Positions 1 to 64,000 of a stretch of 64,000 nt of DNA are shown in pieces. The position numbers were made by a program, and so were the translations under genes. Location of the stretch: positions 71,481 through 135,480 of the forward strand of contig JAFCCL010000002.1 of NCBI GenBank assembly GCA_017610205.1, written 5' to 3'. Numbering within the stretch: position 1 is the first letter of the stretch; each line of letters opens with the position of its first letter. The stretch is from Candidatus Iainarchaeum sp. (GTDB lineage: Archaea; Iainarchaeota; Iainarchaeia; Iainarchaeales; GCA-2688035). The notes beneath the pieces were generated by a model. That model did not search any database. It was given only the letters and a program-made list of their open reading frames with translations, and was not told the origin of the DNA.

Positions 1-180
1 CTGTGCTAATATAAAGTGCTTTTTCACCAAAAAGATTTGCGCCATTTAAAAGAAACTGAAGACAAAGAGTACTTTTTCCTGTTCCTGCACCACCAGAAAT
101 AAGCACAAGATTACCCTGAGGAATGCCTCCTTCAAGTGCCTTGTCAAGACCCTGAATTCCAAATTTTGTTTTTTCCATAA
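1..180 (-). CDS. KaiC-like RecA-superfamily ATPase, N-terminal 60 aa only (gene continues past window start)
   Basis: Reverse complement of 1-180 reads MEKTKFGIQGLDKALEGGIPQGNLVLISGGAGTGKSTLCLQFLLNGANLF..., with Walker A GGAGTGKST and the typical KaiC N-terminus. There is no stop inside the window. Confidence 0.55.
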
Positions 181-274
181 AAAAACCTTCAAATAGTAAT
201 AAGACTTCACTCTATATAAATTTTTCTCATGCAATATGATCCGTTTAAATCATTTTGGGAGACTAATTTAAGTT

Positions 275-1000
275 ATGACATTAAGTCTTTCAACAGGAAG
301 CGTTTGGAAAGCAGTAGACAATCGAATTGAAGGGGTGCATCTTGTAGAAAAATTATTTTCTAGCCTGATTGACGGAGTTGAATTGTGCTTGATTGACCAA
401 AAAGGTTTTGAAGAATTTGAATTGGATAAAAAAAGCATAAAATTTCTTAAAGGAATGAAATTCAATTCACTGCATACACCAAGCAGGGAATATGGAAAAA
501 GCAGGCAAAGTAAAAAAATTCTTGAAAAAATTGACAAAATTAGCCAAATCATAAAACTAGAGCACGTTACATTTCACCCAAATCATGTTAAGGATTTTTC
601 TGCATTAAAAAAATTTGAATTCAAAACATGCATTGAAAACTTGGCGTGTGGAGAAATGCACAAGGGGTGGCAGTTTCCAAAAGAGATAAAGGCATTTCTT
701 GAAAAGGAAAAAGACATTGGTTTCTGCTTTGATGTAAGCCATGCGATGTCAAATGGAATAAACCCAAAAGAATTTTTGGAATTGCTGGGAGAAAGAATTT
801 CATGCATCCACCTTAGTGCAATTGAAAAAGAAGGAAGGGAAAATCACAAGTTTGTTTTTAATTCAAGCAAACAAGCACAGAAAAAAATTGAGCCGGTTTT
901 TACTTTTGGTGTTCCTTTAATCATAGAAGTTGCCCTTGAAAAAGAAAAAATCCCGCTAATAAAAAAAGAGATATCTTTTGTAAGAAAAAAACTCGGTTAA
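275..1000 (+). CDS. Xylose-isomerase-like TIM barrel / AP endonuclease family 2 (EndoIV-like) protein
   Basis: 241 aa. Motifs NSLHTP, VTFHPNH, IENLA, CFDVSHA and IHLS match the EndoIV / sugar-phosphate isomerase metal-binding pattern. Confidence 0.5.
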   Translation: MTLSLSTGSVWKAVDNRIEGVHLVEKLFSSLIDGVELCLIDQKGFEEFELDKKSIKFLKGMKFNSLHTPSREYGKSRQSKKILEKIDKISQIIKLEHVTFHPNHVKDFSALKKFEFKTCIENLACGEMHKGWQFPKEIKAFLEKEKDIGFCFDVSHAMSNGINPKEFLELLGERISCIHLSAIEKEGRENHKFVFNSSKQAQKKIEPVFTFGVPLIIEVALEKEKIPLIKKEISFVRKKLG

Positions 1001-1572
1001 ATTTCAGCTTCAAGCTGTCGCCTTACTCTTTTGTCGGAAAAATCAAACAAAGACTGTTTCTTTATTATAAATTCGCACGAATTCCCACCCAAGGCACAGC
1101 AGTGGGTTTCAACACAATCAACAGATTCCTCAAAAACTCTTGAAAAAAGCCCTGCAAGAATACCCCTCAAAATATGGTCTGCCGGCGCTTTAAGTTTTGA
1201 ATTAAGATTTTTTGCAACAGGATTATTCGAAACCCGAACAATTGCTTTTTTTGAATTAAAATCAAGATCAACATTCTTTATAGTGCCCCAACCAGATGCC
1301 ACAAAATATTGTTCTAAAAACGCAACCATCTTTTTTCCCCTTAAACCAAACTCCAATCCAAAAGCAGGAATAAGATTGTCTGCAACACTCTCCCTTATTG
1401 CAACATACAGCTTTTTTTCAAATTCAGGATCATTTGTTTCAAGAAGACATGAAAGGAGCTGAGTAGGGCAAACAAGAAAGGGCAAGTCTACGAGAAAAAA
1501 ATTGTTATGCTTGTACTTCAAAGAATTTGCATAAATAAACTTGTCGTAAAATCTGTTAAGCGTTGAAATCAC
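997..1572 (-). CDS. V4R-domain protein
   Basis: 191 aa. C-terminal DCVETHCCALGGNSCEF is typical of V4R (4-vinyl reductase) domains. Confidence 0.4.
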   Translation of the reverse strand: MISTLNRFYDKFIYANSLKYKHNNFFLVDLPFLVCPTQLLSCLLETNDPEFEKKLYVAIRESVADNLIPAFGLEFGLRGKKMVAFLEQYFVASGWGTIKNVDLDFNSKKAIVRVSNNPVAKNLNSKLKAPADHILRGILAGLFSRVFEESVDCVETHCCALGGNSCEFIIKKQSLFDFSDKRVRRQLEAEI

Positions 1573-1639
1573 CTTTTAACATTGGAACAGTAAGGTATTC
1601 TTTTAATTTAAATTTAATTAGTTGCCATTTGAACCAAAA

Positions 1640-2353
1640 TTAAAGCATTGAAATAATAGTTAAAACAAGAACACTTACAAGAACCCCAATAAGGAACAAA
1701 AGAGGTTTTCCCGACTGACCTCTTGGCAAAGTGTCCCTTACAGCAATATAAAGCATTGCACCCAAAACAAATGAAAAAAGAAGATGGTAAAGATAAGGTG
1801 TTAGGTTCAATGCATAAGCAGCCAACACGCCAAAAACCGGTGACATAGGAAGAAGAAAGCCTGCAAGAAGCTTTTTGTTAAATGTTTTATCAATGTCATT
1901 CAAAGAAAGACTGCTTGAAAAAGTGTGCAAAAGCAACGGAATAAAGATAAGGAACCCTGACAAAATCCCCTCAATGCTAAAAGCAAGAAAAAGAGTTATT
2001 CCAACAAGGAAATGGTTTACAAAAAAACCAAGTGCATGAATTGAAGCAAGGTCCTTCATTTGCTCTTTCTTGTTCACAATATGCTGGTAAACATACTTTT
2101 CGCCAAGATGCAGTGAAACAAAACCAGCAAGCATCAGCAAAAAAATGCTTTCTCCAACATGATACATTCCATTAAAAAATTCAGGAAGCAGGTAAAGAAA
2201 AATTAAACCAAGGAAAAGCCCAGCAGAAAAAGAAATTGTCTGCATATGAAACTTTTTAACATGCTCTGCATATTTTTCAGAAAAGAAATGAACAGATGCA
2301 AGAATCAAAGAAAGCAGGAAGGCCGAAATTACTGCATAAAAAGATGGAATCAT
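1640..2353 (-). CDS. Polytopic membrane protein, possibly a ZIP-like metal transporter
   Basis: 237 aa with about 8 hydrophobic helices. His-rich helices (HALGFFVNHF) weakly resemble ZIP permeases. Confidence 0.3.
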   Translation of the reverse strand: MIPSFYAVISAFLLSLILASVHFFSEKYAEHVKKFHMQTISFSAGLFLGLIFLYLLPEFFNGMYHVGESIFLLMLAGFVSLHLGEKYVYQHIVNKKEQMKDLASIHALGFFVNHFLVGITLFLAFSIEGILSGFLIFIPLLLHTFSSSLSLNDIDKTFNKKLLAGFLLPMSPVFGVLAAYALNLTPYLYHLLFSFVLGAMLYIAVRDTLPRGQSGKPLLFLIGVLVSVLVLTIISML

Positions 2354-2408
2354 AACTTGAAGAAAAAGGCTTTTTATATTTAAATAGTTTTCTGAAGTAA
2401 ACTATTTT

Positions 2409-3332
2409 ATGCCAGAACTTACAATTGACTTTCATACACACCTGCTTGAAAAAAGAATTAAGCCAGAAGACTATTGGAAAGCCGCAAAGGCAAAAAAGCT
2501 TGATGCAATAGCCATAACAGAGCATTCGTTTGAAAATCCGGCAAAAGCTTACGAAATGCTTTTGGAAAAAAAACCAAGAGGAATAACATTAATTCCAGGA
2601 ATTGAAATTTCAAGCGAAGCAGGACATTTACTTGTTCTTGGAAAAAACAAAGACATTTACAGCATTGAAAGCCTTTTCAGAAAAGGAATTTCAATAAAAG
2701 AAGCAATGGCAATAGCAAAAGTCAAAGGCCTGCTATTAATCATTGCCCACCCATGGGGATTTTCAAGCGACAGTGCAGCATATATTTTGGGAGAAAAAAA
2801 ACTCAAAGCACTTGTTGAAAAAGAAAAAATAGGAATAGAAGCATTCAACGGAATGTTTGGAAACGTAAGCTCGTTTTTTTATGCAACCAACTGGGTTAGA
2901 AAACCAATGAACTTTTTTGACTTTTTGGAAAAAAGCCGCATTGGGAAAAAAACAAGACTAAGCAAGCTTGGCAAAAAAGGCAGGGAAAAACTTGACAAAA
3001 AAGGAAAAGAAATTCTTGAAAGATGCACAAAACCATTTGAACTAAGTAAAAATGCAGCATTTGTTACAGCAGGAAGCGATGCCCACAACCCTAAAAGGAT
3101 TGGAACAGGAATTATAAAACTTACAACAAAAGGAAAAGATATAGAAAGCATTTTGAACGCAGTGCAAAACAAAAAGAATGTGAAATGGATTGGACCCTAT
3201 GTAAAAGAAACAAGCAAAGGATACACAATTGACAAAACATCCATGCAAAAAAAAGAAGTGCTAAGCGGATTAAAGTATGCAACAAAGAGCAAAATTGTTA
3301 AAAAAATAAAAAGGAAAAAATCTAATTCTTAA
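2409..3332 (+). CDS. PHP-domain phosphoesterase with Lys-rich C-terminal tail
   Basis: PHP motifs DFHTH, ITEH, GIEIS and GHLLVLG. C-terminus is KKIKRKKSNS. Confidence 0.7.
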   Translation: MPELTIDFHTHLLEKRIKPEDYWKAAKAKKLDAIAITEHSFENPAKAYEMLLEKKPRGITLIPGIEISSEAGHLLVLGKNKDIYSIESLFRKGISIKEAMAIAKVKGLLLIIAHPWGFSSDSAAYILGEKKLKALVEKEKIGIEAFNGMFGNVSSFFYATNWVRKPMNFFDFLEKSRIGKKTRLSKLGKKGREKLDKKGKEILERCTKPFELSKNAAFVTAGSDAHNPKRIGTGIIKLTTKGKDIESILNAVQNKKNVKWIGPYVKETSKGYTIDKTSMQKKEVLSGLKYATKSKIVKKIKRKKSNS

Positions 3333-3366
3333 AAGCATGAATTTAAATAATTCTTTGTCCTAAATT

Positions 3367-3783
3367 GTGTGCATGATTTTTTCTGTTTTAACCGGAATGC
3401 CATTAAAGGACATTCCAAAAGAAGCAACACAACTTCACTTTGTAAGACCAGTAAAAAAAGAACTGGTGGAAAAAATACTAAAAAAATGCAAAGGCTTAAG
3501 ACAGGCAACCATGAGCAAAAGTTGCCTTGCAAGAATGCCTAAAAAAAACATTGCCATGCTCAAAAAAAAAGGCGTAGTGGTAGAAATTGAAACAAGAGCA
3601 GGGCGTCCAATATCAGTTCCTTTGGAAAAAATGCAACAGGCTTTAGAAATGAGAAAAGATTACCAAAGCCTTAGAGAAGTTGAAAAAGTTACCGGAATTT
3701 CAAAAAGCACAGTCCATTATTTGGAAAAATACTCCCAAAGGGCAAAGATTAAAAATGGGAAAAGAGTAATTTATTTGAAGTGA
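3367..3783 (+). CDS. Small HTH protein (Hin/resolvase-type HTH, no catalytic domain)
   Basis: 138 aa. RAGRPISVPLEKMQQALEMRKDYQSLREVEKVTGISKSTVHYLEK resembles a GRP-HTH_7 DNA-binding domain. Confidence 0.4.
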   Translation: MCMIFSVLTGMPLKDIPKEATQLHFVRPVKKELVEKILKKCKGLRQATMSKSCLARMPKKNIAMLKKKGVVVEIETRAGRPISVPLEKMQQALEMRKDYQSLREVEKVTGISKSTVHYLEKYSQRAKIKNGKRVIYLK

Positions 3784-3838
3784 AGATTAAAAATATGAAA
3801 AGAACAATTTATTTGTAAAATTAAAACGGGGTGATTTT

Positions 3839-4165
3839 GTGGGAAACGAGTTTTTTGAACAGACTTTGATTAATCTTACAAGAAAGGGTGCAGAGGACAG
3901 AGTGCGGTTGCTTAAAAATTTGCACAAAAAAGTTATGCCAAGCCAGCTTGAAAGGATTCAAAAAAACGACAAAAGCGTCTTGCAGGAAATGTTTATGCCA
4001 AAATGGGTTTCATGGGAGCTTTTAAGGGCGTGGGCAGACAATTTCAAAAAACCAGGAAAAGGAAAGCAATGCATTTTGTGCGATGAAAAAAAAGAAAACG
4101 GCATTGACTTTAACGAAAGGTTTATCTGCGAAGGCTGTTTTGTCAGACTAAAGCAATTAGAGTGA
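3839..4165 (+). CDS. Zn-ribbon protein (CxxC...CxxC)
   Basis: 108 aa. C-terminal CILCDEKKENGIDFNERFICEGCF. Confidence 0.4.
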   Translation: MGNEFFEQTLINLTRKGAEDRVRLLKNLHKKVMPSQLERIQKNDKSVLQEMFMPKWVSWELLRAWADNFKKPGKGKQCILCDEKKENGIDFNERFICEGCFVRLKQLE

Positions 4166-4169
4166 AGGC

Positions 4170-4298
4170 CTAAGGTTTTGCAGGCTGTTGTATTCTGCAA
4201 TGGCAGGCAGGGCATTCCCATTCTGAAATTACTTTTTCTCCTTCAACATGCTCAATACCAACCCTCTGCATTTCAATTCCGCATTTTTGGCATTTCAT
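4170..4298 (-). CDS. 42-aa Zn-ribbon mini-protein (not in ORF track)
   Basis: Manual translation gives MKCQKCGIEMQRVGIEHVEGEKVISEWECPACHCRIQQPAKP with two CxxC pairs and a TAG stop. It converges on the upstream gene. Confidence 0.35.
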   Translation of the reverse strand: MKCQKCGIEMQRVGIEHVEGEKVISEWECPACHCRIQQPAKP

Positions 4299-4359
4299 AT
4301 TAAATCAAAAGAAAAAGAAGTGGAACAATTTAAAAGGGTAATTTGACAGGATTTAGTGC

Positions 4360-5037
4360 ATGGCTTTAAAGGCAATTTTGTTTGATTTGGACAATACACT
4401 TATTGATTTTGTTGAATTCAAAAAACAGTGCAGCAATGCGGCAATAAGGGCAATGGTTGAAGCAGGGCTTGGAATGGAAGAAGAAAAGGCTTCAGCACTG
4501 CTTTTCAAAATGTATGATGATTTTGGATGGGAAGATCAGAAAATTTTTGAAAAGTTTTTAAAAAAAGTTTCCGGAAAAATTGATTATAGAATTCTTGCAA
4601 GTGGGATTGCCGCTTACAGGCGTGTAAAGACAGGAAATTTGAGACCCTATCCGCGAATAATGGAAACCCTGATTAAACTTAAATCAAAAGGGCTTACTCT
4701 TGGCATTGTAAGCGATGCCCCAAAAATGCAGGCATGGCTTAGGCTGGCTGAAACAAATATTTCAGAATTTTTTGACGTTGTTGTAGCATTGGAGGACACA
4801 GGAAGAATGAAGCCTAGCAGAATGCCATTCAAACAAGCAATAAAAAAGCTTGGATTCAAATCCGAAGAAATTCTTTTCGTTGGAGACAATCCTGAAAGAG
4901 ACATTAAGGGCGCAAAAGGAGTCGGAATGAAAACAGCCCTTGCCGAATACGGGCAACTTATCAAAGGAAAAAACAAGCCGGATTTTGTTCTCAAAAAACC
5001 ATTTGACTTACTGAAAATTGTTGAAAAATGCAAGTAA
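4360..5037 (+). CDS. HAD-superfamily hydrolase
   Basis: N-terminal DLDNTLID (motif I), GIVSD, and FVGDNPERDIKGAKGVG (motif IV). Confidence 0.8.
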   Translation: MALKAILFDLDNTLIDFVEFKKQCSNAAIRAMVEAGLGMEEEKASALLFKMYDDFGWEDQKIFEKFLKKVSGKIDYRILASGIAAYRRVKTGNLRPYPRIMETLIKLKSKGLTLGIVSDAPKMQAWLRLAETNISEFFDVVVALEDTGRMKPSRMPFKQAIKKLGFKSEEILFVGDNPERDIKGAKGVGMKTALAEYGQLIKGKNKPDFVLKKPFDLLKIVEKCK

Positions 5038-5067
5038 AAATAAAGCACACTCCTTAACGCATAAAAT

Positions 5068-6084
5068 TTAGGTATATTCTTTGAAACGGTAGCCTTTCTT
5101 TTTCTTGAAAAAATTTCTTGAAAGGGAAATGCATTTCATTAAAGCAAGATTTATGTCTTTGCCTTTTCCGGAAAAACCAGCTGCGCCTGCATGCCCTCCT
5201 CCGCTTCCTGAAAAAGTTGCCGGAAGGTTTTGAAAAACATGTTTTGCTAAATCAAAACCTGCTTTTTTTACAACAGCCTGCGAGGCCCTTCCACTTATTC
5301 TAAGCTTTCCGTCCTCAGTATCTCCAACAAATGCAATATCCGCCCCAATTCTTACAAGTGCAGAGGCAGCATCTGATTCAAATGCACCAACATCAGAAGC
5401 TACAACAATGTAATTTGAAATTAGAAAAATTCTTGCCCTTTTGGCAGCTTTTAACTTTGCAATCTTTTCATCAAAAGTTTGCTTTACATGAAATAACGAC
5501 GTAATTGTTGAAAAAGAGGTGTTGCTTTTTTTCAAGACCTCTGACAGAATTGCAAATGTTTTGCTGTTTGCAGTAATGAAAAAAGCCGAATCAGTTATTA
5601 GCCCGGCTGCAATACACATTGATGCCGTCTTGTTAATAGTGCAATTGCTTTTTTTAAGCCAATCAAAAACAAGCTCACAGCTTGCAACAGCATTTTGGTC
5701 TACAACACTGTTTTTCTTGCTTGCAATCTTTTTCTTGGCTAGTCTGTGATGGTCTATGAGAAAAATTTTGCCACTGAATGCAGAGATTTCGTCTGCAAGC
5801 GCATCAGCCATTTTCAAATCATTAAAGTCAACCAAAAAAAGGCAATTGAACTCATCCAAAGATTGCCCTTTTGTCAAAGTGTAAGATATGTTTAGTTTTT
5901 TTGCAAGTGCTTTGGCAGGCAAACTAATGTGACCAGGAACAAGAATTTTTGCCTTATTTTTTTCCCTTAAAGAAAAAAACAATGCTGTGGCTGCACATAT
6001 TGCGTCAACATCACAGCCAGAGTGTGTTATTAGTGCAATTCTATTTCCCTTGAATGAAGAAAGGGGCTTGACCAACAGCATCAC
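5068..6084 (-). CDS. DHH/DHHA1 family phosphoesterase (NrnA/RecJ-like)
   Basis: ITHSGCDVDAICA, FLIDHH, and C-terminal GGGHAGAAGF (DHHA1 GGGH). Confidence 0.75.
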   Translation of the reverse strand: MMLLVKPLSSFKGNRIALITHSGCDVDAICAATALFFSLREKNKAKILVPGHISLPAKALAKKLNISYTLTKGQSLDEFNCLFLVDFNDLKMADALADEISAFSGKIFLIDHHRLAKKKIASKKNSVVDQNAVASCELVFDWLKKSNCTINKTASMCIAAGLITDSAFFITANSKTFAILSEVLKKSNTSFSTITSLFHVKQTFDEKIAKLKAAKRARIFLISNYIVVASDVGAFESDAASALVRIGADIAFVGDTEDGKLRISGRASQAVVKKAGFDLAKHVFQNLPATFSGSGGGHAGAAGFSGKGKDINLALMKCISLSRNFFKKKKGYRFKEYT

Positions 6085-6431
6085 TTTTTGGTTTCTTTCG
6101 TTGCAGGTTTGCTTCCTGCTTCAAGATCTGATTTGAGCTTGTTTAACTTATTTATTAGGCTTTCTTCCTGTTTTTGTATTGTTTTAAGCCTTAAGTCAAT
6201 AGAGGTCTTCTTTTCCTCAATGTCCTTTTTGACTTTGACAGTGTCTTCCTGAATCAGAATATTGCCAACTGCTTTGTAAACCCTTTTTTCTTTGGTTTTT
6301 CCAAGCTCTTCTAACGCCTGCTTCAAAGTCATGCTTTGAACCTGCATCTGCTGCTTTTGCTGTGAAACGCCATACAGTTGTGCTCTGTTTCTTTCAAATT
6401 CTTCGATTTTTGATTGATTTATTTCAGCCAT
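6081..6431 (-). CDS. pfdB: Prefoldin beta subunit
   Basis: 116-aa coiled-coil protein with a prefoldin-beta-like profile, in the canonical position in the exosome superoperon. Confidence 0.7.
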   Translation of the reverse strand: MAEINQSKIEEFERNRAQLYGVSQQKQQMQVQSMTLKQALEELGKTKEKRVYKAVGNILIQEDTVKVKKDIEEKKTSIDLRLKTIQKQEESLINKLNKLKSDLEAGSKPATKETKK

Positions 6432-6434
6432 TTT

Positions 6435-6698
6435 TTAAACCTCCATGACATTTTTTACAAGAATAATTGAATTCAGACACCAGTTAATGGAAGCCCTCAT
6501 TGCAACTGCATCCTGTGCTTTAATATTAATGGAAATGATTCTGTTTTTAATACCAAGTGAAATTGTGCTTCTTTTCAAATGCCTTGCACTAATATCAGGA
6601 AAAATCGTCTTGTAGGCAATACTTGCACCTTTTTCATTTGAAAAATGAAGATTTAGGCAAAGTTCAAATTTATCTTGCTTTGATATCCTTTGCGACAT
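6435..6698 (-). CDS. pcc1: KEOPS subunit Pcc1-like
   Basis: 87 aa. ...AQDAVAMRASINWCLNSI... resembles the Pcc1 core. It sits between rpoP and pfdB as in the archaeal superoperon. Confidence 0.5.
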   Translation of the reverse strand: MSQRISKQDKFELCLNLHFSNEKGASIAYKTIFPDISARHLKRSTISLGIKNRIISINIKAQDAVAMRASINWCLNSIILVKNVMEV

Positions 6699-6807
6699 TT
6701 TCCCTCATCTTGTGAAGTATTTTACTTGCACAGCTTGGGCATCTAATCATACCAGGCTGTAATTCAGAAATGATTTCTCCACATTTTGCACATCTATAAC
6801 TTGCCAT
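6670..6807 (-). CDS. rpoP: DNA-directed RNA polymerase subunit P (Rpc10/RPABC4)
   Basis: Manual translation gives MASYRCAKCGEIISELQPGMIRCPSCASKILHKMRENVAKDIKAR (45 aa), a CxxC...CPxC Zn-ribbon immediately downstream of rpl37ae. It overlaps the pcc1 start by 29 nt. Confidence 0.7.
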   Translation of the reverse strand: MASYRCAKCGEIISELQPGMIRCPSCASKILHKMRENVAKDIKAR

Positions 6808-6828
6808 TTGCTCACCTTTTTTTAAAAA

Positions 6829-7215
6829 CTATTTTTTTTCTTTTTTCTTTTTTTCAGGTTCTTTTTTCTTTTTTTTGTCTTCTTTTTTTTCCTCAACAGG
6901 TTTTTCTTCAGGAACATTTTCAATCAGTTCATCAAGGGCCTTGTTCTTTAAAACAAAAGACTTTTGCGCAACTGTTTTCTTTATGATTGAACCAGGCATT
7001 GTAACAGGCAAATATGCTCCGCCTGCAAAGCTTGCGTGGCATTTTCTACACACATAAAGACCTGCTGCCTTTCTTTTCACTTTTTTAAAACCACAAAACG
7101 GGCAAGCATATGTTTTTTGCTGTTTATCTTCTATTTTAAGAAGTCTTTTTCTTATGCCCACTCCATATCGGCTTCCAAACCGTCCTGTTTTTCTGACTTT
7201 TTTTGTACTGCCCAT
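6829..7215 (-). CDS. rpl37ae: Ribosomal protein L37ae with ~38-aa K/E-rich C-terminal extension
   Basis: CPFCG...CRKC Zn-ribbon core plus tail EEKPVEEKKEDKKKKKEPEKKKKEKK. Confidence 0.85.
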   Translation of the reverse strand: MGSTKKVRKTGRFGSRYGVGIRKRLLKIEDKQQKTYACPFCGFKKVKRKAAGLYVCRKCHASFAGGAYLPVTMPGSIIKKTVAQKSFVLKNKALDELIENVPEEKPVEEKKEDKKKKKEPEKKKKEKK

Positions 7216-7229
7216 TTTTGAAAAACTCC

Positions 7230-8009
7230 TTACACTAATTTCCTCAATTCTTTTGCACTTTTAAAAGATAAGTCAATACATTCATCTATTTCACTTACCT
7301 TAAAAGAGCCTCCAAAACCTTTCTGGAAAGCACACATTGTTTTATCGTCTGAAACAGCACAGCTGAACCTTGCATCCTGAGCTTTTTCTTCAATAAGAAC
7401 AGGATCCAAAACAAGATTTCCTGCAATCTTTGAAACTGTTGTAAGAAGCGGTTGTTTTGCAAGTTTGAGTTTTCCACTGTACTCATGCTTTACAACTTTA
7501 TCGTCTTCGATCTTCGGAATCTTTGTCTCGTTCAATGCAGCAAGAGCCGCAATGCTTCCTGCGTCAAATGCATTGCCGTCATAGTTTGTTACATAAAAAT
7601 CTATGAATGCAATCCAAACAAGTTCTCCTTCTCTTACACAAAGACTTTTGAAGTCTATTGCCTTGCCTTCTCTTATGCCCCTGTCAACAACTCTTGCAAT
7701 TTCTATTGCATTCTCTCTTGGAGGACCAACCTCAAATTGAGGGCTTGCCAAAGGCAAAAGCTCTACTCCAACACTGATTGTTCCCTTGTCAGGATTATCA
7801 GGGTAGGGTGTTCCCAGAACCATCTTTACACCGGCCATAACCTCTGTTTTGCCAAGGGTTACTTTGGCACTTCCGTCGGCATTGTCACTTATATTTTTTA
7901 GAACTGTTACTTTTCTTCGTTCATCCAATTTCCTGCCGTCAACCCTTTTACCTTCCTTAATCAAGGAAGTTACCTTATTGGCTTCAATATCCCATATCAT
8001 TTTTTCCAT
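7230..8009 (-). CDS. rrp42: Exosome complex component Rrp42 (inactive RNase PH-like)
   Basis: 259 aa RNase PH fold, positioned after rrp41. Confidence 0.85.
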   Translation of the reverse strand: MEKMIWDIEANKVTSLIKEGKRVDGRKLDERRKVTVLKNISDNADGSAKVTLGKTEVMAGVKMVLGTPYPDNPDKGTISVGVELLPLASPQFEVGPPRENAIEIARVVDRGIREGKAIDFKSLCVREGELVWIAFIDFYVTNYDGNAFDAGSIAALAALNETKIPKIEDDKVVKHEYSGKLKLAKQPLLTTVSKIAGNLVLDPVLIEEKAQDARFSCAVSDDKTMCAFQKGFGGSFKVSEIDECIDLSFKSAKELRKLV

Positions 8010-8015
8010 TCAAAA

Positions 8016-8753
8016 TCACTTCCCTTTCTCCACTTTGGCAAATTTTTCTCTCAAAGCCACTTTTTGTGCCTCATAAACCTGATTACAGCCTTGAATGCCA
8101 AGCTTTACAGCCTTATTCCATTCAGGTTTTGTGATTGGGCCATCCATCTGCAAAAGAACAATTTCTTCAGTTCTTGGCATTATTGCAATTGGAATATCAA
8201 CTGCATCAGGCGCATCTTCCTCGTCCTTATTCAGGTCAAGAATTATTTCACCACCTGCCTTTCCAACTCCAACAGCACATACAAGATCCTTCATTGGAAT
8301 TCCTGCATCTGCAAGTGCAACACTTGCAGCTGTTATTCCTGCCGCCCTTGAACCTGCGTTGCTATCAAAAATCTCAACATAGATATCAATTGCACAGTTT
8401 GGAAACCTTTCAAGGAAAATTGACTTTTCCAAAGCTTCTCCTGAAACCTTGCTTATTTCAGATTCACGTCTTCCTGGTCGTGGATTTTTCCTGTCAGGAA
8501 CGCTAAATGTTGCCATTCTGTAAGTAAACCTCACTAGTCCCTTGTAGGGATTCTGCTTGTGTTTTGGCAAAGCCTCTTTTGGTCCGTGCACTCCAACCAA
8601 CACCTTGTTCTGCCCCCATTCAAGGTAAGCTGAACCATCAGCGTTTGGTAAAACACCAACCTTCATTTTCAAAGGCCTTATTTCGTCAACTTTTCTTCCA
8701 TCAAGCCTTTTTCCGTTTTTTACATATTCAATTTTTTCATCTTTTTTAGCCAT
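8016..8753 (-). CDS. rrp41: Exosome complex exonuclease Rrp41 (RNase PH)
   Basis: 245 aa. GRRESEISK phosphate-binding motif and RNase PH domains. Confidence 0.9.
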   Translation of the reverse strand: MAKKDEKIEYVKNGKRLDGRKVDEIRPLKMKVGVLPNADGSAYLEWGQNKVLVGVHGPKEALPKHKQNPYKGLVRFTYRMATFSVPDRKNPRPGRRESEISKVSGEALEKSIFLERFPNCAIDIYVEIFDSNAGSRAAGITAASVALADAGIPMKDLVCAVGVGKAGGEIILDLNKDEEDAPDAVDIPIAIMPRTEEIVLLQMDGPITKPEWNKAVKLGIQGCNQVYEAQKVALREKFAKVEKGK

Positions 8754-9481
8754 TATTCATTCACCTTTTTCCCTTTTAAAAATGCTTCAACTTTTACAGT
8801 AAGATTGTCCAAGTGAGCTTCTGATTCAATCAAATTAATTGCTTCAGCAAGCTTTTTTTGATCTCCGCCCTTTGACCAAATCCAACCGTTTCTTCCAATT
8901 AGAAGGCTGGATCCTGTTCCCTCTTTGAGAACAGCAAGCATGCTTCCATTTTTTCCAATCATTCTTGGAACCTTTGCAGGAACCACCCTAATTATTGTGC
9001 CACCGTAAAAAACACGCACATCAAAAAGGTCTGCTTCATTTACTTCGTTTACGCTGTCAATTTTAGCGCTTACAATGCTTCCCTTTTCAAGCCTGTCCCT
9101 GCATTTGTCTGCAGAAAGATAACAAGAATAAATACTGTTTATGTCAACCATATAACCCTTTATTGTTTCCCTTTCAACAATTCCCACAATAAGATCGTCC
9201 CTTTGAGGGAGATATATTCCTGAAAGCGGGACAACATACGCTGTTCCTGAATTAGGGTAAGTTATTCCAAGAGCGTCTGAATAAATCTTGCCATTTTCAA
9301 TAAAAACATGCTGACCTAATTTTTTTCTTCCCTCAGCAATAAGATCTCCGGGAATAACTATTTTTTTCTCTTTGTGTTCAGCCCTGCCCTCTTCAGGCAT
9401 TGGCTTTGCTTCGGCCTTTGTTTCTTTAGCCACAGGCACTGCATCTTTTGGCATTGCCATTTCCTCTTTTTTATTTTCCAT
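8753..9481 (-). CDS. rrp4: Exosome complex RNA-binding protein Rrp4 (S1+KH) with K/E-rich N-terminal extension
   Basis: S1 domain followed by KH (GKNGSMLAVLKEGTGSSLLIGRNGWIW). N-terminal about 40 aa are KE-rich. Confidence 0.8.
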   Translation of the reverse strand: MENKKEEMAMPKDAVPVAKETKAEAKPMPEEGRAEHKEKKIVIPGDLIAEGRKKLGQHVFIENGKIYSDALGITYPNSGTAYVVPLSGIYLPQRDDLIVGIVERETIKGYMVDINSIYSCYLSADKCRDRLEKGSIVSAKIDSVNEVNEADLFDVRVFYGGTIIRVVPAKVPRMIGKNGSMLAVLKEGTGSSLLIGRNGWIWSKGGDQKKLAEAINLIESEAHLDNLTVKVEAFLKGKKVNE

Positions 9482-9489
9482 TTATAAAA

Positions 9490-10185
9490 TCACTTCTCCA
9501 AAATTTTTGTTTCAACATCACCATGGCATGTACCGTTCAAGTCGTTCAAAAAATCCTGCCTTAAACCCGCAGGCATTTCAACAACGGCAACAAGGTTTCC
9601 GTTGCCCTGCCATTCCTCTTTTAGCAATTTATACTTGTGCAATATGTGCTCGGTTTTTGCGGCATGAACTGCAGGAATCTTAATTGCAATCTTTATCTGT
9701 TCAAGGGAAATCGGAAGAATTTTTTTCAGCTCCTTCAAAATGCCCGAAACCTGCTCTTCAACACCTTTCATTTCATCAATCTTTATTTTGGCTTCAGCCA
9801 AAGCATTTTCAATTCTTTGCGGCGGATGCGGAGCATTTGTCTGAGGATTCATTGCATTTCTTGAAATAAACTCAATAACCTCTTTTACCCTGATATCCCT
9901 TATATGCCTTCTCTGCTCTGTTGTAAGCTGAACATTGCCCTGGTTGACAATCTTTTTGGCTATTTCAAAAACGTCGGTTGTTGCAAATGCCTTATTTAAG
10001 GCTTCAGGACTCTGCTCTGTTCCCTTTGCAGCATCTTTGAAAACCGTTTCCACAGCAAGCAAGTCTGAAAAATCTACAGGATTTCCTTTTCTCAGCTCAA
10101 GAGCAAGATCAGGATCTACAAGAATTTCAAACTTTTCTCCGTGGCTGTCAAACCTTGCGGTTACAGCATCTTCCAATTTGACCAT
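9490..10185 (-). CDS. sbds: SBDS/Sdo1 family ribosome maturation protein
   Basis: 231 aa. ARFDSHGEKFEILVDPD N-terminal signature, in the canonical position between psmA and rrp4. Confidence 0.8.
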   Translation of the reverse strand: MVKLEDAVTARFDSHGEKFEILVDPDLALELRKGNPVDFSDLLAVETVFKDAAKGTEQSPEALNKAFATTDVFEIAKKIVNQGNVQLTTEQRRHIRDIRVKEVIEFISRNAMNPQTNAPHPPQRIENALAEAKIKIDEMKGVEEQVSGILKELKKILPISLEQIKIAIKIPAVHAAKTEHILHKYKLLKEEWQGNGNLVAVVEMPAGLRQDFLNDLNGTCHGDVETKILEK

Positions 10186-10206
10186 TGGTCAAAACTCCTT
10201 TTCATT

Positions 10207-10932
10207 TTATTTTTTCCCTAAAATAGATTTGAGCTTTTGAAGTGAAATCCTTTCAAAAGGTTTTTCTTTTTCAACAAAAGCAAAATCCAAACTATTAACA
10301 TCAAATTTTCTCTTTTCTCCAAGACCTTTTTCCAAAGCCTTGAGAGCAAGAGCAATTGCAGAATCAAAAGAAAACCCTTCCTTGAAATTCTTTTCAAGAA
10401 AATGCATTGCCTCCTTTTTTCCCTTTCCAATTGTAATTGCAGTATATTCTGCCAGTGCCCCACTTGGCTCTGTTTCAAAAAGCCTTGAGCCTGTCTGGTC
10501 AACTCCGCCAATAATGAATGAAACCCCAAAAGGCCTCATTCCAGCATACTGGGTAAATAATTGTTTTATTCCTGAAACCTCTTTTACAAGTGTTTCAACC
10601 TGAATGTCTTCCTCGTAGTACATTTGATTTTCCTGTGCTTCTTTTCGTGCAAGCTGAACAAGCCTTCTTGCATCTCCGACCAAACCAGAGGAAATTGCTC
10701 CAATGTGGTGGTCTATTTTGAAAATTTTTTCAATGCTGTATGGCTTCAAAAGCTTGCTTGTAACATTTTTGTCTGCTCCAAAAAGCACACCGTTGTTGTA
10801 AGCCATTGCCAGTCCAAGCGTTCCCTGTTCCACAATCTTGCTTGCGTATTCAACCTGATACAGCCTTCCATCAGGACTAAACATTGTACTAACTCTGTCA
10901 TATGCACTGCTTTTTCTAGAACCAGGATACAT
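10207..10932 (-). CDS. psmA: Proteasome alpha subunit
   Basis: YDRVSTMFSPDGRLYQVEYA N-terminal signature. Confidence 0.9.
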   Translation of the reverse strand: MYPGSRKSSAYDRVSTMFSPDGRLYQVEYASKIVEQGTLGLAMAYNNGVLFGADKNVTSKLLKPYSIEKIFKIDHHIGAISSGLVGDARRLVQLARKEAQENQMYYEEDIQVETLVKEVSGIKQLFTQYAGMRPFGVSFIIGGVDQTGSRLFETEPSGALAEYTAITIGKGKKEAMHFLEKNFKEGFSFDSAIALALKALEKGLGEKRKFDVNSLDFAFVEKEKPFERISLQKLKSILGKK

Positions 10933-11107
10933 TAAAAATCCCTCAAAAAATTCCTCTTCTTTCTCTTTTTCTCTACTTTATAATTTTAATAACGGAAGTT
11001 ATAAAAAGGTTGTTAAAAAGCTACAAAACACAAGAAAACCAGCAATTTCCAACAATAAGAAAGATTAATTAAAGCAGAAGGGATGAAATTATTAAAGGAG
11101 AGAAAAA

Positions 11108-12247
11108 ATGACTGCAAAGAAGGTAAAAAAAAGAGCAACAAAAGGAACAAAACGCAGAAGACGTTATCTAACAGAAAGAAAAGCAGCAATGCAAATGAAC
11201 ACTATTTACAATATGTTCGAAAAAGGAAAAACAGTAAAGCAGATTAGAAAAAAGCTTGGAATGACATCCGGAAAGTTTAGTTTATATGTAAGTGTCTTAA
11301 GAGAAGGCACTAAAAGAACAAAACCGTCATTCATTCCACCAAAAGGAGTTTACAATTGGAGCAGGGCAAAAGCAAGAAGAGTAGAAAACCTTATAGAATA
11401 TGCAACAAAAATCATTAAGGGAGAAAAAGCTGCTAAAGCCAAACAAAGAAAGCCAGGTGTTGTGCCATGGGCATTGCCAAAAACAGTACATAGAAAAATA
11501 ACTACAGCGCTGATGAAAGACCCCTTCAGAAGCAGCAACGCAATATCAAAAGTGGAAGGAGCTAGCCCTAACACGGTTGTAAGGCAAAGAAGAATACTTG
11601 AAAGCAAAGGACTAATTCCAGTAGTAAGCAGAAGCAAGATAATGAAAAATGCAGAGAGAAAGCCTGAGAGGACAATAGATTATTTAGACAAAAAACGCAG
11701 GAAAACAATACTGGAGGAAAAGAAAAAGGCAATTGAATCAACGGCAAAACGTCTCTACAGAGAAAACAGAGTTGCGTTTGATGGAACAGATGCCCTGCCA
11801 GAACAAATACCTGAAGAAATAGCTGAAAGAATGGAGTGGAGGCTAAGAACATTTAATCCAAAGAACTGGAAGGGTTCAGAAAAAGTTAAAGTAAACAAGT
11901 TCTTTTATTCTGCACTAAGCAGCATTAAATTCGATATAAGAAGAACTGCTTGGAAACAATATTCAAGGCAAAAATTGGAATCGCTTGAAACAGGAATGGA
12001 AGAAAAACAAGACAGGAAACGTACTCTACAGGCAAAACCAGAATCCAAAGAAATCACAGTAAAACAACTGGAAATGATAAGCGATGGATTAAAATTAAAT
12101 CTTTTGGAAAAGGCAGTTTTGTTTGGACACGCAGCAGGCTTAACTGGGAGCAAAATAGCAGAAGTAACAGGATACAGTGAAGCAAGAATCAATCAAAAAA
12201 AATTCGAGTATCAAAAGAGAATACAGAAAATAATTTCAAAAAAGTGA
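11108..12247 (+). CDS. K/R-rich hypothetical protein with C-terminal sigma-70-region-4/NUMOD-like HTH
   Basis: 379 aa with a very basic N-terminus. C-terminus LLEKAVLFGHAAGLTGSKIAEVTGYSEARINQKKFEYQKRIQKI fits the r4-type HTH pattern. SD AAAGGAG precedes the ATG. Confidence 0.4.
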   Translation: MTAKKVKKRATKGTKRRRRYLTERKAAMQMNTIYNMFEKGKTVKQIRKKLGMTSGKFSLYVSVLREGTKRTKPSFIPPKGVYNWSRAKARRVENLIEYATKIIKGEKAAKAKQRKPGVVPWALPKTVHRKITTALMKDPFRSSNAISKVEGASPNTVVRQRRILESKGLIPVVSRSKIMKNAERKPERTIDYLDKKRRKTILEEKKKAIESTAKRLYRENRVAFDGTDALPEQIPEEIAERMEWRLRTFNPKNWKGSEKVKVNKFFYSALSSIKFDIRRTAWKQYSRQKLESLETGMEEKQDRKRTLQAKPESKEITVKQLEMISDGLKLNLLEKAVLFGHAAGLTGSKIAEVTGYSEARINQKKFEYQKRIQKIISKK

Positions 12248-12254
12248 ACGCTGT

Positions 12255-12611
12255 TCACCTGCCTTTCAAAGCCTTCAAAGTGCCGCTTGTTTTCAAAGTT
12301 TTTGCACCAGAAATTCCATTCAGGGTTTTTTTTACTTTTTCAAGGGATGCAAGTTTGCACCTCATAATCCCCTGACCTGTTTCTGGAATGAATTCAATAA
12401 ACCAGGTTCCAAGTTCTTTTCTTTCATCCTGTGGAAATTGTCCAATAATCAAATCAAAAGCTTGCTTTCCTGTTTTTGGAATGGGGGTAAGGGTGAATAA
12501 AATATAACGCCTTTTTGGCCTCTGGCTTTTCTTTGCAAGTTTCCTTCCCTGTACCTTTTTTGCCTTTTGCTTTATTGGAGCAACCACATAGTCCTTATTT
12601 TCTTCACTCAT
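12255..12611 (-). CDS. RNase P protein component Pop5-like (Rpp14 family)
   Basis: 118 aa. RRYILFTLTP ... GIMRC ... C-terminal SGTLKALKG are Pop5 hallmarks. Confidence 0.5.
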   Translation of the reverse strand: MSEENKDYVVAPIKQKAKKVQGRKLAKKSQRPKRRYILFTLTPIPKTGKQAFDLIIGQFPQDERKELGTWFIEFIPETGQGIMRCKLASLEKVKKTLNGISGAKTLKTSGTLKALKGR

Positions 12612-13532
12612 TCAAAACACCAGGTTCCCGGTTATTAAAAAGTATATTGAGGAAATGATTAAAAGAACGCCGAGAAACCTTACAGCATAAACCTTTAGAG
12701 GTTCGTTTTCAGCTATGAGGGTGCTTTTGATTCTTGAAATTATGAAGGCAAGCGCGAAAACAAAGGCAGCCTGGCTTAAGACAAGGGCACTTGGAATTGT
12801 GTAAGAAAATTCATACGCTGAAAAAAGAAGCATCATTCCAGTAAAACCAATAAGCGATGCTGTAAAAGCAAAGGGAATTGTCCTGCGAAACTTTTGGACA
12901 AAATCTTTTTTTGCAGTACCGTTGAATAAGAAAATTGCAAAAATTGCAATTACCGGAAGCGTGAGAATATAACGCCAGGCCATAAAAGATGACGCAGCAA
13001 TTTCTGCAACAATTACTTTTACAGGAACATCTGCCAAAGCCCAGCTCAGGCTCATAAATATGGCAAGCAGCAAAAGCCTGTTGTTCAGCAAAAGTTTCTT
13101 GAGCGAAAGCTGTTTTGAATAAGTTGTCAAAACCGCGCCTGCAAAAATCAAAGCCATTAAGCCAAATTCCTTCAGGCCATAAAATTCGCTGAGAAAAATA
13201 AATGCAAGCGGGATTGCAAACAAAAGCTTTGTTTGAGCAAGTGGTCCAACGCTTGAAAGGTTATAGTTTTTTACAAGAAAAAAATAGATGAAAAACCCGA
13301 TGTTTGCTGCAATTGCAGTAAACAGAATGAGAAACATTGTGAAAAAAGTTGGAAACTGCAGTCCAAAAATCAGAATGGAAATTGTTGGAAAAAGAGCCAT
13401 TGCAAGAAATGACTGCATGAAAAAAAAGGAAGTTGAATTTTGCATTTTGTTTTCCAAAATGAATTTGTCAAAAATGGAACCAACTGCAAAAAGCAATCCT
13501 GCTGCAAGAGAAAACAAAAAAACAGGATGCAT
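12612..13532 (-). CDS. DMT/EamA-like 10-TM membrane transporter
   Basis: 306 aa with about 10 hydrophobic helices in two repeated halves. Confidence 0.4.
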   Translation of the reverse strand: MHPVFLFSLAAGLLFAVGSIFDKFILENKMQNSTSFFFMQSFLAMALFPTISILIFGLQFPTFFTMFLILFTAIAANIGFFIYFFLVKNYNLSSVGPLAQTKLLFAIPLAFIFLSEFYGLKEFGLMALIFAGAVLTTYSKQLSLKKLLLNNRLLLLAIFMSLSWALADVPVKVIVAEIAASSFMAWRYILTLPVIAIFAIFLFNGTAKKDFVQKFRRTIPFAFTASLIGFTGMMLLFSAYEFSYTIPSALVLSQAAFVFALAFIISRIKSTLIAENEPLKVYAVRFLGVLLIISSIYFLITGNLVF

Positions 13533-14074
13533 TAAAGTCCCTCCAAAGAAGGAGTTATGTCAAGATTGGAAAAAATTTCTTTTTCAAGCTGTTCAACCCT
13601 TGGCTTGCATTTTGCAATTTTGTCAAAGACAGTTTTTTCTTCACCATAGGTTTTAAGAAGATAATTAAAACGCTCTTGCAGTGAAACTATTTTGTCGTGT
13701 TTAACGCGCTTGTCGGCATAGTAAACAAGCTTTTCCTCCCAGGAAGAAAAAGAGTTTTTTTCAAGAACACGAAACAGTCTATGCTTTAAGGCAATCTCCC
13801 CAAGCCTTGGAAAACCCTCTGCTTCAAGTATTTTTTTGCTTAAGTGACCATGCATGTGAACAGTTTCACTGTCCAAAGTTTGAGGTTTGTCAATGTCATG
13901 CAATATTGCGCCTCTGCTTACAAGTTCTGTGTCAACTTTAATTCCTTTGGCATTGAATTTTTTTGCAAGAAATACAGCAATTTTTTCAACTGTCAGTGAA
14001 TGTCTGATAATGTGTTCAGGTAATTTGTGTTTGCAAAGAAGTGCAATGCATTCTTCCCTTGAAGGCAAAGGCAT
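13532..14074 (-). CDS. HD-domain phosphohydrolase
   Basis: HSLTVEKIAVFLA...GAILHDIDK HD motif. Confidence 0.7.
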   Translation of the reverse strand: MPLPSREECIALLCKHKLPEHIIRHSLTVEKIAVFLAKKFNAKGIKVDTELVSRGAILHDIDKPQTLDSETVHMHGHLSKKILEAEGFPRLGEIALKHRLFRVLEKNSFSSWEEKLVYYADKRVKHDKIVSLQERFNYLLKTYGEEKTVFDKIAKCKPRVEQLEKEIFSNLDITPSLEGL

Positions 14075-14121
14075 ATTAAATCAAAAAAATTAGGCTGAAA
14101 ACAATTAAAATAAGCGATTGT

Positions 14122-14727
14122 TTACTTTGCCTGCCTTTTCTTTGCTCTAAGAGAAGGCCTTACTTTTTCTGTTCCAAAACCCTTGTTTTTCAAACCACGA
14201 GATTTCTTTCCCTTGCTTGTAAGTCCTCTAAAAGCCCTTCCTTTCTGGTTTTTGCCACAAATCCAATTAATGTCTTTATCTGAAACAATTTCAGGAGCAT
14301 TTACGTCAACAAGAATTACCTCGTAATAGTGCATTTTTCCGTCGTCGCCAATATAATAAGAGTTAAGAATTTCACAATTTTTGAATTTTCTGCCAGCCCT
14401 TTGCTCCGCCATTGCCTGAATATTAAGCCTTCTTGTAAGCTTTTTGATTCCCATTCTCTTTGGCCTTCTTCCCATAGTAGGCCTTTTGTGCAAACCGCTT
14501 CCTTTTCTGATTCTAACACGAACAACAACAAAGCCCTTTTTTGCCTTGTAACCCAAAGTTCTTGCTCTTGCAATATTTGTTGGCTTTTCAAGGCGGACAA
14601 CTGCAAGCTTTTCTTTCCTGAATTCAATTAAGCGATCTCTTTGAAGAGCCTTATAATTAAACAAATCGTCCTTTTCGCCCTTGAATTCCTTTTGGAACGT
14701 TTCCTGAATATGCTTTGCTGCACCCAT
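14122..14727 (-). CDS. rpl15e: Ribosomal protein L15e
   Basis: 201 aa. Typical L15e sequence (GYKAKKGFVVVRVRIRKG..., YYEVILVD). Confidence 0.9.
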   Translation of the reverse strand: MGAAKHIQETFQKEFKGEKDDLFNYKALQRDRLIEFRKEKLAVVRLEKPTNIARARTLGYKAKKGFVVVRVRIRKGSGLHKRPTMGRRPKRMGIKKLTRRLNIQAMAEQRAGRKFKNCEILNSYYIGDDGKMHYYEVILVDVNAPEIVSDKDINWICGKNQKGRAFRGLTSKGKKSRGLKNKGFGTEKVRPSLRAKKRQAK

Positions 14728-14795
14728 AAAAACTCACTTCAAAATTGCCTAAAAAAGAAGCATTTAAAGATTGATTTTCAATAAGAATTACTTGA

Positions 14796-15788
14796 TTGCA
14801 AGCTTTTTTAAAGGTAAACGTCATGGCAAACAAATGTATACAATGTGAAAAAAAAGCAACAATTTCTTTAGCCTATGGTCCGCACAAATTCTGCAACAAG
14901 CACTTTTTGCACTTTTTTGAAAAAAGAGTTAGAAGAACAATCAGAGAAAACAAACTAATTAAAGGCAGGGAAAAAATAGTTGTTGCATACAGCGGAGGAA
15001 AAGACAGTGCAGTAACCCTTTTTTTATTAAACAAGATTTTTAGAAAAAGCAATCCAATTGAAGCCCTGCTTGTAGACGAAGGAATTCCAAAATACAGGGA
15101 CAAAGCACTTGCAATTGCAGAAAAAAACTGCAAAAAATGGAATGTGCCATTTAAGCGATTTTCATTCAAAGAAGAGTTTGGCTTTACAATGGTTGACGTC
15201 ATGCGAAAAACAGGAGCAAAAAAAGTTATTGGAAGCACCTGCGCCTACTGTGGGGTTTTAAGAAGGCAGATTATGAATAGGAAAGCAAGAGAAATGAATG
15301 CATGCAAGCTTGCCACAGGCCACAATTTGGATGATGAAACACAAAGCGTTTTGATGAATGTAATGGACGCAGACCTTGAAAGGCTTTTAAGAATTGGGCC
15401 ATTGAGCACTGGAGCAAAAAATATGGTTCCAAGAATAAAGCCATTGTACTATTGCCCTGAAAGGGAAATAATTGCCTTTGCAAAAATTGCAGGAATAAAA
15501 TATTTTGAGCAAAAATGCTGTCCGTTCAAATGGCAGGCTAAGAGAAATGACTTCAGGCAAATGGTTGAGGAATTTGAAGCAAAGTATCCCGGAACAATGT
15601 TTAGCACAGTAAAGTTTTTGAAGGAAGTAAAGGAAAGAACAGGAAAGAAAGCAGGAAAAGCCAGGAAAACAACAGGAAAGAATGAAGGGAGCAGCAAGAT
15701 TGAAACATGCTCAAAATGCGGAGAACCCTGCAGCGGAAAGGTTTGCAAAGCATGCAAAATGGCTGAAAGACTCGAGGGGAAAGGTTAA
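14796..15788 (+). CDS. PP-loop ATPase, tRNA 2-thiolation protein (TtuA/NcsA family)
   Basis: N-terminal CxxC Zn finger, SGGKDS PP-loop, C-terminal CSKCGEPCSGKVCKAC. Confidence 0.7.
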   Translation: MQAFLKVNVMANKCIQCEKKATISLAYGPHKFCNKHFLHFFEKRVRRTIRENKLIKGREKIVVAYSGGKDSAVTLFLLNKIFRKSNPIEALLVDEGIPKYRDKALAIAEKNCKKWNVPFKRFSFKEEFGFTMVDVMRKTGAKKVIGSTCAYCGVLRRQIMNRKAREMNACKLATGHNLDDETQSVLMNVMDADLERLLRIGPLSTGAKNMVPRIKPLYYCPEREIIAFAKIAGIKYFEQKCCPFKWQAKRNDFRQMVEEFEAKYPGTMFSTVKFLKEVKERTGKKAGKARKTTGKNEGSSKIETCSKCGEPCSGKVCKACKMAERLEGKG

Positions 15789-15806
15789 TTAAAATAAGAA
15801 AAATTA

Positions 15807-15915
15807 TGGGCCCGGTGAGAATCGAACTCACGGTCTCTGCCATGTCAAGGCAGCGTCATTAATGGGTTTCCTTCGCATAAAGCGAACAGAAACTAACCAC
15901 TAGACCACGGGCCCG
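15807..15915 (-). tRNA. tRNA-Val(GAC) with a ~36-nt non-canonical intron in the D-arm region
   Basis: Reverse complement reads GGGCCCGGTGGTCTAGTGGTTAG[TTTCTGTTCGCTTTATGCGAAGGAAACCCATTAAT]GACGCTGCCTTGACATGGCAGAGACCGTGAGTTCGATTCTCACCGGGCCCA. There is a 7-bp acceptor stem, an intact anticodon stem-loop CTGCC-TTGACAT-GGCAG, and a T-arm GTGAG-TTCGATT-CTCAC. Exact intron boundaries are uncertain. Confidence 0.6.
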
Positions 15916-15971
15916 TGTAAGGAAGTTTAATCCCGTCATATTTTTTAAAGTATTGGAATAGAACAGCCCAC

Positions 15972-17603
15972 TTATTTTTTTTTCCTGTTCTTTTTGCCCA
16001 TTTTTTCAATGTTTGAACCTATTGCTTTTGCAAAGTTTTTTTCAAAGGTGTCAAGCTCTGAAATTTTTTTGTCGATTTTTTCTGTTCTTAGGGCAAATTG
16101 TCTTTCAATTACCTGGCTTTGGTGATTCAGGTTTTTTATCCCTTGGTTGAACTTTTCAGCATTCTGCTGTATGGCTTCAACAAACTGTGCTTTGAATTCG
16201 TTTAGCTCCTGCATTTGCCTTTTAAATTCAGCTGGTTTAAAGTCAATTGTAATCTGATTGTGCAGTTCTTCCATTGCTTTAAGTTTTTTCTCAAGTTTTT
16301 TATCCAAAGAAAACCTTTCAAATTTTGCCTGGTGTTCAACTGCTTCAATGCTTTCCCTTTGCTCTTTTTCAAACCGGTCTCTTATTTCACGCAAATCTTT
16401 TGAACGCCTCTTGCTTTCGGCAATAAAATCAATTGATTTCTCTTCAAGCATTTTTGCAACACTGTTGTTAGCTTCTTTTACAAGACCTTCAACAATCTGA
16501 TTTTCAAGCTGCAGGGTCTTGTTTATTCTTGAATCCATTTCAATAAGCTTTTTGTTCATTTCTTCAACAAGTTGCTTGCTCTCAGTTCTGCTTTTTATAA
16601 GCTCTGTGTTTAGTGATGCAACAATACTCTCTTTTATTTTATTTATTTCTTCAAGCATTCTGGAAAGGCTTTGTGCTTCTTTTTTTGACCTTTCTTCCGC
16701 TTCTTTCAGGGAAGTTATTTGAGATTCAATATGTTTGTTTATGCCCCTCATTTCATTAAGCTTTAATTCAATCATGCCTGCAAAACTTTTTGCTTTGGCT
16801 TCAAGCTCTGCATCAACCTTGCTTACCAACAAAACACGTTGGCTGTCAAACAAAACCTTTATTTTAGCCATTTCCGTTTTGTTTGCCTTAGCAACCTTTT
16901 TGTCAAGCACATCATCAAGCTCATTTTTGATTTTGTTCATTTCAGCAAGCTTTTGGCTTACAGTTGCCATAATGCCTTTTTCCCAAAGCTTGCTTATTGC
17001 AATGTCTTCAACAAGATGCTGTTTTTTTTCTTCCGAAGCAAGAGGTTGTGTTTTTATGCCTGTAAATGATTTTTCCTCAAATGGCTTTGAAACAGGTGCT
17101 TCTGGAAAAAATTTTGCAGGTTTAGTTACAGGTTCAAACATACGGTGTTCGCCTGTCATAGCCGCTGCCTTTTCTTCAAGAAATTTTAAGGGCTCTTCTT
17201 CTGATTCATTGGTATGGTCTTTTTTTCCAATTTCTTCAAGGCTAAGCCCTTCAAAAATTTCCTTTTCTTTTACAGGTTCCTTTTTTTCCGGTTCAACCGC
17301 TTCTGCTGCAAGCTCTTCTGTTGCCTTTTCCCTTTCCTCTTCAACCTCTTTTGCCTTTTCCTCTTTTTCTTTCACGGTCTTGGCTGACTTTTTCTTAAAA
17401 TGGCTGAGAAAAGGAACTTCTTTTGCCACAGCCTTTTTCGAAGGCTCTGCCTGTTCAGGTTGTTTGGCTTCTGCAATGAGCTTTTTGGCATTCTCTTGGT
17501 CAATGCCAACTTCTTTCAAATTTAACACGATTTCCTTGTTTGAAACATTCAATGCGATAAGTTCTTTAATGCTTTTTAACAAAAGCTGTTTTTTGGAAAC
17601 CAT
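15972..17603 (-). CDS. Large K/E-rich coiled-coil protein
   Basis: 543 aa, heptad-rich and low complexity, with no recognisable catalytic motifs. Confidence 0.5.
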   Translation of the reverse strand: MVSKKQLLLKSIKELIALNVSNKEIVLNLKEVGIDQENAKKLIAEAKQPEQAEPSKKAVAKEVPFLSHFKKKSAKTVKEKEEKAKEVEEEREKATEELAAEAVEPEKKEPVKEKEIFEGLSLEEIGKKDHTNESEEEPLKFLEEKAAAMTGEHRMFEPVTKPAKFFPEAPVSKPFEEKSFTGIKTQPLASEEKKQHLVEDIAISKLWEKGIMATVSQKLAEMNKIKNELDDVLDKKVAKANKTEMAKIKVLFDSQRVLLVSKVDAELEAKAKSFAGMIELKLNEMRGINKHIESQITSLKEAEERSKKEAQSLSRMLEEINKIKESIVASLNTELIKSRTESKQLVEEMNKKLIEMDSRINKTLQLENQIVEGLVKEANNSVAKMLEEKSIDFIAESKRRSKDLREIRDRFEKEQRESIEAVEHQAKFERFSLDKKLEKKLKAMEELHNQITIDFKPAEFKRQMQELNEFKAQFVEAIQQNAEKFNQGIKNLNHQSQVIERQFALRTEKIDKKISELDTFEKNFAKAIGSNIEKMGKKNRKKK

Positions 17604-17688
17604 TCCAAATAGAATACGCCAACGGACTAAAAAAGGTTTTCCCCAAGCAAAAATGTTCTACTTTTCAATTGAAAAAAAGTAAGAAGGT

Positions 17689-17760
17689 TGAACCCTGCGG
17701 AAATTGAACCCGCGGTCTCCCAATTGCCAACCGAGCGTCATACCACTAGATTAAGAGCCC
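17689..17760 (-). tRNA. Degenerate tRNA-Ala(GGC)-like copy (probable tRNA pseudogene)
   Basis: 72 nt, about 85% identical to the tRNA-Ala at 18107-18178. It has 3 G.U pairs in the acceptor stem, a broken D-stem, and a weakened anticodon stem. Confidence 0.4.
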
Positions 17761-17917
17761 TTAAGTAAAAAAATAGTTTTGAGAAAGAGTTAAAAATGCG
17801 AACGAACTGAGTTCGTGTCATCGAGCCCAAGTGAAATGTGTCATTGAGTCCAAACGAAGATGGCACTCTGACCAGCCGGCAGTGGCGGCTCCCACACCAG
17901 CCAAGCGTGACGGCTTT

Positions 17918-18107
17918 GGACCCTGCGGAAATTGAACAGCCTTTTAGAAAAAGGCTGGCTAAAATCACAACTACCACAAGGAACCCATTTCGCTTGGGCT
18001 CAATGGGTCAGTGGACCCTGCGGGAATTGAACAGCCTTTTAGAAAAAGGCTGGCTAAAATCACAACTACCACAAGGAACCCATTTCGCTTGGGCTCAATG
18101 GGTCAGT
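17918..18107. repeat. Two perfect-to-near-perfect 95-bp tandem units, each ending in the 3'-terminal 20-mer of tRNA-Ala
   Basis: Units start at 17918 and 18013; the third 20-mer starts at 18108 and begins the tRNA. Each unit contains an 8-bp hairpin (AGCCTTTTagaAAAAGGCT) and a 7-bp stem (ACCCATT...AATGGGT). Confidence 0.85.
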
Positions 18108-18178
18108 GGACCCTGCGGGAATTGAACCCGCGGTCTCCCGATTGCCAACCGAGCGTCATACCACTAGACTAAGGGCCC
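18107..18178 (-). tRNA. tRNA-Ala(GGC) with G3:U70 identity pair
   Basis: Reverse complement reads GGGCCCTTAGTCTAGTGGTATGACGCTCGGTTGGCAATCGGGAGACCGCGGGTTCAATTCCCGCAGGGTCCA. Anticodon loop is TTGGCAA. CCA is not encoded. Confidence 0.75.
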
Positions 18179-18247
18179 GTTTAGAATAAGTGGGTTTGGA
18201 AAATGTTTAAAAAAGCGCGGTAGCTTCAAAGTATGATTAAAGCAACT

Positions 18248-18466
18248 TTAAGCGCTTATGAGGACTACGCTGTCGCCTCTAACCATTAGTTTTCCGTATT
18301 TGGTTTTTGGTTCGCCGTTTTCAAGCTGTGTTGCGTTGTCCAAGACAAGATTTAGGTGAACGTCAAATGCCTTTAGTGTTCCGCTTATTTGTATATTTCC
18401 TTTGAGCAAAATAAGTATTTCTTTTCCAAGCGCTTCGTTGAGCATGTCAAATGGTCTGTTTGCCAT
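18248..18466 (-). CDS. Sm-like archaeal protein (SmAP/LSm)
   Basis: 72 aa. GTLKAFDVHLNLVLDNA...VRGDSVVLIS Sm1/Sm2 motifs. Confidence 0.85.
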   Translation of the reverse strand: MANRPFDMLNEALGKEILILLKGNIQISGTLKAFDVHLNLVLDNATQLENGEPKTKYGKLMVRGDSVVLISA

Positions 18467-18494
18467 AATTGTTTTTCCCCCTTGTCTTTTGCAA

Positions 18495-19286
18495 TTATTT
18501 TTTTCTTTTGAATTTTGCTAGCAACCTGCTTAAAAACCCTTGCTTCTTTGGACCTGCAAGGAACTCCTTTGTTTTTACTCCTGCAACCTTTGCTGCAATT
18601 TTTCTTATTTCAATGGCGGCAGGCGTTGTTGGTTTTCTTATTATTACAGGCTGTACGTTTTGCTGCATAAAGCTTCTTCTTACCTCAATGTCAAATGGAA
18701 TTGTGCCATATACAGGCAATTCAAGCATTTTCATTATGTCCTCGTTTTTTATTTCTCCTTTTTCACCCATGCTAAAATTTACAACTATTGCAGACGGATT
18801 TGAACCAAGCCTTTGTGCAACAATTTTTGTTTTGAGAACGTCAGCAATGCTTGGAGAAGTAGGCATTGTTATGAGCAAAATTTCGTCTGCTGATGCAAGT
18901 GCAGACATAACATTTTTTTCAATTCCAGGAGGGGCATCCAGTAAAATAAAATCGTATTTTGGCGCAACCTGTCTTACAACAGATTCAAGTCGTTCTGTGT
19001 CAACCCTTTTGTAGGATTCAAGGCTTAAGCCACTTGGAATAACATTTATTCCGGCAGGACCTTCGTAGACTGCGTCTTCGATTTCGCTTTCGCCTATAAG
19101 AACATCGTGTAATGTTATTGGCGAGGACTGCATTCCAAGCAATAGGGAAAGATTTGCCATTGCAATGTCTGCGTCAATTAAGAGAACCTTGAGGTTTTTT
19201 TGCGCAAGTGCAATTCCAAGGTTGGCTGTTAGTGTTGTTTTTCCAACCCCTCCTTTGCCTGAAGCAATTGTTATTATTTTTCCCAA
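18495..19286 (-). CDS. minD: MinD/ParA-family ATPase
   Basis: GKGGVGKTT deviant Walker A, and LLIDAD. Confidence 0.85.
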   Translation of the reverse strand: MGKIITIASGKGGVGKTTLTANLGIALAQKNLKVLLIDADIAMANLSLLLGMQSSPITLHDVLIGESEIEDAVYEGPAGINVIPSGLSLESYKRVDTERLESVVRQVAPKYDFILLDAPPGIEKNVMSALASADEILLITMPTSPSIADVLKTKIVAQRLGSNPSAIVVNFSMGEKGEIKNEDIMKMLELPVYGTIPFDIEVRRSFMQQNVQPVIIRKPTTPAAIEIRKIAAKVAGVKTKEFLAGPKKQGFLSRLLAKFKRKK

Positions 19287-19339
19287 ATTAAACGCCTTTG
19301 TGTTATTATAATATATTCTTTGTTAAAAAATGTTGCTTT

Positions 19340-19801
19340 TCAAGAAATGTGCCTTTTTTTCAGTTCAAACTCTATTTCGCGTGCTATGGCCTTAAGTTCC
19401 ACTGTTGAAAGGCAACTGTTTGCTTTTACAATATAAATGCTTTTCCCAAACGGCATTAGCATTACCCAATCCTTTTCTGTGCGCATTGTAACAAGGTCAG
19501 CGGTTGCAAAATTTTTGGTTGCAAAATTCATAAGATTTGAGGCATTTTTGCTTTCAGCCTGTCCATTTCCACTGCTGCTAAATACAACGTCATTTTTAAG
19601 ACGCGTTACAGTAATGCTGTTTACAAGGTGTTTTCGTTTTAAGCATGATAAAAGCTCTTTGGGTTCGGTTCCCCTTATTTGAACGCTTTCGTTTGCCAGT
19701 ACATCCTGAATCAGTGCAAACTGTTGCTCTGGCAAAGCAGTATGGTCAAAGTCAAGAACTTTTGCGGCAAATTTAGTAAAAAAATAACTCAAACTAGACA
19801 T
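19340..19801 (-). CDS. Hypothetical protein (possibly roadblock/LC7-like)
   Basis: 153 aa with no clear motif. Sits immediately upstream of minD. Confidence 0.35.
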   Translation of the reverse strand: MSSLSYFFTKFAAKVLDFDHTALPEQQFALIQDVLANESVQIRGTEPKELLSCLKRKHLVNSITVTRLKNDVVFSSSGNGQAESKNASNLMNFATKNFATADLVTMRTEKDWVMLMPFGKSIYIVKANSCLSTVELKAIAREIEFELKKRHIS

Positions 19802-19933
19802 ATTTTTACAGTTCCTAATAGATTGACACCAGCGAAATCAATTAAAAAGTTTATATTGAAATAAAACCATTTAAAAACAATCAATTACCCCTCTTTTCAA
19901 TCAATTACTCCTCTTTTTTTAGAAATTTACAGT

Positions 19934-20422
19934 TTAAATTGAACCAAGACCCAATTTTTTCAGAAGATTGTGCCTTGAAGCACTTGACTCAAGCTCCAAT
20001 TCAAGAATTTTTGAAACAAGATTTTCTTGATAGGAAGTGGGTTCAAGCTTTGAAAGCAACTGTTTTTCAACAGGCTTTGAAAGTGTAATGCAGTCATTAA
20101 AAGCAATTATTAAATCAATCTGCTGCTTGCTAAGACTGTTTAAATCAAACAATCCTTTCTTTGCCTTAAGCAAATTGAACATAAGGCGCAAAGCAAGCAA
20201 ACCATAAACCTGTTTGTTTAACCTGAGTGAATCAAAAACTGCACCAACTATGTTCTTTTCCTTAATCAAAAGCAACCCTTCCTCCAAACCGGAAATTCCC
20301 TCAATTGTAGCAACAAAATATCCATTAAAATCGGATTCAAGAATCTTTTCAAGCCTCTTAAAAGGCACGATTTCAGAAAAAGACTTATGTTGTTCTACAA
20401 CTGTTCCAACAGGTATGTTCAT
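19934..20422 (-). CDS. Hypothetical protein
   Basis: 162 aa. Start abuts the stop of the NYN gene, implying an operon. Confidence 0.35.
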   Translation of the reverse strand: MNIPVGTVVEQHKSFSEIVPFKRLEKILESDFNGYFVATIEGISGLEEGLLLIKEKNIVGAVFDSLRLNKQVYGLLALRLMFNLLKAKKGLFDLNSLSKQQIDLIIAFNDCITLSKPVEKQLLSKLEPTSYQENLVSKILELELESSASRHNLLKKLGLGSI

Positions 20423-20887
20423 TCATCCACCCAGCACTATTACTACATCGGCAGTGTTTTTTAATGCTGCTGCCGAAGACTCTTCAGCCAAAACAACAAT
20501 TGTTTGCTTGCCATAGCGCTTTGCCTTTATTATCGCAGGCAAAAAATCACTATCCCTTGTAACAAAAGCAATTGAATGAATTGCCTTGTTAAAAACAGCT
20601 TCGGTTGCATCGCTTGCCATTGCAACATCAACATCTCCAACAGTTAACAAGGTTTCAAAACCCTGATTTACAACAGCTTCAACAAGTTTGTTGGAAGCAA
20701 ACTGATTCAAAAAAACGCGGGCAATTTTTAAATTTCCGTGCTTTTCCAAAACCTGCTTTATGGTTTCCAAATCAATTCCAAGTTCCTTGCGCAAAATGTT
20801 TGGGCCGTCAACAAAAACAGCAATGTTTCGCCCCTTCTCTTTCTTAATTACCTTGCCAATCTTTTTCTTTACGTCGTCAAGCACCAA
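20423..20887 (-). CDS. NYN-domain (LabA-like PIN) protein
   Basis: IAVFVDGPNI...FVTRDSDFLP motifs. Confidence 0.65.
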   Translation of the reverse strand: MVLDDVKKKIGKVIKKEKGRNIAVFVDGPNILRKELGIDLETIKQVLEKHGNLKIARVFLNQFASNKLVEAVVNQGFETLLTVGDVDVAMASDATEAVFNKAIHSIAFVTRDSDFLPAIIKAKRYGKQTIVVLAEESSAAALKNTADVVIVLGG

Positions 20888-20965
20888 GGGAAAACACCAA
20901 TATTATATATAATAAAGTAATGACAATAATAAGAAAAAGGTATTTACAGCAGAATTTGTGGTTAA

Positions 20966-21511
20966 ATGAAACTAGATGGAAAAAGAATTTTTTTAAGGCC
21001 ATGGCGAGAAAGCGATGCAGAAGACCTTGTGGCATTGTTAAATGATAAAAGCATTGCAAATTTTACAAGAGTTCCAAACCCATACAAATTAAAGCATGCA
21101 AGGAAAAAGTTAAAGGAATGCAGGGAAAAATGGCGAAAGAAACAGGAAGCTGGTTTTGCAATAATTTCCAAAAAAGAAAAGAAATTGCTTGGAAGCATTG
21201 ACATAATGGACATTGACAAACACAGCAGAAAAGCGCACATTGGCTACCTTCTTGGAAAAGAATTCAGGGGAAAGGGATTTATGCAGGAAGCAATACAGCT
21301 CGTGCTTGGGTTTGCATTCAAAAACCTGAAATTGAACAGGATTAGAATTAGCTGTTTTGTAAAAAACAAGGCAAGCAGAAAAGTCATTGAAAAAACAGGC
21401 GCCAAATTTGAGGGAATTGAAAGAGACGGCATCAAAAGCGGCCTTGGAAAGCTTCATGACGTAAGAGTTTACTCAATTCTTGCAAGAGAGTTCAAGCGAA
21501 AAGATATTTAA
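20966..21511 (+). CDS. GNAT N-acetyltransferase (RimJ/RimL-like)
   Basis: 181 aa. GNAT motif A-like core (EFRGKGFMQEAIQLV); RimJ/RimL-like. Confidence 0.8.
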   Translation: MKLDGKRIFLRPWRESDAEDLVALLNDKSIANFTRVPNPYKLKHARKKLKECREKWRKKQEAGFAIISKKEKKLLGSIDIMDIDKHSRKAHIGYLLGKEFRGKGFMQEAIQLVLGFAFKNLKLNRIRISCFVKNKASRKVIEKTGAKFEGIERDGIKSGLGKLHDVRVYSILAREFKRKDI

Positions 21512-21544
21512 AGTGAAGCGGATTAATTTATTCAGGGTGTTTTT

Positions 21545-21946
21545 TTGGCAGAAGGAGAAAAAAAGTTTACAAACGCAGGTCATTTAAAGCCAGGAAGTTT
21601 TGTTTTAATTGACGGCTTTGCATGCCAGGTAAAAAGCGTTGACAAATCAAAGCCAGGAAAGCACGGCTCAGCAAAAGTAAGAGTTGTTGCATTTGACGTT
21701 TTCTCAGGCCAAAAAAGAGGATTGCTAAAATCAACAGGAATGGATGTTGACGTTCCAATAATGCTGAAAGGAAGCGCACAAGTTGTTGCAGTAATGGGAG
21801 ACACTGTACAAATAATGGACCTTGGGACCTATGAAACCTTTGACGTAAAAAAGCCAGAAAGCATTCAAGGACTTGCTTCAGGCATTGAAGTAGAGTATGT
21901 AAAATGGGGAAGCCAAGTAAAGGTTTTAAGAAAGAAAGGAAGCTAA
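21545..21946 (+). CDS. eif5a: Translation initiation factor 5A (aIF5A), TTG start
   Basis: SKPGKHGSAKVRV hypusination loop. The in-frame start is TTG at 21545. Confidence 0.85.
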   Translation: MAEGEKKFTNAGHLKPGSFVLIDGFACQVKSVDKSKPGKHGSAKVRVVAFDVFSGQKRGLLKSTGMDVDVPIMLKGSAQVVAVMGDTVQIMDLGTYETFDVKKPESIQGLASGIEVEYVKWGSQVKVLRKKGS

Positions 21947-22010
21947 TTCTGCAAAAAAAAAAAAAGCAAAACAAAACATTAAATAAAAAAAAACCTCTAA
22001 TTAACACAAC

Positions 22011-24374
22011 ATGCAACCAAAGCATATTGCAACTGCACTAATTTTCCTAACAATAATTGGAACAGCGCAAGCAGCAACCTACTACTGTGACCCTGTCACC
22101 GGAAACACAACAACAGGCAATGGAAGCGAAAGCAATCCCTGGGGAAGCCTTCAATCAATTGACGAAACAGGATTCTTTGACAATGAAACAATAGTTGGCG
22201 GAGACACAGTAAAGCTTCTATCAGGTTACCATGGAATGTTTGCCCACAGCACCTATGGAGTAACACGCGAAGGACTGATTACTATTGAGGCAGCAGACGG
22301 AGCAATACCACAGCTTAGCAAAATAATAATAAAATATGCAGAAAACTGGAAGTTCAAGGGATTGCATATAAGCCCTGAATTTGCAGGCCCTGTTGAAGAA
22401 GGAACTGGGGCAATAATCTACGGTTATGGAAACTATCACATAATAATTGAGGACTGCAACATTTTCATTGTTAATGATGCATCAGACTGGACTGCATATG
22501 AGTGGAGAGAAATAGCTCAAAATGGAATAGACATTCGCAGCCCAGCTGACTCTACATTTATCAATAACACTATAAGAAATGTGAAATACGGGTTTACCGG
22601 CATTGGAGGAAACAACCTAGTACAAGGCAACCTTGTGGACGGCTTTTCAATTGACGCTCTAACATCCTTAAATGGACCGAACACAATTGTTGAAGACAAC
22701 ATTTTCATCAATTCCTATGATGACGAAGCAACAGGAACACACACCGATGGAATACAGGTCTTTCCAACAAACGACCTTCCAACCGAAAAATATGACAATA
22801 TCACTATCAGAAGAAACTATATAAATGCAAGGACAGATCCAAACAGGGACCCAGACACTTTAGGCGGATTGCAGGGCATCTTCATTGAATCAACCGATTA
22901 TTTTAGCGGAGTGATTGAAGACAATGTTATCCTTGCAACAAACACAGGCCATGGAATAACAGTTCAAAATGCAGGTGGTCCAAAAGGACTTCAAATTTTA
23001 AACAACACGATTTTGTTACCTTATGGGATTACAAACGGTGACAACCACGGACCAGGAATAAGAATTACAGCAGAAGCAGACAACATAACCGTAAAAAACA
23101 ACATTGCCAATAACTTTCCACTGCCGGATGATTACCCCGGGAAAAACTTTGTTGTAGAAAACAACCTTGATGTAAGCGTTTACAGGGACATGGGAGACGA
23201 TGACTATGTAGGTCTTTTTAAGGATTACCCAAACCACGACATGCGACTTCTAATGTCAAGCAAGGCATGCAATGGAAATATTACTAGAGAACCCTATCTT
23301 ACAACAGGAAGCATGGTTGGAGCACTTGACTGCATACTTAACACTTGTTCAAAGGCAGGAGACTGCGATGATGAAAACCCCTGCACAACAGACTCTTGTT
23401 CAGAAGGGCAGTGTCAATACTCTTTCAACAGCGACTCCTGCGATGATGGTATAGAATGTACTACCTCAGACCACTGCAATAATGGAATATGCAGCGATGT
23501 AACTCCTGACAGCAGCATTTGCCTAAGTATCTACCCGGAATGCACAAGCGCAACATGTGATGCGCAACAAGGCTGCATAAACTTTAGCCCGACAGACTGT
23601 AGAATTCCAAATGTTCCCAACGACTTTGCTGCTTATTGGCGTTTTGAATTTGACACAAAGGATATAACCGAAATAAATAATGGAACCTTTATTGGCGGAA
23701 CAGAAACATACGAGCCAGGTATTCTTGGACAGGCAATAAGACTGAATGGAAACGAGCAGTACATTGATGTAGGGGACGGCACAACTAAGATTACAGGACC
23801 AATAACTATTTCTGCTTGGGCTAAGACCGATACAACAAGCACGAGGCAAGCAATTATTGGAAGGGGAAGCTATGACACCTCTCAAGTGCACCACCAGTAC
23901 AACCTTTGGTTTAACCTGCCAAGCGGCTACATTAGGTCTGAAATAAGCAATGGCCTAACAAAATTTAAAGTGAACACTGACCCATACTTTGTCCAAAGCA
24001 ATACCTGGTATCATGCGGTAAGCGTTTGGGATGGCTCAAAGATGCATCTTTATGTGAACGGATTGCTTGTAGATTCGATTGATGCTCCGCTTGCAAACCT
24101 GAATGACAAGACAGACAACACGCTAATAGGAACCAAAGGCGCTTACACCTACTGGTTTGACGGCCTGCTTGACGAGATAATGCTTTACAGCCGTGCTTTA
24201 AGCACGGCAGAAATTGAACAGATTTACGCAAGCCAAAGCAGCAACCCACCAGAACCAGAGTGTGTTGACATGCCAACGCTTTTAGAGCATGTAGAACAAT
24301 GGAAGCAGGGAAATATTGGAATGACTACAATAATGGAAAAGATTGGCAAGTGGAAAAGTGGAGAAGGTTGCTGA
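22011..24374 (+). CDS. Secreted protein: signal peptide + parallel beta-helix repeats + Dicty-CTDC-like Cys-rich repeats + ConA/LamG-like lectin domain
   Basis: N-terminal signal (LIFLTIIGTAQA). Repeated NNTI/xDNxI beta-helix rungs. Repeats of the form CTTDSCSEGQC / CDDGIECTTSDHC. C-terminal WYHAVSVWDGSKMHLYVNG is LamG-like. Confidence 0.6.
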   Translation: MQPKHIATALIFLTIIGTAQAATYYCDPVTGNTTTGNGSESNPWGSLQSIDETGFFDNETIVGGDTVKLLSGYHGMFAHSTYGVTREGLITIEAADGAIPQLSKIIIKYAENWKFKGLHISPEFAGPVEEGTGAIIYGYGNYHIIIEDCNIFIVNDASDWTAYEWREIAQNGIDIRSPADSTFINNTIRNVKYGFTGIGGNNLVQGNLVDGFSIDALTSLNGPNTIVEDNIFINSYDDEATGTHTDGIQVFPTNDLPTEKYDNITIRRNYINARTDPNRDPDTLGGLQGIFIESTDYFSGVIEDNVILATNTGHGITVQNAGGPKGLQILNNTILLPYGITNGDNHGPGIRITAEADNITVKNNIANNFPLPDDYPGKNFVVENNLDVSVYRDMGDDDYVGLFKDYPNHDMRLLMSSKACNGNITREPYLTTGSMVGALDCILNTCSKAGDCDDENPCTTDSCSEGQCQYSFNSDSCDDGIECTTSDHCNNGICSDVTPDSSICLSIYPECTSATCDAQQGCINFSPTDCRIPNVPNDFAAYWRFEFDTKDITEINNGTFIGGTETYEPGILGQAIRLNGNEQYIDVGDGTTKITGPITISAWAKTDTTSTRQAIIGRGSYDTSQVHHQYNLWFNLPSGYIRSEISNGLTKFKVNTDPYFVQSNTWYHAVSVWDGSKMHLYVNGLLVDSIDAPLANLNDKTDNTLIGTKGAYTYWFDGLLDEIMLYSRALSTAEIEQIYASQSSNPPEPECVDMPTLLEHVEQWKQGNIGMTTIMEKIGKWKSGEGC

Positions 24375-24419
24375 AAAGAATTATATAGTTGTTTAAAAAA
24401 ATAGAATGCAAAAAAAAGA

Positions 24420-26189
24420 GTGAAAAATAAAATGAACAAAAAGATTGGCCTAACATTTGTAGCAATTCTGCTATTGACAGCTTGTGTTAGTGCATCAACT
24501 GTTTCAAGAAGCTTCAGTAGCACGGAAATTGAACCAGGCCAAAGCATAACAGTAACACTTACTGCTGACATTACCGGTGGAGAAACCTACTATGCAATAG
24601 ACGAAACACTGCCAAGCGGTTGGACAATATCAAATCCAGGAACTGGAAACAATGACGAAGCAGGACACTTAAAATGGGTTATGATAGAGAGTGCTGTTGA
24701 TACTGCTTATACTTATACTTTGACTGCATCAGGCTCCGGAGAAACAACAAGCTTCAGCGGATTATACATGTTTGAGGGCATGAAAAGCGAAGCATCTGTC
24801 AGCGGCCAAAGTCAGGTAATTGTATCTGAACCAGCCGAATGCACACAGGATTCTGATTGCACTGGCCAAATATGCTGTGGTCAATCATGTGTAGACCTTG
24901 TTTGCAGCATAGATATAGATTGTGACGATAGTGATAGTTCAACAACAGATAATTGCAGTAACCCTGGCACTTGTAGCGCGGCCTGCCCCAATACAAAAAT
25001 CACCGAATGTATTAATGATGACAACTACTGCCCACCAGACTGCAATTCAGAAACAGACAACGACTGCATAGAAAGCTGTGGCAATGAAGTTGTTGACGCA
25101 GGAGAAACCTGCAGCAACTGCCCAGAAGACATAACCTGCAAAACAGGAACAATCTGCTGCAGTGATGAATGCTTTACACCATGTTGTTATTCTGATTCAA
25201 ATTGTTATGATGGAGATGCTTGTACAACAGATTACTGCAACAACAGAGGAACTTGTACTGCAAGCTGCTCAAATTCAACGATTGTTGGATGCAGAAATTC
25301 TGCGCCAAACCCTGGAACAGGAACAAGTTCTGGAGCAACTGGAAACAGGCTAACTGCAAGCATAGAAGGAAGCTGTTTGAACCAGCCAATAACCGCAACA
25401 ATATTAAATCAGGAGGGCAATCCGGCAACAGGTTCGTTTGTTCGCGTAACAAAAAATGGAATAACTGTTGAAACCAGAACAACGCCGGAAACAGGAAAAA
25501 ACTCATTCACGTTCGAAACAGAAGGCGAATACACCTTCTACACAACCAAATCAGGGTACTACGCAGGCACCCAAAAAATTCACATAACACAATGCCAACC
25601 ACCAACAATAAACTTTAAACAAAAAATAGAAACAGGGCAAAACCAAACAATAACACTAACAGCGGGAGACGGCAACACAATAACAGACTTTAACCTATAC
25701 CTTACATACCCAAACAACACAACAGCATTACTAAAAGCACAAGAAGGCACTATTATCCTGCCAACAGAAGAAACAGGAACATACACAGCAACACTCCAAA
25801 CAACAGGATACCAAACAACAATAAGCTACCAAGCCACAAACCCACTACAAATAATCCCAAACATAAACCCCGATGCAAAACCAACAGTCGAAACAGTTTT
25901 TGGGGAAGAAACAGTTGAACAACCAAACTACCTAATCATATGGATACTTGCAATCGCAATAATCAGCGGCTTAATTATTGAAGTCACAAAACTAAAACCA
26001 GGCTGGTTCAGGGTTTTTATGGCAGTAACATACACCGCACTACCACTTGCAGTCAACTATTACAGCAAAAACACCCTTATAGCATTCATAACAATAATCA
26101 TACAAACACTAATCCTAACAGCACTATACTTCAACCAATGGAGAATAAAAAAAGCACTACAAGCAATAAGCAAACTTGAAAATAATTAA
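24420..26189 (+). CDS. Cys-rich surface protein with C-terminal TM anchor
   Basis: Signal peptide. About 60 Cys arranged in DxCTxDxC-type repeats. CarboxypepD_reg-like beta-sandwich. Two or three C-terminal TM helices. Confidence 0.5.
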   Translation: MKNKMNKKIGLTFVAILLLTACVSASTVSRSFSSTEIEPGQSITVTLTADITGGETYYAIDETLPSGWTISNPGTGNNDEAGHLKWVMIESAVDTAYTYTLTASGSGETTSFSGLYMFEGMKSEASVSGQSQVIVSEPAECTQDSDCTGQICCGQSCVDLVCSIDIDCDDSDSSTTDNCSNPGTCSAACPNTKITECINDDNYCPPDCNSETDNDCIESCGNEVVDAGETCSNCPEDITCKTGTICCSDECFTPCCYSDSNCYDGDACTTDYCNNRGTCTASCSNSTIVGCRNSAPNPGTGTSSGATGNRLTASIEGSCLNQPITATILNQEGNPATGSFVRVTKNGITVETRTTPETGKNSFTFETEGEYTFYTTKSGYYAGTQKIHITQCQPPTINFKQKIETGQNQTITLTAGDGNTITDFNLYLTYPNNTTALLKAQEGTIILPTEETGTYTATLQTTGYQTTISYQATNPLQIIPNINPDAKPTVETVFGEETVEQPNYLIIWILAIAIISGLIIEVTKLKPGWFRVFMAVTYTALPLAVNYYSKNTLIAFITIIIQTLILTALYFNQWRIKKALQAISKLENN

Positions 26190-26283
26190 AAAAAATGTTT
26201 GATTAATGCGGCAATTTTTTCCAGACAGTTATCTTTATTAAGCACAAATTCTATTTTATATTCAATTAAAATTTTAACGGAGG

Positions 26284-26703
26284 GTGTTTATGCCAAAAGA
26301 TGCGATAAAAGAAGGAATGAACTTTGCCCTTGGCATTGTCAAGATAAGCGGAGAAAATTTCAACAAAATAATGAAAGGGCTTGAGAAAAAAAACAAGCTC
26401 AGTGCAAATGATGGAAAAAAAATGGTCTACAGGTGGGCTGCTGAACAGCAAAAACAGCTCGTAAAAATGCAGGCAAAAATGAGAGCCATGAAAAAAAATG
26501 CTTTGAAAACAAGACTTTACAGCAGCAAAGACCTGGCCGAAATAAATAAAGTAATAAAAACTCTTTCAACGCAGATTGCAGTACTTGAAAAAAAGAAGAA
26601 GAAGGCCGAAGAAACTTTAAAAAAACAAAAAAAGACGGCTTTGAAAAAAAGAACTGCAAGGAAAAAAAAATCAAAAAAGCGCACTGCAAAAAAGAAAAAA
26701 TAA
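26284..26703 (+). CDS. K-rich coiled-coil small protein
   Basis: 139 aa. C-terminal KKRTARKKKSKKRTAKKKK. SD GGAGGG lies upstream. ATG at 26290 may be the true start. Confidence 0.4.
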   Translation: MFMPKDAIKEGMNFALGIVKISGENFNKIMKGLEKKNKLSANDGKKMVYRWAAEQQKQLVKMQAKMRAMKKNALKTRLYSSKDLAEINKVIKTLSTQIAVLEKKKKKAEETLKKQKKTALKKRTARKKKSKKRTAKKKK

Positions 26704-26721
26704 GTTGAAAAGGTAAGATAA

Positions 26722-28392
26722 ATGCTCAGCTTTCTTGAGACTCCAGGAGACATAAAAAGATTCCTCGAAATAATGAGGGTTTTCCTTAAATATGGGTGGA
26801 AGTCTTCAAAAGAACTAAAGAAAATGAAGGGAAAATTCCCTTTCCTGAACAAACTGGAGAAAACTCAGGAAATCGGAGAAGAAATTTCTGGACCGGTAAA
26901 GCTTAAGAGAATTTTTGAAGAGCTCGGTCCAACTTTTATAAAATTTGGACAGATGCTTAGCACAAGACCTGATCTGATAAAAGAAGAATATATTATTGAA
27001 CTAAAAAAGCTTCAGGACGAGGCACCTGCTTTTTCTTACGAGGAAACTGAGAAAATTATAAAAACAGAATTTGGAAAAAATATTAAAACAATTTTCAAAC
27101 ACTTTGAAAAAGAGCCAGTTGCCGCTGCCTCAATAGGACAGGTATATCTTGCAACTCTGCATAATGGAAGACAGGTTGCTGTTAAAGTGCAAAGACCAAA
27201 CATACTGCACATTATACAGGAAGACCTGCGGATAATGGCATTCATTGCAGAGCTTGTTGAAAAAAATATCAAAGAAACACAGTACTATAATCCGACAAAT
27301 ATTGCAGAAGAATTCGGAGAAACAATAATAAAAGAACTTAATTACAGAAGAGAAGCAACAAACGCAGAACACTTTGGAATAAATTTCAAAAACGACCCCG
27401 ATGTTACAATTCCAAAAGTTTACTGGGATTACACTACACTAAAAGTAATAACACTTGAGCGGGTTAAAGGCAGAAAAATAAGCAAGTTTTTCAACAACAA
27501 GAAAAAAGCTCTTAAAAAATCCATTGCCGACAACTTCATCAACTGCTTTTTTAAACAAATATTTTCTTACGGATTTTTTCAAGCAGATCCGCATCCTGCA
27601 AATGTTTTTGTATACATCCACAAAAACAAGCCAATAATAAGTTTAATTGATTTTGGAATGGTCGGCAGACTAATGGAAGACACAAGAGACAACTTTGCAG
27701 CAATGCTTGTGTTAATGTCTGAAAAAAATGTTAAGGGACTAACAAAACAACTGAAGGCAATGGGACTTATTGACAGGCTTGACGACGAAAAAAAATTCAT
27801 GCTGGATCTTGCAGAAATAATGGATTATTTTTATGATATTAGCTATGAAAAAATTGACTTTACAGGATTTGGCAACGCAATGATAAGAACAATGGTAAAA
27901 CACAAAGTCAAAATTCCACAAGAATACCTTTTGTTCTTAAGGGGAATGAGCGTTGCTCAAAACACGGTTGAAATATTGGACCCATCAGTTGACCTTATGG
28001 CAAAGGCAGAGCCCTACATCAGAAAAATAATGGAAGAAAAAATGAAACCGGGTTATTTGATTAGAACATTTAAAGACAATTACTTTGAATTTGACAGACT
28101 TATAAAAAGATTGCCAGAAAGCCTGATTAACATATTCAAAAAGCTTGAAGAAGAAGACATTAAAGTTTCAATTGAAGCCAAAAACATTGACGACCTCAGC
28201 AAAAGCCTTACAAAAAGCAGCAACACAGTAAGCATAAGCCTTATTGTAGCAGCACTAATTCTTGGCTCTGGCATGTTGCTTTTTACAAACATTACCACCG
28301 CATTAGGAAACACTAGTGAACTTGGAGCGGTTGGTTTTGTAGTAGCAATGGTAATAGGACTGCTTGTTGTAATGAGGGCACTAAGGGCATAA
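26722..28392 (+). CDS. ABC1/UbiB-family atypical kinase
   Basis: AASIGQVYLATL...AVKVQRPN, DFG-like motif, C-terminal TM. Confidence 0.85.
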   Translation: MLSFLETPGDIKRFLEIMRVFLKYGWKSSKELKKMKGKFPFLNKLEKTQEIGEEISGPVKLKRIFEELGPTFIKFGQMLSTRPDLIKEEYIIELKKLQDEAPAFSYEETEKIIKTEFGKNIKTIFKHFEKEPVAAASIGQVYLATLHNGRQVAVKVQRPNILHIIQEDLRIMAFIAELVEKNIKETQYYNPTNIAEEFGETIIKELNYRREATNAEHFGINFKNDPDVTIPKVYWDYTTLKVITLERVKGRKISKFFNNKKKALKKSIADNFINCFFKQIFSYGFFQADPHPANVFVYIHKNKPIISLIDFGMVGRLMEDTRDNFAAMLVLMSEKNVKGLTKQLKAMGLIDRLDDEKKFMLDLAEIMDYFYDISYEKIDFTGFGNAMIRTMVKHKVKIPQEYLLFLRGMSVAQNTVEILDPSVDLMAKAEPYIRKIMEEKMKPGYLIRTFKDNYFEFDRLIKRLPESLINIFKKLEEEDIKVSIEAKNIDDLSKSLTKSSNTVSISLIVAALILGSGMLLFTNITTALGNTSELGAVGFVVAMVIGLLVVMRALRA

Positions 28393-28476
28393 TTTTGGAA
28401 AAAAAAAACTCTAAGTCATAACAACATTAATTTGCAACAGCACTATTCTGCAAAAACATTAATTCACAGCACTGTT

Positions 28477-29310
28477 TTAAAGACAGGTTCCAACACCCAA
28501 AGTTAACACGTCACGCAGGCCTGTTGCAAATCCAAGAATAATTATAACAATTTTTATAAATCCGCGCAAATTCTCGTTCTTGATTTCTTTGTCAACAAAG
28601 TAAAGAATTACAAAAACCAAACCAATCTTTGCAAGCACAAAGCTAACTGGAAATGAATCAAGGAGAAATGCTGAAAGAGGGTGCTGTTCGCCGCAAAAAA
28701 AGAACTTGGTTGCAACAAAAGTTGCAAATCCATCCAAAGCCTGTGAGGCAAGCGCAAGCCTGTTCAAACCAGTCTTGAGAATTTTTTTGCCAAGTTTTCC
28801 AGAAATGAAAATAAGCAATGCTGTTGTTACTGCAACAAGCAACAGCACTTCAATTACTCCAATCCACGCCTGAAAATTTAAAAATTCAAAAAAGACAATT
28901 GGCAGGGCAAAAATTAAACCAATGCATGCAAACAATTTGTAAAAATTAATATTAAATTTTTTTGAGGCAAAAAGAGAAACAACAAGAGACACCAATGTTA
29001 CGGTTGCAATAAACAGGAAAATGCCAGGGGTAACAAAATAATAAGCTAGCTCAAGTGGATTCCAGCTACGCGGAAGCAGTGCCATATCTTCAAGAACGCG
29101 AAGGGCAGAACCAAGAAGAACATAGGGTAAAAGCGCAAGCATAAATTTTGTATTAAACTTTACTCCACGCTTGTCAAGCAATGGAAAGATTACGAAAAAA
29201 AGCAGAAAAAGCATTATTGCTCCGTAAACAATATACTCCGCCGGCCCATAAAGACCGCGTTCAGCAATTCTTTGGGCAAAAAATTCGTAAAAAATCGAAC
29301 CAGGGTCCAT
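28477..29310 (-). CDS. Polytopic membrane protein (DUF63-like?)
   Basis: 277 aa with 7-8 TM helices. Confidence 0.35.
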   Translation of the reverse strand: MDPGSIFYEFFAQRIAERGLYGPAEYIVYGAIMLFLLFFVIFPLLDKRGVKFNTKFMLALLPYVLLGSALRVLEDMALLPRSWNPLELAYYFVTPGIFLFIATVTLVSLVVSLFASKKFNINFYKLFACIGLIFALPIVFFEFLNFQAWIGVIEVLLLVAVTTALLIFISGKLGKKILKTGLNRLALASQALDGFATFVATKFFFCGEQHPLSAFLLDSFPVSFVLAKIGLVFVILYFVDKEIKNENLRGFIKIVIIILGFATGLRDVLTLGVGTCL

Positions 29311-29352
29311 ACAAAGGAATTTTTAACAACTTAATTCTTTTATATTGGTATT

Positions 29353-29856
29353 ATGGAGAAGGAAAAAGTACTTGCCCTGGTTCGGGAACTCTTATACCCT
29401 AACCAAATTGCACTGGCAACGTCTATAGATAAGGATGGAACGCCCAACATAATTACGCTTGCTTGGAACATGCGCACCTCGGATGAGCCGCCGATGATTG
29501 CGATTTCTGTCGGGAAGAGCAGGTATTCACACAAACTCATTTCAGAATGCGGGGAATTTGTTCTTGCTTTTCCAGGGGAGGAAATGCAGAAAGCGGCAAT
29601 TTATTGCGGTACCCACTCAGGCAGAAATGTAGATAAGTTCAAGGAAAGCGGATTGAAGGCCGAAAAAGCAGAAAGTGTAAGGCCTCCACTTATAGCAGGA
29701 TGCATTGCCAATTTTGAATGCGTCGTGGCAAGCAGCCTTGACACTGGAGACCACACTATTTTTGTTGGAGAAATTAGGAAGGCAAGCTCTTCAGGCAAAA
29801 AGAAGCTCTTGCTTGAACTCGACAATGACAGAATAGGCTGTGCAAATGAATTTTGA
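29353..29856 (+). CDS. Flavin reductase-like FMN-binding protein
   Basis: Split-barrel pattern: IALATSIDKDGTPNIITLAW..., GDHTIFVGEI. Confidence 0.65.
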   Translation: MEKEKVLALVRELLYPNQIALATSIDKDGTPNIITLAWNMRTSDEPPMIAISVGKSRYSHKLISECGEFVLAFPGEEMQKAAIYCGTHSGRNVDKFKESGLKAEKAESVRPPLIAGCIANFECVVASSLDTGDHTIFVGEIRKASSSGKKKLLLELDNDRIGCANEF

Positions 29857-29905
29857 AAAGAAAAAAATAGAGATAAATCTAAGATGAATTAAGCAGGTAT
29901 GAAAA

Positions 29906-30766
29906 ATGGAGAAGAAAAAAAAGCCAAGAAGTTTGAAAGAAGCACTTGAAGGAAAGCTTTCAAAAAAAGAAAGAGAAAAACTTATCACAAGCTTTGACAG
30001 CATTGGCGACATTGCAGTTATACAAATTCACGAAGATTTGCAAAAAAAAGCAAAGCTAATTGGAGATGCCTTGCTCTCCACAAACAAGCAATTCAAAACA
30101 GTGTGCATGGTTTCAGGAGAACACAAAGGCAAATACAGAGTACAACCAGTAAAGGTAATTGCGGGAAAAAAGACACTGAAAGCATCTTACAGAGAAAGCG
30201 GATGCCTGTTTTCGGTTTATTTAGGCAAGGTATTCTTTAGCCCCAGATTAAGCACTGAACGAATGAGAATTTCGCAATTAATTAAAGAAAATGAGATAAT
30301 TGGCGCATTTTTTGCAGGAGTTGGACCGTTTCCAATAGTTTTTACAAGGCTTAGCCAGATGAAAAAGGCATATGCAGTAGAACTTAACCCAGAAGCATAC
30401 AAAGGACTTCTACATAATATTGGATTGAATAAATGCCAAAACAAAGTAGAACCTATTTTGGGAGACGTAAAAAAAGTAGTTCCAAAAATGCTTTTGGAAA
30501 AATGCGACAGGGTAGTAATGCCTTTGCCAAAAGGTGGAGAAAACTTTTTGAAAGAGGCAATGATGGCATTAAAGTCAGAGGGCGGCATTGTTCACTTTTA
30601 CAGATTTGTTGAAAGGGAAAAAGGAGTTGGGCAGCCATTGAAGGAAATTAAAGAAGCAGCAAAAGAACTTGGAATGAAAACACGCGTTCTTAGAAAGAAA
30701 AAAGTTCGTTCTTTTTCCGCAAGCAAGGAACAGGTCGTAATAGACTTTTGGGGAAAAAAGATTTAG
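29906..30766 (+). CDS. Met-10+ family class I methyltransferase (Trm5/Taw2-like tRNA methyltransferase)
   Basis: FSPRLSTER, FAGVGPF, AVELNPEAY. Confidence 0.65.
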   Translation: MEKKKKPRSLKEALEGKLSKKEREKLITSFDSIGDIAVIQIHEDLQKKAKLIGDALLSTNKQFKTVCMVSGEHKGKYRVQPVKVIAGKKTLKASYRESGCLFSVYLGKVFFSPRLSTERMRISQLIKENEIIGAFFAGVGPFPIVFTRLSQMKKAYAVELNPEAYKGLLHNIGLNKCQNKVEPILGDVKKVVPKMLLEKCDRVVMPLPKGGENFLKEAMMALKSEGGIVHFYRFVEREKGVGQPLKEIKEAAKELGMKTRVLRKKKVRSFSASKEQVVIDFWGKKI

Positions 30767-30769
30767 CAA

Positions 30770-32053
30770 CTACTCCCATTGAAGATAGGGATAGCCACCG
30801 TGCGTTGCATCAATAATCCAAATGCCTACAAAATCCCAACCAGTATAAGTTGACTGCAGCTTCATATCAGCCTGAGTTGACTCTGTCCCGCAACCGCTTG
30901 ATGCCTGGCCTGAATCAGTCGGATTCCAGTAATTGTCTGCTGTGCAGGTTGCAGTATTTACTCCAACAAAACCGCCAACGTTATCTTTTCCAGAGACCTT
31001 GCCAGTGGCATAGGACTTGCTTATCGAACCATAATTTGTACCAATTAGCCCTCCTGCAACCTGGTTTCCATTGCATATAACATTTGCAGAAGAATAAGTG
31101 TTGGAAATTGTTGCTCCAGAAGTACCAACAAGACCTCCAACATAGTCACCTGCGCTGGTAACACTTCCAGTTGAATAAGAATTTCTTATGATTGCATTTT
31201 GAGAGACAGATCCGGCCAAAGAGCCTACAACCCTCAACCCGTATATATTTGCATTGGTCAAACCAACATTTGATATCTCGCCACCCTCACCAAGATCCCC
31301 AAACAATCCAATACTCCATTCTGACCCTCGGTTAATAGTCAAATTTGTTATCTGGAAATTGTTTCCATTAAAGCTTCCGGTAAACTTCGCAGCACTGCTT
31401 CCAATAGGCTTAAACCCATAATAGGCACCAGGATTTTCTGGAATCTCATTCCAGGCAGCACTTGCAGAACAGTCAATGTCTGAAGCCAGCTCATAATTTT
31501 CTGTCAAATCGCCGTCTTTTATTGCCTGCAAGCTGGCACAATCAGTTATCTGAATAGTGGTTGGCACAGGACTAACACCAGTGCCTGAACCAGTAATTGT
31601 AACGGCAAATGTGTTTGATAAATTATCAAAATCAATATACTCTATTTCAATTGTTCCAGAAACTTCTGAAACGCCACTGCAATCAATCCAAAGATTCTCA
31701 CCAGCAGGCATATAAATTCCTGGAGATATTTTTACACCAGTGCTTATGACATTGCCATTAATCAAACAGCTTACAGATTCTGTTGAATAACTTGCAGGCA
31801 AAGTAATTTTTGTAACATAAATCTTTCCCTCAGCAATGTTCTGCAGTATGATGTCAACATCACTACCAGAAACAGAACCGCCTTTTAGCATAATTTTTGT
31901 AGGGTCACTGGAATAAAAATTGACTTTGGAAATAGGAGTGCTTACAACAAAAACAAGAACGGCAACAACACTTGCAATTAGAATAAACGCCCAGCCATAA
32001 GTCATTAAATAATCCAAAGCAGCCTGAGCAGAAGTTCCCCGAAGCAAAACCAT
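30770..32053 (-). CDS. Surface protein with archaeal class III (type IV pilin-like) signal peptide and C-terminal GLUG repeats
   Basis: N-terminus MVLLRG|TSAQAALDYLMTYGWAFILIASVVAVLV. C-terminal repeats VGGLVGTSG / AGGLIGTN / VGGFVGVN. Confidence 0.55.
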   Translation of the reverse strand: MVLLRGTSAQAALDYLMTYGWAFILIASVVAVLVFVVSTPISKVNFYSSDPTKIMLKGGSVSGSDVDIILQNIAEGKIYVTKITLPASYSTESVSCLINGNVISTGVKISPGIYMPAGENLWIDCSGVSEVSGTIEIEYIDFDNLSNTFAVTITGSGTGVSPVPTTIQITDCASLQAIKDGDLTENYELASDIDCSASAAWNEIPENPGAYYGFKPIGSSAAKFTGSFNGNNFQITNLTINRGSEWSIGLFGDLGEGGEISNVGLTNANIYGLRVVGSLAGSVSQNAIIRNSYSTGSVTSAGDYVGGLVGTSGATISNTYSSANVICNGNQVAGGLIGTNYGSISKSYATGKVSGKDNVGGFVGVNTATCTADNYWNPTDSGQASSGCGTESTQADMKLQSTYTGWDFVGIWIIDATHGGYPYLQWE

Positions 32054-32156
32054 TATAGTAAAATGTTTTTCAAATATTTAACCCTATTCATTTAGGCAAA
32101 GAGGAAAGAATTAAAATAGATTCCCTTAATTTTGTTATCGTAGAGGTTTTGTTGAA

Positions 32157-32813
32157 ATGGTTTTAAGGCTTGTTTTTTTGGGACCGCCTGGTGCAGGCAA
32201 GGGCACAATAGCGCAAAGGTTATGTGAAGCGCACAAACTTTTGCAAATTAGCACAGGAGAACTGTTAAGGGAAGAAACAGGAAGGGGAACAGAACTTGGA
32301 AATAAAGTAAAGGCAATAATGGAATCCGGACAATATGTTGAAGACGAAATTGTTGCAGAACTTGTTGAAAACAAGCTGAAAGAATTAGGTGAAGAAAAGG
32401 GATTTATTTTGGACGGGTTTCCAAGAACTATTAAGCAAGCAGGAATACTTGAAGGAATTCTTAACAAGCTTGGTTTGAAACTCAATGGAGCATTTGACAT
32501 TGAAGCAAGTGACGAAACCATTATTGAAAGGTTAAGTGGAAGAAGAAGCTGCGGCAAATGCGGAAAAATTTACCACTTGAAAAACATTCCTCCAAAAGAG
32601 GAAGGAAAATGTGACAAGTGTAGTTCTGTCCTTGTGCAAAGAAATGATGATAAGCCTGAAGTTATAAAAACAAGGCTTGAAACATACAGGGAAAAGACAG
32701 CACCGCTTGTAAAATACTATGAAGAAAAAGGCCTTTTGAAGGTTATTGATGCAAACGGGAAAGTAAATGAAAACATTCAAAATGTTGAAACAATACTTGG
32801 AGTGATTGAGTAA
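32157..32813 (+). CDS. adk: Adenylate kinase (Zn-lid type)
   Basis: GPPGAGKGT P-loop. LID CGKCGKIYH...CDKCS. Confidence 0.9.
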   Translation: MVLRLVFLGPPGAGKGTIAQRLCEAHKLLQISTGELLREETGRGTELGNKVKAIMESGQYVEDEIVAELVENKLKELGEEKGFILDGFPRTIKQAGILEGILNKLGLKLNGAFDIEASDETIIERLSGRRSCGKCGKIYHLKNIPPKEEGKCDKCSSVLVQRNDDKPEVIKTRLETYREKTAPLVKYYEEKGLLKVIDANGKVNENIQNVETILGVIE

Positions 32814-33719
32814 ATGGTTGACATTGTTGTTTTTGGAAGCGTTGCGTTTGATTCAATAAAAACACCCTTTGGAAAAACAGACAAAACACTTGGTGGGTCA
32901 GGAACTTATGCAAGCATTGCCGCTTCTTTTTTCTCAAAGGCCGGGGTTGTAAGCGCAGTTGGTTCCGACTTTGGAACAGAAAATATGGACATTTTGAAAA
33001 AAAAAGGCGTTGATTTGACAGGACTTGCATTAATGCCTGGAAAAACATTTCACTGGAAAGCAGAATATGGCCATGATATTAATTCAGCAAAAACTCTTGA
33101 CGTTCAATTCAACGTTCTTAAAAATTTTAAACCAGAACTTCCAGAAGAATACAAAAATGCCGAATTTTTGCTTCTTGGAAACAACGACCCAGAAGCACAG
33201 CTTAATGTACTAAACCAAATGGAAAAAAGGCCAAAACTTGTAATAGCAGACACAATGAATTATTACATTGAACACAAAAAAGACAAGGTTTTGGAGGTTG
33301 TAAAAGAAGCAGACATCTGCCTTATGAACGACGGAGAAGCAAGAATGCTTTTCAATACACCAAGCCTTTTAAAAGCCGCAAAAAAAATTATTAAACTTGA
33401 TTCAAATCTTGCAATAATCAAAAAAGGAGAACACGGTGCATTGTTGAACACAGAAAAAGGAAGCTTTGTTGCGCCTGCATACCCTTTGGAGGAAGTGATT
33501 GACCCAACAGGCTGCGGAGACTGCTTTGCAGGGGCAATGATTGGATTTCTTGCAAAGCAGGGAACGGTTAATGAAGAGCTTATGAGAAAAGCCATAATTT
33601 ATGGGTCGGTTGTTGCTTCCTTTAATGCAGAGGGAATGGGAACTGAAAAATTGTGCAGTATTTCAATGCAGGAAATTGAAGAAAGGTTTAACGAATTTAA
33701 AGAGATTGTAAGATTTTGA
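32814..33719 (+). CDS. PfkB-family carbohydrate/nucleoside kinase
   Basis: GGSGTYASIA and DPTGCGDCFAGA motifs. Its ATG abuts the adk stop. Confidence 0.8.
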   Translation: MVDIVVFGSVAFDSIKTPFGKTDKTLGGSGTYASIAASFFSKAGVVSAVGSDFGTENMDILKKKGVDLTGLALMPGKTFHWKAEYGHDINSAKTLDVQFNVLKNFKPELPEEYKNAEFLLLGNNDPEAQLNVLNQMEKRPKLVIADTMNYYIEHKKDKVLEVVKEADICLMNDGEARMLFNTPSLLKAAKKIIKLDSNLAIIKKGEHGALLNTEKGSFVAPAYPLEEVIDPTGCGDCFAGAMIGFLAKQGTVNEELMRKAIIYGSVVASFNAEGMGTEKLCSISMQEIEERFNEFKEIVRF

Positions 33720-34207
33720 AATATTGGAAATTGGTTTTTTGGCATAAGACTTTCCCTATTAAACCATTCGTCACATTTTTTTCCATCTTCTTCAATGCCA
33801 GCCTCTTCCTTTGCAATTGCAGCAGCTATTTTTTCCCACTCCCTGCGCGACGTGAAAAGATCAGGGTTTGATTTAAGAAATGTTAAAAACTCAATTCTCT
33901 CAGCTCTAAGCCAAAGATGCTTCTCCAAAGCAAAGGAGGCAAGGTAAACAATTCTTTCTGCCACAGGCTTCTTTTTTCGTGTTTCAGACAGCAATTCAAT
34001 TCGAGCCAGTTCAAAACTATGGTTTGCGCTCTTAATATTTGCCTGCAGAGTTGTAAACTTTTGATGCATTCCTTTAGGCACTAGTCTAATTGTTTTAGGG
34101 ATTTTTGGTTTTTTTGATTTTTCATGAAAGGGAACATTTCCAGAAAACTTTATTATATGCATTAAACAAAGAAAGGGGATGTTTGCTTTAAAAAAGTTTG
34201 CAGTCAA
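33599..34207 (-). CDS. Hypothetical protein (C-terminal 120 nt overlap convergently with the pfkB-family gene; true extent uncertain)
   Basis: 202-aa ORF of normal composition with no recognisable motif. The overlap makes the C-terminus suspect. Confidence 0.3.
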   Translation of the reverse strand: MTANFFKANIPFLCLMHIIKFSGNVPFHEKSKKPKIPKTIRLVPKGMHQKFTTLQANIKSANHSFELARIELLSETRKKKPVAERIVYLASFALEKHLWLRAERIEFLTFLKSNPDLFTSRREWEKIAAAIAKEEAGIEEDGKKCDEWFNRESLMPKNQFPIFQNLTISLNSLNLSSISCIEILHNFSVPIPSALKEATTDP

Positions 34208-34254
34208 ATAATCTTAAGAATTACGAATTTTAAATTTTAAAGGAGTTGATTTTT

Positions 34255-35508
34255 GTGGCACACGAAGTAAAGGATGAAAGTCTGGCAGAACAGGGTCAAA
34301 TGAACATAGAATATGCAGAACAAAACATGCCTGCATTAAGGGCGATAAAGGCACGTTTTGAAAAAGAAAAGCCATTGAAAGGAATTAGAGTCGGAATGGC
34401 ATTGCATATAACAAAGGAAACAGCAAACCTTGTAAGAACACTAATTGCAGGAGGAGCAGAGATTGCAATAACAGGATGCAATCCTTTAAGCACACAAGAC
34501 GATGTTGCAGCAGCCCTTGCAAAAGACGGAGTAAATGTTTACGGCCACAAAGGAGAATCAAACGAAGACTATTACAGATTTTTAAACAATGTTCTTGACT
34601 TCAATCCAAACGCCACAATTGACGACGGATGTGACATCATCTCAGAAATTCACGCCAAAAGACCAGAGCTCCTAAAAGACCTGATTGTGGGAACAGAGGA
34701 AACAACAACAGGAATTATCAGACTAAAAGCAATGGAAGCAGACAAAGCATTAAAGTATCCAATAATTGCAGTAAACGACAATTTGACAAAGCACCTTTTT
34801 GACAATTTCTACGGTACTGGACAGTCTACACTTGATGGGATAATGAGGGCAACAAATGTTTTGTACTCTGGAAAAACCGTTGTGGTTTCAGGATACGGAG
34901 ACTGTGGAAGGGGTGTTGCACTAAGATCAAAGGGACTAGGAGCAGACGTAATAGTATGCGAAGTTAACGCTGTAAGAGCACTGCAGGCAAAACAGGACGG
35001 CTATAATGTAATGCCAATTGCAGAAGCAGCACCAGAAGGTGACATATTTATTACAGTTACAGGAGACAAACACGTTATTGACATTCACCACATGGAAAAA
35101 ATGAAAAACGGAGCAATTCTTGCAAACTCTGGACACTTTGATTGCGAAATAAATGTCAACGGACTTGAAAAGCTTGCAAAAAGCAAGAGAAGGATAAGGT
35201 GGCAGCTTGACGAATATGTTTTGGAAGACGGAAGGAAAATCTTTTTGTGCGCTGAAGGAAGACTTGTAAATCTTGGCTCTGCAGAAGGCCACCCCTCAGA
35301 AGTAATGGACTTATCATTCTGCGGTCAGGCACTGGCATTGGAATACGGCATAAAAAACAAGGGAAAGCTTGAGGCAGGAGTTCACCTTTTGCCAGAAGAA
35401 GTTGACCAAGGTATTGCAAAGCTAAAGCTTGAGGCAATGAAAATAACTATTGACAAGCTAACAGAGGAACAGAAGAAATACCTTGCTTCATGGCAGGAAG
35501 GGACATAA
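34255..35508 (+). CDS. ahcY: S-adenosyl-L-homocysteine hydrolase
   Basis: Full-length SAHH signature. SD AAAGGAG lies 9 nt before GTG at 34255. The ORF is open from TTG at 34246. Confidence 0.9.
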   Translation: MAHEVKDESLAEQGQMNIEYAEQNMPALRAIKARFEKEKPLKGIRVGMALHITKETANLVRTLIAGGAEIAITGCNPLSTQDDVAAALAKDGVNVYGHKGESNEDYYRFLNNVLDFNPNATIDDGCDIISEIHAKRPELLKDLIVGTEETTTGIIRLKAMEADKALKYPIIAVNDNLTKHLFDNFYGTGQSTLDGIMRATNVLYSGKTVVVSGYGDCGRGVALRSKGLGADVIVCEVNAVRALQAKQDGYNVMPIAEAAPEGDIFITVTGDKHVIDIHHMEKMKNGAILANSGHFDCEINVNGLEKLAKSKRRIRWQLDEYVLEDGRKIFLCAEGRLVNLGSAEGHPSEVMDLSFCGQALALEYGIKNKGKLEAGVHLLPEEVDQGIAKLKLEAMKITIDKLTEEQKKYLASWQEGT

Positions 35509-35556
35509 AGGCTTTTTGGGAAAAGGATTAAATACTCTTTCAGAGCTATTTTCTTT

Positions 35557-36354
35557 ATGCCTGAAATTATTCCTGAAAAACCTGAAAACTTCGAGGACAA
35601 AGCAGAAGACTTTGGATTTGAAAGCAGTAAAATTGATCCAGACAGCCTTCAGGAAGTTCCAAAAGGAAAAGAAAAAGAATACCTTGTTGACTTAATAGAC
35701 CAGCCTGCCTGGAAAAGCATCCTTATAGGGCTTGTAAAAGGCAACAAAATGGACCCCTGGAACATTGATGTAGTAGAGCTTGCAAATTTGTACTGGCAAA
35801 AAATACAGCTTCTTGAAAGACAGGATTTAAGGGTTCCTGCAAATGCAATCCTTGCCTCGGCAATCATGCTCAAGTTAAAGGCAAGAACAATAAAAATAAG
35901 CAGTGTTGAAGAAGAGGATGGTGAAACAAAGGAAATAAGCAGAGAAGAACTTGCAATGATTGAAGAAACCATTCCTGAATTGAGGGGGCAAAGGCAGTTC
36001 AGGGAAGGAAAAATTTCACTTGACGAACTGGTTGAAAGCATTGGCGAAATTTTGGAAAAAACAAGGACAAAAAAAAGCATTTTGAGAGACAAAGAAATTC
36101 CAGAATTCAGCCTTGAATTTAACAAAGAAAAGGCCGCAGAACAGATTGACAAAGTTTTTGCAAAAATAAAAGAAAGGGTTGACAGCCAGGGACTTGTAAG
36201 CTTTACCACCCTGCTTGACGAACAAACTCCACTGGCAATGGTGTACTGCTTTGTACCACTCTTATTCTTAGTAAACAGCGGCAAAGTAAATGCATGGCAG
36301 GAAGAATGGTTTGGCGAGATTTTTATCAGCATCTTAAAGGAAGGGAAAAAATAG
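35557..36354 (+). CDS. scpA: Segregation and condensation protein A (kleisin ScpA-like)
   Basis: DLIDQPAWKSILIGLVKGNKMDPWNIDVVELANLYWQKIQ resembles the ScpA N-terminus. Confidence 0.6.
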   Translation: MPEIIPEKPENFEDKAEDFGFESSKIDPDSLQEVPKGKEKEYLVDLIDQPAWKSILIGLVKGNKMDPWNIDVVELANLYWQKIQLLERQDLRVPANAILASAIMLKLKARTIKISSVEEEDGETKEISREELAMIEETIPELRGQRQFREGKISLDELVESIGEILEKTRTKKSILRDKEIPEFSLEFNKEKAAEQIDKVFAKIKERVDSQGLVSFTTLLDEQTPLAMVYCFVPLLFLVNSGKVNAWQEEWFGEIFISILKEGKK

Positions 36355-36369
36355 TTCAATTGAAATAGC

Positions 36370-36537
36370 TCACTTGTTAATTCTTGGAAGCACAAAAAAA
36401 GCAAAGACTGCTGCAAACACAACAACAACCCAAAAAACTATTGGAGTAATCATGTTGGCAAAAAGCAATGCAAGGCTTGAAATTAAGTAAGCTATTAGAA
36501 TTAGAACAAATATTTGTACAATTTTTTTGGAATTCAT
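36370..36537 (-). CDS. 55-aa single-TM mini-protein (not in ORF track)
   Basis: Manual translation gives MNSKKIVQIFVLILIAYLISSLALLFANMITPIVFWVVVVFAAVFAFFVLPRINK. Co-directional with the RIO kinase gene. Confidence 0.25.
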   Translation of the reverse strand: MNSKKIVQIFVLILIAYLISSLALLFANMITPIVFWVVVVFAAVFAFFVLPRINK

Positions 36538-36567
36538 TTTCTAAAACACCTCATTTCAAACGATTTG

Positions 36568-37329
36568 CTAAATCTGTTTCTCTAAGGCCTTAACATCTGC
36601 CTTTACCTCTTCCATGCTTTTCTTTAAACCCTTTTTTGAAAAATACTTTGCCACATTTCTCAAATCTCTTTCAAAAAATTCTTCGGCTTCAGGATGGGTT
36701 GTCAAAACAGCCTGTCCAACATCAATCAAAACAAGCTCGCCTTGCCTGTTTAAAATGTTATATTCTGAAAAGTCAGCGTGAACCAGTTCAGCTTTGAACA
36801 AAAGCCTTGCAAGAAAACCCACTTCAGTTTTGTAGGCTTTTTTAATATCCTTCAGCGGCTTTTCTTTAAGAGATGGTGAAGCAATCTCTTCGGTGCCAAT
36901 AAATTCCATTACAAGCACGTTTTCAAAAAAAGCAATTGGCATAGGACATGAGACTCCAACCTTGTTTATTAGCAAAAGGTTTGAGAATTCTTTTTTTGCC
37001 CATGCAAAAACTATGTCACGCTTGTTTCTTTTAACTTTTCCAAAGCGCCTGTCGCCATGCAAATACTCGTACATTTTATTAAAGTCACTTGTATCAGTCT
37101 TGTAAATTTTTACAGCACGGTTGTTTCCAGCACTGTCCTTTGCCAGAAAAACATGTGCCTCTTTTCCGGTGCTAATCACATGCTCCACAATATCAAAATA
37201 GCCCCTTGAAGCAAGCTTGTGCAATGCATGAATTGTTCTCTTGTCAAAAACCTTTGCAAAGGTTTTCCTCTGCTCTTCTTCCGGAACAAATTTTCTAATG
37301 TCAAATTCGCTCTTGTTTTCTTTTGGCAT
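36568..37329 (-). CDS. RIO-type serine/threonine protein kinase
   Basis: LVHADFSEYNIL catalytic loop and RIO N-terminal helix. Confidence 0.85.
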   Translation of the reverse strand: MPKENKSEFDIRKFVPEEEQRKTFAKVFDKRTIHALHKLASRGYFDIVEHVISTGKEAHVFLAKDSAGNNRAVKIYKTDTSDFNKMYEYLHGDRRFGKVKRNKRDIVFAWAKKEFSNLLLINKVGVSCPMPIAFFENVLVMEFIGTEEIASPSLKEKPLKDIKKAYKTEVGFLARLLFKAELVHADFSEYNILNRQGELVLIDVGQAVLTTHPEAEEFFERDLRNVAKYFSKKGLKKSMEEVKADVKALEKQI

Positions 37330-37471
37330 ATAGAAAAGAGTAGGGCTAAAGGAGTTTAAATTGTTAATTGGAGGGGAAAAAAATTGAAAAAAGGCGGAAA
37401 ATTATGAAAAGAAAAAAAGGTTAAAAAAATGAAAAAAATTATTAAAAGAAAAAAAGAGGAATGGGGCTTTT

Positions 37472-39457
37472 TTAGGCCCCAAAAACAAATTCTTTCAATT
37501 CTTTAAGGCTGCCAAGGTTGTTTGCCTTTAGCATTCTCTCCGAAAGGGTGTATAGCACATCACCAATGTAAAGGCTTCTTTTGACGCTGTAAACATCGTC
37601 AAAGTAATAGCCTCTTTTTAATTCATCCTCTTCAGTCACATGCGTTATCCTGCCCCTTTCAACAAACCCATCTTCAAGGCTTACATTGAAAACAAAGACA
37701 CCCTGAAAAGTGTATTCTCCTCGTTCAGGCGAACCTTTTCTTTCAATATTCGGAGAGTTTTTTATATCTTCAGGAATTTCGGCCAATAGTATTGGCAAAA
37801 CAAGAAGCTCTTTTTCCTTGTTATATAGGAATGCCTTGTGGTCGTGCAATGCATAGCTCTCGGTTCCCCTGTCTCCAATAATAATCTTGTGCATTTCAAC
37901 AGGGTTTTCCACATCACTTACATCAAAAATTGCCATTTTAAGCCCTTGATACCATGCAAAGTCTCCGTAAGTTGACTCAATTGAGTCCTTGCCAATTCCT
38001 ATAAGATGGTCTTTGTCTATTGGATGCAGGTAATCGCTGTACCCAGGAATCTTTAACTTTCCAAGAACTGTTGGGTTGGTTGGGTCTGAAACATCTATGA
38101 CAAACAATGGGTCAACCTTTTTGAATGTTACCATATAGGCTTTTGGACCCATGAACCTCGCGCTATAAATGCTTTCACCAGGGGCAAGATCCTCCAATTC
38201 ACCAATTGTTTCCATGGCCTCATCCAGGACATAAAGGCTGTTTGAACCATTCCATCCAATGGTTGTTGCAATTCTGAAGTTTCCTTCAAATTCGTCCATT
38301 GAAAACTGATTTAGTACATGGCCTGAAACATTGCCTTGCCCAAGATAGCCTATTTCTCCAGCAACCAAACCAAACTTGGTTACTACTGTTTCTTCACTGT
38401 CACCAATGATTACTCTTTCAATTTCTTTCACAGCAGTTCCTTCAGGAATAAAAGTTTCCCTTGGAAGCCATGCTGTTGCTGCAAGATATATGTTGTTCTT
38501 TGAAGCAAAAACACTTTGAGCGTCTCCTGCAATTGTTTCCTGTTCTGTTTCACCAGAGTCAAGGTTTATTGAGGCAAGTGTAACAAAGCTTCTGATTGGC
38601 ATTGGGTCAATGTAGCCAATCTCAGTTGCTTCTGCAACCCTTTTTTCAGTTCCGTCCTCAGCCATCATTGGAATAATGCATTCTTTGCCTTCAAAGCAGT
38701 CCCTATAGTTTGGCCAGCTGTTTACAACAAAGTATGCATAGTCTCCAATCATTCTTGAAGTTAGGTAATTTCCTTCAAAGTCAAGCTCTTTTTCAAGCTT
38801 TGGATTTTCCCTGTCTGAAATATCATACAGCCTTACTGCAACACTAGTTCCTCCATAGTAAGGGTAATACATTTCGTCAGCTGCAATTCCAGATTCTGCA
38901 GGAACTTGTTCCCTAGCTGCATATTGCAACTGTGAGTTGCCAAACACCAATAGCTTGTCATCCAAAACAAACATTTCCAAAGGATTTACACCTGGCAGAT
39001 TTGTTTCAGAAACTATTTTGCTTCCTTCAATTGGATAAGCATCTGTTATCACAAGCGTTTCACCTGAAAAACTGTAAATGTATTTTCCATCTGTTTTTAC
39101 AATGTCAGCTTCGTCAACTCCTTCAACCTGAATGTTTGTGGTTGAAAAATCTGAGCTTGTGCCATCAAAATCCCCACTTTTTTCAGCAGCCATTGGAACA
39201 GCAGTTTCAAGCACCATATTATCCATTATGCCACCACGATAACCCCAATCAGATTCATCAAAAGCAGCCTTTAATTCTTCATAGCTTTGAAAGCGTGGCA
39301 CTTCCTTAAATTGCGGCAGTATTATACCATTGCCACCGTTGTTAGTGTCTATTGGTCCCATGTAGGGGTATGCCATTAAAGCCGCACCTACTACAACAAG
39401 CACGGCAAAACCAAGTAAAAAATTTGTATCAAGATCCATTTTTATATCACCTAACAC
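37472..39457 (-). CDS. N-terminally anchored extracellular beta-propeller protein (COG4880-like)
   Basis: 661 aa with an N-terminal TM helix and repeated beta-strand-rich blades. Confidence 0.45.
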   Translation of the reverse strand: MLGDIKMDLDTNFLLGFAVLVVVGAALMAYPYMGPIDTNNGGNGIILPQFKEVPRFQSYEELKAAFDESDWGYRGGIMDNMVLETAVPMAAEKSGDFDGTSSDFSTTNIQVEGVDEADIVKTDGKYIYSFSGETLVITDAYPIEGSKIVSETNLPGVNPLEMFVLDDKLLVFGNSQLQYAAREQVPAESGIAADEMYYPYYGGTSVAVRLYDISDRENPKLEKELDFEGNYLTSRMIGDYAYFVVNSWPNYRDCFEGKECIIPMMAEDGTEKRVAEATEIGYIDPMPIRSFVTLASINLDSGETEQETIAGDAQSVFASKNNIYLAATAWLPRETFIPEGTAVKEIERVIIGDSEETVVTKFGLVAGEIGYLGQGNVSGHVLNQFSMDEFEGNFRIATTIGWNGSNSLYVLDEAMETIGELEDLAPGESIYSARFMGPKAYMVTFKKVDPLFVIDVSDPTNPTVLGKLKIPGYSDYLHPIDKDHLIGIGKDSIESTYGDFAWYQGLKMAIFDVSDVENPVEMHKIIIGDRGTESYALHDHKAFLYNKEKELLVLPILLAEIPEDIKNSPNIERKGSPERGEYTFQGVFVFNVSLEDGFVERGRITHVTEEDELKRGYYFDDVYSVKRSLYIGDVLYTLSERMLKANNLGSLKELKEFVFGA

Positions 39458-39541
39458 AAATAGGATTACTGATATTTAAATAGTGCTTTTTTTGCTTAGG
39501 CAAATGCCTAATAGTGCTTTTTTCAAAAAAAAATTGCAAAA

Positions 39542-39871
39542 CTAGATTGGCAGTCCTTCCAAAGCGCCTTTTTTCCTGAACCATTCAACCTGATTTCCAA
39601 AAAAGCGCCAAACAACATCGCCTTTGCTTGGCTGAAAATCCCAAATCTTTACAATAACCAAATCGTTTTCTCTAATCCAAACACGCTTCTTTAATTTGCC
39701 TGGAATTCTGCATCCTCTTTCAATCTTGTCCTGGCACATTACTTTGAGCTGGTTTGCACCCATAAGCTGTGTTACCACTCCGAAAATCTCAAACTCGTCC
39801 TTTTTTGGAAAACGCAGTTTTACAATGGGAGCAGTTCCCTTTTTGTCTTTTCTGTTCTTGTTGCTTGGCAT
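39542..39871 (-). CDS. eif1a: Translation initiation factor 1A (aIF1A)
   Basis: S1-like OB fold, GVVTQLMGANQLKVMCQDK...IVKIWD. Confidence 0.85.
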   Translation of the reverse strand: MPSNKNRKDKKGTAPIVKLRFPKKDEFEIFGVVTQLMGANQLKVMCQDKIERGCRIPGKLKKRVWIRENDLVIVKIWDFQPSKGDVVWRFFGNQVEWFRKKGALEGLPI

Positions 39872-39917
39872 TCAATAAAATCTATTTGGACTATGTTTTA
39901 AATATAACGCTTGGATA

Positions 39918-40641
39918 TTATGATTTTTTTCTTATTAGTTCAATTTCATTTTTTAGTAACGGAATTTTTTCTTTTTCAATGTTTACTTCTATTACAAATG
40001 GTTTTTGCAAAGAAAAGACAGGCTGTATTTTTTTCAAGGTTTCAGCATCTGATTCAACAAGCAAGTCGTGGTTTGGATTTCTAGAACGTGTTGCATTTAA
40101 GTGAATGTATTTTATTTTATCTTTCAAATTAACGGCGAATTCTTTTGGTTCTATTCCGTTTGCGATTGCGTGGTTAACGTCAAAGCAAAATCCGAATTTG
40201 CTCCATTTATTGAGGAATGTTTCAAATTCTTTTGGATATTGTCAGCCTTTTCTTTTTTTACCGTTAGGCATATTCTCAATGCACACATTTTTCACAGCTG
40301 ACAGTGCAGAAAAGGCACTTACATGATTTGGATGGAAAGTAACAAATTCAAAATTTACCTGTTTGGATAACGCCCCTAATCTTTTTGAAACTGTTTTTTG
40401 TTTCTTCGTTTTTGCCATAATTGGTTTCTTTTACAGGAACATGCAGCGTATTGAACTCAAGCGAATTCAAAAAATTAATAGATTTTTGGTCAAACTCAAA
40501 TTTGTCAAAATCTTCTTTAAAGATAAAGCAAATTTCAACACCGTCAATTAGCCCATAAAACTCTTTCTCGATAAAATGAAGGTGCTCAAGAATGCTTTCA
40601 GCAACCCTGTAAACACTACCAGTAGATAGGCTAACAATCAT
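39918..40641 (-). pseudogene. Disrupted paralogue of the EndoIV-like TIM-barrel gene at 275-1000
   Basis: The same 241-codon length and about 45-50% aa identity to the 275-1000 product. There is a +1 frameshift near 40348 and an in-frame TGA at 40242-40244, exactly where the paralogue has Trp (HKGWQFP vs KRKG*QYP). Confidence 0.6.
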
Positions 40642-40683
40642 AAGAACGCCTTGTACAAATGGTTATTTGCAATATCAGAATAA

Positions 40684-40953
40684 CTATATTTTAAATATTT
40701 GCACGTGCTTTACTTTTGCAATTTCAATCACATTATCTTTTGAAACAAGGCCTTCCTCCAATGCAATTTGAACTGCCTTGTTTCCAACAATATTAATGTT
40801 TTCAAATTCGTGGAGTTTGATTCGCAATTCTTCAATTGACACAGGCTCTCCGTTGTAAAAGCTATTGCTTACAACAAACTCTGTTTTTTTGCCATTGAGT
40901 GTTTTGCCACAAAGCTCTTTGTCACAAACACCAAGAACAGCATTACTTCCCAA
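40684..40953 (-). CDS. Hypothetical small protein
   Basis: 89-aa ORF downstream of aIF2beta. Confidence 0.35.
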   Translation of the reverse strand: MGSNAVLGVCDKELCGKTLNGKKTEFVVSNSFYNGEPVSIEELRIKLHEFENINIVGNKAVQIALEEGLVSKDNVIEIAKVKHVQIFKI

Positions 40954-40986
40954 ACCATGAACCCTGCAAAGAATTTAAACCAACTC

Positions 40987-41526
40987 TTAAAGCCCTTTGA
41001 CACTGCTTATTGCACCACAGGCTTCACACTTTAACATTTTTACACCGTGCTTTTCAACAACCTTGGTATCAGGCCTTTTGCACTCAGGGCACAAAATAAA
41101 CTGATTAATATAGCTTTCAATAAGTTTGTTTACCTGCTCTCTGTTAAATTTTCCATTTAATACAAGTCTGTTGTTGTCGTCAATTGCTGCAGAAGTAGCT
41201 GTTTCTTTTGCAATAAATTTAAAAAGGTGCTTTTTGTCCCTATTAATTGCCTTCAAAATTGCTGAAAAATTTCTCACAATGGTTTTGTGGCCCTGAATAA
41301 AAGACTCAACCTGCGGCATTTCAAAACGCTCGTGCTTTTTTGTACTCTCAGGCAAACAAGCATAAAGCCTTTCAAGCATCTTTTCATATTCCATGAAATA
41401 ATTTGTTACTGCGAGCATTTTTAACCCTTTCCAAAGCAGGAAAAAGAAAACATTATTAATTACGGGATTGTAATAGCTACATGGACTTTTCAATCTTCTT
41501 AAGCGGAACCGCGGAAATTGTTTCAT
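40987..41526 (-). CDS. eif2b: Translation initiation factor 2 beta subunit (aIF2beta)
   Basis: C-terminal ILCPECKRPDTKVV...LKCEACGA Zn-ribbon. Confidence 0.85.
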   Translation of the reverse strand: MKQFPRFRLRRLKSPCSYYNPVINNVFFFLLWKGLKMLAVTNYFMEYEKMLERLYACLPESTKKHERFEMPQVESFIQGHKTIVRNFSAILKAINRDKKHLFKFIAKETATSAAIDDNNRLVLNGKFNREQVNKLIESYINQFILCPECKRPDTKVVEKHGVKMLKCEACGAISSVKGL

Positions 41527-42029
41527 TCTTTACGCAGTTTTTTTACGGCTCTCCCTGGGGAATCCCACTGCTTTTCCTGTTTACCTTGTTTGCAAACGCC
41601 TCAATAGTGCTTCCAATCCTTGTAGAACCAGTAGTGCTTGCAGTTGCAGCATTTGCACCAAACATTTGGACAGCAATCTTTGTGGGAATTTTAACAGGCA
41701 CTGCAGCAGCAATTGGAGAAATGTCAGGATATATTCTTGGATTGCTTGGAGTAAAAACCCTTAAAAAAATGAGCAAGGCCAAAATTGAAAAAGTTTTTGA
41801 AGTCGGAGAAAAACTTGCAGACAAAGGCATGCCAATAATTTTTATATTCGCCTTCACACCATTGCCTTTTGACTTGATAGGAATTGCAGGAGGAATAATA
41901 AAATACGACCCAAAAAGGTTTTTTTTGGCAACATGGCTTGGGAAACTCTTAAGGTATGTTTTGGTTGCATTAGTTGGATTTCTTGGAATGGAAGCATTAC
42001 CATGGCTTGGGACATTACTAGGGCTATAA
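41481..42029 (+). CDS. Small polytopic membrane protein (DedA/VTT-like?)
   Basis: 182 aa with 4-5 TM helices. The 5' end overlaps the divergent aIF2beta start, so the true start is probably later. Confidence 0.35.
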   Translation: MDFSIFLSGTAEIVSFFTQFFYGSPWGIPLLFLFTLFANASIVLPILVEPVVLAVAAFAPNIWTAIFVGILTGTAAAIGEMSGYILGLLGVKTLKKMSKAKIEKVFEVGEKLADKGMPIIFIFAFTPLPFDLIGIAGGIIKYDPKRFFLATWLGKLLRYVLVALVGFLGMEALPWLGTLLGL

Positions 42030-42286
42030 GAAAGGTTTAAAAATATTAGAAAAAGAAATATATAAGTGAAAGGAATATGACAATAAGAAAACCAGTTGCG
42101 AAGAGTATAGCAAAAAAATCGCCTACGATAAAATTGTCAGCGATTGAGAGAATTAGACAACGACTTGCACATTCACAAGCTGATCGCTTAAATTACAAAA
42201 AACAACTTGCCAAAGTCCGGAAACAACTTAAAAAAGCAAAAAGAGTTGGCTGATTTTTTTAAATTCAATTTTTTAAAAACCTTTTT

Positions 42287-43129
42287 TTAAAAGCCTAAGG
42301 CAATTAAAGCAAGCCATACAAAAATCATCAAAACAGCCTGCAAAGGAAGGGCAGGCAATGCTTTGCCAACATGCCTTCCAACCCAGTCCATTGTAAAAAC
42401 CAATCCGATTATTGAAGCAACCAAAATCATTGCTGCAGGGACAAGATAAAAAGGATAGGCGGCAGAGCTTGCCTTCATTACGCTTACTGCAAATACCAAT
42501 GGCAAAACAAGGTCGCCTGTTCCAAGCTCAAACTGATGCTCTTTTGTAGGAATTGCAACAGTAAAAGCAAGGTTTTTTCCGGAAATTCCTTTAGCAAGCT
42601 TAACCATGTGCTTTGTTTTAAACACTGCAATGAAATCGTAGACAGACAAAAGGATTAGAAAAACAAGAACAGGAATTACGCCAAGAGAAACACCTATAAG
42701 CGCACCAACACCAGCAACAGAAATAATTGCCGCAATATTTCTTATAAAAACGCTTTTTGGAAGCAGTAGCCTTAGTGCAATAAGTTCAACTGCAAAAACA
42801 AAAGCAATTGTTTCAGGAACAAAGGTACTGAAAACAATAATTGAAGTGGTAAAAACAACAAATATTTCAAAAACCCTGAACAAGCCAGGGCCTTTGAAGA
42901 AAAACATGAAAACCAAAAGCATTGCTGTAAAAAACAAAATTCCTGCAATTAAAAAAACCGCATTCAGCGGGTCATCAGGGCTGTCAGTAAAAATGGTTGG
43001 TTGCTCCATTTCACCTGAAGAAATTTCAGCAATTAAATCAGCACCAACACCAAGTCCAATAACCTGTGCAAGCACAAAAATCAAAACAAGCTTTGGCAAA
43101 ACCTTTTGCATAAAGAAAAAAGAATGCAA
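42287..43129 (-). CDS. Presenilin / signal-peptide-peptidase family (A22) intramembrane aspartyl protease homologue
   Basis: LSVYDFIAVF (YD), FELGTGDLVLP (GxGD), and GKALPALP (PAL) occur in the correct order within a 9-TM protein. Confidence 0.6.
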   Translation of the reverse strand: MHSFFFMQKVLPKLVLIFVLAQVIGLGVGADLIAEISSGEMEQPTIFTDSPDDPLNAVFLIAGILFFTAMLLVFMFFFKGPGLFRVFEIFVVFTTSIIVFSTFVPETIAFVFAVELIALRLLLPKSVFIRNIAAIISVAGVGALIGVSLGVIPVLVFLILLSVYDFIAVFKTKHMVKLAKGISGKNLAFTVAIPTKEHQFELGTGDLVLPLVFAVSVMKASSAAYPFYLVPAAMILVASIIGLVFTMDWVGRHVGKALPALPLQAVLMIFVWLALIALGF

Positions 43130-43193
43130 TAGTGCTTAAATAATTGATGGAAGAAAGCAAATCATTTAATATTACAAAACTGAAGTTTAATAC

Positions 43194-43781
43194 ATGGCAA
43201 AGAAAAAACCTGTACAACTAGGCAGGTGGAAGCAAACCACTAAAAGAAGGCGAACCTTTTTTAGAAGGGCTTTGGCTTCAACAGATGCTTCTATAAAGGA
43301 AATTGCAGCACGTTCTGGTGTAAGTCGCGGTACTGCTTATTCCTTTAATAAAAAATTTAAAATAAGGTCAAAAAAAGAAGTCGCTCATTTGGCTGCAAAA
43401 GCTAGACAAAAAGTGAGAGCCACTAGGAGAGAAAAAATTTTGTCCTTTTCCTTTGAAGAAAAACAAGTCCTTCTCGCACAACACAAGCCGGCTCTTATTT
43501 CTGTTGTTAAAAAATGGTGGAGTTCAAAATCAATCAAGAAAGAATTCGGAGAATTTAAAGATTTCTACCAAGAAATGAGTAACTATGTCTTTGAACAGCT
43601 TGATTACTATAACCCAAAATACTTGATTGAGGGAAAACCTAGAAGCGTTCTTAGCTGGATGATGGACGGTGCAAAAATCTTCTGCAAACGGTCCTATAAA
43701 TATGCATCAGAAAAAAGAGAAAAAGAGATGCCACGTGACAAAAAAGATCGGTTTTATTCCGAAGTTGAAATCGTAACATAA
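43194..43781 (+). CDS. Basic HTH protein
   Basis: N-terminal K/R-rich stretch, then TDASIKEIAARSGVSRGTAYSF HTH. Confidence 0.4.
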   Translation: MAKKKPVQLGRWKQTTKRRRTFFRRALASTDASIKEIAARSGVSRGTAYSFNKKFKIRSKKEVAHLAAKARQKVRATRREKILSFSFEEKQVLLAQHKPALISVVKKWWSSKSIKKEFGEFKDFYQEMSNYVFEQLDYYNPKYLIEGKPRSVLSWMMDGAKIFCKRSYKYASEKREKEMPRDKKDRFYSEVEIVT

Positions 43782-43799
43782 TCTAGAGGTAAATCACGC

Positions 43800-44120
43800 T
43801 TGATTCCAAAATTTGGATTATCGGAAATCCCTAATCCGACAAAGAGTTTTCTAAGACGTCTTGGGTTTAACCTTCAACAAGTTAGAGAGTTTGGCTTTGA
43901 AGAAATCAAAGAACAACTGCTTAAAATTTCTAATTCTGAGAAAACAGGGTTAAATAAAAGGGAAAAGCAAGTTGTAAAATTAAGGCTTGATGGAAAAGAC
44001 GGTTCTGAAATAGGAAAAGCTTTGAGTAGCAGTAGGCAGTGGGCTAGTAAGTTTCATACAAGTGCAATAAAAAAGATAAAAATACAGCTTGAAAAAAAGC
44101 GCCCTTCCTCTGGGACTTAA
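43800..44120 (+). CDS. Small sigma-70-region-4/LuxR-like HTH protein
   Basis: LNKREKQVVKLRLDGKDGSEIGKALSSSRQWASKFHTSAIKKIK. The stop overlaps the mcm stop convergently. Confidence 0.4.
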   Translation: MIPKFGLSEIPNPTKSFLRRLGFNLQQVREFGFEEIKEQLLKISNSEKTGLNKREKQVVKLRLDGKDGSEIGKALSSSRQWASKFHTSAIKKIKIQLEKKRPSSGT

Positions 44121-47100
44121 TCCTTCCTTGTTGGCTTTAAGAAATTGTGCCTTGGCCTGTATAATTCACCATTCTTTTCAAGCTTTTGAATCAGGTCTCT
44201 CGCCCTTTCCTTATCAATGCCTTCAGAAACAGCTTCGTTTAATACATCCTGCAATGGAACATTGTCCATTTCAGCTGCCTTTTCTCTCAAAATTGAAAGA
44301 ATCTTTCTCATATTTGTTATCTGAGTATGAGTTTGTCCGGTCATAATAATGTCATAATCTATTTTTCCTGTTTCAGGATCTGTTACAACATCGCTCAAAC
44401 TTGCCTTAACAAGCTTTATAGCTCTTTCAGCATCCTCTTTTTCAGCAGTGTCTGAAAGCCTTATTCTTGCACTTGCCTCTGCAAGCCTTACAAGCCCTTC
44501 AAGCTGCCTGTGAGTAGCAGCATAGCTTCCCTCTTTTCTGCCAATATCCCTTAAACCAATATAAAAATCCCCAATTGCCTGAATTGCTTCCTTGCTCATC
44601 ACAGGAAAAATATTTTGCCTTGTAAAAGAAATGTACTTTCCCAAAAGCTCTGGGTCAACAGGCGGGGTTGAAATTAATTCAATGTCTTCCTGGTCTTCCT
44701 TTTTGAGAGCATTTCCTTTTTTCTTGTACTGTGAAATTAATTCACCGCTTTTGTGAGTTTTCAAAATGTGTGCTGTTATGGCTTCGTCCTTTGTCCTGTC
44801 CAACACATCCTTTATCATAAAGAAAAGGTCAAATCGTGAAATAAGCGATGCAGGCAAATTAATTTGTTCAATGAAAGGAGTATATTGTTCAAACCTTGAC
44901 ATTTTGGGGTTTGCAGCAGCAAGAATGCTTGTGTCAGATTTAAACCTTGTTACAATTCCGGCTTTTGCAACCGAAATCATTCCCTGCTCCATTGCCTCGT
45001 GCATTGCACTTCTGTCCTCTGCATCCATTTTGTCCAATTCATCAACCATGCAGATTCCGCCACTGCTTAAAACAAGAGCTCCTGCTTTTAGAGTCCAGCC
45101 TCCTTCACCAAAATCATCCTTAACAGCCGAGGCAGTGTTATGGACAAAAATTCCATTTGCAATAAAATTATGATCTTTTTTAACAGAAAAATCGTAAACA
45201 AATTCATAGCATGGCTTGAAGCATTCTTTTTCTGACACCTCTTCCCATAGGATATCAGATTTTGCAAGCTGTTTAAGCAATAAATTATTAAAAGATTTTT
45301 TTCTAACAAACTTTTGAAGTTTTTTTCTTGAAATGTTTAACCTTCCACTGCTGTAAATCCATTCTGCGTTTTGGTTTTTTAGCAATTGATGTATACTTGG
45401 AATTATATCAATGTTTGTATTTTCCTCAGGTGCTTTTGAAATAAGTTCTCTTAACTTTTTCTTTTTTTCTACAAGATTGAATCCTATTTGCTTTTCAAAT
45501 GTTTCAATGTTTTTTTTGCCTCTTATTTCAGTATAATACTGGTCATGGCTGCTTGTTACAGAAATTTTTTTTTCTACGGCAATTTTTTCGGCCTTTTTCC
45601 TTTTTCTCAGCTTGCTCTGGATTCCAAATTTAAGCAATGCCAAATGAAGACTTTTTGCAAGCCCTTTGCTTATTGTAGTAATTCCAACACTTGAAGAATA
45701 GTTTTTCCCAATGACAACCCAGCCATCAGTATCAAAAAGACCTTGTAACAACTTTGCCAAAATATTATTTGGCATTTCTGTTGCAAGATGCGAGATTCTT
45801 ATCCTGGTTTTGTCACGATTAAGCCCAAATGCCTTCAATAGCTCACATACAACCCTATAGCTGATTCTTCTCGCAGGCACTCTAAAACCGTCGTTAATTT
45901 TTTCAGGAAGCAAACCAAACAGTTCCAAAGATATGGCATCAATTTCTTGTAGCAGTTGTTCAGTAGCACTGAATATTCTTATTGTTGAGGTGCCGTTGCC
46001 TTTTTCCCAAAGGCTTCCGTCTCCAAGCGCAAGACCTGCAAGATATGCAAGTTTTTCATTATCAAGGTATATTGGAATTTTCATTGGCTTTCCATGGTTT
46101 ACAAAAACCTCAGAAATCTGTTTTGATATGTCCTCCAAAGAAAACCCAGCTTCTTGACTCAATTCAATTAAATTTTTAAGAGAAATTGCATGATAGTGTC
46201 GTTTGTTTCTTATAGCATAGATGGTATCCCTGCTTTTGCCAATTTTTTTTGCTATTTTCTGCAAAGACCCGTAATCTTTAACAAGAATGTCTGTTATTTC
46301 TTTCAGTAATTCAGCAACATTATCTTTCACCAGAATGTTTTTGTCATTGGCAAGCAAGCTTATTGAAGGAATGTTTTTTTTGTTTCCTTCAGGCAATTTT
46401 CTTGGACACGCAACAAAATCCCCTTTTCCAAGGTCTTCTGATTTAACCCATTCAATTTTGTTGTCTTTTAATCTAACAAGCGAAGTGTTTGGAGTGAGCT
46501 CTATTTCTTTCCCAAGCCTTGTTTTAATTCTAATCATTTCTTCAGGTGCCTTTATTTTCCAAATTTTGTAAATATCTTCCTTTTCAAGCTTCAACTTTGA
46601 ACCCAAACAATGGCTTTTTCCGCTAAAATTATTTGCCCAAGCATTTGGAATTTCTTCAACCGAATTTTCTTCACAAAAATTTTCTTCAACAAAATCCTTA
46701 ATTGGCTTGAAACCGTTGTCATTAAGAATTAAGGAATCCGGAGCTACACACAAACCCACACCAGAAGTTGTCTTTCCAGCAGTGTAAATGCTTCTTGGAG
46801 CAATATTGTGAGAAGACTGAAGGATTTGACTCTTTCCTGTTCCAGGATCTCCAACCAGCAAAACATGAACATTGCCCCTGATGGTTTGGTTTCCCGGCAA
46901 ATGCTTTTTGACTCCTCCAAAAAGCTGCAGTATAATTGATTCCTTTACAGTTTCGTGCCCATAAATTGCAGGCGCAATGCTTTTTGTAAGCTTTTCATAA
47001 ATTTCAGGATTTTCTGCCAAAGCCCTTATTTCGTTCTCCTCCTCAGGCGTTACCTCAACAGATTCAAATTCCCGCTGGGTTTCCTCCAAATGCAATGCCT

Positions 47101-47833
47101 CCAAATACCTTCCATAAATTGTTTTCTTTTTGTCAGGCAAAGCAAGCCTTAAAATTCCAACAAACCTTGTTTTGTCACCTGCACTAATTCTGTTAACCAA
47201 ATCGTCTGCAATATAAATATTAAGAGTTGAAGCCTGTTCATTTCCCTTAAGCTTTTCCAAAGGCTCCTGAATTTCAATTCTTTGACTGTCAATAAATTCT
47301 GATTGCTCTGGCACAAGCTCAAAGTCTCTGTGCCTGCACTCGCAAAAAGAAGGCATTTGAAGCTGCTGGTTATCCTGCTTTTTCTTATAAGTGTTGCCAC
47401 AGTGCTTGCATTTCCACACTGCAAGCTGTAATTTTGGCATAACTGTTGTAATTTGCCTTACAATACCTTCAACAGCAATAAGCTTTCCCAACTGCTTTGC
47501 ACTAATGTCTCTGACAAGGGGCTCGTGTTCTTTTGGCAAATTAAAAAAACGAACGTGTGGTGAAAATTTTTCAATTTCAAGAGCAGGAACCTCTATTTGT
47601 TCAACTGCATCCTTTGCAGCCTCCAAAAGAAGTTCAGGGCGGTCAAGAACTGCATCAGCAAGCTCTATGTCAAACCTCTCCAAAAGAGTAAAGTCAATAT
47701 CAAGGCTTCTTTTGTCAGGATAGTTTTCAACAAGCCTTTCAAGCTCTCTTTTGTAATTTGCTTCAAAAAATTCCAAGAATTTGGAAACGTAAGGGCTTTC
47801 ACTGTCCTCCCTGATTTTTTCCTCCAAAGACAT
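44117..47833 (-). CDS. mcm: MCM replicative helicase containing a 538-aa LAGLIDADG intein
   Basis: 1238 aa. Zn finger CKHCG...CEC, Walker A GDPGTGKSQ, arginine finger SRFDL. The intein lies between ...TSGVGL and TASAVKDD.... Confidence 0.9.
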   Translation of the reverse strand: MSLEEKIREDSESPYVSKFLEFFEANYKRELERLVENYPDKRSLDIDFTLLERFDIELADAVLDRPELLLEAAKDAVEQIEVPALEIEKFSPHVRFFNLPKEHEPLVRDISAKQLGKLIAVEGIVRQITTVMPKLQLAVWKCKHCGNTYKKKQDNQQLQMPSFCECRHRDFELVPEQSEFIDSQRIEIQEPLEKLKGNEQASTLNIYIADDLVNRISAGDKTRFVGILRLALPDKKKTIYGRYLEALHLEETQREFESVEVTPEEENEIRALAENPEIYEKLTKSIAPAIYGHETVKESIILQLFGGVKKHLPGNQTIRGNVHVLLVGDPGTGKSQILQSSHNIAPRSIYTAGKTTSGVGLCVAPDSLILNDNGFKPIKDFVEENFCEENSVEEIPNAWANNFSGKSHCLGSKLKLEKEDIYKIWKIKAPEEMIRIKTRLGKEIELTPNTSLVRLKDNKIEWVKSEDLGKGDFVACPRKLPEGNKKNIPSISLLANDKNILVKDNVAELLKEITDILVKDYGSLQKIAKKIGKSRDTIYAIRNKRHYHAISLKNLIELSQEAGFSLEDISKQISEVFVNHGKPMKIPIYLDNEKLAYLAGLALGDGSLWEKGNGTSTIRIFSATEQLLQEIDAISLELFGLLPEKINDGFRVPARRISYRVVCELLKAFGLNRDKTRIRISHLATEMPNNILAKLLQGLFDTDGWVVIGKNYSSSVGITTISKGLAKSLHLALLKFGIQSKLRKRKKAEKIAVEKKISVTSSHDQYYTEIRGKKNIETFEKQIGFNLVEKKKKLRELISKAPEENTNIDIIPSIHQLLKNQNAEWIYSSGRLNISRKKLQKFVRKKSFNNLLLKQLAKSDILWEEVSEKECFKPCYEFVYDFSVKKDHNFIANGIFVHNTASAVKDDFGEGGWTLKAGALVLSSGGICMVDELDKMDAEDRSAMHEAMEQGMISVAKAGIVTRFKSDTSILAAANPKMSRFEQYTPFIEQINLPASLISRFDLFFMIKDVLDRTKDEAITAHILKTHKSGELISQYKKKGNALKKEDQEDIELISTPPVDPELLGKYISFTRQNIFPVMSKEAIQAIGDFYIGLRDIGRKEGSYAATHRQLEGLVRLAEASARIRLSDTAEKEDAERAIKLVKASLSDVVTDPETGKIDYDIIMTGQTHTQITNMRKILSILREKAAEMDNVPLQDVLNEAVSEGIDKERARDLIQKLEKNGELYRPRHNFLKPTRKD
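45137..46750 (-). mobile_element. MCM intein with LAGLIDADG homing-endonuclease domain
   Basis: Begins CVAPDSLIL (Cys1) and ends FVHN, with Thr at +1. Internal YLAGLALGDGSL and LLQGLFDTDGWV motifs. Confidence 0.8.
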
Positions 47834-48280
47834 TTTTTACCACTTTATAAAAATTCTCCCATTTCTCCCTTTTAAAACCGCTTCAAAGAGCAGGTTTCCG
47901 CTAAAAATCCCCTTCAGAAGAGTTTCCCCTAATATTCCAGAAATCAAAAAAAATTCGTGTTGGATTGAAAAAAAAATCTTTCAATACTATTAGTACACTA
48001 AAATAATTATAGGTAAGCAATTGACAAAACAAACCAAAACAAGAATGACTAATTTGGAAAGCAAACCCATTACCCAATATTTGAAGGAGGAGGCCGCTTT
48101 CTTGTCCTCATAATCTTTCTTGGAACTCCTGACGGACCAAGCATTGAGGGAACCCGATTATTTCTCCGTATGCGGTTCAATCACCTCTTAAGCCAGGCAG
48201 GAATATCCAACCTCATATTGTAATAATACTCAAAACACTGTATTAAGGTTTTGGGGAAAAAGAGATCTGATTTTGCTATC

Positions 48281-48330
48281 GTTTTCCCCTCATCATCTCC
48301 AATTCCGAGTTTTTTCTTAGGACTCTGCTT
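48281..48330. repeat. Copy A of a conserved ~50-nt non-coding motif (copy B at 60693-60742, ~88% identical)
   Basis: gttttcccctcatcatctccaattccgagttttttcttaggactctg versus gtttctcctcatcacctccaattccgaattttttcataggactctg. Confidence 0.7.
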
Positions 48331-48459
48331 TCCTTGACGGAAAAAGGCAAAGGGTTAATAAATTTGGCGATGTTAATATTGGTGTATGACAAAGAAGGAA
48401 TATTTGGCCAAACTTAACAAATTTATTAAGGCAAGTAATATTCGAAAGACTTAACCAGC

Positions 48460-48972
48460 TTAATCAGTAATTAGCATTCTTTTCATTTCAAATTCTTTTA
48501 GAGTTCTTGGGGAAATGTTTTTGTCAGTTGTATGAAAGCAAACACAACCATACTGGTAGCCAACTGCTATATTGATAGCGTCTTTAAATCCACAAACAGT
48601 ATCAGATTTTACTGCCTTTTTCACCAATTCCAAAGTTTTGTTATCAACATTGTATATTTCAATTTCAAAAGTTGAGATTATGAAATTCAACGCATTCATT
48701 AACGGTCCAGTTTTCACTAAAGAATTGTCCATTTGTGCAGTATGAATTCGTTTTACTACCTCTCCAATTGCATGCGTACTGGTCAAAGACTTTCTCTGTT
48801 TTCCTCTAAAAGAGTAAAGTAAGTCGTCACACGTTTTTTTCTTTCTTTCAGCCAATAAAGTTCCAATAAATACGTCAGCATCAATAAAGTGCAATTGCTG
48901 TTTTTCTATTATTCGGTCTCTCTTTTTTCTTAACTTGTTGTGCTTTTGGTAGCGATGTTTGTCTGTCATCAC
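48460..48972 (-). CDS. PIN-domain nuclease (VapC-like) with basic N-terminal leader
   Basis: LHFIDADVFIG ... DAINIAVGYQYGCVCFHTTDKN acidic PIN residues. Confidence 0.6.
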   Translation of the reverse strand: MMTDKHRYQKHNKLRKKRDRIIEKQQLHFIDADVFIGTLLAERKKKTCDDLLYSFRGKQRKSLTSTHAIGEVVKRIHTAQMDNSLVKTGPLMNALNFIISTFEIEIYNVDNKTLELVKKAVKSDTVCGFKDAINIAVGYQYGCVCFHTTDKNISPRTLKEFEMKRMLITD

Positions 48973-49123
48973 GTAAATTGGAAATAGGATTGTTTAAAAT
49001 TCTATGGAAATTTCCGTCTATTGCCCAATTCAGAATTTTTTCAAAAAGGCAGTGGTTACTTGGCAGTGGACTATTATAGAAAGGAATAAAAGACTTTGAT
49101 GGGGTGATAATTATTTGATATAG

Positions 49124-50593
49124 ATGCAAAAAACATTTTTCATTAGCACGGCTATAGATTATCCCTCTGGAATTTTTCATCTCGGTCATGCATACGAAAA
49201 AATAGTTACTGACACTATTGCAAGGTGGAAACGATTAGAAGGCTATAAAGTCTATTTTAGTACTGGTACAGATTGTCACGGCTTAAAGATTCAGCGAGCA
49301 GCAGAAAAAGCAGGAAAAGAACCAAACGTCTTTGTTGAAGAAATTTCTGACTTGTTTAGGGACTTATGCAAAGTCCTCAATATTTCATACGACGACTTTA
49401 TTATGACAACAGAGAAAAGACATGTGAAAGTAGTCAACGAGATACTCAAGAAAATTCATGAAAAAGGCGACATCTACGAAGGAGAATACGAGGGAAACTA
49501 TTGTGTTGATTGTGAAACATTCTACACAGAAAAAGATTTAGTAAATGGAAAATGTCCTACTCACAAAAAAGAAACAGAAAGAGTTAAAGAAAAAAGTTAT
49601 TTCTTCAAAATGAGCAAGTATCAAAAAAAACTTGTTGAAGACCTGAAAAACAATCCAAATTCGCTTTGGCCAGAAAAGAAAAGAAATGAAATTCTGAATA
49701 GATTAAAAGAGCCTTTGAAGGACTTGACCATAACCAGGGAGAAGGTAACGTGGGGAATTCCTCTGCCGTTTGACAAAAACCTTACAGTGGCTGTTTGGGT
49801 TGATGCACTAATAGATTATCTGTCAACCTTGGACTATCCAAACGAAAAATTCAAAAAATTCTGGCCGGCAACACATGTCATAGGCAGTGACATTGTCTGG
49901 CATCACGAAGTTATTTGGAAAACACTGCTTCTTTCATTAGGAATCCCTCTTCCAAATGTAATCGTTCACGGATTCATTAATCTAAAAGGAGAAAAACTAA
50001 GCAAAGCAAGGGGTATAACAGTTGACCCAATAAAATTGGCAGAAAAATATTCAACAGACGCCCTTCGCTATTTCCTTCTTCGTGAAATACCATTTGGACA
50101 GGACGGCAACTTTTCAGAAGCTGCATTAAAGCTGCGTTTGAACAACGAGCTTGCTAACGAACTCGGAAATCTCGTGAACCGTAGTTTAGTTATGATTGAG
50201 AAAAAGGCAGGTGGAAAAATTCCTGCCTCAAAAACAGATGCTTCACTGCAGAAAAAACTTGACTTGAAGAAAATTGAAAAGAAAATGAATGACTTAGAAT
50301 TACATCACGCCCTTGCGGAAATATTTTCATTTGTTTCAGCCTGCAACCAGTTCATTAACGAAAAAGAACCCTGGAAGCAGAAGGGAAAAGACCTTGAGCA
50401 AACACTCTACTCTTTGGCTGACAGCATTAGAATAATTTCAATTCTACTGCAACCATTCATTCCTGAAACAAGCAAAAAAATCAACAAGCAGCTTGGAGTA
50501 AAGTCAGGTTTGCTAAAGGACTGCAAGTTTGATTTGCTAAAAGAGAGAACAAAGGTTAAGAAAGGAGAAATTTTGTTCAAGAAGGTTGAGTAA
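49124..50593 (+). CDS. metG: Methionyl-tRNA synthetase (short form, no C-terminal tRNA-binding domain)
   Basis: HLGHAY (HIGH), Zn knuckle CVDCETF...CPTH, KLSKAR (KMSKS). Confidence 0.9.
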   Translation: MQKTFFISTAIDYPSGIFHLGHAYEKIVTDTIARWKRLEGYKVYFSTGTDCHGLKIQRAAEKAGKEPNVFVEEISDLFRDLCKVLNISYDDFIMTTEKRHVKVVNEILKKIHEKGDIYEGEYEGNYCVDCETFYTEKDLVNGKCPTHKKETERVKEKSYFFKMSKYQKKLVEDLKNNPNSLWPEKKRNEILNRLKEPLKDLTITREKVTWGIPLPFDKNLTVAVWVDALIDYLSTLDYPNEKFKKFWPATHVIGSDIVWHHEVIWKTLLLSLGIPLPNVIVHGFINLKGEKLSKARGITVDPIKLAEKYSTDALRYFLLREIPFGQDGNFSEAALKLRLNNELANELGNLVNRSLVMIEKKAGGKIPASKTDASLQKKLDLKKIEKKMNDLELHHALAEIFSFVSACNQFINEKEPWKQKGKDLEQTLYSLADSIRIISILLQPFIPETSKKINKQLGVKSGLLKDCKFDLLKERTKVKKGEILFKKVE

Positions 50594-50599
50594 TCGAAT

Positions 50600-51025
50600 T
50601 TACTTAATCTTTCCCTTCACGAGCTCAGCATACTTCTTCAATTCTTCAATTTCCGCTTTTCCCTGCTCCCATGCAAAATTTAATTTGTCATTTTCATGTC
50701 TTGGAATTACGTGGAAGTGAACGTGTGGAACAACCTGTCCAGCAACCTTGTGATTGCTTTGCAGTATGTTAAAGCCTTGAACTCCTGGCAGTGCAACCAT
50801 TGTTGCAGCTGCAACCTTTTGTATGGCTTTGGTTACACTTTTGAGCTCTTTGTGGGGCAGGTCCAAAAGCGTTGCATAATGATTCTTTGGAATAACCAAT
50901 GCGTGGCCTTTTGAAGCAGGCATTATGTCAAGAAAGCTAAGCACTTGCTCGTTCTCATACAACTTTGTGCAGGGAATTTCCCCTTTTACGATTTTGCAAA
51001 AAATACATTCATCCAAAAAAACCAC
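50600..51025 (-). CDS. HIT-family hydrolase
   Basis: HVHFHVIPR histidine triad. Confidence 0.85.
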   Translation of the reverse strand: MVFLDECIFCKIVKGEIPCTKLYENEQVLSFLDIMPASKGHALVIPKNHYATLLDLPHKELKSVTKAIQKVAAATMVALPGVQGFNILQSNHKVAGQVVPHVHFHVIPRHENDKLNFAWEQGKAEIEELKKYAELVKGKIK

Positions 51026-51109
51026 CCTAAAAAAATAGGTTGGATTCTGAATAAAAATAGGTTTGCCAACTGTAATTTTTGAAAAAAAAGAAAAAGGGAG
51101 GCGAAACCC

Positions 51110-51856
51110 TTATTGCACTTGTTTCGCCTGTGTTCCTGCTACTGCTCCGTTAGGGTATGCTTCTGCAAGAAGGCTCCAAATCATTACACCCACTACAAAA
51201 TAGAAGATAATCATAATGATTAGACCTATCCAGATTCCCACTGTCGGAACAAACATGAGCGCGCTTGTTATCAGCCCTACAATGAAGGCAAGGACTATTG
51301 AAAGCACTATGGCCACAATGATTGCTATAATGAATTTTCCTGTGAAAAAGTTTCGCAGGTTTTCCTTTATTGCAAACGCTTTTCCAAACTGCCTTGTCTT
51401 TGCATAGTTCATGATTCCCGAAATTATCAGAATCATTCCAATTACTGCAAGAATCACTCCAAGCACTATCAAACCTGATGCTGCTGCAAGACCGCCTAAA
51501 ATTAAGGTAGTAAGCTGTTCCTGCACCATCTCTGTGCTGCCTGCCATTGCCGCCGCACTTATTGCACCTATGACAATCGGTCCTAGTGCGATGAATAACA
51601 CAATCATTGCCGGAATCATTAGCACTATTGAAATTACAATGTACTTAATGCTGTCAACCACGAGTTCTCCAAAGTTTCCAAAACTTGGCAATGTATTGTC
51701 ATTGTTCATTGTCCTGTTTGCAACCCTTATAAAGTAACCAGGAATTGTCAAGATGTTGACTATTGGAATTACCATAAGAATTATTCCAATTATTAGGCTC
51801 TTAATGTTTCCAAAGGGTTTTCCAATTGCGGTTCCTATATTCATTTTGCTTTTCAC
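51110..51856 (-). CDS. Polytopic membrane protein (DUF4013-like)
   Basis: 248 aa with about 6 TM helices. Confidence 0.5.
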   Translation of the reverse strand: MKSKMNIGTAIGKPFGNIKSLIIGIILMVIPIVNILTIPGYFIRVANRTMNNDNTLPSFGNFGELVVDSIKYIVISIVLMIPAMIVLFIALGPIVIGAISAAAMAGSTEMVQEQLTTLILGGLAAASGLIVLGVILAVIGMILIISGIMNYAKTRQFGKAFAIKENLRNFFTGKFIIAIIVAIVLSIVLAFIVGLITSALMFVPTVGIWIGLIIMIIFYFVVGVMIWSLLAEAYPNGAVAGTQAKQVQ

Positions 51857-51965
51857 CTCCCGAATTTTTTAATAGAAATAGGCTTTTCTCCTATTTAAAG
51901 GTTCTTTAGTGCCTTTTTTGAGCAAAAATTCCATTTTTTTCTTACTCGGCTTTTAAAATCTTTGC

Positions 51966-51992
51966 CTATATATATTATATATAATATATATA
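51966..51992. promoter_or_regulatory. Near-perfect 27-nt AT palindrome (ctatatatattatatataatatatatag) in a divergent intergenic region
   Basis: Seen directly in the sequence. Probably overlapping bidirectional TATA boxes for the membrane-protein gene (minus) and the KH-protein gene (plus). Confidence 0.4.
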
Positions 51993-52003
51993 GGTGGTCT
52001 TTT

Positions 52004-52546
52004 TTGCCTTCAGAGCTTTTTGAAACAGTAAAAATTCCTAAAGAACGAATTGGGGTCTTAATTGGCACAAAAGGCAAGATTAAAAGAAAGCTTGAAAAAT
52101 TGGCAGGAGTTGAACTTGAAGTGGATAGCGAAACAGGCAGTATAGGAATTCAAAGCAGGGAAAATGCTGGAAATTTTTATGACGCTGTAAACGTTGTAAA
52201 AGCAATTGGAAGGGGTTTTTCTCCGAAAGCATCTTTTGCATTGTTTGACGAAAACACACTTCTGGACATAATAAAAATAAGCGATATTGTTGGCGGAAGC
52301 GAAAAAGCAATTCACACCAAAAAGGCAAGAATTATTGGAACAGAGGGAAGAGCAAGGACAGCCATTGAAAATGCAACAGGTGCAAAAATATCGGTCTTTG
52401 GAAAAACAATTGCAATAATTGGAGATTACAAAGAAGTTGAGCTTGCAAGAAAGGCAGTTGAAATGCTTTTGCAGGGAGCACAGCACAAAAAAGCAATGGA
52501 ATTTTTAAGAAAAGAAAAAGAAGGAATTGAAAAATTTACAATCTAA
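52004..52546 (+). CDS. Double KH-domain RNA-binding protein (aDim2/Pno1-like), TTG start
   Basis: IPKERIGVLIGTKGKIKRKLE and IIGTEGRARTAIENATGAKI GXXG loops. The ORF-track start at 51962 lies inside the palindrome; the in-frame TTG at 52004 is more likely. Confidence 0.7.
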   Translation: MPSELFETVKIPKERIGVLIGTKGKIKRKLEKLAGVELEVDSETGSIGIQSRENAGNFYDAVNVVKAIGRGFSPKASFALFDENTLLDIIKISDIVGGSEKAIHTKKARIIGTEGRARTAIENATGAKISVFGKTIAIIGDYKEVELARKAVEMLLQGAQHKKAMEFLRKEKEGIEKFTI

Positions 52547-52695
52547 ACTGGAAAAAATTGAAATTTAAGGGAAAAGAATTAAAAGTTAAGGGAATTAAAA
52601 ATTTTACAATTAAGAAAATGAAAAAAAATTACAAATTTAGCGGAAATGGAAAAAAATTATAATTTAAGAAAATTGGAAAAAATTACGATTTAGGT
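52523..52695. repeat. About seven degenerate tandem copies of a 22-27-nt unit (GAAAAAATTACAATTTARG), spanning the KH-gene stop through the top6B 5' region
   Basis: Copies include ggaattgaaaaatttacaatctaa, gaaaaaattgaaatttaaggg, gaaaaaaattacaaatttagcgg, gaaaaaaattataatttaag and gaaaaaattacgatttagg. Confidence 0.6.
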
Positions 52696-52704
52696 TTTTT
52701 TATT

Positions 52705-54570
52705 ATGGCTACTGGAAAAGGTGTTGAATCAACAATTATTAATGCAGAACACCTTGCAAAAGAATTTAAAGAACACTCTGTTGCAGAATTCTTTAAGAAA
52801 AACAAGCAAATGCTTGGACTCTACGGAAAGGTAAGGACTCTTACAACAGTAATTCATGAATATGTTACAAACTCTCTTGATGCATGTGAAGAGGCAAACA
52901 TTTTGCCGGAAATTCAGGTTAAAATTTCAGAAATTGCAACCGAGTATTATGAAGTTGAAGTAAAAGACAACGGACCAGGGCTAACAAAGGAAACTGTTGG
53001 AAAAGCACTGGGTCAGCTTCTTGCAGGCACAAAATTTCACAGAATGATTCAGTCAAGGGGACAGCAGGGAATTGGATCAAGCGGATGTACTATGCTTGCC
53101 CAAACCACAACAGGAAAACCATGCAGGGTAATTACAGGAACAGGAAAGGGAAAGCCAATAAGCCTTGAACTAAGTATTGACCCAAAGCACAATTTGCCAA
53201 AAATAACAAACATGAAAGAAATTGACCGAAATTTTAGGGGGCTTGCAGTGCAGGCAAAATTCAAAGGCATGCTATACAGGGATTCAGAACAAGGACCATT
53301 GGAGTACTTGAGAAGAACCGCAATTGCAAACCCGCATGCGGAAATAAAATTTAGAGACCCAACAGGGCAAAAATTTATTTTTAAAAGAAGCGCTTCAAAG
53401 GTTCCAAAGCCACCAATTGAAGTAAAGCCCCACCCCAAAGGAGTAACAGTTGACGAAATTGTCACAATGTCAAAATACAGCGATGCAAGAAAGGTAAGCA
53501 GCTTTTTGAGAACAGACTTTGACAGGATGGGACAAAAAAGCCTTGAAGGAATCACCAAAAGAGTTTCCTTTGACATGAACAAAGACCCAAAGCAATTAAG
53601 ATGGGACGAAGCAGAAGAAATTGTCAAAGCATTTAAGGAAATTGACTTCATTGCACCAAGCTCTGATGCCCTAAGACCAATTGGAGAGGAAAGAATTACA
53701 AAAAGTCTTCAAAATATTGTAGACCCTGAATTCATGCATGTTCTTACAAGAAAACCACAGGTTTACGCAGGAGGATTTCCATTCCAGGTAGAGGTTTCAA
53801 TAGCATACGGAGGAAAAGCAGGAAGAACAATTAGTGGCAGTGCTTCAGACGGACCACAGAAAAGACTTGAAATAATGCGGTTTGCAAACAGGTCACCGCT
53901 GCTTTTTGACGCAGGAAACTGTGCAATTACCAAAGCAGTGCACAGCATTGACTGGAAAAGATACGACATAAAAGACATTGACAATGCACCAGTAACAGTT
54001 CTTGTAAATTTTATCTCAGTATACATTCCATACACAGGAGCAGGAAAACAGGCAATTGCCGACGAAGACGAAGTAATTGAAGAAATAAGACTTGCACTAA
54101 TGCAGTCAGGAAGAAAAGCAGGAAGGTATATCTCAGGAAAAAGAAAAGAAGCAGAAAGACTAATGAAACGAGAATTGTTCTACAAATATATTCCTGAAAT
54201 TGTTTACGCATTAAATGCAATTACAAAAACCGACAAAGACACATTGGACAAAAAGCTCAGAAAAATGGTTTTGCTAAAACTAAAACTTGACGACGAAAAA
54301 GAAGCAAAAGAAAACGCAGAAAACGGAAAAGGTGAAGGAATAGAAATAGCAAAAAAAGAAAACGCCCACGCAAAAAGCGTGCCTGAAAAAACAGAACAAA
54401 AAACTGAAGAAAAAGCAGAAAAGGAAAGCAAAAAAAAAGCAGAAAAAGAAACCAAGGAAAAAGCAACGCAGGAAAGTAAAGCAAAGGAAACAAAAGAAGA
54501 GCATAAAACCAAGGAAAAAACAAAGGGCAAAAAAGCAAAAAGCCAACACGCAGGAAAAAAAGGAAAATGA
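52705..54570 (+). CDS. top6B: DNA topoisomerase VI subunit B with ~90-aa K/E-rich C-terminal tail
   Basis: GHKL ATPase N-box (YVTNSLDACEE) and G-boxes, transducer domain. Tail KEAKENAENGKGEG...KKAKSQHAGKKGK ends at TGA. Confidence 0.9.
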   Translation: MATGKGVESTIINAEHLAKEFKEHSVAEFFKKNKQMLGLYGKVRTLTTVIHEYVTNSLDACEEANILPEIQVKISEIATEYYEVEVKDNGPGLTKETVGKALGQLLAGTKFHRMIQSRGQQGIGSSGCTMLAQTTTGKPCRVITGTGKGKPISLELSIDPKHNLPKITNMKEIDRNFRGLAVQAKFKGMLYRDSEQGPLEYLRRTAIANPHAEIKFRDPTGQKFIFKRSASKVPKPPIEVKPHPKGVTVDEIVTMSKYSDARKVSSFLRTDFDRMGQKSLEGITKRVSFDMNKDPKQLRWDEAEEIVKAFKEIDFIAPSSDALRPIGEERITKSLQNIVDPEFMHVLTRKPQVYAGGFPFQVEVSIAYGGKAGRTISGSASDGPQKRLEIMRFANRSPLLFDAGNCAITKAVHSIDWKRYDIKDIDNAPVTVLVNFISVYIPYTGAGKQAIADEDEVIEEIRLALMQSGRKAGRYISGKRKEAERLMKRELFYKYIPEIVYALNAITKTDKDTLDKKLRKMVLLKLKLDDEKEAKENAENGKGEGIEIAKKENAHAKSVPEKTEQKTEEKAEKESKKKAEKETKEKATQESKAKETKEEHKTKEKTKGKKAKSQHAGKKGK

Positions 54571-54583
54571 AAGAGTGAATTAA

Positions 54584-57199
54584 ATGCCGGAAAAAAAAGC
54601 AAAGAAAAAAACAGCCAAGGTTTCAAGAGAAAAAGAAACACCAAAGCAAATTGTCACAAAAATAGACAACATGGCAAAAGGCATTGTTACAGAAATTAAA
54701 AAAGGCACCGACCCAGAATTTGTCACCCAGCAAAGGGGAAGAAGCAATGTTGAATTTGACGAAAAAAGAGGCATACTGCAATTGGGAGAGAAAAGAACCA
54801 CAAGAAACTTTTTGAACGTAGGACATGCAAAAAAATTTATGCAAACAATGCTTGTTTCAGCAAAAGCACATGACTACTTAAAGCACAACAAAACCGCTTC
54901 AATCAGAGAAATTTATTACGAATTAAAACACACTGTTCCAAACACAAAAGAAAACACTTTTGACAACCAAACCGAATCAGACTCATGCATTGTAGACCTT
55001 GAACATAGTGTTGACACAATCAGAGAGAAGCTAAACCTGCATGCAAACCCAAAAGGAACACTTTACGGTGACGTAGTCTTAAAGGACAAAGTCCACCACA
55101 ACGACAAATTCAACTGCGGAAAGCTTGGAAGAGGCGGGTGGAGCATTATGTCAAGGCTTGAACCGGAAGAAATTGAAATTGTTTCATGCAATGCAAAATA
55201 TATTCTGGTAATAGAAACAGCAGCAATGTATGAAAGACTTGTAGAGGAAAAATTTCCGCAAAAAAACAAATGCGTCCTTATTGGAACAGGAGGACAGGCA
55301 GCAAGAGGAACAAGAAGGCTTATTCACAGACTGCACAAGGAAAAGAAACTTCCGGTATTAGTGTTCAGCGTTGATGGTGAAGAAACTATTGTACTCGAAG
55401 AAGATGGTTTGATTAAAAATGTTCAACTAAAAGAGCTAATGAAAAACAAAGAAATTGTAAAAATTGACGGAGTTATTGAAAATGAAAGGGCAGGAATAAA
55501 CGCAAAATCAATGTGCTTTGATAATAAGAAAACAGGCTTTGGGCAAATAAATCAGATAATAAGGCATCCGATTGTTGAAGACCTTTTTGAAGTAAAAACA
55601 GATTTGGGTTACAGTGTAAAAACAACAAAGTCACATAGCCTAATCGTCTATGACTCTAAGAAACACGAGTTTGCGGAAAAAACACCTCTGGAAGTTGATT
55701 TGGAAAAAGATTTTGCAGTAGTAAGTCTTGATGTTCCAAACAACGAAAGCCTGGAAAGAATTGACTTGGGAAGATTTGTATTTAATCATGCAAATGCTAA
55801 AGTAAACAAAGAGAGGATAACAAACAAGAAAAATAAGCTTTCAATTCCAAGATTCATTGATAAAGAAAACCTGCCGGACTTTTGCAGATTGCTTGGGTAT
55901 TATGCAGCAGAAGGATACGCAGAAGAATACAATACCGTTTTCAGCTTCAGCAAAAAAGAAATAGATTACATTAAAGATGTTGCAAATATAACAAAAACAT
56001 TATTTGAATTAGAAACAAAAGAATACAACCCACATAGCACAGAAACACAAGTAAAAATCCATAACACCCTGCTTTCAACAATTTTCAAAAACATTGCTTC
56101 AACAGGTTCAGGAAACAAAAAAGTGCCTGACATTGTATTCAATGTTCCGACAAAAGCTAAAAAAGAATTTTTGAAAGGCTATTTTAGGGGAGATGGCAGA
56201 GTAGATTTCAAGAAAGAAAAATCATCTGTCGAGCTCTGGGCAAAAACAGTAAGCAAAAAACTTGTCTATGACTTGGTTTTGCTTATCTCACAGATTGGTG
56301 CAAATGCAACAATCCAATACCCGAAAGAAAGCGAGGAAGAGCACGAAGTCGAAATGGAAACTGCTTCAGGAATCCAAAAAACAAAGATTGCTGCAAAGCA
56401 AAAACCCTACCTTGTAAGCATTGCAAACAAAGAGGCCTTGCTTGAGTTGAAAGATATTGTAGCAGAACTCAGACCGGAAGCGTTGGAACATATAGAAAAC
56501 AATTATATCAAAACACCAAAAATTGACAGCTTGCCAAGAGAGTTTGTTGAGAAATTTAGAGAAACCTTTAGAAATGAGTTCAGGGGCGAGCTTGAGAAAA
56601 AATTGCCTCCAGCAACATTTCAATGGCCAAGAATTTCAAAGAAAAAACTGCGCAGGCTACTCAATGGCAGGGATTTAAGCAAAAATTTACAAGTTTTAAA
56701 AGAGTTTGCTAACAACAAAACGACACTTGCAAGAATAAAAAGTGTGGAAAAAACCGAACCAAAAGATAAATATGTTTACGACATAGAAATGGCAAACACA
56801 CACAGGTTTTTCTCAAACTTCATTTGTGTTCACAACACAGATGGAGACCCTTATGGATGGTATATTTACAGCGTAATAAAACAGGGTTCAATGGCATTGG
56901 CAGCCCACTCAACTTTTATGGCCTGCCCTGAAGCAAAATACATTGGAATGACTTTAGACGACATCGAAACATACCAGCTTCAAAACGTTACAGAAAGAAT
57001 GAAGGAAGGAGACATAAAAAGAGCAAAAGAAATGATGGAATATCCCTGGTTCCAAAACAAAGACTGGCAAGCCCAGCTGAAAAAAGCATTAAAGGAAAAG
57101 GTTAGAATAGAACAGCAGGCACTGGCAAACAAAAGCCTTGAATTTGTTGCAACAGAATACCTTCCAACAAAAATCAAAAACAAAGACTTTTTGCCATAG
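54584..57199 (+). CDS. top6A: DNA topoisomerase VI subunit A (Spo11 homologue) containing a 490-aa intein
   Basis: 871 aa against about 370 expected. Exteins ...KLPVLVF | TDGDPYGWYIY... restore the Toprim motif. Confidence 0.9.
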   Translation: MPEKKAKKKTAKVSREKETPKQIVTKIDNMAKGIVTEIKKGTDPEFVTQQRGRSNVEFDEKRGILQLGEKRTTRNFLNVGHAKKFMQTMLVSAKAHDYLKHNKTASIREIYYELKHTVPNTKENTFDNQTESDSCIVDLEHSVDTIREKLNLHANPKGTLYGDVVLKDKVHHNDKFNCGKLGRGGWSIMSRLEPEEIEIVSCNAKYILVIETAAMYERLVEEKFPQKNKCVLIGTGGQAARGTRRLIHRLHKEKKLPVLVFSVDGEETIVLEEDGLIKNVQLKELMKNKEIVKIDGVIENERAGINAKSMCFDNKKTGFGQINQIIRHPIVEDLFEVKTDLGYSVKTTKSHSLIVYDSKKHEFAEKTPLEVDLEKDFAVVSLDVPNNESLERIDLGRFVFNHANAKVNKERITNKKNKLSIPRFIDKENLPDFCRLLGYYAAEGYAEEYNTVFSFSKKEIDYIKDVANITKTLFELETKEYNPHSTETQVKIHNTLLSTIFKNIASTGSGNKKVPDIVFNVPTKAKKEFLKGYFRGDGRVDFKKEKSSVELWAKTVSKKLVYDLVLLISQIGANATIQYPKESEEEHEVEMETASGIQKTKIAAKQKPYLVSIANKEALLELKDIVAELRPEALEHIENNYIKTPKIDSLPREFVEKFRETFRNEFRGELEKKLPPATFQWPRISKKKLRRLLNGRDLSKNLQVLKEFANNKTTLARIKSVEKTEPKDKYVYDIEMANTHRFFSNFICVHNTDGDPYGWYIYSVIKQGSMALAAHSTFMACPEAKYIGMTLDDIETYQLQNVTERMKEGDIKRAKEMMEYPWFQNKDWQAQLKKALKEKVRIEQQALANKSLEFVATEYLPTKIKNKDFLP
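55367..56836 (+). mobile_element. Top6A intein (Ser1 ... HisAsn, +1 Thr) with LAGLIDADG endonuclease domain
   Basis: Starts SVDGEETIV and ends FICVHN|T. Internal LLGYYAAEGYA and FLKGYFRGDGRV motifs. Confidence 0.75.
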
Positions 57200-57215
57200 G
57201 AGCAATTATCTTTTC

Positions 57216-57559
57216 TTGCAGCCAAACTTTTTATCATAGCGTGGATGGCCCAAAATATCCAAAACAAAAGCAATTATTTCTATTTTTGTTTCACTATCTG
57301 TTAGAGAGTAGAGCATTCTTCACCTGTTTGGCAACTCTACTCTGAAAAGGTTGTTGACGCCATACTTTTGCTTATACTCTCTTGGAATCAGCTTTTTTGA
57401 TATTGGATTTCTATAATAGGAATTTGCCTTAATCAAAGCAGTTTTCTTGTTTACTGCATCAAGAATGTCTCTCTCAATTTTTGAAGTGGATGCTTCCTTG
57501 TTCAAATATTCGTAAACCTCTTCTGCCTCATAAGACAAAACAACTTTAACCTTTTTCAT
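57216..57559 (-). pseudogene. RelE/ParE-family toxin gene interrupted by in-frame TGA (57320-57322)
   Basis: N-terminal 79 aa MKKVKVVLSYEAEEVYEYL...NLFRVELPNR, then a stop, then RMLYSLTDSETKIEIIAFVLDILGHPRYDKK (RelE C-terminal HR..Y signature) in the same frame. Confidence 0.5.
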
Positions 57560-57629
57560 AAACGCAAACCTTTTGAAAATGCCTTTCTTAAATCAGGGTT
57601 TGAATTGTGAATCCAGGTAATGCCATTCA

Positions 57630-57953
57630 TTGTTACAGCAATCTTATTGCTTTCCTCAAGGTATTCAAGAAGAGGAGGGGATAGCACCCTATGCTGGAGG
57701 GCAGCCTTGCAATCAAATCGCATGCGGAATGTACGTAATGTTAACTGGAACAGTTTTGAGATGCCCTGGTGACGACATAACCGTTTTAGGAGATGTCCGG
57801 GAAGAATCCTTGGAAAAAATTTGGTTAAAATCTGAGAACTATAAGCGTGCAGGAACATTTAACTGCGGTTGCCTGCCAAAAGAAGGGAAGTCAATCCCAA
57901 AAAACCTATTTGCAGATGTAATGCTAAATTTAAAGAAACAGTTGAAAAATTAA
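57630..57953 (+). pseudogene. Orphan C-terminal fragment of a radical-SAM SPASM/twitch-domain protein
   Basis: GGQPCNQIACGMY...LGDVREESLEKIW...NCGC matches a SPASM C-terminus. There is no radical-SAM core upstream; Top6A occupies that space. Confidence 0.45.
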
Positions 57954-58091
57954 ACAAGCCAATTATTTAAGCCCTACTTCCTTCTATACCCAACCAGCTT
58001 TTTCAAATAGGGAACATTCAGTGGTTCTGCAAGGTTGTTGCATTATAACCCAGACGCATATATTTAAATATTATGCGTTTCACATATTTAT

Positions 58092-58412
58092 GTGGTGATT
58101 TTTTGTATGAATATTACTTTGTCTGTTAGTGGAGAACTTGAAGACTCTGTGAAAACCCACAAACACATTAAGTGGACTGAGATAGCCAGAGAGGCAATGA
58201 GGGAAGAAGTTGAAAGGCTTAAAAAATTAGAAGCCCTTCAAAAGCACCTGGAAAAAAAGCCAATTAGCAGGCAAGAATGGCATTGGATGGAAAAAATTGA
58301 CTGGCACCCTGTTGATGAAATGAAGTACAAGGAAAAATTTGTTAAAGAAAGCCTAAAAGCCGGCAAAGAGAAACCAAAAAAAGTCAAAAGCCTTGACGAA
58401 CTGCTAAAGTGA
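58092..58412 (+). CDS. Putative RHH-type antitoxin
   Basis: ITLSVSGELEDSVK...IAREAMREEVERLKK. The stop overlaps the toxin start (ATGA). Confidence 0.5.
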   Translation: MVIFCMNITLSVSGELEDSVKTHKHIKWTEIAREAMREEVERLKKLEALQKHLEKKPISRQEWHWMEKIDWHPVDEMKYKEKFVKESLKAGKEKPKKVKSLDELLK

Positions 58413-58678
58413 CTCAGATGCCTTTTGAACTTGAAACAACAACCCACTTTGACAAAGCTTATTACAAAAGCGCTAAGAAAAACCGTGAATTAAAAAAAGC
58501 AATTGACAGCAAAGTAAAGCAAATACTTGAAAACCCCTATAGGTTTAAGCCAATGCACAAACCACTGCAAGGCTTTAGACAAGTCCACATAATGAAAAGC
58601 TTTGTATTACTTTATTCAATAAAAGAAAAATCGGTTGTATTAATCAAATTCGAGCACCATGACAAGGCATACAAGTAA
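58409..58678 (+). CDS. RelE/YafQ-family toxin
   Basis: 89 aa. ...GFRQVHIMKSFVLLYSIKEKSVVLIKFEHHDKAY. Confidence 0.65.
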   Translation: MTQMPFELETTTHFDKAYYKSAKKNRELKKAIDSKVKQILENPYRFKPMHKPLQGFRQVHIMKSFVLLYSIKEKSVVLIKFEHHDKAYK

Positions 58679-58681
58679 AAA

Positions 58682-60655
58682 CTACTTCCCCCTATACCCA
58701 ACCAGCTTTTTGAGGTAGGGAACGATTTCAGGGTTTTGAAGAGTACTTGCGTCTCCGAGTTTTTCGTTTACAAGGATGCTTCTAAGAAAGCGCCTCATTA
58801 TTTTTCCGCTTCTGGTTTTTGGCAAACCCTTTACAAAAAAGATTTGATGTGGCTTGGCAGTTGGGCCAATTTCCTTTTTCACCTGCTTTACTATACTGGC
58901 TTCAACCTCTGGAGAAGGTTTTACTTCAGGTCTTAAAACAATAAATGCAACAGGAACCTGCCCCCTGATTTCATCAGGCTTTGGAACAACAGCAGAAACA
59001 ATAACCTCTGGATGTGAAGTAATTGCATCCTCCACCTCTGCACTGGACAAGCGATGGCCTGCAACCTTCATAACGTCGTCAACCCTGCCAGTAACCCTGA
59101 TATTGTGCTTGTCATACCATTTTGCTCCGTCACTTGTATAGTAAACCTTGGGACCGTACTCTGACCAGTAAGTGTCTCTGTACTTCTTTGGGTTTTTCCA
59201 AACTCCGCGAAGAAGCCCTGGGGGAAAAGGAGGCCTAAACACAAGGTAACCAGTTTCACCCTTCTTAACTGGCTTGCCTTTGTCATCCAAAATGTCTGCC
59301 ACTGTACCAGGGAAAGGTCTTCCGGCAACAGTTGGAATAAATGGACCAACTCCTGGAAGAGCATTTACTAAAGTTCCGCCTGTTTCAGTCTGCCACCAAG
59401 TGTCAATTACCGGACAGCAATTGTTGCAAATGTGTTTGAAATACCAATGCCATGTTTCCATATCAATTGGTTCTCCAACAGTTCCAAGAATTCTCAAAGT
59501 GGAAAGGTCGTAGTGCGCTGGCCACTTTACACCCATTTTCTTGAACATCCTGATTGCGGTTGGTGCAGTGTAGAATACACTTACATCAAATTTGTCAGCA
59601 ATTTTCCAAAGCCTTCCCCAATCAGGCATATCAGGGCTTCCCTCATAAATAACCATTGTAGCACCAACAGAAAGGGGACCGTAACAATTGTATGTGTGGC
59701 CGGTAATCCATCCAATGTCTGCAGTGCACCAGAAGACATCGTCTTCGTGAATGTCAAAGTTAAACAAAGTAGTCCAATAAGCTTGGGTTAAGTAACCGGC
59801 AGTGTCGTGGATTACTCCCTTTGGCTTTCCGGTTGTTCCAGAAGTGTAAAGAAGGAATAAGGGTGTGTTTGATTCCACTGGAACAGCTTTGGAATCCTCG
59901 CTTGCCTTTGCCATTAGGTTGTGGTACCACAAATCACGACCTTTCTTCATTGCAATTTTTACTTTTGTCTTGTTATCAAACCTTTTGACAACAACAACCT
60001 TCTTAACCGACTTGGCAGAGGCTGCAACATCAGCCTGATTTTTCAAAACAATTGGCTTTCCTCTCCTGTAATAGCCATCACAGGTAATCAAAACCTTGGC
60101 TTCACAGTCTTCCACCCTTTTCTTGAAGTTTGAGCCTGAAAACGCTGAGAATACAACACTGTGAATTGCTCCAATTCTCGCACAGGAAAGCATTGCAACC
60201 ATTACCTCAGGAATCATTGGCAGGTAGATTCCAACCCTGTCTCCTTTTTTCACTCCGAGCTTGCGTAGCACATTGGAGAACTTGCAAACTTCTCTGTACA
60301 ATCCACGGTAAGTAATCTTTCTCTCCCTCTCAAACTCCGGTTCCGCCTCCCAGATTATTGCAACCTTGTTTCCCCTTGTTTCCAAGTGCCTGTCAAGGCA
60401 ATTATAGCTTGCATTTAACTGCCCTCCAAGAAACCATTTGAAGTAAGGCGGCTTTCCCTCATAAACCTTTTTCCAAGGCTTGGACCAGGTTAATCCATCT
60501 CTTGCAAGATTTGCCCAAAAGTCCTTTGGGCTCTTAGCTGCATCCTTGTAAATTCGGTCAGTACCAACCCAGGCTCGCTCCCTCATTTCGTCAGACGGCC
60601 AGAAAACGTTTTTCTTATTTTTATCTTTTACAACAAGCTTTGGACCAGGAGACAT
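58682..60655 (-). CDS. acs: Acetyl-CoA synthetase (AMP-forming)
   Basis: 657 aa. YTSGTTGKPKG AMP-binding motif and C-terminal SGKIMRR. Confidence 0.9.
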   Translation of the reverse strand: MSPGPKLVVKDKNKKNVFWPSDEMRERAWVGTDRIYKDAAKSPKDFWANLARDGLTWSKPWKKVYEGKPPYFKWFLGGQLNASYNCLDRHLETRGNKVAIIWEAEPEFERERKITYRGLYREVCKFSNVLRKLGVKKGDRVGIYLPMIPEVMVAMLSCARIGAIHSVVFSAFSGSNFKKRVEDCEAKVLITCDGYYRRGKPIVLKNQADVAASAKSVKKVVVVKRFDNKTKVKIAMKKGRDLWYHNLMAKASEDSKAVPVESNTPLFLLYTSGTTGKPKGVIHDTAGYLTQAYWTTLFNFDIHEDDVFWCTADIGWITGHTYNCYGPLSVGATMVIYEGSPDMPDWGRLWKIADKFDVSVFYTAPTAIRMFKKMGVKWPAHYDLSTLRILGTVGEPIDMETWHWYFKHICNNCCPVIDTWWQTETGGTLVNALPGVGPFIPTVAGRPFPGTVADILDDKGKPVKKGETGYLVFRPPFPPGLLRGVWKNPKKYRDTYWSEYGPKVYYTSDGAKWYDKHNIRVTGRVDDVMKVAGHRLSSAEVEDAITSHPEVIVSAVVPKPDEIRGQVPVAFIVLRPEVKPSPEVEASIVKQVKKEIGPTAKPHQIFFVKGLPKTRSGKIMRRFLRSILVNEKLGDASTLQNPEIVPYLKKLVGYRGK

Positions 60656-60746
60656 AGTAATCGAAAATAATAGGGGGTTTTAGAATAAAAATGTTTCTCC
60701 TCATCACCTCCAATTCCGAATTTTTTCATAGGACTCTGTTTTTCTC

Positions 60747-60800
60747 GGATTAAACATTTCCCTGCCTTTGGCAGGTCGGCTGCACCTAAATGTTTAATCC
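60747..60800. promoter_or_regulatory. Perfect 13-bp inverted repeat (GGATTAAACATTT ... AAATGTTTAATCC) with an internal CCTGCC/GGCAGG hairpin
   Basis: Seen directly in the sequence. It lies in the divergent region between acs and the small-ORF operon, directly after motif copy B. Confidence 0.55.
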
Positions 60801-60857
60801 CTCCAAAAACAGCAGGGACGTCCATGAAAAAAATTCATTCTAAATTGGAGGTGATAG

Positions 60858-60992
60858 ATGATGAGTTTTTCTCAAAAACTTTCAGAAACAAAAGATAATC
60901 CAGTTGGTTATGGAAGGTCTTTTGTTGAAATCTCTGAAGCCATAAAAAGGAATGAGACAGCCAGAGAAGCATGGAAGAGGCGACTGTTATGA
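60858..60992 (+). CDS. 44-aa small protein, first gene of a translationally coupled operon
   Basis: Strong SD GGAGGTGA lies 7 nt upstream. MMSFSQKLSETKDNPVGYGRSFVEISEAIKRNETAREAWKRRLL. The stop overlaps the next ATG (ATGA). Confidence 0.35.
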   Translation: MMSFSQKLSETKDNPVGYGRSFVEISEAIKRNETAREAWKRRLL

Positions 60993-61138
60993 ACATAGTA
61001 GTTTCCACAATCTTCTTGTTCATAATGTCAGTGGTGTTCTTGCAGATTGTAGAACTTAACTTGGAAGACACAGAAATCCTAACCTATGCTGTTGGGTTCT
61101 GTATTGGTATAACAAGTGAGTGGTGGTTTCCAATATGA
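60989..61138 (+). CDS. 49-aa single-TM small protein
   Basis: MNIVVSTIFLFIMSVVFLQIVELNLEDTEILTYAVGFCIGITSEWWFPI. ATGA overlaps at both ends. Confidence 0.35.
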   Translation: MNIVVSTIFLFIMSVVFLQIVELNLEDTEILTYAVGFCIGITSEWWFPI

Positions 61139-62412
61139 AATCACCGGAAACCCACTCTCCAAAGCGCCTTAAAAGGCAAGCGGGAAAATCTATGAGAGTA
61201 AGGAAAATGAACAAGGAAGATTTGACTAAAGAGTTGCTTGAGGAACTTTACAACAAGAAAGGTTTCTCTCTCGACCGAATTGTCAAAGAAGTTGGTTGTG
61301 AAAGAACAATAGTCTACAATCGTTTGAAACAATTTGAGATAAAAATGAGGCCTCCTTATAGAAAAGATCTCAAAATAGAAAAAGAAGTTTTGGAAAAGCT
61401 TTACTGGAAACAAGGATTTTCTTTTGAAGAAACAGGAAAAAAGCTTGGTTGTTGTGGGGCAAATGTTTCTTATTGGATGAAAAAGCATGGAATAGAAACA
61501 AGGCCAATTGGATACAATGAAATTGTAATTCCAAAAGAAACTCTTCAAGAGCTTTATTGGGATAAAAAATTGACAGCACAGCAAATTGGAGAAAAATTTG
61601 GGACTAATCACAGAAGAATTTTAAAAAAGATGAAAAAGGCAGGAATTGCAAGCAGAACATTGTCAGAAGCAGGAACAAAAAAATTCAAAGCGCCATTCAC
61701 AGGCGGCTTAGACGAAAAAGCATTCCTGTTAGGACTTAGAACAGGAGACTTCTACGCAAAACAGCAGCACATATCTGTGAGAATGCAAACTACATCCACA
61801 CATCCAGCACAAGTCGAACTACTAAGAAAGTCACTTGAAAAATATGGCGAAACAAAAACGTACTATAACACAAACAAAGCAAGAGAAGATGAATGGTTTA
61901 TTTATGCTGACCTTGATAAGTCTTTTGAATTTCTTTTAAAGAAACCAAATGAAATCCCTCAATGGATTCTAGAAAATAAGAACTGCTTTTACAGTTTTTT
62001 GTGTGCATATTCAGACTGTGAAGGAAGCTTTAGTATTATCAAAAGCTATGAAAATAGTACGAGGTTTATATTCAGAATAACAGCAGGCGACAAGAAGGTT
62101 CTTGAACAGATAAAAAGCACATTAGAATCTTATGGATACAACCCAAGACTCTACTTTAAGTCAAAGAAGGGCTTACAAGGAACTTTTGGTACATTTAACT
62201 TGGATATGTACAACTTTATAATGTACAAAAAAGAAGAAACACTTAGCTTGATAAAAAATTTATTTCCACACAGCAAACACAAGGAGAAAATTGACAAGAT
62301 GAAATACATTCAAGAAAACAAAGACAAGAACTGGGCTGAAATAATTGGAGGATGGAACAAAATTAGAGAGGGGATAAAAGCAGGGTTGTTAAAAAACAAT
62401 TTACAAGAATAG
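61135..62412 (+). CDS. Free-standing LAGLIDADG-type homing-endonuclease-like protein with three N-terminal NUMOD1/sigma-r4-like HTH repeats
   Basis: Three repeats of the form (L/V)LExLYxxKGFSxxxIxKExG...V..RLKxxGI. The C-terminal domain has LLGLRTGDF and FLCAYSDCEGSF motifs. The ATG at 61135 is coupled to the upstream stop. Confidence 0.6.
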   Translation: MKSPETHSPKRLKRQAGKSMRVRKMNKEDLTKELLEELYNKKGFSLDRIVKEVGCERTIVYNRLKQFEIKMRPPYRKDLKIEKEVLEKLYWKQGFSFEETGKKLGCCGANVSYWMKKHGIETRPIGYNEIVIPKETLQELYWDKKLTAQQIGEKFGTNHRRILKKMKKAGIASRTLSEAGTKKFKAPFTGGLDEKAFLLGLRTGDFYAKQQHISVRMQTTSTHPAQVELLRKSLEKYGETKTYYNTNKAREDEWFIYADLDKSFEFLLKKPNEIPQWILENKNCFYSFLCAYSDCEGSFSIIKSYENSTRFIFRITAGDKKVLEQIKSTLESYGYNPRLYFKSKKGLQGTFGTFNLDMYNFIMYKKEETLSLIKNLFPHSKHKEKIDKMKYIQENKDKNWAEIIGGWNKIREGIKAGLLKNNLQE

Positions 62413-64000
62413 CGGCACCGCAATCAAGGCAACTATTGTCATTAGTTTAAGAATAATATTAATTCCAACTCCGCTGCAATCTTTAAATCCGTCTCCTACC
62501 GTGTCTCCAACCACTGCAGCTTTGTGAGCTGTAGAACCTTTTCCACCAAATTGTCCAGCTTCAATGTATTTCTTTGCGTTATCCCAACTGGCACCAGCAG
62601 TTGTCTGAAAGACAGCCATAAGGAAACCTGTCGCAATTGCACCTGCGAGGAAACCTCCAAGAGCAGCCACACCTAAAACCGAGCCAACCGCTATTGGGGC
62701 AAGCATGGCAATCAGACTTGGCACAATCATCTCCCTTAAAGCAGCCTGTGTACTAATTGAAATACATTTATCATAATCCGGTTTTGCCTTACCCTGCATC
62801 AGACCTTTAATTTCTCTAAACTGCCTTCTAACCTCTTCAACCATTTTTATTGCAGCATTACCTACAGCACTCAACATAAAAGCACTAAACACAAACGGTA
62901 TCAACGCCCCAAGAAACAGCCCGACAATTACAACCGGCTGAGCAATATCAATGGAACTAAGATTCGCAACAACAATATAAGAGGCAAACAATGCAAGAGC
63001 AGTTAAGGCCGCAGAACTTATTGCAAAACCTTTTCCAATTGCAGCAGTGCTGTTTCCAACTGCGTCAAGCAACTCAGTCCTTTCCCTGACTTTTTTGCCC
63101 AAGCCAGCCATTTCAGCAATTCCTGCAGCATTGTCTGCAACACTTCCATAAGTGTCAGCTGCAAGAGTAATGCCCAAAGTGCCAAGCAGTCCAACAGCGG
63201 AAATCGCAACACCCATTACTCCTGCAAAATAATAGCTTACAAGAATTACTGCACCAACAGTAATAACAGGAATTGCTGTTGAAAACATTCCTGTACTAAG
63301 ACCTGCAATGACATTTGTTCCTGCACCGGATTTTGCCGCTTCAGCAATCTTTTGTGTTGGACTGTGAAAAGGGCTTGTTACAAATTCTGTTGCATAGCCA
63401 ATTATTAAAGCCCCAACAAGTCCTGCGACAATTGCAAAGAAAAAGCCAAGGGTTCCAAGGAAAAAGACAAGGAAAAAGTATGAAATTATTGCCATAAAAA
63501 GTGCTGCTGCAAAAATGCCTTTGTCAATTGCTCCAAAAATGTTTTTCTTTTTGGCTTTTACAAAAAGTGTTGAAATAATTGAGGCGACAATTCCAATTGC
63601 TGCAAGGGCTAATGGAATCAAAATGCCGTTTGTTCCCATAAAAGCAGCTCCTAAAACCATTGCTGCAATTATTGCGTCAACATAGCTTTCAAACAAGTCT
63701 GCACCCATTCCTGCAACGTCACCAACATTGTCTCCAACATTGTCAGCTATTACTGCAGGATTTCTTGGGTCATCCTCAGGAATGTTTTTTTCTATTTTAC
63801 CAACAAGGTCTGCTCCAACGTCAGCTGCCTTTGTGTAAATTCCTCCTCCAACTCTTGCAAACAAGGCAATGCTACTTGCACCAAAGCCAAATCCGAAAAG
63901 AATGTTTGGATCCTGAAAAATAAGATATGACAAGGTAACTCCAAGCAAGCCAAGGCCTACTACTGCAAAACTCATTACTGAACCTGAAGCAAAGGCAACT
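62401..64000 (-). CDS. hppA: H+-translocating pyrophosphatase (C-terminal ~530 aa; N-terminus lies beyond the window end)
   Basis: GGGIYTKAADVGADLVGK, DNVGDNVGD, and C-terminal DNAKKYIE...GDTVGDGFKD motifs. The reading frame is open to position 64000. Confidence 0.9.
   Translation of the reverse strand, partial: VAFASGSVMSFAVVGLGLLGVTLSYLIFQDPNILFGFGFGASSIALFARVGGGIYTKAADVGADLVGKIEKNIPEDDPRNPAVIADNVGDNVGDVAGMGADLFESYVDAIIAAMVLGAAFMGTNGILIPLALAAIGIVASIISTLFVKAKKKNIFGAIDKGIFAAALFMAIISYFFLVFFLGTLGFFFAIVAGLVGALIIGYATEFVTSPFHSPTQKIAEAAKSGAGTNVIAGLSTGMFSTAIPVITVGAVILVSYYFAGVMGVAISAVGLLGTLGITLAADTYGSVADNAAGIAEMAGLGKKVRERTELLDAVGNSTAAIGKGFAISSAALTALALFASYIVVANLSSIDIAQPVVIVGLFLGALIPFVFSAFMLSAVGNAAIKMVEEVRRQFREIKGLMQGKAKPDYDKCISISTQAALREMIVPSLIAMLAPIAVGSVLGVAALGGFLAGAIATGFLMAVFQTTAGASWDNAKKYIEAGQFGGKGSTAHKAAVVGDTVGDGFKDCSGVGINIILKLMTIVALIAVPLFL

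Follow-up and report, generated by a model that had tools for sequence, protein, structure and literature searches.

A tRNA-Ala(GGC) locus of a Diapherotrites archaeon with tandem 95-nt structured modules that end in a copy of the tRNA tail

The array described here lies in a stretch of 64 kb, hereafter the window, which was analyzed as a whole. Among its genes are those for exosome, proteasome, L15e, eIF5A, topoisomerase VI, an intein-containing MCM and an LSm protein. The nearest named homologues of the LSm protein come from 'Candidatus Diapherotrites archaeon' and, judged by sequence, the host is a Diapherotrites (DPANN) archaeon. The features of the array are all on the minus strand and follow each other in the order LSm gene, TATA-like box, tRNA 1, unit 1, unit 2, spacer, tRNA 2, T7 run and coiled-coil gene (Table 1). 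The locus is a conserved housekeeping synteny, MinD-LSm-tRNA-Ala-coiled-coil gene, and the same gene order, anchored by the LSm gene, is found in the related loci L004-L007, L043, L046 and L049, with the coiled-coil gene in orthologous position in L004, L006, L007, L046 and L049. The coiled-coil protein has no Pfam match. The exact MinD and coiled-coil protein sequences of the window have no record elsewhere, and the contigs that encode the exact LSm protein are all shorter than 700 nt. The TATA-like box between the LSm gene and tRNA 1 is kept in L001, L003 and L006 and would, from its sequence, belong to a promoter (P1). The T7 run past tRNA 2 is likely an archaeal terminator. Two open reading frames overlap the array, at 17838-18125 (+) and 17738-17977 (-), and both cross tRNA and repeat sequence.

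Table 1. Features of the tRNA-Ala(GGC) array and its borders; positions are those of the window.
Feature	Position	Strand	Evidence or remark
LSm (Sm-like archaeal protein) gene	18248..18466	-	Pfam PF01423, E = 1.3e-20; directly upstream of tRNA 1
TATA-like box of putative promoter P1, CTTTTTTAAAC	18205..18215	-	Sequence reading; 27-37 nt upstream of tRNA 1
tRNA-Ala(GGC) copy 1 (tRNA 1), intact, G3:U70	18107..18178	-	ARAGORN (18106-18178), Rfam 65.4 bits
J1, last 21 nt of tRNA 1	18127-18107	-	G53/T54 to A73; repeated tail
Unit 1, 95 nt	18012..18106	-	TRF, fold, covariance model R1 (115 bits), covariation counts
Unit 1, hairpin 1	18104-18077	-	Starts 2 nt past the tRNA discriminator base
Unit 1, strand complementary to J1	18076-18063	-	
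Unit 1, invariant U4 tract	18059-18056	-	
Unit 1, hairpin 2, variable in sequence and length	18052-18032	-	
Unit 1, direct J1 copy	18032-18012	-	
Unit 2, 95 nt	17917..18011	-	Head-to-tail with unit 1; TRF, covariance model
s module (GC-rich spacer part)	17811..17916	-	Repeat families D11, I1, I2, I8, I9; homologous modules flank tRNA-Ala in relatives
Small hairpin (17816-17802) then TCGCATTTTTAAC	17789..17816	-	Terminator-like scan
tRNA-Ala(GGC) copy 2 (tRNA 2)	17689..17760	-	ARAGORN, Rfam 43.1 bits
T7 run, likely archaeal terminator	17672..17678	-	Sequence reading; 11 nt past tRNA 2
Coiled-coil protein gene, 543 aa	15972..17603	-	ORF list; right-hand syntenic border, downstream of array

Both tRNA copies score above the gathering score (29 bits) of the Rfam tRNA model RF00005, which answers the call of the preliminary description for covariance-model scoring. 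tRNA 1 is the intact gene with G3:U70 that had been reported there, and it is identical at 72/72 positions to the tRNA of six relatives. tRNA 2 departs from it by five transitions (C5T, G10A, C39T, C60T in the T stem, and C71T), none of which is present in the tRNA of close relatives. Four of the five make G-U out of G-C pairs, A10-C25 is the sole mismatch, and the molecule still folds as a cloverleaf. The earlier account of a decayed copy with multiple stem mismatches was therefore correct as to a second tRNA-Ala copy but overstated its decay. On its sequence, tRNA 2 is probably decaying, and it is read as a paralogue left by local segmental duplication or by recombination among repeated modules, with constraint now relaxed. 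Its context, an s module (see below) followed by GCATTTTTAAC, is the promoter context ancestral in L004, L055, L007 and L049.

Downstream of tRNA 1, a 95-nt period was detected with TRF (2.2 copies, 99% matches over 17917-18127). The 20-mer GTTCAATTYCCGCAGGGTCC from the tRNA 3' end is present in four copies within 490 bp, where none would be expected by chance, and the search for additional copies that had been suggested returned none elsewhere in the 64 kb, even with up to 3 mismatches allowed. Two tandem 95-bp units, each ending in the 3'-terminal 20-mer of the tRNA, had been described from the sequence, and both the TRF result and the four 20-mer copies bear this out. Units 1 and 2 differ at 1/95 bases, with C at 18024 and T at 17929, in the T-stem part of the J1 copy. 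This near-identity points to a recent duplication. The variant T60 is common to tRNA 2 and to the J1 copies of two units, unit 2 of the window and the L001 unit, which is consistent with recombination among J1 copies. Each unit end bears the 21-nt repeat from G53/T54 to A73, leaving 74 nt between J1 repeats, and the local order is J1 (in the tRNA), hairpin 1, inverted J1, hairpin 2 and J1. With these 21 nt at the 3' end of both, tRNA and module(s) form short direct repeats 95 nt apart.

The window unit folds strongly (-37.5 kcal/mol, z = -4.65). Two hairpins per unit had been proposed, but three helices are found and the tRNA-tail copy is itself paired, with an upstream strand of the unit (CCUUGUGG.UAGUUG). 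In hairpin 1, an 8-bp stem encloses a loop that has tandem G-A/A-G mismatches as well as a 2-bp inner stem. The long stem formed by the tRNA-tail copy is predicted to comprise 13 bp (8+5), rich in G-U pairs, and to leave a UCCA tail unpaired; its upstream strand is an imperfect inverted copy of the entire J1. This stem rebuilds the tRNA pairs 4-7/66-69 and 49-52/62-65 as a single helix and then pairs the T-loop bases. The fold forms only on the tRNA strand because the long-stem pairs are G-U, and in 6/6 units this strand is more stable than the complementary one, by 7-11 kcal/mol. Taken species by species, the complementarity of the long stem is modestly above chance (5-37/500 shuffles reach it).

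One unit is found directly after tRNA-Ala(GGC) in L001, L004/L005, L043-L045 and L007 (GCA_041645325.1), and the LSm proteins of the unit-bearing relatives are 88-100% identical to that of the window. The L007 unit measures 139 nt, with an enlarged hairpin 2 region, and L006 has a variant unit that is placed after an s module and is devoid of the T-loop bases. In L003 and L049, the s module follows the tRNA directly and there is no unit. In L055 (LSm 96% identical), the context of L004/L005 is preserved on both sides of the tRNA minus exactly the 94-nt unit. The comparison of related genomes for an attachment site that had been recommended thus yields an empty site (L055) against an occupied one (L004/L005) with exact boundaries. 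The unit is polymorphic for presence and absence within the clade, where its copy number is 0, 1 or 2; two copies, like the two-tRNA arrangement, are seen only in the window assembly among the loci compared.

Conservation of the unit was set against that of the neighboring LSm gene. Identity of the unit body to the window is 0.81-0.94, versus 0.63-0.77 at synonymous third positions of LSm in the same genomes. The window unit is closer to those of the more distant L006 and L007 (0.94 and 0.92) than to those of the nearer L001 and L004 (0.86 and 0.85), and this disagreement with LSm similarity could reflect lateral exchange instead of vertical conservation. When orthologous units were folded independently, 4/5 shared the architecture of the window unit (z = -3.3 to -6.3), and 94% of the cells are paired in an alignment of eight sequences. 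Seven pairs changed on both sides (five in hairpin 1, two in hairpin 2) against a shuffle mean of 2.6, with 0/500 shuffles reaching seven, a significance that the shuffle control overstates because the eight sequences, from six lineages, are mutually related; slid controls gave at most one such change. Changes in the long stem are C/U and A/G substitutions only, by which pairing with the invariant tRNA-tail copy is kept, and the eight-sequence alignment has no double compensatory change there, since the tRNA sequence holds one strand constant. Conservation, covariation and the strand-specific fold, as seen in these few, related sequences, argue for purifying selection on structure at the RNA level.

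A covariance model (R1) built from eight units was searched against the 64-kb window, with filters off, and against 52 related loci (178 kb). Only the two known copies were recovered in the window and only syntenic copies in the related loci. A strict pattern was also scanned against the GTDB representative genomes, a collection without the window's own genome, and it matched one Diapherotrites genome (JBAZQI01), once and in synteny, in addition to three chance bacterial matches. Neither search supports a ubiquitous genome-wide repeat, which the preliminary description had named as a finding that would count against its reading.

The spacer between unit 2 and tRNA 2 spans 17916-17761 (156 nt). 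It had been described as a GC-rich spacer of 155 bp, and a spacer of about that size is indeed present, but its GC-rich part is 17811-17916 (58% GC) and the spacer is not anonymous, as this part is an s module. Members of this family comprise a 5' hairpin of the form AGCCG-NCACNNN-CGGCU, a variable hairpin and a conserved tail. The window module has two 5' hairpins of the type AGCCG-NCACNNN-YGGCU, at 17915-17899 and 17890-17874, and its variable part is made of two tandem 23-nt reverse-complement copies of unit hairpin 1 (17858-17838 and 17835-17815). The duplex between hairpin 1 and the s module is predicted at -33.7 kcal/mol, a value that 0/500 shuffles reach, and the two regions also pair when the presumed transcript is folded as a whole. 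Between relatives, the 5' hairpin of the s module covaries (A-U to C-G or U-G; G-C to U-A). Its tandem number varies, with three in L046 and two in L047, and one such module lies in an intergenic region not linked to the locus, with a TATA-like box of its own (L007:3219-3300). At the end of the s module, the T5 run that follows a small hairpin is, by sequence, likely to terminate the transcript from upstream, and these bases may double as the TATA-like box of a promoter P2. The GCATTTTTAAC motif is kept upstream of tRNA-Ala in L004, L007, L043 and L049.

Repeated tRNA 3' ends suggested an integration scar in the preliminary description. In a fuller version of this explanation, an integrase element would have entered an att site reaching from the T-loop to the 3' end of tRNA-Ala and would have been internally deleted until ~74 nt plus attR were left, a miniature remnant mobilizable in cis; the J1-terminated tRNA 2 cassette and the tandem pair would stem from accretion or from recombination between att sites, and the unit would have no function of its own. 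The insert is bounded by direct repeats identical to the 3' part of the tRNA and starting at the T-loop, as in tRNA/ssrA islands (PMC3146451; PMC9897764); the T-loop is a canonical crossover sublocation of integrases, and the ssrA islands of Dehalococcoides bear a comparable 20-bp repeat (PMC3146451). The exact empty site of L055, the repeat of L001, which runs 9 nt past the tRNA, and the ending of every cassette of the window array in J1 are also in its favor. More generally, att scars of tRNA/tmRNA genes, including tandem islands and integrase-less cis-mobilizable remnants, share several traits with the array: ~20-nt repeats that copy the 3' end from the T-loop on, cassettes in tandem, a gene left intact on one side with its fragments downstream, and presence or absence between strains. 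However, no integrase, recombinase or transposase was found by Pfam among the 30 ORFs of the window, nor in the flanks of relatives, and neither the unit nor the 20-mer, and hence no attP-like copy, was matched in viral and plasmid collections (IMG/VR, phages, plasmids). The junction pattern and the J1 20-mer had 0 matches each in IMG/VR, the junction pattern had 0 matches in JGI metagenomes, phages yielded a single chance match of 25 nt by blastn (E = 0.9), and plasmids gave nothing. There is no element-sized cargo either, since 74 nt separate the repeats, as against 9-23 kb in the known archaeal integration cases with tRNA fragments (PMC9897764). Moreover, the unit is conserved across species at one locus beyond synonymous sites, and shows compensatory changes and a strand-specific fold, which would not be expected of a neutral scar. 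It also has an inverted copy of the repeat inside, unlike the known att scars. The repeat boundary at the T-loop, the discrete indel unit and the empty site speak for the original proposal, whereas integrase, cargo and attP are missing and the unit, conserved with covariation, is no decaying scar; integration as the explanation of the array is considered rather unlikely. The 'tRNA-derived mini-satellite' offered in the same description comes close to the present state of the array. Because the unit is conserved at one locus with covariation, 'serial integrations' and an 'integration hotspot' would concern the origin of the array and not its present state. As to that origin, an ancient integrase event at the T-loop and successive local inverted and direct duplications pivoting on the hairpins both fit the J1 repeats.

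An artefact of assembly, in which the second unit and/or the second tRNA would come from repeat expansion or from a chimera between two strains that co-occur and differ in their alleles of the locus, might be suspected from the restriction of the tandem pair and of the two-tRNA arrangement to the window. Metagenomic strains with other arrangements do exist (P1-tRNA-unit in L001; s module-P2-tRNA in L004 and L055), and several related contigs end near the locus. Such an artefact is nonetheless very unlikely, as the unit is present in seven or more independent assemblies, the junction of J1 with AGCCG... is natural in L003, L007, L043 and L049, the five substitutions of tRNA 2 are in no relative's tRNA and would not be created by a strain chimera, and the one-base difference between the units defines a distinct path. 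A MITE-like miniature foldback element was also considered, with terminal inverted repeats that resemble the tRNA tail, a preference for tRNA 3' ends and mobilization in trans by a transposase encoded elsewhere. Inverted and direct J1 copies do flank a palindromic hairpin, presence and absence are precise, unit similarity does not track LSm similarity, and small hairpin modules of the region are at differing positions in relatives. The inverted J1 copy is imperfect, and the flanking duplication is 21 nt of tRNA, atypical for a target-site duplication. On the other hand, the unit occupies a single locus, without extra copies in the window or in the 178 kb of related loci, and the only Diapherotrites genome matched among the GTDB representatives (JBAZQI01) has the syntenic copy alone. 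No transposase was found, and the pairing depends on G-U, which is relevant to RNA but not to DNA inverted repeats. A foldback element of this kind is considered extremely improbable.

Several known classes of sequence were compared with the unit. The body of the unit has no significant similarity to tRNA positions 1-52 in global and local alignments (1000 shuffles); this lack of likeness to the 5' two-thirds of the tRNA excludes decay from a whole tRNA, and a split or permuted tRNA was rejected on the same alignments. The units have no match to the Rfam tRNA model even at E <= 10 and so are not tRNA genes. Known RNA families were searched with Rfam at gathering and E <= 10 thresholds in the window region and L007, and only tRNAs and chance-level matches were returned. 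No C/D or H/ACA boxes were seen in the unit on sequence reading. An acceptor-like register with G3:U70 can be drawn in the window unit but not in L001 or L004, a promoter inside hairpin 2 was discarded because its TTTTTCTAAAA motif is not kept in L043 or L007, and an anticodon-like loop in hairpin 2 (UUUCUAA) is not conserved.

Minihelices of the acceptor and T arms are substrates of RNase P, RNase Z and the CCA-adding enzyme. As in such minihelices, plant mitochondrial t-elements and the MALAT1 mascRNA, which is processed by RNase P and RNase Z (PMC8457004), acceptor/T-stem 3' sequence is used by the unit, in a predicted long stem with a 4-nt UCCA tail. Unlike these tRNA-like elements, the unit has no cloverleaf or free T-loop, the T-loop bases being paired, it is missing the first three acceptor pairs including G3:U70, and it is matched by neither the tRNA nor the mascRNA model of Rfam. 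A further parallel is provided by dicistronic tRNA-sRNA genes. In Nanoarchaeum equitans, also a DPANN archaeon, sRNA8 lies directly 3' of tRNA-Val and is released by RNase Z (PMC3491384). With this pair and with plant tRNA-snoRNA genes, the unit shares a structured module that extends from the tRNA discriminator on and has no promoter of its own; as a putative sRNA, it differs by the lack of C/D or H/ACA boxes and of an Rfam match and by repeating the 3' end of the tRNA at its own end. Slippage minisatellites likewise consist of head-to-tail, near-identical copies, here of 95 nt and 0, 1 or 2 in number, and the neighboring s modules vary too, but the unit is not anonymous sequence, being conserved, structured and bound to a tRNA gene. 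The element is best filed as a combination of two familiar arrangements, direct repeats of the tRNA tail and small RNA modules linked to a tRNA.

The explanation that we favor, and regard as somewhat probable, is that of a tRNA-Ala(GGC) transcription unit with a lineage-conserved, structured RNA trailer module of ~95 nt, the copy number of which shifts via the 21-nt tRNA-tail repeats. The module would be co-transcribed with the tRNA from promoter P1, and cleavage by RNase Z after A73 would generate its 5' end, as for tRNA-Val/sRNA8 of N. equitans. The terminal stem and its UCCA tail may then act as a processing, stability or protein-binding element. Slippage or unequal recombination between the 21-nt direct repeats would add or remove whole modules, which would explain both the empty sites and the near-identical pair. 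A bolder and distinctly unlikely model is that of an undescribed archaeal family of tRNA-trailer RNAs, released by RNase Z, with a minihelix-like stem in which the J1 copy is paired to an internal antisense strand, and with an encoded UCCA end. In this model, the single-stranded U4 tract, which is Sm-site-like, would be bound by the LSm protein encoded upstream, and the RNA could modulate the maturation of tRNA-Ala or sequester an antisense strand that would otherwise unfold the tRNA; hairpin 1 could pair with the s module RNA.

Fragments of tRNA 3' ends downstream of tRNA genes are usually taken as footprints of viruses or islands and are used for delimiting such elements. Here the stretch framed by tRNA-tail copies is a structured insert of 74 nt that is conserved between species, and the surrounding genome region has no mobile-element genes. 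Repeats of this type are therefore not confined to mobile elements and can be part of a small RNA module under selection. Repeats of the tRNA tail can also drive local changes in copy number, and even turnover of tRNA genes. Very few non-coding RNAs of DPANN archaea are catalogued; the module, if expressed, would join them as a small RNA that mimics the tRNA tail, and it would be a substrate for addressing the specificity of archaeal RNase Z, RNase P, CCA-adding enzyme and Sm proteins. Within the presumed trailer of the preferred explanation, hairpin 2 of the window type holds a T5 run, and such a run could stop archaeal transcription ahead of the J1 copy.

In Diapherotrites relatives, small GC-rich elements flank tRNA-Ala and form a family, here termed s modules, of which the window copy lies in the spacer between the second folded unit and the second tRNA-Ala(GGC). 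Their layout consists of a 5' hairpin (AGCCG-NCACNNN-CGGCU), in which covariation is present, followed by a second hairpin that varies and a tail that is conserved. Tandem number differs between related loci (three modules in L046 and two in L047), and one module, preceded by a TATA-like box of its own, is found between genes at an unlinked site. Rfam gave no match for s modules, and they are possibly an undescribed sRNA family. A small hairpin pair, GTTGCCGTTCCGGCAAC plus GTTGCGC-NNN-GCGCAAC, was also observed at different s-module positions in different relatives, where it interrupts the 5' hairpin loop of L003 and L006 but the variable hairpin of L012. This pair acts as a tiny insertion module would.

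Within the window s module, two 23-nt tandem copies (17815-17858) are the reverse complement of hairpin 1, the first hairpin of each 95-nt unit downstream of tRNA-Ala(GGC). Their counterparts are at 18077-18104 and 17982-18009, one per unit, and the window has two units. The predicted intermolecular duplex between hairpin 1 and the s module reaches -33.7 kcal/mol, a value attained by 0/500 shuffles. Such complementarity could reflect antisense pairing inside one transcript, or merely be the trace of an inverted duplication. The unit's single-stranded linker contains a U4 tract that does not vary among the eight units aligned (those of the window and of its relatives), and its context, R-R-UUUU-N, is Sm-site-like. 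An LSm gene (18248-18466 in the window) is always directly upstream of the tRNA-Ala/unit locus. Two relatives (L012, L054) have a syntenic tRNA-Ala(GGC) gene that is interrupted, just past the anticodon loop, by an intron about 75-80 nt long; neither of these genes was called by ARAGORN.

Coordinates of the features in the window and in related loci (L numbers)
Feature	Position	Strand	Remark
s modules	window 17811-17916	-	
s modules	L007:3219-3300		
s modules	L046:808-1100 vs L047:1502-1700		
s modules	L012:1190-1390 + 1587-1670		
Inserted hairpin pair	L003:385-430; L006:1563-1600; L012:1310-1350		
U4 tracts	window 18056-18059 and 17961-17964	-	
Intron-bearing tRNA-Ala(GGC)	L012:1440-1586; L054:2885-3027		
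MCM helicase gene with intein	window 44117-47833	-	
HTH/LAGLIDADG-like ORF	window 61135-62412	+	425 aa
HTH/LAGLIDADG-like ORF	L004:2806-3840		344 aa; just downstream of coiled-coil gene
Further lysine-rich HTH proteins	window 11108-12247 and 43194-44120		
ParE/YafQ-like toxin gene and preceding ORF	window 58107-58678	+	
ORF with similar N-terminus	window 275-1000	+	MTLSLSTGSVWKAV...
ORF with similar N-terminus	window 40348-40641	-	MIVSLSTGSVYRVA...

Elsewhere in the window, the MCM helicase gene (1238 aa) is split by an intein, which includes a homing-endonuclease domain of the LAGLIDADG type, and HTH and LAGLIDADG-like domains are combined in free-standing ORFs of the window and L004. An ORF of 101 aa, for which Pfam gave no match, lies ahead of a gene for a ParE/YafQ-like toxin (86 aa); together they are a probable type II toxin-antitoxin pair. 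Two further ORFs have similar N-termini: the plus-strand one weakly matches a xylose isomerase-like TIM barrel, and the minus-strand one, only 97 aa long, is probably a truncated paralogue. Finally, a 20-nt tandem repeat (two copies, 95% matches; 19878-19917) is intergenic, with one conserved hypothetical gene on each side.

Follow-up and report, generated by a model that had tools for sequence, protein, structure and literature searches.

What interrupts the topoisomerase VI subunit A (Top6A) gene of this archaeon, and does the interruption still behave as a mobile element? The gene lies in a 64,000-nucleotide stretch of Candidatus Iainarchaeum sp. DNA (the window; contig JAFCCL010000002.1), where it encodes a precursor of 871 amino acids plus a stop codon (54584..57199, + strand) and starts 13 nt downstream of the Top6B gene (52705..54570). 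Its sequence very probably holds a canonical class-1 intein with a LAGLIDADG homing endonuclease, set in frame between Phe261 and the threonine of the Top6A Toprim metal-binding motif (LVF/TDGDPYG, the slash marking the insertion point). The archaeon is of the DPANN type (Iainarchaeum/Diapherotrites-like). The element is inserted precisely, and none of its splicing residues is missing.

The identity of the host was assigned from the open reading frame and from Pfam and NCBIfam matches. Searches with the full protein returned TP6A_N (4.4e-15) and TOP6A-Spo11_Toprim (5.5e-53, in two stretches), and the NCBIfam Top6A equivalog NF003333 scores 495.4 bits (cutoff 465), also in two stretches, with the break at residue 262. 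The N-extein (residues 1-261, 54584..55366, + strand) contains the 5Y-CAP domain and the Toprim glutamate (E211, in LVIETAAM) and ends in LPVLVF, while the C-extein (residues 752-871 plus stop, 56837..57199, + strand) opens with the DxD motif of the Toprim domain, TDGDPYGWYIY, the first residue of which is Thr+1. The junctions read ...KKLPVLVF/SVDGEETIV... and ...RFFSNFICVHN/TDGDPYGWYIY, residue 262 beginning at nt 55367 and residue 751 finishing at nt 56836; these coordinates and junctions agree with those of a first-pass annotation, which had placed a 490-aa insert at residues 262-751 of the 871-aa protein. That annotation also claimed that removing the insert restores LPVLVF-TDGDPYG. Indeed, the spliced extein of 381 aa aligns without a gap, through the junction ...klpvlvftdgdpygwyiysv..., to the Top6A of S. 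shibatae (2zbk_A, 6e-75) and to that of M. mazei (2q2e_A), and it also aligns to an empty allele of 89% nucleotide identity. A tyrosine pair at extein residues 111-112, within the 5Y-CAP domain, aligns with Y105-Y106 of the S. shibatae protein, in which we take Y106 to be the catalytic tyrosine, and the DxD aspartates are D263 and D265 of the extein. The host protein is therefore a predicted member of the Top6A/Spo11 family, with a 5Y-CAP domain bearing the catalytic tyrosine and a Toprim domain bearing both the glutamate and the DxD motif.

The intein itself (490 aa, precursor residues 262-751, 55367..56836, + strand) is a Hint splicing domain whose halves enclose a LAGLIDADG endonuclease together with an additional helical/beta segment. 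Along the + strand, block A (SVDGEETIVLEED, 55367..55405) supplies Ser1 as the first nucleophile and block B (GYSVKTTKSHSLIV, 55607..55648) the TxxH motif, T87-K-S-H90. Block C, the first LAGLIDADG motif (FCRLLGYYAAEGYA, 55880..55921), is followed by the endonuclease block D (NKKVPDIVFN, 56114..56143) and by block E, the second LAGLIDADG motif (EFLKGYFRGDGRVD, 56165..56206). Block F (YVYDIEMANTHRFFSN, 56771..56818) leads into block G (FICVHN, 56819..56836), with the penultimate His489 and terminal Asn490, so that the C-terminal splicing region reads VYDIEMANTHRFF...FICVHN. In an alignment of five inteins that are 56-69% identical (A2), the invariant positions include S1, V2, D3 and G4 of block A, T87 and H90 of block B, the acidic E182 and D276 of the two LAGLIDADG motifs, K251 and P254 of block D, D472 and H479 of block F, and H489 and N490 of block G. 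The +1 residue of the C-extein is Thr752, the first of TDGDPYG, and Ser1 stands at all inspected N-junctions of this F/TD allele. Searches of the full protein matched Intein_splicing (PF14890; 4.9e-18, 65.8 bits, cutoff 35.8, residues 270-751), LAGLIDADG_3 (PF14528; 2.7e-12, 47-49 bits, cutoff 22.5) and NCBIfam TIGR01445 intein_Nterm (26.5 bits, cutoff 24.5); judged from sequence, these domain and motif matches stand far above chance expectation. The first-pass annotation had named Ser1, a C-terminal His-Asn, Thr+1 and two LAGLIDADG motifs, which are all found, the latter as LLGYYAAEG (intein residues 175-183) and LKGYFRGDG (residues 269-277), and every refuting test that it named comes out in its favor, with the extein contiguous, blocks A, B, F and G all present, their key residues invariant in A2, and both Hint and LAGLIDADG models over their cutoffs. 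With a GC content of 0.350, as compared to 0.387 for the extein and 0.377 for the window, the intein is slightly AT-richer than its surroundings, a composition contrast that is not decisive.

From these residues, splicing would proceed by an N-O acyl shift at Ser262, trans-esterification onto the hydroxyl of Thr752, cyclisation of Asn751 with His750 assisting, and an O-N shift linking Phe261 with Thr752. The products of the 871-aa precursor would thus be a normal Top6A of 381 aa and the released endonuclease of 490 aa. Before splicing, the protein would probably neither bind Mg2+ nor cleave DNA, since the insert lies between the DxD acidic loop and the strand that ends in VLVF. The placement of the insert exactly at the Mg2+-binding DxD motif would make Topo VI activity depend on splicing, and splicing could conceivably be tuned by a signal (temperature, redox state, DNA damage or substrate) to regulate Topo VI post-translationally. 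A second intein in the window, located in the MCM gene, would fit such a switch, as would the functional reasons that a survey argues for the clustering of inteins in replisome proteins (PMC4760082). We nevertheless consider it improbable: no feature specific to conditional splicing was found in the intein, for instance a regulatory disulfide involving residue 1 or residue +1, both nucleophiles being oxygen, and nearly all close relatives are intein-free, so the intein is not needed for regulation.

An AlphaFold2 model of the intein (pLDDT 76.6, with low confidence in the C-terminal 9 residues and in portions of residues 320-385) matches, over its full length in Foldseek, the TliVMA intein 7qss (1.6e-22), PI-PkoII, PI-PfuI and PI-SceI; the insert is predicted to fold like inteins that contain an endonuclease. 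TliVMA and PhoVMA (7qss, 7qst), PI-PkoII (2cw7) and PI-PfuI (1dq3) share with it the Hint-endonuclease-Hint order and two LAGLIDADG motifs, at Foldseek E values of 1.6e-22 to 5e-16 and TM scores of ~0.6-0.68, and PI-PkoII also matches the LAGLIDADG core in sequence (6.5e-17). However, their sequence identity to the Top6A intein is just 14-17%, and their hosts are V-ATPase, DNA polymerase and RNR rather than Top6A. For the N-terminal splicing half, the top sequence match is to the Methanocaldococcus TFIIB mini-inteins (5o9i, 5o9j; 5e-11), which have a similar block A (VDYSEPIIIKEKGEIK vs. VDGEETIVLEEDGLIK) and a similar block B but differ in that the solved chains are mini-inteins from another host, ~26-28% identical over 130 residues. 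Intein residues ~320-450, from the endonuclease to the C-terminal Hint half, are without a close sequence match. A common origin with the MCM intein mentioned above was considered and rejected, as the two are 23% identical, which indicates independent invasions.

We propose that the element spreads by homing, in which the endonuclease would cut intein-free top6A around ...GTATTAGTATTC/ACTGATGGTGAC... and recombinational repair would then copy the intein in. The features of a LAGLIDADG endonuclease are present, namely two motifs with acidic ends, and close relatives have target sites that are empty. One such empty allele (L002; 95% amino acid and 89% nucleotide identity) is uninterrupted at exactly the same codon boundary. 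A second locus (L003) encodes an intein-free protein identical to it and has downstream gene families in common with the window (acetyl-CoA synthetase-type, H+-PPase). More broadly, the closest 120 extein relatives (72-95% identical, 368-399 aa) are intein-free in 120 of 120 cases. The same F/TD allele occurs in ~14 other proteins or loci, mostly from ‘Candidatus Iainarchaeum’ MAGs and always with S...HN/T junctions; six GTDB species-representative MAGs carry these junctions in intact reading frames. The proposed homing would explain this sporadic distribution.

The same data bear on whether the insert could be inert and unable to splice, or a product of chimeric assembly, the top6A copy then being a pseudogene. 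Although the exact 871-aa protein is absent from the gene-position index, an identical protein is present in the representative library (P0014), the reading frame is unbroken across 871 codons, the architecture recurs independently in the ~14 other proteins or loci, and all splicing residues are conserved under strong purifying selection. We regard this explanation as highly improbable. Between the window and a locus from a relative of this organism (L001), pN is 0.12 and pS 0.70 for the whole intein, and 0.14 and 0.71 for the endonuclease core; the resulting dN/dS of ~0.07 is approximate owing to saturated dS, which limits the usable signal to the contrast between pN and pS. The whole element, endonuclease core included, is under purifying selection.

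A further alternative is that the intein splices but its endonuclease is no longer active, the element persisting by vertical inheritance alone, since it is hard to delete an insert precisely from an essential active site. The same L001 locus has an in-frame TAA at a conserved lysine immediately ahead of the GYFRGDG core of the second LAGLIDADG motif, which suggests that some copies may be decaying, or that the L001 MAG has an error. Moreover, two inteins (P0003 and P0004; 62% and 56% identical to that of the window) are more diverged than their exteins (72% and 78%), as expected under vertical descent, and the region beside the junction, compared to the empty allele, gives no clear signal of a co-conversion tract (identity 0.93 vs. 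a mean of 0.89). Against these stand the invariant catalytic acidic pair and block D lysine, and a core pN far under pS. P0006 shares 56% identity with its window counterpart in the intein but just 36% in the extein, which indicates transfer between diverged hosts, and in P0002 the intein is likewise more conserved than the extein. Together with the 95%-identical relatives that lack the intein, these observations fit recent gain or loss better than long-term fixation. We therefore judge vertical persistence with an inactive endonuclease unlikely, albeit worth serious consideration, and favor a homing-competent element.

The element type is textbook; its host protein and site were not found in searchable intein surveys. 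Two of these (PMC4760082, PMC4071816) name Top6B but not Top6A in their main-text host lists, and a low-count listing in the supplementary tables of the former is possible. A full-text literature search found no description of a Top6A intein, and a passing remark in one paper states that some Top6A/Top6B sequences, the subunit unspecified, had inteins removed by hand (PMC9348778). The suggestion of the first-pass annotation that the site may be rare or new is reasonable as far as the main-text host lists go, but the allele is not unique to the window: copies exist in public MAGs, where they are without annotation, either unnamed or a ‘hypothetical protein’. The proper annotation for the gene and its relatives is intein-containing Top6A, and intein removal is needed before phylogenies of Topo VI or Spo11 are built. 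For intein biology the case adds a host protein and an insertion site, the Toprim DxD loop, and this site supports the rule that, in enzymes of replication and topology, it is the catalytic motifs that inteins occupy; our understanding of how inteins or Topo VI work is unchanged by it. For protein engineering, the oxygen nucleophiles at Ser1 and Thr+1 and a new LAGLIDADG specificity could be of interest, as an incremental gain.

The window is one member of a larger set. Among metagenome Top6A proteins, inteins occur at no fewer than eight sites, mostly at the Toprim Glu or DxD residues, with five sites within a few residues of these metal ligands, and residue 1 is Ser rather than Cys at six of the eight. 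The searchable intein surveys mention none of these patterns. Distant members of the F/TD site (P0015, P0016, P0017 and P0026, all with Ser1) score 134-224 bits to the window intein. The other sites are TD/SDP (P0029, P0032, P0035, P0053, P0071), TDGD/SYG (P0018), VL/CVE (P0020, P0023), IE/CGG (P0044), NE/SD (P0024, P0063), GVWA/SD (P0040, P0049 and the Thaumarchaeota loci L010 and L011) and SG/SANAAH (P0112, P0080). We rejected a single intein sliding among the adjacent sites F/TD, TD/S and TDGD/S: inteins at distant sites score up to 126 bits to the window intein, and those at neighboring sites (30-76 bits) are no closer to it. They look like separate invasions. Several independent Top6A sites provide a natural data set on site choice. 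The chances seem evenly balanced that Top6A is an unrecognised intein hotspot, the window being one case in which inteins colonise the catalytic center of the archaeal Spo11 homologue, in a systematic and so far undescribed way.

The Top6B inteins of Halobacteria and other archaea are mobile elements of the same class and likewise interrupt topoisomerase VI, but they reside in the other subunit, a GHKL/transducer protein rather than a Toprim protein. In the survey main texts, Novikova et al. count 15 cases of Top6B as an intein host (PMC4760082) and Soucy et al. list a top6B intein allele (PMC4071816). Pfam detected no intein in the Top6B gene of the window, and the relative represented by L001 has inteins in Top6B and Top6A alike.

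The window encodes topoisomerase VI as a two-gene operon in which Top6B (52705..54570, +; 621 aa, with HATPase_c and Topo-VIb transducer domains) is followed after 13 bases by Top6A (54584..57199, +). A domain search of this Top6B found no intein. The Top6A ORF has the 871 aa that the first-pass annotation had flagged as far over the usual length, and it matches the NCBIfam Top6A equivalog NF003333 at 495 bits (curated cutoff 465) as two segments, with the break at residue 262. Pfam models identified TP6A_N, a split TOP6A-Spo11 Toprim domain, Intein_splicing (residues 270-751, 4.9e-18) and LAGLIDADG_3 (2.7e-12). Direct translation reproduced both proposed junctions exactly, KKLPVLVF/SVDGEETIV at nt 55367 and FICVHN/TDGDPYGWYIY at nt 56836 (slashes mark junctions), and with them Ser262 as residue 1 of the intein and a His-Asn end followed by Thr. 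The Top6B C-terminus (about 54280..54570, +) is a ~95-residue Lys/Glu-rich low-complexity tail (…KEAKENAENGKGEG…KKAKSQHAGKKGK).

Judged from its sequence, the 490-aa insert has every element of a class-1 intein, including all four splicing blocks: A (SVDGEETIVLEED, Ser1), B (GYSVKTTKSHSLIV, TxxH), F (YVYDIEMANTHRFFSN) and G (FICVHN, then Thr+1). The splicing halves enclose a LAGLIDADG endonuclease with two motifs, as noticed previously (LLGYYAAEG and LKGYFRGDG), block D (NKKVPDIVFN) and block H (LVLLISQIGANATI). When five inteins of the same allele (56-69% identical) are aligned, S1, T87, H90, E182, K251, D276, D472, H479, H489 and N490 are invariant. Sequence matches in the PDB comprise PI-PkoII, TFIIB mini-inteins, a V-ATPase intein and PolII inteins. 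An AlphaFold2 model, built with the family alignment as input (mean pLDDT 76.6, pTM 0.71), matches over its full length the endonuclease-containing inteins TliVMA (7qss, 1.6e-22), PI-PkoII (2cw7, 9e-21), PI-PfuI (1dq3, 5e-16) and PI-SceI. Residues about 320-450, modelled with lower confidence as beta hairpins and a helical bundle, may by their position be similar to the additional regions with which large archaeal inteins bind DNA.

Removal of residues 262-751 leaves a 381-aa extein that aligns end to end, gap-free at the junction, with Top6A from S. shibatae (2zbk_A, 6e-75), M. mazei (2q2e_A, 1.5e-49) and M. jannaschii (1d3y_A). Alignment to these solved structures shows the host catalytic residues to be complete: the YY pair (extein residues 111-112, aligned with Y105-Y106 of 2zbk_A), the Toprim Glu (E211) and the DxD motif (D263 and D265). 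When the spliced extein served as query, 3073 proteins were retrieved (E <= 1e-30). The 120 top-ranked ones share 72-95% identity with it, are 368-399 aa long and contain no intein domain (0/120); their named members are ‘Candidatus Diapherotrites archaeon’. The closest of the matches listed, P0164 (95% protein identity), is encoded on two contigs. On one (L002, GCA_030634785.1), Top6B lies immediately upstream of the intein-free top6A, as in the window; on the other (L003), the downstream families match those of the window (an AMP-binding acetyl-CoA synthetase-type gene and an H+-pyrophosphatase). Because the L002 gene, 89% identical in DNA to the spliced window gene, runs uninterrupted across GTATTAGTATTC/ACTGATGGTGAC, the position of the 1470-bp insert, the insert is a clean in-frame presence/absence polymorphism. 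The junctions, gap-free extein, empty allele and splicing blocks together bear out the original reading of an intein just before the Top6A DxD motif. On total lengths, the L002 Top6B (589 aa) is 32 residues shorter than that of the window.

The mechanism and architecture of this intein are textbook. Following the established class-1 pathway, Ser262 would form an ester with Phe261, Thr752 would attack it, Asn751 would cyclise with the aid of His750, and an O-N shift would yield LPVLVF-TDGDPYG; the freed intein would then cut empty top6A alleles and home into them. In the precursor, 490 residues intervene between a beta strand and the Mg2+-binding acidic DxD loop, so unspliced Top6A should be inactive and splicing obligatory for Topo VI function.

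Used as the sole query, the intein returned 13 proteins. Each of the eight best (56-86% identity, one labelled Micrarchaeota) has the Top6A Toprim domain, and every one that extends across the insertion point holds its intein at F/TD. When one genome was scanned for each GTDB species, this allele turned up in six MAGs (four ‘Candidatus Iainarchaeum’, two only ‘archaeon’), with reading frames intact in all six and complete S...HN/TDGDP junctions in five, the sixth being cut by a contig end; the representative library also holds the exact 871-aa protein (P0014). Similarity to the window protein is decoupled between intein and extein, at 56% and 36% for P0006, 69% and 56% for P0002, 62% and 72% for P0003, and 56% and 78% for P0004, a pattern that points to horizontal transfer mixed with vertical descent. 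Against the same-site intein of the relative L001 (GCA_053536035.1, JAIYIB010000041.1), replacement is far rarer than silent change (pN 0.12, pS 0.70; endonuclease core 0.14 vs 0.71); silent sites are saturated, so meaning lies only in the contrast. Purifying selection clearly acts on the element. The L001 Top6A gene is called as two ORFs (533 and 307 aa) because of an in-frame TAA (6597-6602) replacing the conserved Lys of FL(K)GYFRGDG, which directly precedes the core (GYFRGDG) of LAGLIDADG motif 2; this could reflect endonuclease decay, Top6A loss or a MAG consensus error. The L001 Top6B (2677-4971, 764 aa) has an Intein_splicing match whereas the window Top6B has none, and thus both subunits can be invaded independently in this lineage.

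Among the best 150 matches of an exhaustive representative search with the whole precursor, 47 were at least 560 aa long, and in 31 of these the Top6A extein flanks a large extra segment on one or both sides or adjoins extra sequence (BLAST). Junction inspection assigned inteins to F/TD (P0015, P0016, P0017 and P0026, all with Ser1), TD/SDP (P0029, P0032, P0035, P0053, P0071, P0099), TDGD/SYG (P0018), VL/CVE, two residues ahead of the Toprim Glu (P0020, P0023), IE/CGG, right behind it (P0044, P0101), NE/SD in the 5Y-CAP domain (P0024, P0063), GVWA/SD (P0040, P0049, P0089 and two Thaumarchaeota MAGs) and SG/SANAAH (P0112, P0080). The inteins nearest to that of the window are same-site ones (134-705 bits); by bit score, adjacent-site inteins are no closer to it than distant-site ones, which argues for independent invasions. 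That the Toprim centre of Top6A has been colonised at several sites is the angle best suited to publication. The distant F/TD inteins of the metagenome representatives P0015, P0016 and P0017 are 50-80 residues longer, with an extra segment, lying after the endonuclease and ahead of the C-terminal splicing half, that shows, by eye, a winged-helix-like motif (e.g., ...LAQRLGIKYITAYRSLKRLEKAGLAKS...); P0017 ends in Ser-Asn instead of His-Asn. In the two soil Thaumarchaeota MAGs (L010, VBPK01000218.1; L011, VBPP01000145.1), the junctions read WLGVWA/SVTGDEP...LVLHN/SDIVKYKL, and the intein is 25-26% identical to that of the window over its full length.

Two surveys name Top6B, TopA, GyrB and reverse gyrase as topoisomerase intein hosts, and Top6A is missing from their main-text lists (PMC4760082, PMC4071816). 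The sole hint of Top6A inteins in the searchable literature is a sentence in a gyrase phylogeny paper, in which several Top6A/Top6B sequences, subunit unspecified, had inteins that were manually removed (PMC9348778). NCBIfam ‘intein-containing’ exception models among the matches cover GyrA and Tes, with none for Top6A. The element itself has the sequence of a canonical LAGLIDADG intein; the searchable literature documents its host protein and site poorly or not at all. The suggestion of a rare or new site holds as far as those main-text lists go, but the allele was already present, unannotated, in public MAGs.

The MCM helicase gene (44117..47833, -; 1238 aa) is itself interrupted by a 538-aa intein carrying a LAGLIDADG endonuclease (about 45137..46750, -), inserted in the P-loop domain (TTSGVGL/CVAPDS...GIFVHN/TASAVKD). 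Its identity to the Top6A intein is just 23%, so the 64-kb window holds two independent inteins. A 430-aa ORF (61120..62412, +) with repeated HTH-like segments at its N-terminus has a weak LAGLIDADG_3 match (6e-5, aa 292-352) and no Hint domain, and could encode a LAGLIDADG or HTH protein that stands alone. Two tRNA-Ala(GGC) genes (17689..17760 and 18106..18178, -) lie ~350 bp apart.

Follow-up and report, generated by a model that had tools for sequence, protein, structure and literature searches.

A putative free-standing LAGLIDADG homing endonuclease cassette beside the membrane pyrophosphatase gene of a DPANN archaeon

The free-standing homing endonuclease (HE) genes of T-even phages are of two catalytic types, the segA-G genes belonging to the GIY-YIG type and the mobA-E genes to the HNH type. 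In phage T4, hairpins sequester the ribosome-binding site of HE genes, and intronless homing has been described (PMC2988022). In the yeast HO endonuclease (F-SceII), a LAGLIDADG enzyme that also stands free, a DNA-binding domain has been added, and WhiA (DUF199), a regulator that is universal in Gram-positive bacteria, arose from a LAGLIDADG endonuclease and has lost the catalytic acids (PMC3384342). In our study, the window, that is, the whole stretch of 64,000 nucleotides that was analysed, was found to contain a cassette of about 1.7 kb between two housekeeping genes of a DPANN archaeon. The inserted cassette (60697-62400, plus strand) consisted of a palindrome, two small ORFs (sORF1 and sORF2) and a putative endonuclease gene (61135-62412, plus strand). 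It was located between the stop codon of the K+-stimulated membrane pyrophosphatase (PPase) gene, the host gene, whose 3' part was found at 62401-63975 on the minus strand, and the core promoter of the acetyl-CoA synthetase gene (acs; 58682-60655, minus strand). The acs promoter block AAACATTTTTATTCT (60682-60696, minus strand) was common to the window and the relative L126 (L-numbers are labels of relative loci), and the final 12 nucleotides of the endonuclease gene overlapped the convergent PPase gene.

At one fixed position, just past the PPase stop codon, close DPANN relatives carried the cassette, carried it in decayed form or lacked it. Seven HE-less relatives had a PPase 71-88% identical to that of the window and unchanged synteny. 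In five of them (L125, L126, L128, L130 and L131) acs followed the PPase gene after 27-95 nucleotides, and in the other two an unrelated ORF came after the PPase gene, a winged-helix ORF of 105 aa in L123 and an ORF of 231 aa in L127. The PPase-acs spacer of L001 contained extra genes. Four copies of the endonuclease gene were disrupted, by a nonsense codon at an invariant Trp in L008, a frameshift in L028, a stop in L019 and stops in L132, and a remnant of 57 codons in L129 still overlapped the end of the PPase gene; the tally at the PPase site thus came to seven sites without the gene, four with a disrupted copy and one with a remnant. Neither this insertion polymorphism nor the linkage to the H+-PPase gene had been noticed in the first-pass annotation.

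The endonuclease gene adjoined the 3' end of the PPase gene in all 33 distinct loci of at least 43% identity for which neighbouring sequence was available. The two genes were convergent in most loci and on the same strand in L012, L015, L025 and L028, and the upstream neighbours of the PPase-linked endonuclease genes varied. More distant relatives were found between pheS and pheT (L035, L036, L039 and L040), after a methylpurine DNA glycosylase gene (L041 and L042) and beside radical-SAM genes (L037 and L038). The genome scan for relatives used a 22-sequence alignment. When metagenomes were scanned with the PPase C-terminus, 80 loci of 50-64% identity were obtained, none with an endonuclease gene; as these loci are mostly not DPANN, they form a weak control. 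The informative empty sites are those from the protein look-ups. In L010, what looked like a 3' fragment of PPase next to the endonuclease gene proved to be an artefact of a masked N run.

The endonuclease and PPase phylogenies agreed only in part. The endonuclease cores of L012 and L028 were 93% identical and their PPases 69%, and an island of 80-90% nucleotide identity was limited to the endonuclease ORF and did not reach the 3' end of the PPase gene. That transfer, therefore, did not co-convert the target proposed below. The endonucleases of L027 and L032 grouped with a clade having distant PPases. The distances of the two proteins were correlated (r = 0.47), which indicates that much of the inheritance was vertical.

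The 425-aa product of the gene is, on its profile matches and its predicted structure, a free-standing LAGLIDADG protein fused to an array of helix-turn-helix (HTH) modules. The AlphaFold model (pLDDT 88) contained a two-lobed LAGLIDADG fold preceded by one three-helix bundle for each of three HTH repeats. The three tandem modules (61213-61638, plus strand; about aa 27-66, 83-117 and 134-168) had model helices at 32-41/46-53/57-66, 83-92/97-104/108-117 and 134-143/148-155/159-168, which bears out the three repeats read from the sequence in the first-pass annotation, with a period of about 51 aa. The likeness of the repeats to NUMOD1 or sigma-70 region 4, also proposed there, did not hold, as NUMOD1 gave no match in the Pfam profile search of the protein and the Sigma70_r4 and HTH_50 matches were below the curated cut-offs. 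The array instead matched the PHROGs families phrog_7545 (E = 3.8e-26, in three stretches) and phrog_8446 (E = 5.4e-23), phage families annotated as HNH endonucleases, the match spanning the DNA-binding part alone and no HNH domain. NCBIfam gave a weak match to Cbp1 (22 bits, far under the 140-bit cut-off), and PADLOC gave no meaningful match. The number of HTH modules differed among relatives, being 3, 2 or 1.

The two LAGLIDADG-like motifs that had been recognized by eye in the C-terminal domain were supported by a Pfam LAGLIDADG_3 match (PF14528) at aa 287-347, which passed its cut-off by a narrow margin (23.8 against 22.5 bits), and by the model, in which both helices were found. The same family was precomputed for many of the homologues. 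The first LAGLIDADG helix (KAFLLGLRTGD; 61708-61749, plus strand) corresponded to model helix 192-203 followed by a strand, and the second, FYSFLCAYSDCE (61978-62022, plus strand), to model helix 282-296, likewise followed by a strand. The acidic residues D205 (codon 61747-61749) and E296 (codon 62020-62022) stood at the ends of the two helices, so that the catalytic positions, whose preservation the annotation had wished to see checked on a structure, were retained; together with G200, G204 and D294 they were invariant in 35 homologues of 26-77% identity. The residues R216, K303 and R310 were invariant or nearly so among the homologues and are candidates for the conserved basic residues that flank the active site (K42 and K120 in I-DmoI). 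The first-lobe loop between beta1 and beta2 had Ile in the window's clade in place of the usual basic residue (Lys in most relatives), and the window's copy may therefore be weakened. No intein splicing domain was matched in Pfam and no intron in Rfam, in agreement with the earlier reading that the protein is embedded in neither; its ORF stands by itself between the PPase and acs genes. A PDB sequence search with the protein found nothing, and only fold comparison worked. No description of this endonuclease family was found in the literature searched.

The endonuclease gene was under strong purifying selection (dN/dS 0.06-0.14), similar to that of the PPase gene. As the window ORF is intact and its dN/dS was about 0.1 in comparisons with relatives whose synonymous sites are saturated, the constraint must have persisted. 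Such selection on the protein, like that on PPase, would also be expected of a domesticated WhiA-like LAGLIDADG/HTH protein which no longer cuts DNA and, by binding DNA, acts on the PPase/acs neighbourhood as a regulator or a terminator factor. The long-lived association with one host gene and the correlated distances (r = 0.47) speak for the same explanation, and the palindrome upstream could be its operator. We consider it quite unlikely, since D205 and E296 are invariant whereas WhiA has lost both catalytic acids (PMC3384342), and since close relatives whose PPase is intact and conserved, in an unchanged gene order, do not have the gene, and it is decaying in other relatives. Moreover, its orientation to PPase is not fixed, sister subfamilies lie at unrelated genes, and no WhiA family (LAGLIDADG_WhiA or HTH_WhiA) was among the Pfam matches at E <= 1. 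The first-pass annotation had left the choice between an active free-standing endonuclease and a domesticated regulator; an active, or recently active, endonuclease fits far better than a regulator.

The region ahead of the endonuclease gene contained sORF1 (60858-60992, plus strand; 44 aa), a leader ORF, and sORF2 (60989-61138, plus strand; 49 aa, hydrophobic), the latter with an ATGA overlap at each end. Both junctions that had been proposed to join the three ORFs were thus seen, as was the strong Shine-Dalgarno site upstream of them, GGAGGTGAT (60847-60855, plus strand), 2 nucleotides ahead of the first ATG. This was the only good Shine-Dalgarno site, the endonuclease gene having none of its own. 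The perfect 13-bp inverted repeat reported earlier, GGATTAAACATTT / AAATGTTTAATCC (60747-60759 / 60788-60800, plus strand), was found with a loop of 28 nucleotides holding a small inner stem, and proved to be only the tip of a longer imperfect palindrome or hairpin (about 60696-60862, plus strand). The left arm of the palindrome carried the anti-SD sequence ATCACCTCC (60703-60711, plus strand) and the right arm carried the Shine-Dalgarno site, and these two pair in the predicted hairpin. Folded as RNA, the palindrome gave -62.8 kcal/mol (z = -6.8), which was equalled by none of 200 shuffles. It was kept in L001, L003 and L008, with 8 of 50 predicted pairs retained via two-sided changes, and was absent from all empty sites. 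The palindrome could instead act as DNA, as a divergent promoter or operator, and the compensatory changes fit the RNA and the DNA readings alike.

The left arm contained a 46-nucleotide motif, CAGAGTCCTATGAAAAAATTCGGAATTGGAGGTGATGAGGAGAAAC (60693-60738, minus strand), which had been noted as duplicated at about 48281-48330. A sequence match was confirmed at 48282-48327 on the minus strand (41/46 identical; no shuffle matched), about 450 nucleotides upstream of the MCM gene. This third copy was solitary, without a partner arm; a partial inverted copy of the motif makes up the right arm of the palindrome and bears the Shine-Dalgarno site. Neither the palindrome nor the motif region at 48 kb had a match in Rfam. 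Four other readings of these elements were discarded. The RTGATGA in the motif suggested a C/D-box sRNA, which was discounted for want of a D box after it. A minus-strand coding sequence (MKKFGIGGDEE...) was rejected, as the differences between copies were mostly non-synonymous and one copy was without a start codon. The motif was not part of the acs promoter, since HE-less relatives retain the acs core promoter without it and in L001 it is far from acs. Mimicry of the homing site by the palindrome, as in an I-TevI-style operator, was set aside because similarity to the PPase target region was seen with L126 only (20/26) and was at chance level with five other alleles.

The chain of coupled leader ORFs was seen again in L001, L008 and L003. 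For sORF1, the position, the Shine-Dalgarno site and the ATGA coupling were kept among relatives and the peptide was not: its counterparts were of 25 aa (L001), 38 aa (L008) and 46 aa (L003) and showed 26-50% identity over short alignments, and tblastn found no match in any relative locus. The sORF2 peptide was 60% identical to its counterpart in L001 (dN 0.29, dS 0.85, dN/dS about 0.34); it was common to the window and L001 only. In L008 it was truncated, and L003 lacked it, the sORF1 of L003 being coupled straight to an N-extended endonuclease ORF. Neither small ORF was present in relatives of 55% identity or less, in which the endonuclease starts directly after an AT-rich stretch, and neither matched a family in Pfam, NCBIfam, PHROGs or PADLOC. 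The two mini-proteins had been proposed as accessory or immunity proteins of a three-gene system. That both serve the endonuclease in a functional module, as its accessory, immunity or toxin proteins, would agree with the two genuine ATGA overlaps, the recurrence of coupled leader ORFs in three relatives and the dN/dS of sORF2. We regard it as highly improbable, however, given a first peptide that varies in sequence, and in length from 25 to 46 aa, among the four closest relatives, a second that is truncated in L008 and missing in L003, the lack of both beyond 55% identity and the lack of any family match. The annotation had named non-conservation of the small ORFs, and the lack of a LAGLIDADG match, as observations that would count against it; as the small ORFs are not conserved, the trio falls on its own terms and the LAGLIDADG assignment stands.

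The candidate target of the endonuclease was found in the PPase gene itself. The PPase codons at 62446-62496 (minus strand) encode GDGFKDCSGVGINIILK, a deviant and presumably resistant form of the otherwise near-invariant motif GDPFKDT(S/A)GPSxNILIK, the DNA of which lies 42-93 nucleotides ahead of the PPase stop codon. The canonical 3' ends of HE-less PPase genes (e.g. L126 6300-6460, and L130) contain GGAGACCCCTGTAAAGACACTGCCGGGCCAAGTCTGAATATTTTGATAAAACTGATGAC. The motif region adjoins the catalytic residues of the pyrophosphatase. The motif was deviant in 30/30 HE-linked PPases (mean 2.6 of 17 residues) and in 8/84 HE-less PPases (mean 0.095), most of the 84 being not DPANN, so that lineage effects could inflate the contrast. 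The excess was about five-fold over the neighbouring conserved PPase blocks. Within the close clade (13 loci), six loci combined an HE or remnant with a deviant motif, six were HE-less with a canonical motif, one was HE-less with a deviant motif and none had an HE with a canonical motif (Fisher p about 0.004, computed by hand). A motif prediction for five loci, which are counted in this table, was correct for four. The one exception to the association was L128, which is HE-less and has a deviant motif.

Taken from the sequence comparisons, the probable reading, in our view, is that the cassette at 60697-62400 is a selfish insertion, carrying a free-standing, single-chain HE which spreads by intronless homing, has the PPase motif as its predicted target and is throttled by the hairpin and the leader ORFs. 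The endonuclease would cut HE-less PPase alleles within the motif DNA, 42-93 nucleotides upstream of the stop codon, as suggested by the correlation, and repair off the HE-bearing copy would carry the endonuclease gene into the intergenic site. HE-bearing host alleles would evade self-cleavage by substitutions at non-catalytic motif positions. With lower confidence, the hairpin of about 160 nucleotides may base-pair the Shine-Dalgarno site of sORF1, and weak translation of the endonuclease may result from termination-reinitiation via the ATGA-coupled leader ORFs; if these ORFs act as leaders, the peptides would not be functional partners.

The cassette might also be an inactive relic, once mobile and now a passenger in a variable intergenic hot spot, the PPase motif differences being unrelated lineage drift. 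This we judge unlikely. The PPase-acs spacer does host other, unrelated insertions (L123, L127 and L001), L128 has the deviant motif without the endonuclease gene, several copies are disrupted and the loop lysine of the first lobe is replaced in the window's clade. However, the window ORF is intact with a dN/dS of about 0.1, the motif deviations are packed in 17 residues and not spread over the PPase C-terminus, and the HE-linked alleles are deviant without exception.

If intronless homing into the PPase site is the correct reading, a mode of homing hitherto found in phages and organelles would be extended to LAGLIDADG enzymes of archaeal chromosomes, and the full HE life cycle (intact, nonsense, frameshift, remnant, empty and resistant-empty) would be seen at one locus in uncultured DPANN archaea. 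The cassette would then also be a marker of DNA exchange between DPANN cells. The nuclease core alone matched 615 representatives of 50%-identity clusters (E <= 1e-3), in which the N-terminal extension before the core ranged from 0 to about 280 aa. We tentatively suggest, as a possibility somewhat short of probable, that free-standing LAGLIDADG endonucleases with variable HTH arrays make up a large chromosomal class that has gone undescribed, its subfamilies being tied to PPase, pheS/pheT, DNA glycosylase and radical-SAM genes and actively homing between DPANN and other archaea. Such a class would imply frequent exchange of chromosomal DNA among DPANN episymbionts, and a host pushed to diversify an otherwise invariant region by the catalytic residues of its pyrophosphatase. 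The family may offer compact single-chain meganuclease scaffolds which already have modular HTH 'address' domains, a concrete target is predicted, and proteins now annotated as 'hypothetical' or 'transposase-like' could get new names.

Compared with described systems, the tandem array of small HTH modules resembles Cbp1, the CRISPR repeat-binding protein of Sulfolobales, which has no nuclease domain. HO and the window protein are both free-standing LAGLIDADG enzymes to which DNA binding has been added in a further domain; HO, however, derives from an intein, has zinc fingers and was domesticated to switch mating type, whereas the window protein has no intein remnant or sign of host function. 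WhiA shares the fusion of a LAGLIDADG domain with an HTH domain, but its HTH is single and C-terminal and that of the window protein is repeated and N-terminal, and the window family has invariant acids and a gene of patchy occurrence that is in decay. The archaeal intron- and intein-encoded enzymes I-DmoI, I-Tsp061I and PI-PfuI likewise have two LAGLIDADG helices with an acidic residue ending each, and show just 13-17% sequence identity to the window protein, whose gene lies outside any intron or intein and has three extra N-terminal HTH modules. From the seg and mob genes of T-even phages the locus differs in its LAGLIDADG catalytic domain, in place of GIY-YIG or HNH, and in its host, a cellular archaeal chromosome and not a phage; its candidate target lies 42-93 nucleotides from the insertion, nearer than in seg genes, where hundreds of bases are typical. 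As with the seg and mob genes, the HE gene is intergenic and beside a conserved gene, the putative cleavage site lies inside that neighbouring gene and away from the insertion point, the host allele would be protected through sequence differences, and the gene is present or absent among relatives. The hairpin over the ribosome-binding site, predicted here, has its counterpart in the same phages (PMC2988022), and the HTH array of the window protein matches the phage HNH endonuclease families.

The forward strand of the window contained three ORFs, sORF1 (60858-60992, 44 aa), sORF2 (60989-61138, 49 aa) and a 425-aa endonuclease ORF (61135-62412). The first-pass annotation had described them as coupled and preceded by a Shine-Dalgarno site, and both claims held: the two junctions are ATGA overlaps, and GGAGGTGAT was found 2 nt upstream of the sORF1 ATG. 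The flanking genes, both on the reverse strand, were acs (acetyl-CoA synthetase, 58682-60655) and a membrane pyrophosphatase gene (PPase, 62401-63975), whose last 12 nt overlap with the 3' terminus of the endonuclease ORF.

The large protein had earlier been called LAGLIDADG-like, and the call was right. The Pfam family LAGLIDADG_3 was matched narrowly above its cut-off (23.8 vs 22.5 bits), and among 35 aligned homologues (26-77% identity) residues G200, G204, D205, D294 and E296 never varied; they mark the two LAGLIDADG motifs, and the pair of metal-binding acids is among them. The protein belongs to the LAGLIDADG family by sequence, fold and active site, and does not qualify as a WhiA or NUMOD1 protein. 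The proposed likeness to NUMOD1 and sigma-70 region 4 was not borne out at the Pfam cut-offs: several HTH families fell just under theirs, and the profile search gave no NUMOD1 match. Two PHROG families that carry an HNH endonuclease annotation were matched by the HTH array (E = 4e-26 and 5e-23); phage homing endonucleases whose catalytic class is different thus share this DNA-binding module. The database search returned 92 homologues, the named sources being Woesearchaeota, Nanoarchaeota and Aenigmarchaeota, and the nuclease core alone retrieved 615 cluster representatives at E <= 1e-3. In the intact close copies dN/dS was 0.06-0.14, equal to the PPase value. A description of this family was not found in our literature searches.

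The endonuclease gene was located at the PPase 3' end in 33 of 33 distinct loci (those of at least 43% identity with neighbouring sequence available). The two genes were usually convergent, abutting or overlapping; in four relatives (L012, L015, L025, L028) both ran in one direction, with the endonuclease gene 100-190 nt downstream of PPase. The far-side neighbour varied among loci (acs, Rpb7 and others). Distant relatives (30-40% identity) were found in other fixed places: between pheS and pheT (L035, L036, L039, L040), directly behind a gene for methylpurine DNA glycosylase (L041, L042) and adjoining radical-SAM genes (L037, L038). A reverse transcriptase (RVT_1) ORF was present immediately upstream of pheS - endonuclease - pheT in L035 (3129-4196). 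The linkage to the pyrophosphatase gene, not the trio of ORFs, is the real finding.

Empty sites were sought from PPase homologues, the closest matches of which were named Diapherotrites. Together with the named sources of the endonuclease homologues, this assigns the window to a DPANN archaeon. Relatives without the endonuclease gene had a PPase 71-88% identical and kept the order Metallophos - PPase - acs - CutA/Topo VI. The PPase-acs gap was merely 27-95 nt in L125, L126, L128, L130 and L131, and unrelated ORFs occupied the place of the endonuclease gene in L123 and L127. The palindrome and arm motif that precede sORF1 were present in none of these seven empty sites (L123, L125-L128, L130, L131), and L126 had the same acs core promoter block AAACATTTTTATTCT as the window (60682-60696). 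On this evidence the insertion spans 60697-62400. Some copies had decayed, with a stop codon at the invariant Trp of DEWFIY (L008), a frameshift and stops (L028), a stop (L019) or stops (L132); L129 retained only the last 57 codons, with the PPase-end overlap kept.

The PPase-acs spacer, an insertion hot spot, held further small inserts: a 105-aa winged-helix-like ORF (L123, 4591-4908), a 231-aa ORF without assigned family (L127, 3753-4448) and three extra ORFs (L001, 4062-5583). An IS66-family transposase gene overlapped the PPase start in L132 (1975-3210), a locus with a decayed endonuclease copy. A population variant was noted in L003 (7207-8376): it has the same endonuclease protein as L002, and its PPase gene is without codons ~234-408, either by deletion beside the endonuclease gene or by misassembly.

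The PPase 3' ends of four close relatives bearing the homing endonuclease (HE) and four HE-less ones were aligned. The HE-less alleles contained a canonical GDP(F/C)KDTAGP(S/G)LNILIK, and the HE-bearing alleles contained GDGFKDCSGVGINIILK (window, 62446-62496, reverse strand, 42-93 nt before the PPase stop), GDPCKDSVSVGLNIIIK, GDPHKDTSSVSLNIILK and GDPFKDTCAPSAGNILIK. Over all loci, every one of the 30 HE-linked PPases departed from the motif (mean 2.6 of 17 positions). Of the 84 HE-less PPases, most of them not DPANN, 76 were fully canonical, and the mean over the whole set was 0.095 deviations. The per-site deviation of HE-linked alleles was 0.155 in the motif vs ~0.03 in three neighbouring conserved blocks, and the GD..KD residues were kept in every such allele except L024 (ADAGKD). 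For five additional PPases, the motif was then used to predict endonuclease status. Both canonical ones (L130, L131) were empty and two deviant ones (L129, L132) had decayed copies; L128 was deviant, yet empty. In the close clade, alleles with the HE or a remnant were deviant in six cases and canonical in none, and HE-less alleles were deviant in one and canonical in six (hand-computed Fisher p ~0.004). In intronless homing, a conserved neighbouring gene is cut and carriers are shielded by substitutions (PMC2988022). The correlation found in the PPase motif is the pattern that intronless homing predicts, with the caveats that most HE-less comparators lie outside DPANN and that the L012/L028 identity island described below stops before PPase; the endonuclease would cut PPase near its 3' end at this motif, and HE-carrying alleles would escape through motif substitutions.

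The endonuclease and PPase distances were only moderately correlated (r = 0.47), and their trees conflict in places. L012 and L028 were 93% identical in the endonuclease core and 69% in PPase. Their nucleotide identity rose to 80-90% over the endonuclease ORF, against 55-75% in the flanks, and this island stopped short of PPase. The L027 and L032 endonucleases clustered with the L012/L025/L026 clade, and their PPases were in a distant clade. In a tree including 80 HE-less PPases, the HE-linked PPases split into several separate groups. Eight endonuclease-PPase contigs (L008, L017-L019, L021, L022, L026, L027) carry MAG titles of Chloroflexi, Saccharibacteria, Patescibacteria or Methanosarcinales. 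They are probably mis-binned, because L008 and the window have DPANN-type synteny in common and PPases that are 90% identical, and the remaining PPases, where placeable in the tree, group with those of DPANN-labelled contigs.

The suggestion that the three ORFs form a trio system was not supported. In the four closest relatives a leader ORF (44, 25, 38 or 46 aa) came after the Shine-Dalgarno site; it was unconserved in sequence and always in ATGA overlap with the next ORF. sORF2 was 60% identical in L001 (dN/dS ~0.34) and truncated in L008. L003 lacked it, and there sORF1 directly overlaps the endonuclease ORF, which is N-extended. Relatives of at most 55% identity had neither small ORF, and the sORF1 and sORF2 peptides matched no family in Pfam, NCBIfam, PHROGs or PADLOC.

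The 13-bp inverted repeat noted earlier was confirmed as perfect and is merely the tip of a ~160-nt palindrome (60696-60862; -62.8 kcal/mol as RNA, z = -6.8). The duplicated arm motif was likewise verified (60693-60738 vs 48282-48327, 41 of 46 nt identical, zero matches in shuffles). The right arm is a partial copy of this motif in inverted orientation and bears the Shine-Dalgarno site, with which ATCACCTCC is predicted to pair. The four closest relatives have also kept the palindrome, in which 8 of 50 predicted pairs hold through two-sided changes. The L001 palindrome does not adjoin acs; it therefore travels with the cassette of palindrome, small ORFs and endonuclease gene. The palindrome may act on DNA, as a promoter or operator. 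The simplest interpretation is that the palindrome and leader ORFs throttle translation of the endonuclease: the hairpin would hide the ribosome-binding site and the endonuclease would be reached by coupling through the leader ORFs; sequestration of the ribosome-binding site by a hairpin has been described for T4 endonuclease genes (PMC2988022). The solitary arm motif copy (48282-48327, reverse strand) lies 130 nt past a 170-aa ORF without family match, ~450 nt upstream of MCM; it lacked a partner arm, and its SD-like GGAGATGAT was not followed by an ORF.

Two tRNA-Ala(GGC) genes with the same anticodon were found 350 nt apart on the reverse strand (17689-17760 and 18106-18178), with very unlike Rfam scores (43 vs 65 bits). 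The MCM helicase gene (44117-47833, reverse strand) contained an intein (Intein_splicing, 83.9 bits) with its own LAGLIDADG_3 domain (70.1 bits, aa 692-784); the window thus holds a classical intein endonuclease and a free-standing one. The free-standing element appears to work in the manner of the free-standing homing endonuclease genes of phages, from which it differs in that its nuclease is of the LAGLIDADG type, its copy is in an archaeal chromosome and it carries a variable HTH array.

Follow-up and report, generated by a model that had tools for sequence, protein, structure and literature searches.

The window, i.e., the whole stretch of 64,000 nt that was analysed (GC ~37%, archaeal), carries the same motif of about 50 nt at two places: copy A lies in the gap between the genes of MCM and MetRS, copy B between acs and a divergent operon of small ORFs and a LAGLIDADG gene. 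What is this motif a part of, and which gene does it serve? In an earlier note it had tentatively been taken for a shared regulatory site of acs and mcm or for a family of small RNAs. On balance, the evidence is judged to lean towards another answer: copy B would be the 5' arm of a leader hairpin of ~155 nt that silences the endonuclease operon by sequestration of its Shine–Dalgarno sequence (SD), and copy A would be a relic.

Results and Discussion

The repeated motif

Genes and motif copies of the window:
44117-47833, − strand: MCM, intein-bearing
48283-48342, + strand: copy A, read as a left-arm relic, model positions 2-54 (nhmmer, synteny)
49124-50593, + strand: MetRS
54584-57199: Top6A, intein-bearing
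58682-60655, − strand: acs (acetyl-CoA synthetase)
60694-60753, + strand: copy B, left arm with the 5' strands of helices 1-4
62401-63975, − strand: H+-PPase

The nearest named relatives, by MetRS and ORF3, were DPANN MAGs (Diapherotrites, Woesearchaeota, Aenigmarchaeota, Nanoarchaeota); exact look-ups of the ORF1 and acs proteins returned no record. Intein content varied among close relatives: MCM carries one intein in the window and in L024, two in L025; the Top6A intein of the window has no counterpart in L025. LAGLIDADG elements are thus clearly turning over in this lineage.

Set in register from 48283 and 60694, the copies were identical at 41/45, 44/50 and 47/55 bases, the positions first reported for them being right to within 1-2 nt; a 40-nt degenerate consensus had exactly 2 sites in 64 kb vs 0 in 100 shuffles. 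Both copies lie outside plausible genes and are non-coding, as had been supposed. Coding on the minus strand (a 65-aa ORF at 60628-60825 and a K-K-F/L-G-I-G frame common to both copies) was considered and rejected: copy A lacks a start codon in the frame, and most of the differences between the two copies are replacement changes. The inverted repeat next to copy B, GGATTAAACATTT-N28-AAATGTTTAATCC, was found to be perfect over 13 nt (60747-60759 / 60788-60800).

The motif is conserved and non-coding, but it is not the whole element. The repeat scan gave it an inverted partner of its own further right (60703-60721 vs 60837-60855), so that 60702-60856 is a single long imperfect palindrome and the motif its left arm only; the right arm (60805-60856) had been overlooked.

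Leader hairpin

Features of the hairpin (all + strand):
60702-60856: complete leader hairpin, 46 predicted bp, 5 helices, variable apical loop (RNAalifold consensus)
60702-60711: helix 1, 5' strand, anti-SD CATCACCTCC
60718-60727: helix 2, 5' strand GAATTTTTTC
60731-60734: helix 3, GGAC
60736-60743: helix 4, 5' strand CTGTTTTT
60747-60800: helix 5, apical 13-bp stem (60747-60759 / 60788-60800)
60805-60856: right (3') arm (repeat scan, folds, RNAalifold)
60805-60812: helix 4, 3' strand AAAAACAG
60820-60823: helix 3, GTCC
60826-60836: helix 2, 3' strand GAAAAAAATTC
60847-60856: helix 1, 3' strand, SD-containing, GGAGGTGATA
60847-60855: SD GGAGGTGAT of ORF1, fully paired with 60702-60711

Pairing in the RNA is predicted as follows: helix 1, CAUCACCUCC (60702-60711) with GGAGGUGAUA (60847-60856); helix 2, GAAUUUUUUC with GAAAAAAAUUC; helix 3, GGAC with GUCC; helix 4, CUGUUUUU with AAAAACAG; helix 5, a stem with compensatory changes that encloses a nested mini-hairpin (60761-60775) and a loop whose sequence is not conserved. 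The 3' end of the hairpin stands 1 nt before the start codon of ORF1, and the anti-SD CAUCACCUCC pairs with the SD GGAGGUGAU of the small-ORF/HTH-LAGLIDADG operon on the plus strand; this pairing of 60847-60855 with 60702-60711 is kept in 8/8 loci (see below). The heptamer GGAGGTG occurs only 3 times in 64 kb, and 2 of these occurrences are the two arms of the hairpin.

The same 46-bp hairpin was predicted by the RNAalifold consensus on 7 and on 8 homologous leaders. RNA folding of 60697-60866 gave an MFE of −62.4 kcal/mol (z = −6.9 vs shuffles) with the SD fully paired, and the leaders of L011 and L025 folded alike; the DNA fold of the leader was also exceptional (−40.6 kcal/mol, z = −8.7). 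A fold and covariance check of both copies had been proposed in the earlier note; it was positive for the region of copy B, which has covarying pairs besides its low z-score, and negative for that of copy A (z about 0 vs shuffles). The covariance model scored 152.6 bits on the plus strand vs 45.1 bits on the minus strand. The palindrome anatomy, together with the interpretation of copy A as a relic, is given high confidence.

No curated Rfam family (riboswitch, leader, sRNA) reached the gathering threshold in the window: in the scan with Rfam 15 only two tRNAs did so, and permissive scans of both copy regions returned chance-level matches only.

Related loci and covariation

Eight distinct loci were compared: the window, L001, L008, L010, L011, L019, L025 and L027. 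L001 and L008 were found by DNA pattern (GTDB genomes; JGI metagenomes), L010, L011, L019 and L027 on contigs with ORF3 homologs, L025/L026 by MetRS synteny; L012-L015 are identical to L011 over the leader. The consensus gave nothing beyond the two copies of the window, and the pattern scans gave L001 and L008 with one genuine site each, motif, hairpin, SD and small ORFs being conserved together in both. The metagenome scan, made with a strict pattern, yielded 7 chance matches and 1 real one. Scans of viral contigs with the motif pattern were empty and BLAST vs phage and plasmid sequences gave no match; a phage or plasmid origin of the element was rejected on these two results. No hairpin was found upstream of the distant ORF3 orthologs L016-L018 and L021-L023 (53-55% identical); the contig of L020 ends ~245 nt upstream of ORF3.

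L001 (JAFCBY010000038.1) goes by the label of a CPR bacterium, Candidatus Falkowbacteria. Two tRNA genes of 90-93 nt are found on it, tRNA-Pro and tRNA-Phe, at 5035-5127 (−) and 5617-5706 (+), both apparently intron-containing. The long intron-type tRNAs and the archaeal cassette indicate that it is probably a mis-binned DPANN contig. The tRNA-Pro prompted the idea of an att site of a tRNA-integrated element, which was dropped: the motif lies outside the tRNA, and the other loci lack one.

In the alignment of the eight distinct leaders (171 columns), 96.5% of 367 pair cells were standard pairs vs 40-56% when the partners were slid by 1-3 columns; changes on both sides were seen at 5 pairs, and the covariation score was reached by 0/500 shuffles. 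The SD and the anti-SD covary at pair 10/156, AUCACCUCC/GGAGGUGAU being replaced by AUCGCCUCC/GGAGGCGAU in L011, L019 and L027 (A-U to G-C); pair 43/113 has U-A, A-U and C-G forms among the loci. Mean identity of the hairpin arms was 88% (91/127 columns invariant), the apical loop being free to vary; the flanking acs and ORF3 DNA was 72-77% identical. Leaders that are ~87% identical stand ahead of endonuclease proteins that are only 29-38% identical.

Because all eight sequences come from close relatives, the compensatory events that are independent are few. All double changes went from Watson–Crick to Watson–Crick pairs, G-U pairs were 0 in 367 cells, and several mismatched cells were C-A, i.e., U-G wobbles if read on the opposite strand. 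An identical pattern would be expected from a DNA hairpin or palindrome, or from an RNA of the opposite strand, so that covariation by itself points to no one molecule or strand. No variation was seen in helices 2 and 3 or in several of the unpaired stretches, which hints that, besides pairing, the sequence itself is recognised, perhaps by the HTH protein.

These data bear on a reading in which the palindrome acts in DNA, as an operator for its own HTH-LAGLIDADG protein or as a cruciform/hairpin site for maintenance or mobility of the cassette, the symmetry of the arms being kept by protein recognition or by intra-palindrome repair. I-TevI autorepresses at its own promoter. Such a site would agree with the lack of G-U pairs and the Watson–Crick-only double changes, the invariant helices and unpaired bases, the exceptional DNA fold, the three HTH repeats of ORF3, and the position of the hairpin exactly at the left edge of the conserved cassette. 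An apical loop that varies while its stem is kept by compensatory change is, however, unusual for a protein operator; a pure DNA site leaves unexplained why the right arm is a perfect SD followed by ATG in 8/8 loci; and the conservation is strongly strand-asymmetric. Action in DNA is regarded as unlikely.

Gene served by the element

On the left, homology stops abruptly at the base of helix 1, and the genes beyond this border differ among the loci: the upstream neighbour is a divergent acs in four loci (window, L011, L019, L027), a tRNA-Pro with an intron in L001, mcm in L025 and other genes in L008 and L010. On the other side, the SD has an ATG within 2-8 nt after it in 8/8 loci, irrespective of which ORF lies there. 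The variable neighbour and the constant SD/ATG position, together with the covariance model (153 vs 45 bits), assign the element to the plus-strand endonuclease operon, not to acs; its place upstream of acs is taken to be incidental. A site shared by acs and mcm is not supported, the upstream neighbour being variable and L024 having mcm without the motif; a shared operator was likewise rejected, since the position of the site is not kept relative to either gene in related genomes. What does hold of the first interpretation is a conserved, non-coding and probably regulatory element, now a hairpin family of eight loci.

A likeness to an SD had been noticed on the minus strand. It is meaningful, but GGAGGTGA does not serve there as an SD, having no start codon at a usable distance; read on the plus strand, the same bases are the anti-SD, which pairs with the real SD 140 nt downstream. 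Each arm might also be seen as an outward promoter or regulatory module (GAAAAAATTC and GGAGGTGAT), the left arm helping to drive acs (copy B) and mcm (copy A); of the readings left, this one comes nearest to the shared site first suggested. The left arm on the minus strand indeed faces acs in the window, L011, L019 and L027, mcm in L025 and an ORF in L008, and a copy A reduced to the left arm would be sensible if it served mcm; it faces, however, the antisense of tRNA-Pro in L001 and of a 182-aa gene in L010. Moreover, acs has a TATA-like box of its own between the arm and the ATG, 450 nt separate copy A from mcm, such an arm is missing upstream of mcm in the close relative L024, and two independent promoters need no compensatory changes between them; outward modules are thus quite improbable.

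Oligo-T runs are archaeal termination signals, and the 5' halves of the palindrome contain them on both strands (T6 and T5 on plus, T7 and T5 on minus), the T tracts being invariant in all loci; in L001 and L010 a gene on the same strand stops shortly before the element. The idea that the cassette edge carries a transcription insulator or a bidirectional terminator is nevertheless given little probability: in 6/8 loci no same-strand upstream gene is there to be terminated, archaeal termination is not known to need a 46-bp hairpin, and the covariation of SD and anti-SD would have no explanation.

Archaeal C/D-box sRNAs are 50-70 nt long and carry a C box (RUGAUGA) close to the 5' end and a D box (CUGA) close to the 3' end, besides internal C'/D' boxes. 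The heptamers on the minus strand are RUGAUGA-like, and a family of small RNAs had been suggested; it would be trans-acting, of the C/D type or another. No CUGA D box was found within ~85 nt downstream of the heptamer in either copy; the Rfam C/D models gave at most 15.8 bits vs gathering scores of 35-39 (E > 5); conservation ends within 2-5 nt of the heptamer. The window has one intact and one truncated copy, and L001 and L008 have a single site each, so that the probability of an sRNA family is practically negligible.

Long imperfect palindromes with sharp borders, in differing contexts and with one truncated copy, might also be MITE-like mobile elements scattered through the genome. MITEs occur as numerous solo non-coding copies in a genome, bounded by terminal inverted repeats and target-site duplications. 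Every full copy is, however, fused to the SD, the ATG and the LAGLIDADG operon; no solo full-length copy was found, nor any multi-copy genome in the GTDB and metagenome scans with the strict pattern, and a MITE is therefore very improbable indeed. A comparison with archaeal origin-recognition-box-like repeats was dropped, the right arm being SD and ATG in every locus and no adjacent orc1/cdc6 being noticed.

Copy A and the gap between mcm and MetRS

With the family profile, nhmmer matched copy A at positions 2-54 only (48290-48342, E = 2e-9); as a whole structure it scored 15 bits in the covariance model (E = 0.24). Copy A lacks a right arm and an SD, no ORF follows it, and between mcm and MetRS the window contains no ORF3-like coding remnant. 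A 12-nt inverted repeat follows at 48355-48366 / 48418-48429; its homology to helix 5 could not be shown.

In L025/L026 (MetRS 82% identical) the same gap holds a complete cassette. In L025 it consists of:
8284-8440: hairpin
next: ORF1 of the MSFSQK type
8606-9208: HTH ORF
9250-9930: LAGLIDADG ORF

The separate HTH and LAGLIDADG ORFs are 29-38% identical to the ORF3 protein of the window. In L024 (MetRS 88% identical) the gap holds a 102-aa C-terminal LAGLIDADG fragment only and no hairpin. The left arm alone in the window, the full cassette in L025 and the fragment in L024 together point to copy A as a relic; it is most plausibly what is left of a second, paralogous cassette between mcm and MetRS, which was later deleted or replaced. 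Full, fragment and scar states are expected from the gain-decay-loss cycle of homing-endonuclease genes; the mcm-MetRS site, with full cassette, gene fragment and 60-nt scar, would be a snapshot of this cycle in uncultivated archaea.

Other observations in this gap are as follows. A 170-aa ORF at 48460-48972 (−) and an overlapping 102-aa ORF at 48881-49189 (−) belong to no Pfam or NCBIfam family; they occupy the place of the L025 cassette, the 170-aa ORF alone filling most of the gap, and may have replaced the second endonuclease cassette. About 240 nt of non-coding DNA upstream of mcm are conserved in three genomes (window 47834-48075; L025 7998-8245; L024 9095-9300); invariants of the block include AAAAAATTCGTGTTGG, AAAGCAAACC and ATTTGG, it has no Rfam match and no fold signal, and it could be the promoter or leader of mcm or an origin-related region. 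The L025 hairpin begins ~40 nt after this block; in the window, ~210 nt (48075-48283) with no L025 counterpart separate the block from copy A, and a 36-aa basic ORF (48070-48180, −) lies within this stretch.

Endonuclease operon

The operon downstream of copy B comprises:
60858-60992, + strand: ORF1, 44 aa, MMSFSQK..., varies between loci
60989-61138, + strand: ORF2, small hydrophobic, taken for a membrane protein, start overlapping the ORF1 stop (ATGA)
61135-62412, + strand: ORF3, three HTH repeats and a double-motif LAGLIDADG part, start overlapping the ORF2 stop (ATGA)

The ATGA overlaps suggest that the three ORFs are translationally coupled to the single sequestered SD. ORF1 matched no Pfam or NCBIfam family, and the homolog search with its 44 aa returned only itself. 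The first ORF after the SD is of the MSFSQK type in 4 loci and of a shorter MK.NP type in L010 and L027; in L011 it is unrelated, and in L019 it is directly fused to ORF3. ORF2 occurs in the window, L001, L008, L010 and L028, whereas L011, L019, L025 and L027 lack it.

ORF3 had 92 homologs, nearly all in DPANN archaea; Pfam LAGLIDADG_3 was matched in 28/39 family members, with invariant G-D at 204/205 and D294/E296. The AlphaFold (AF2) model (pLDDT 87) was matched by Foldseek with probability 1.0 to I-AniI, E-DreI, I-Tsp061I, I-DmoI, PI-PfuI and I-SceI; sequence search alone found no relative among solved structures. By fold and motifs, ORF3 is a homing-endonuclease-type protein and a predicted nuclease. 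It resembles free-standing LAGLIDADG homing genes in the double-motif fold and in the conservation of both acidic residues, and differs from them in its three N-terminal HTH repeats. The latter (61135-61700) gave a weak match to the model of Cbp1, a CRISPR-repeat-binding protein (NF040595, E = 1e-4, 22 bits vs a cutoff of 140), which is only a hint that the ORF3 repeats may bind repeated DNA.

The genes of ORF3 and H+-PPase are convergent and overlap at their 3' ends (62401-62412) in every locus that reaches that far (window, L010, L011-L020 and L028), the 53%-identical orthologs without hairpin included. So stable a position is unusual for a homing-endonuclease-like gene and suggests domestication, or the PPase 3' end as the homing target. 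Unlike a transient invader, the copy beside H+-PPase holds its place down to 53% protein identity and may be a domesticated long-term resident instead of a selfish endonuclease that is still active.

A conserved block, ATCACCGGAAACCC...CCAAAGCGCYTTAAAAG, is found at the start of ORF3 (61140-61175; L019 3035-3080; L020 140-215); it is tandemly duplicated in L019, L020 and L027, and its reading frame differs between loci. It had been considered as a BRE/TATA promoter of ORF3 and was recast as a 5' coding extension of ORF3 by way of the ORF2 ATGA overlap; indels shift the frame between loci, so that the coding reading is not certain, and the block may be more than an N-terminal coding extension, e.g., an internal promoter with TTTAAAAG.

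Proposed mechanism and known systems

For sequestration of the SD, the following course is proposed. CAUCACCUCC, which mimics the 3' end of 16S rRNA, would pair with GGAGGUGAU, the only strong SD of the operon, and four further helices would zip the arms of the hairpin together; a transcript containing both arms would be translationally silent. The endonuclease would then be made from transcripts without the 5' arm, by an internal or alternative start, or after the hairpin had been opened or cut. Upstream of helix 1 lie AT-rich TATA-like boxes, at distances that vary among the loci, so that in some genomes the 5' arm may not be transcribed. It speaks against sequestration that one does not readily see how a hairpin of −62 kcal/mol would be opened. 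Action of the plus-strand RNA, translational repression and the mode of its relief are what we infer here, and the RNA-level mechanism is given about an even chance.

Hairpins that sequester the ribosome-binding site regulate I-TevI, I-TevII, I-TevIII, segB and mobE (Aeh1) in T4-like phages, and a late promoter inside the structure gives rise to translatable transcripts (PMC2988022). The present leader shares with the T4 type, its closest precedent, a consensus SD ~8 nt before the start codon that is buried in a very stable stem next to the endonuclease gene, on its upstream side, and a presumed purpose, to keep a potentially harmful nuclease untranslated on most transcripts. It differs in that it belongs to an archaeal DPANN chromosome, not a phage, and to a LAGLIDADG enzyme, not to GIY-YIG or HNH; at 46 bp and ~155 nt the hairpin greatly exceeds those of the phages in length, and it would control a coupled three-cistron operon; the leader is conserved as a sequence family common to paralogous endonuclease genes; and where the T4 switch is the late promoter inside the hairpin, only the AT-rich TATA-like boxes at variable distance are seen here.

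The mRNAs of type I toxins such as hok/sok combine a long-range 5'-3' fold with a leader ORF and couple translation to a small hydrophobic peptide. The present operon is similar in that the SD is sequestered by a distant upstream complement and a small leader ORF overlaps the small hydrophobic ORF2. It is dissimilar in that ORF2 is missing in 4/8 loci, no antisense RNA gene is evident, and the conserved cargo is the endonuclease; a type I toxin-antitoxin system was rejected on the absence of ORF2 from these loci and on the antisense gene not being identified.

A further variant takes the hairpin for a portable control module exchanged among unrelated DPANN LAGLIDADG genes, with the solo copy A kept for its continuing action on the surviving paralog. 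In a short plus-strand RNA of copy A, CAUCAUCUCC could base-pair in trans with the intact operon's SD; a minus-strand RNA of copy A could instead pair with the 5' arm of the operon and open the hairpin. This is considered hardly probable.

Conclusion

One false lead is removed: neither a regulator shared by acs and mcm nor a C/D-box sRNA family is found here. In its place stands what we infer to be a new sequence family of a known regulatory kind. If sequestration of the SD by the leader hairpin is true, this is, as far as the searches show, a previously uncatalogued cis-regulatory RNA family, absent from Rfam 15 and so far specific to one DPANN clade, in which gene regulation is almost unstudied; the rule of the buried endonuclease ribosome-binding site, known from T4-like phages, would then extend to Archaea and to LAGLIDADG enzymes.
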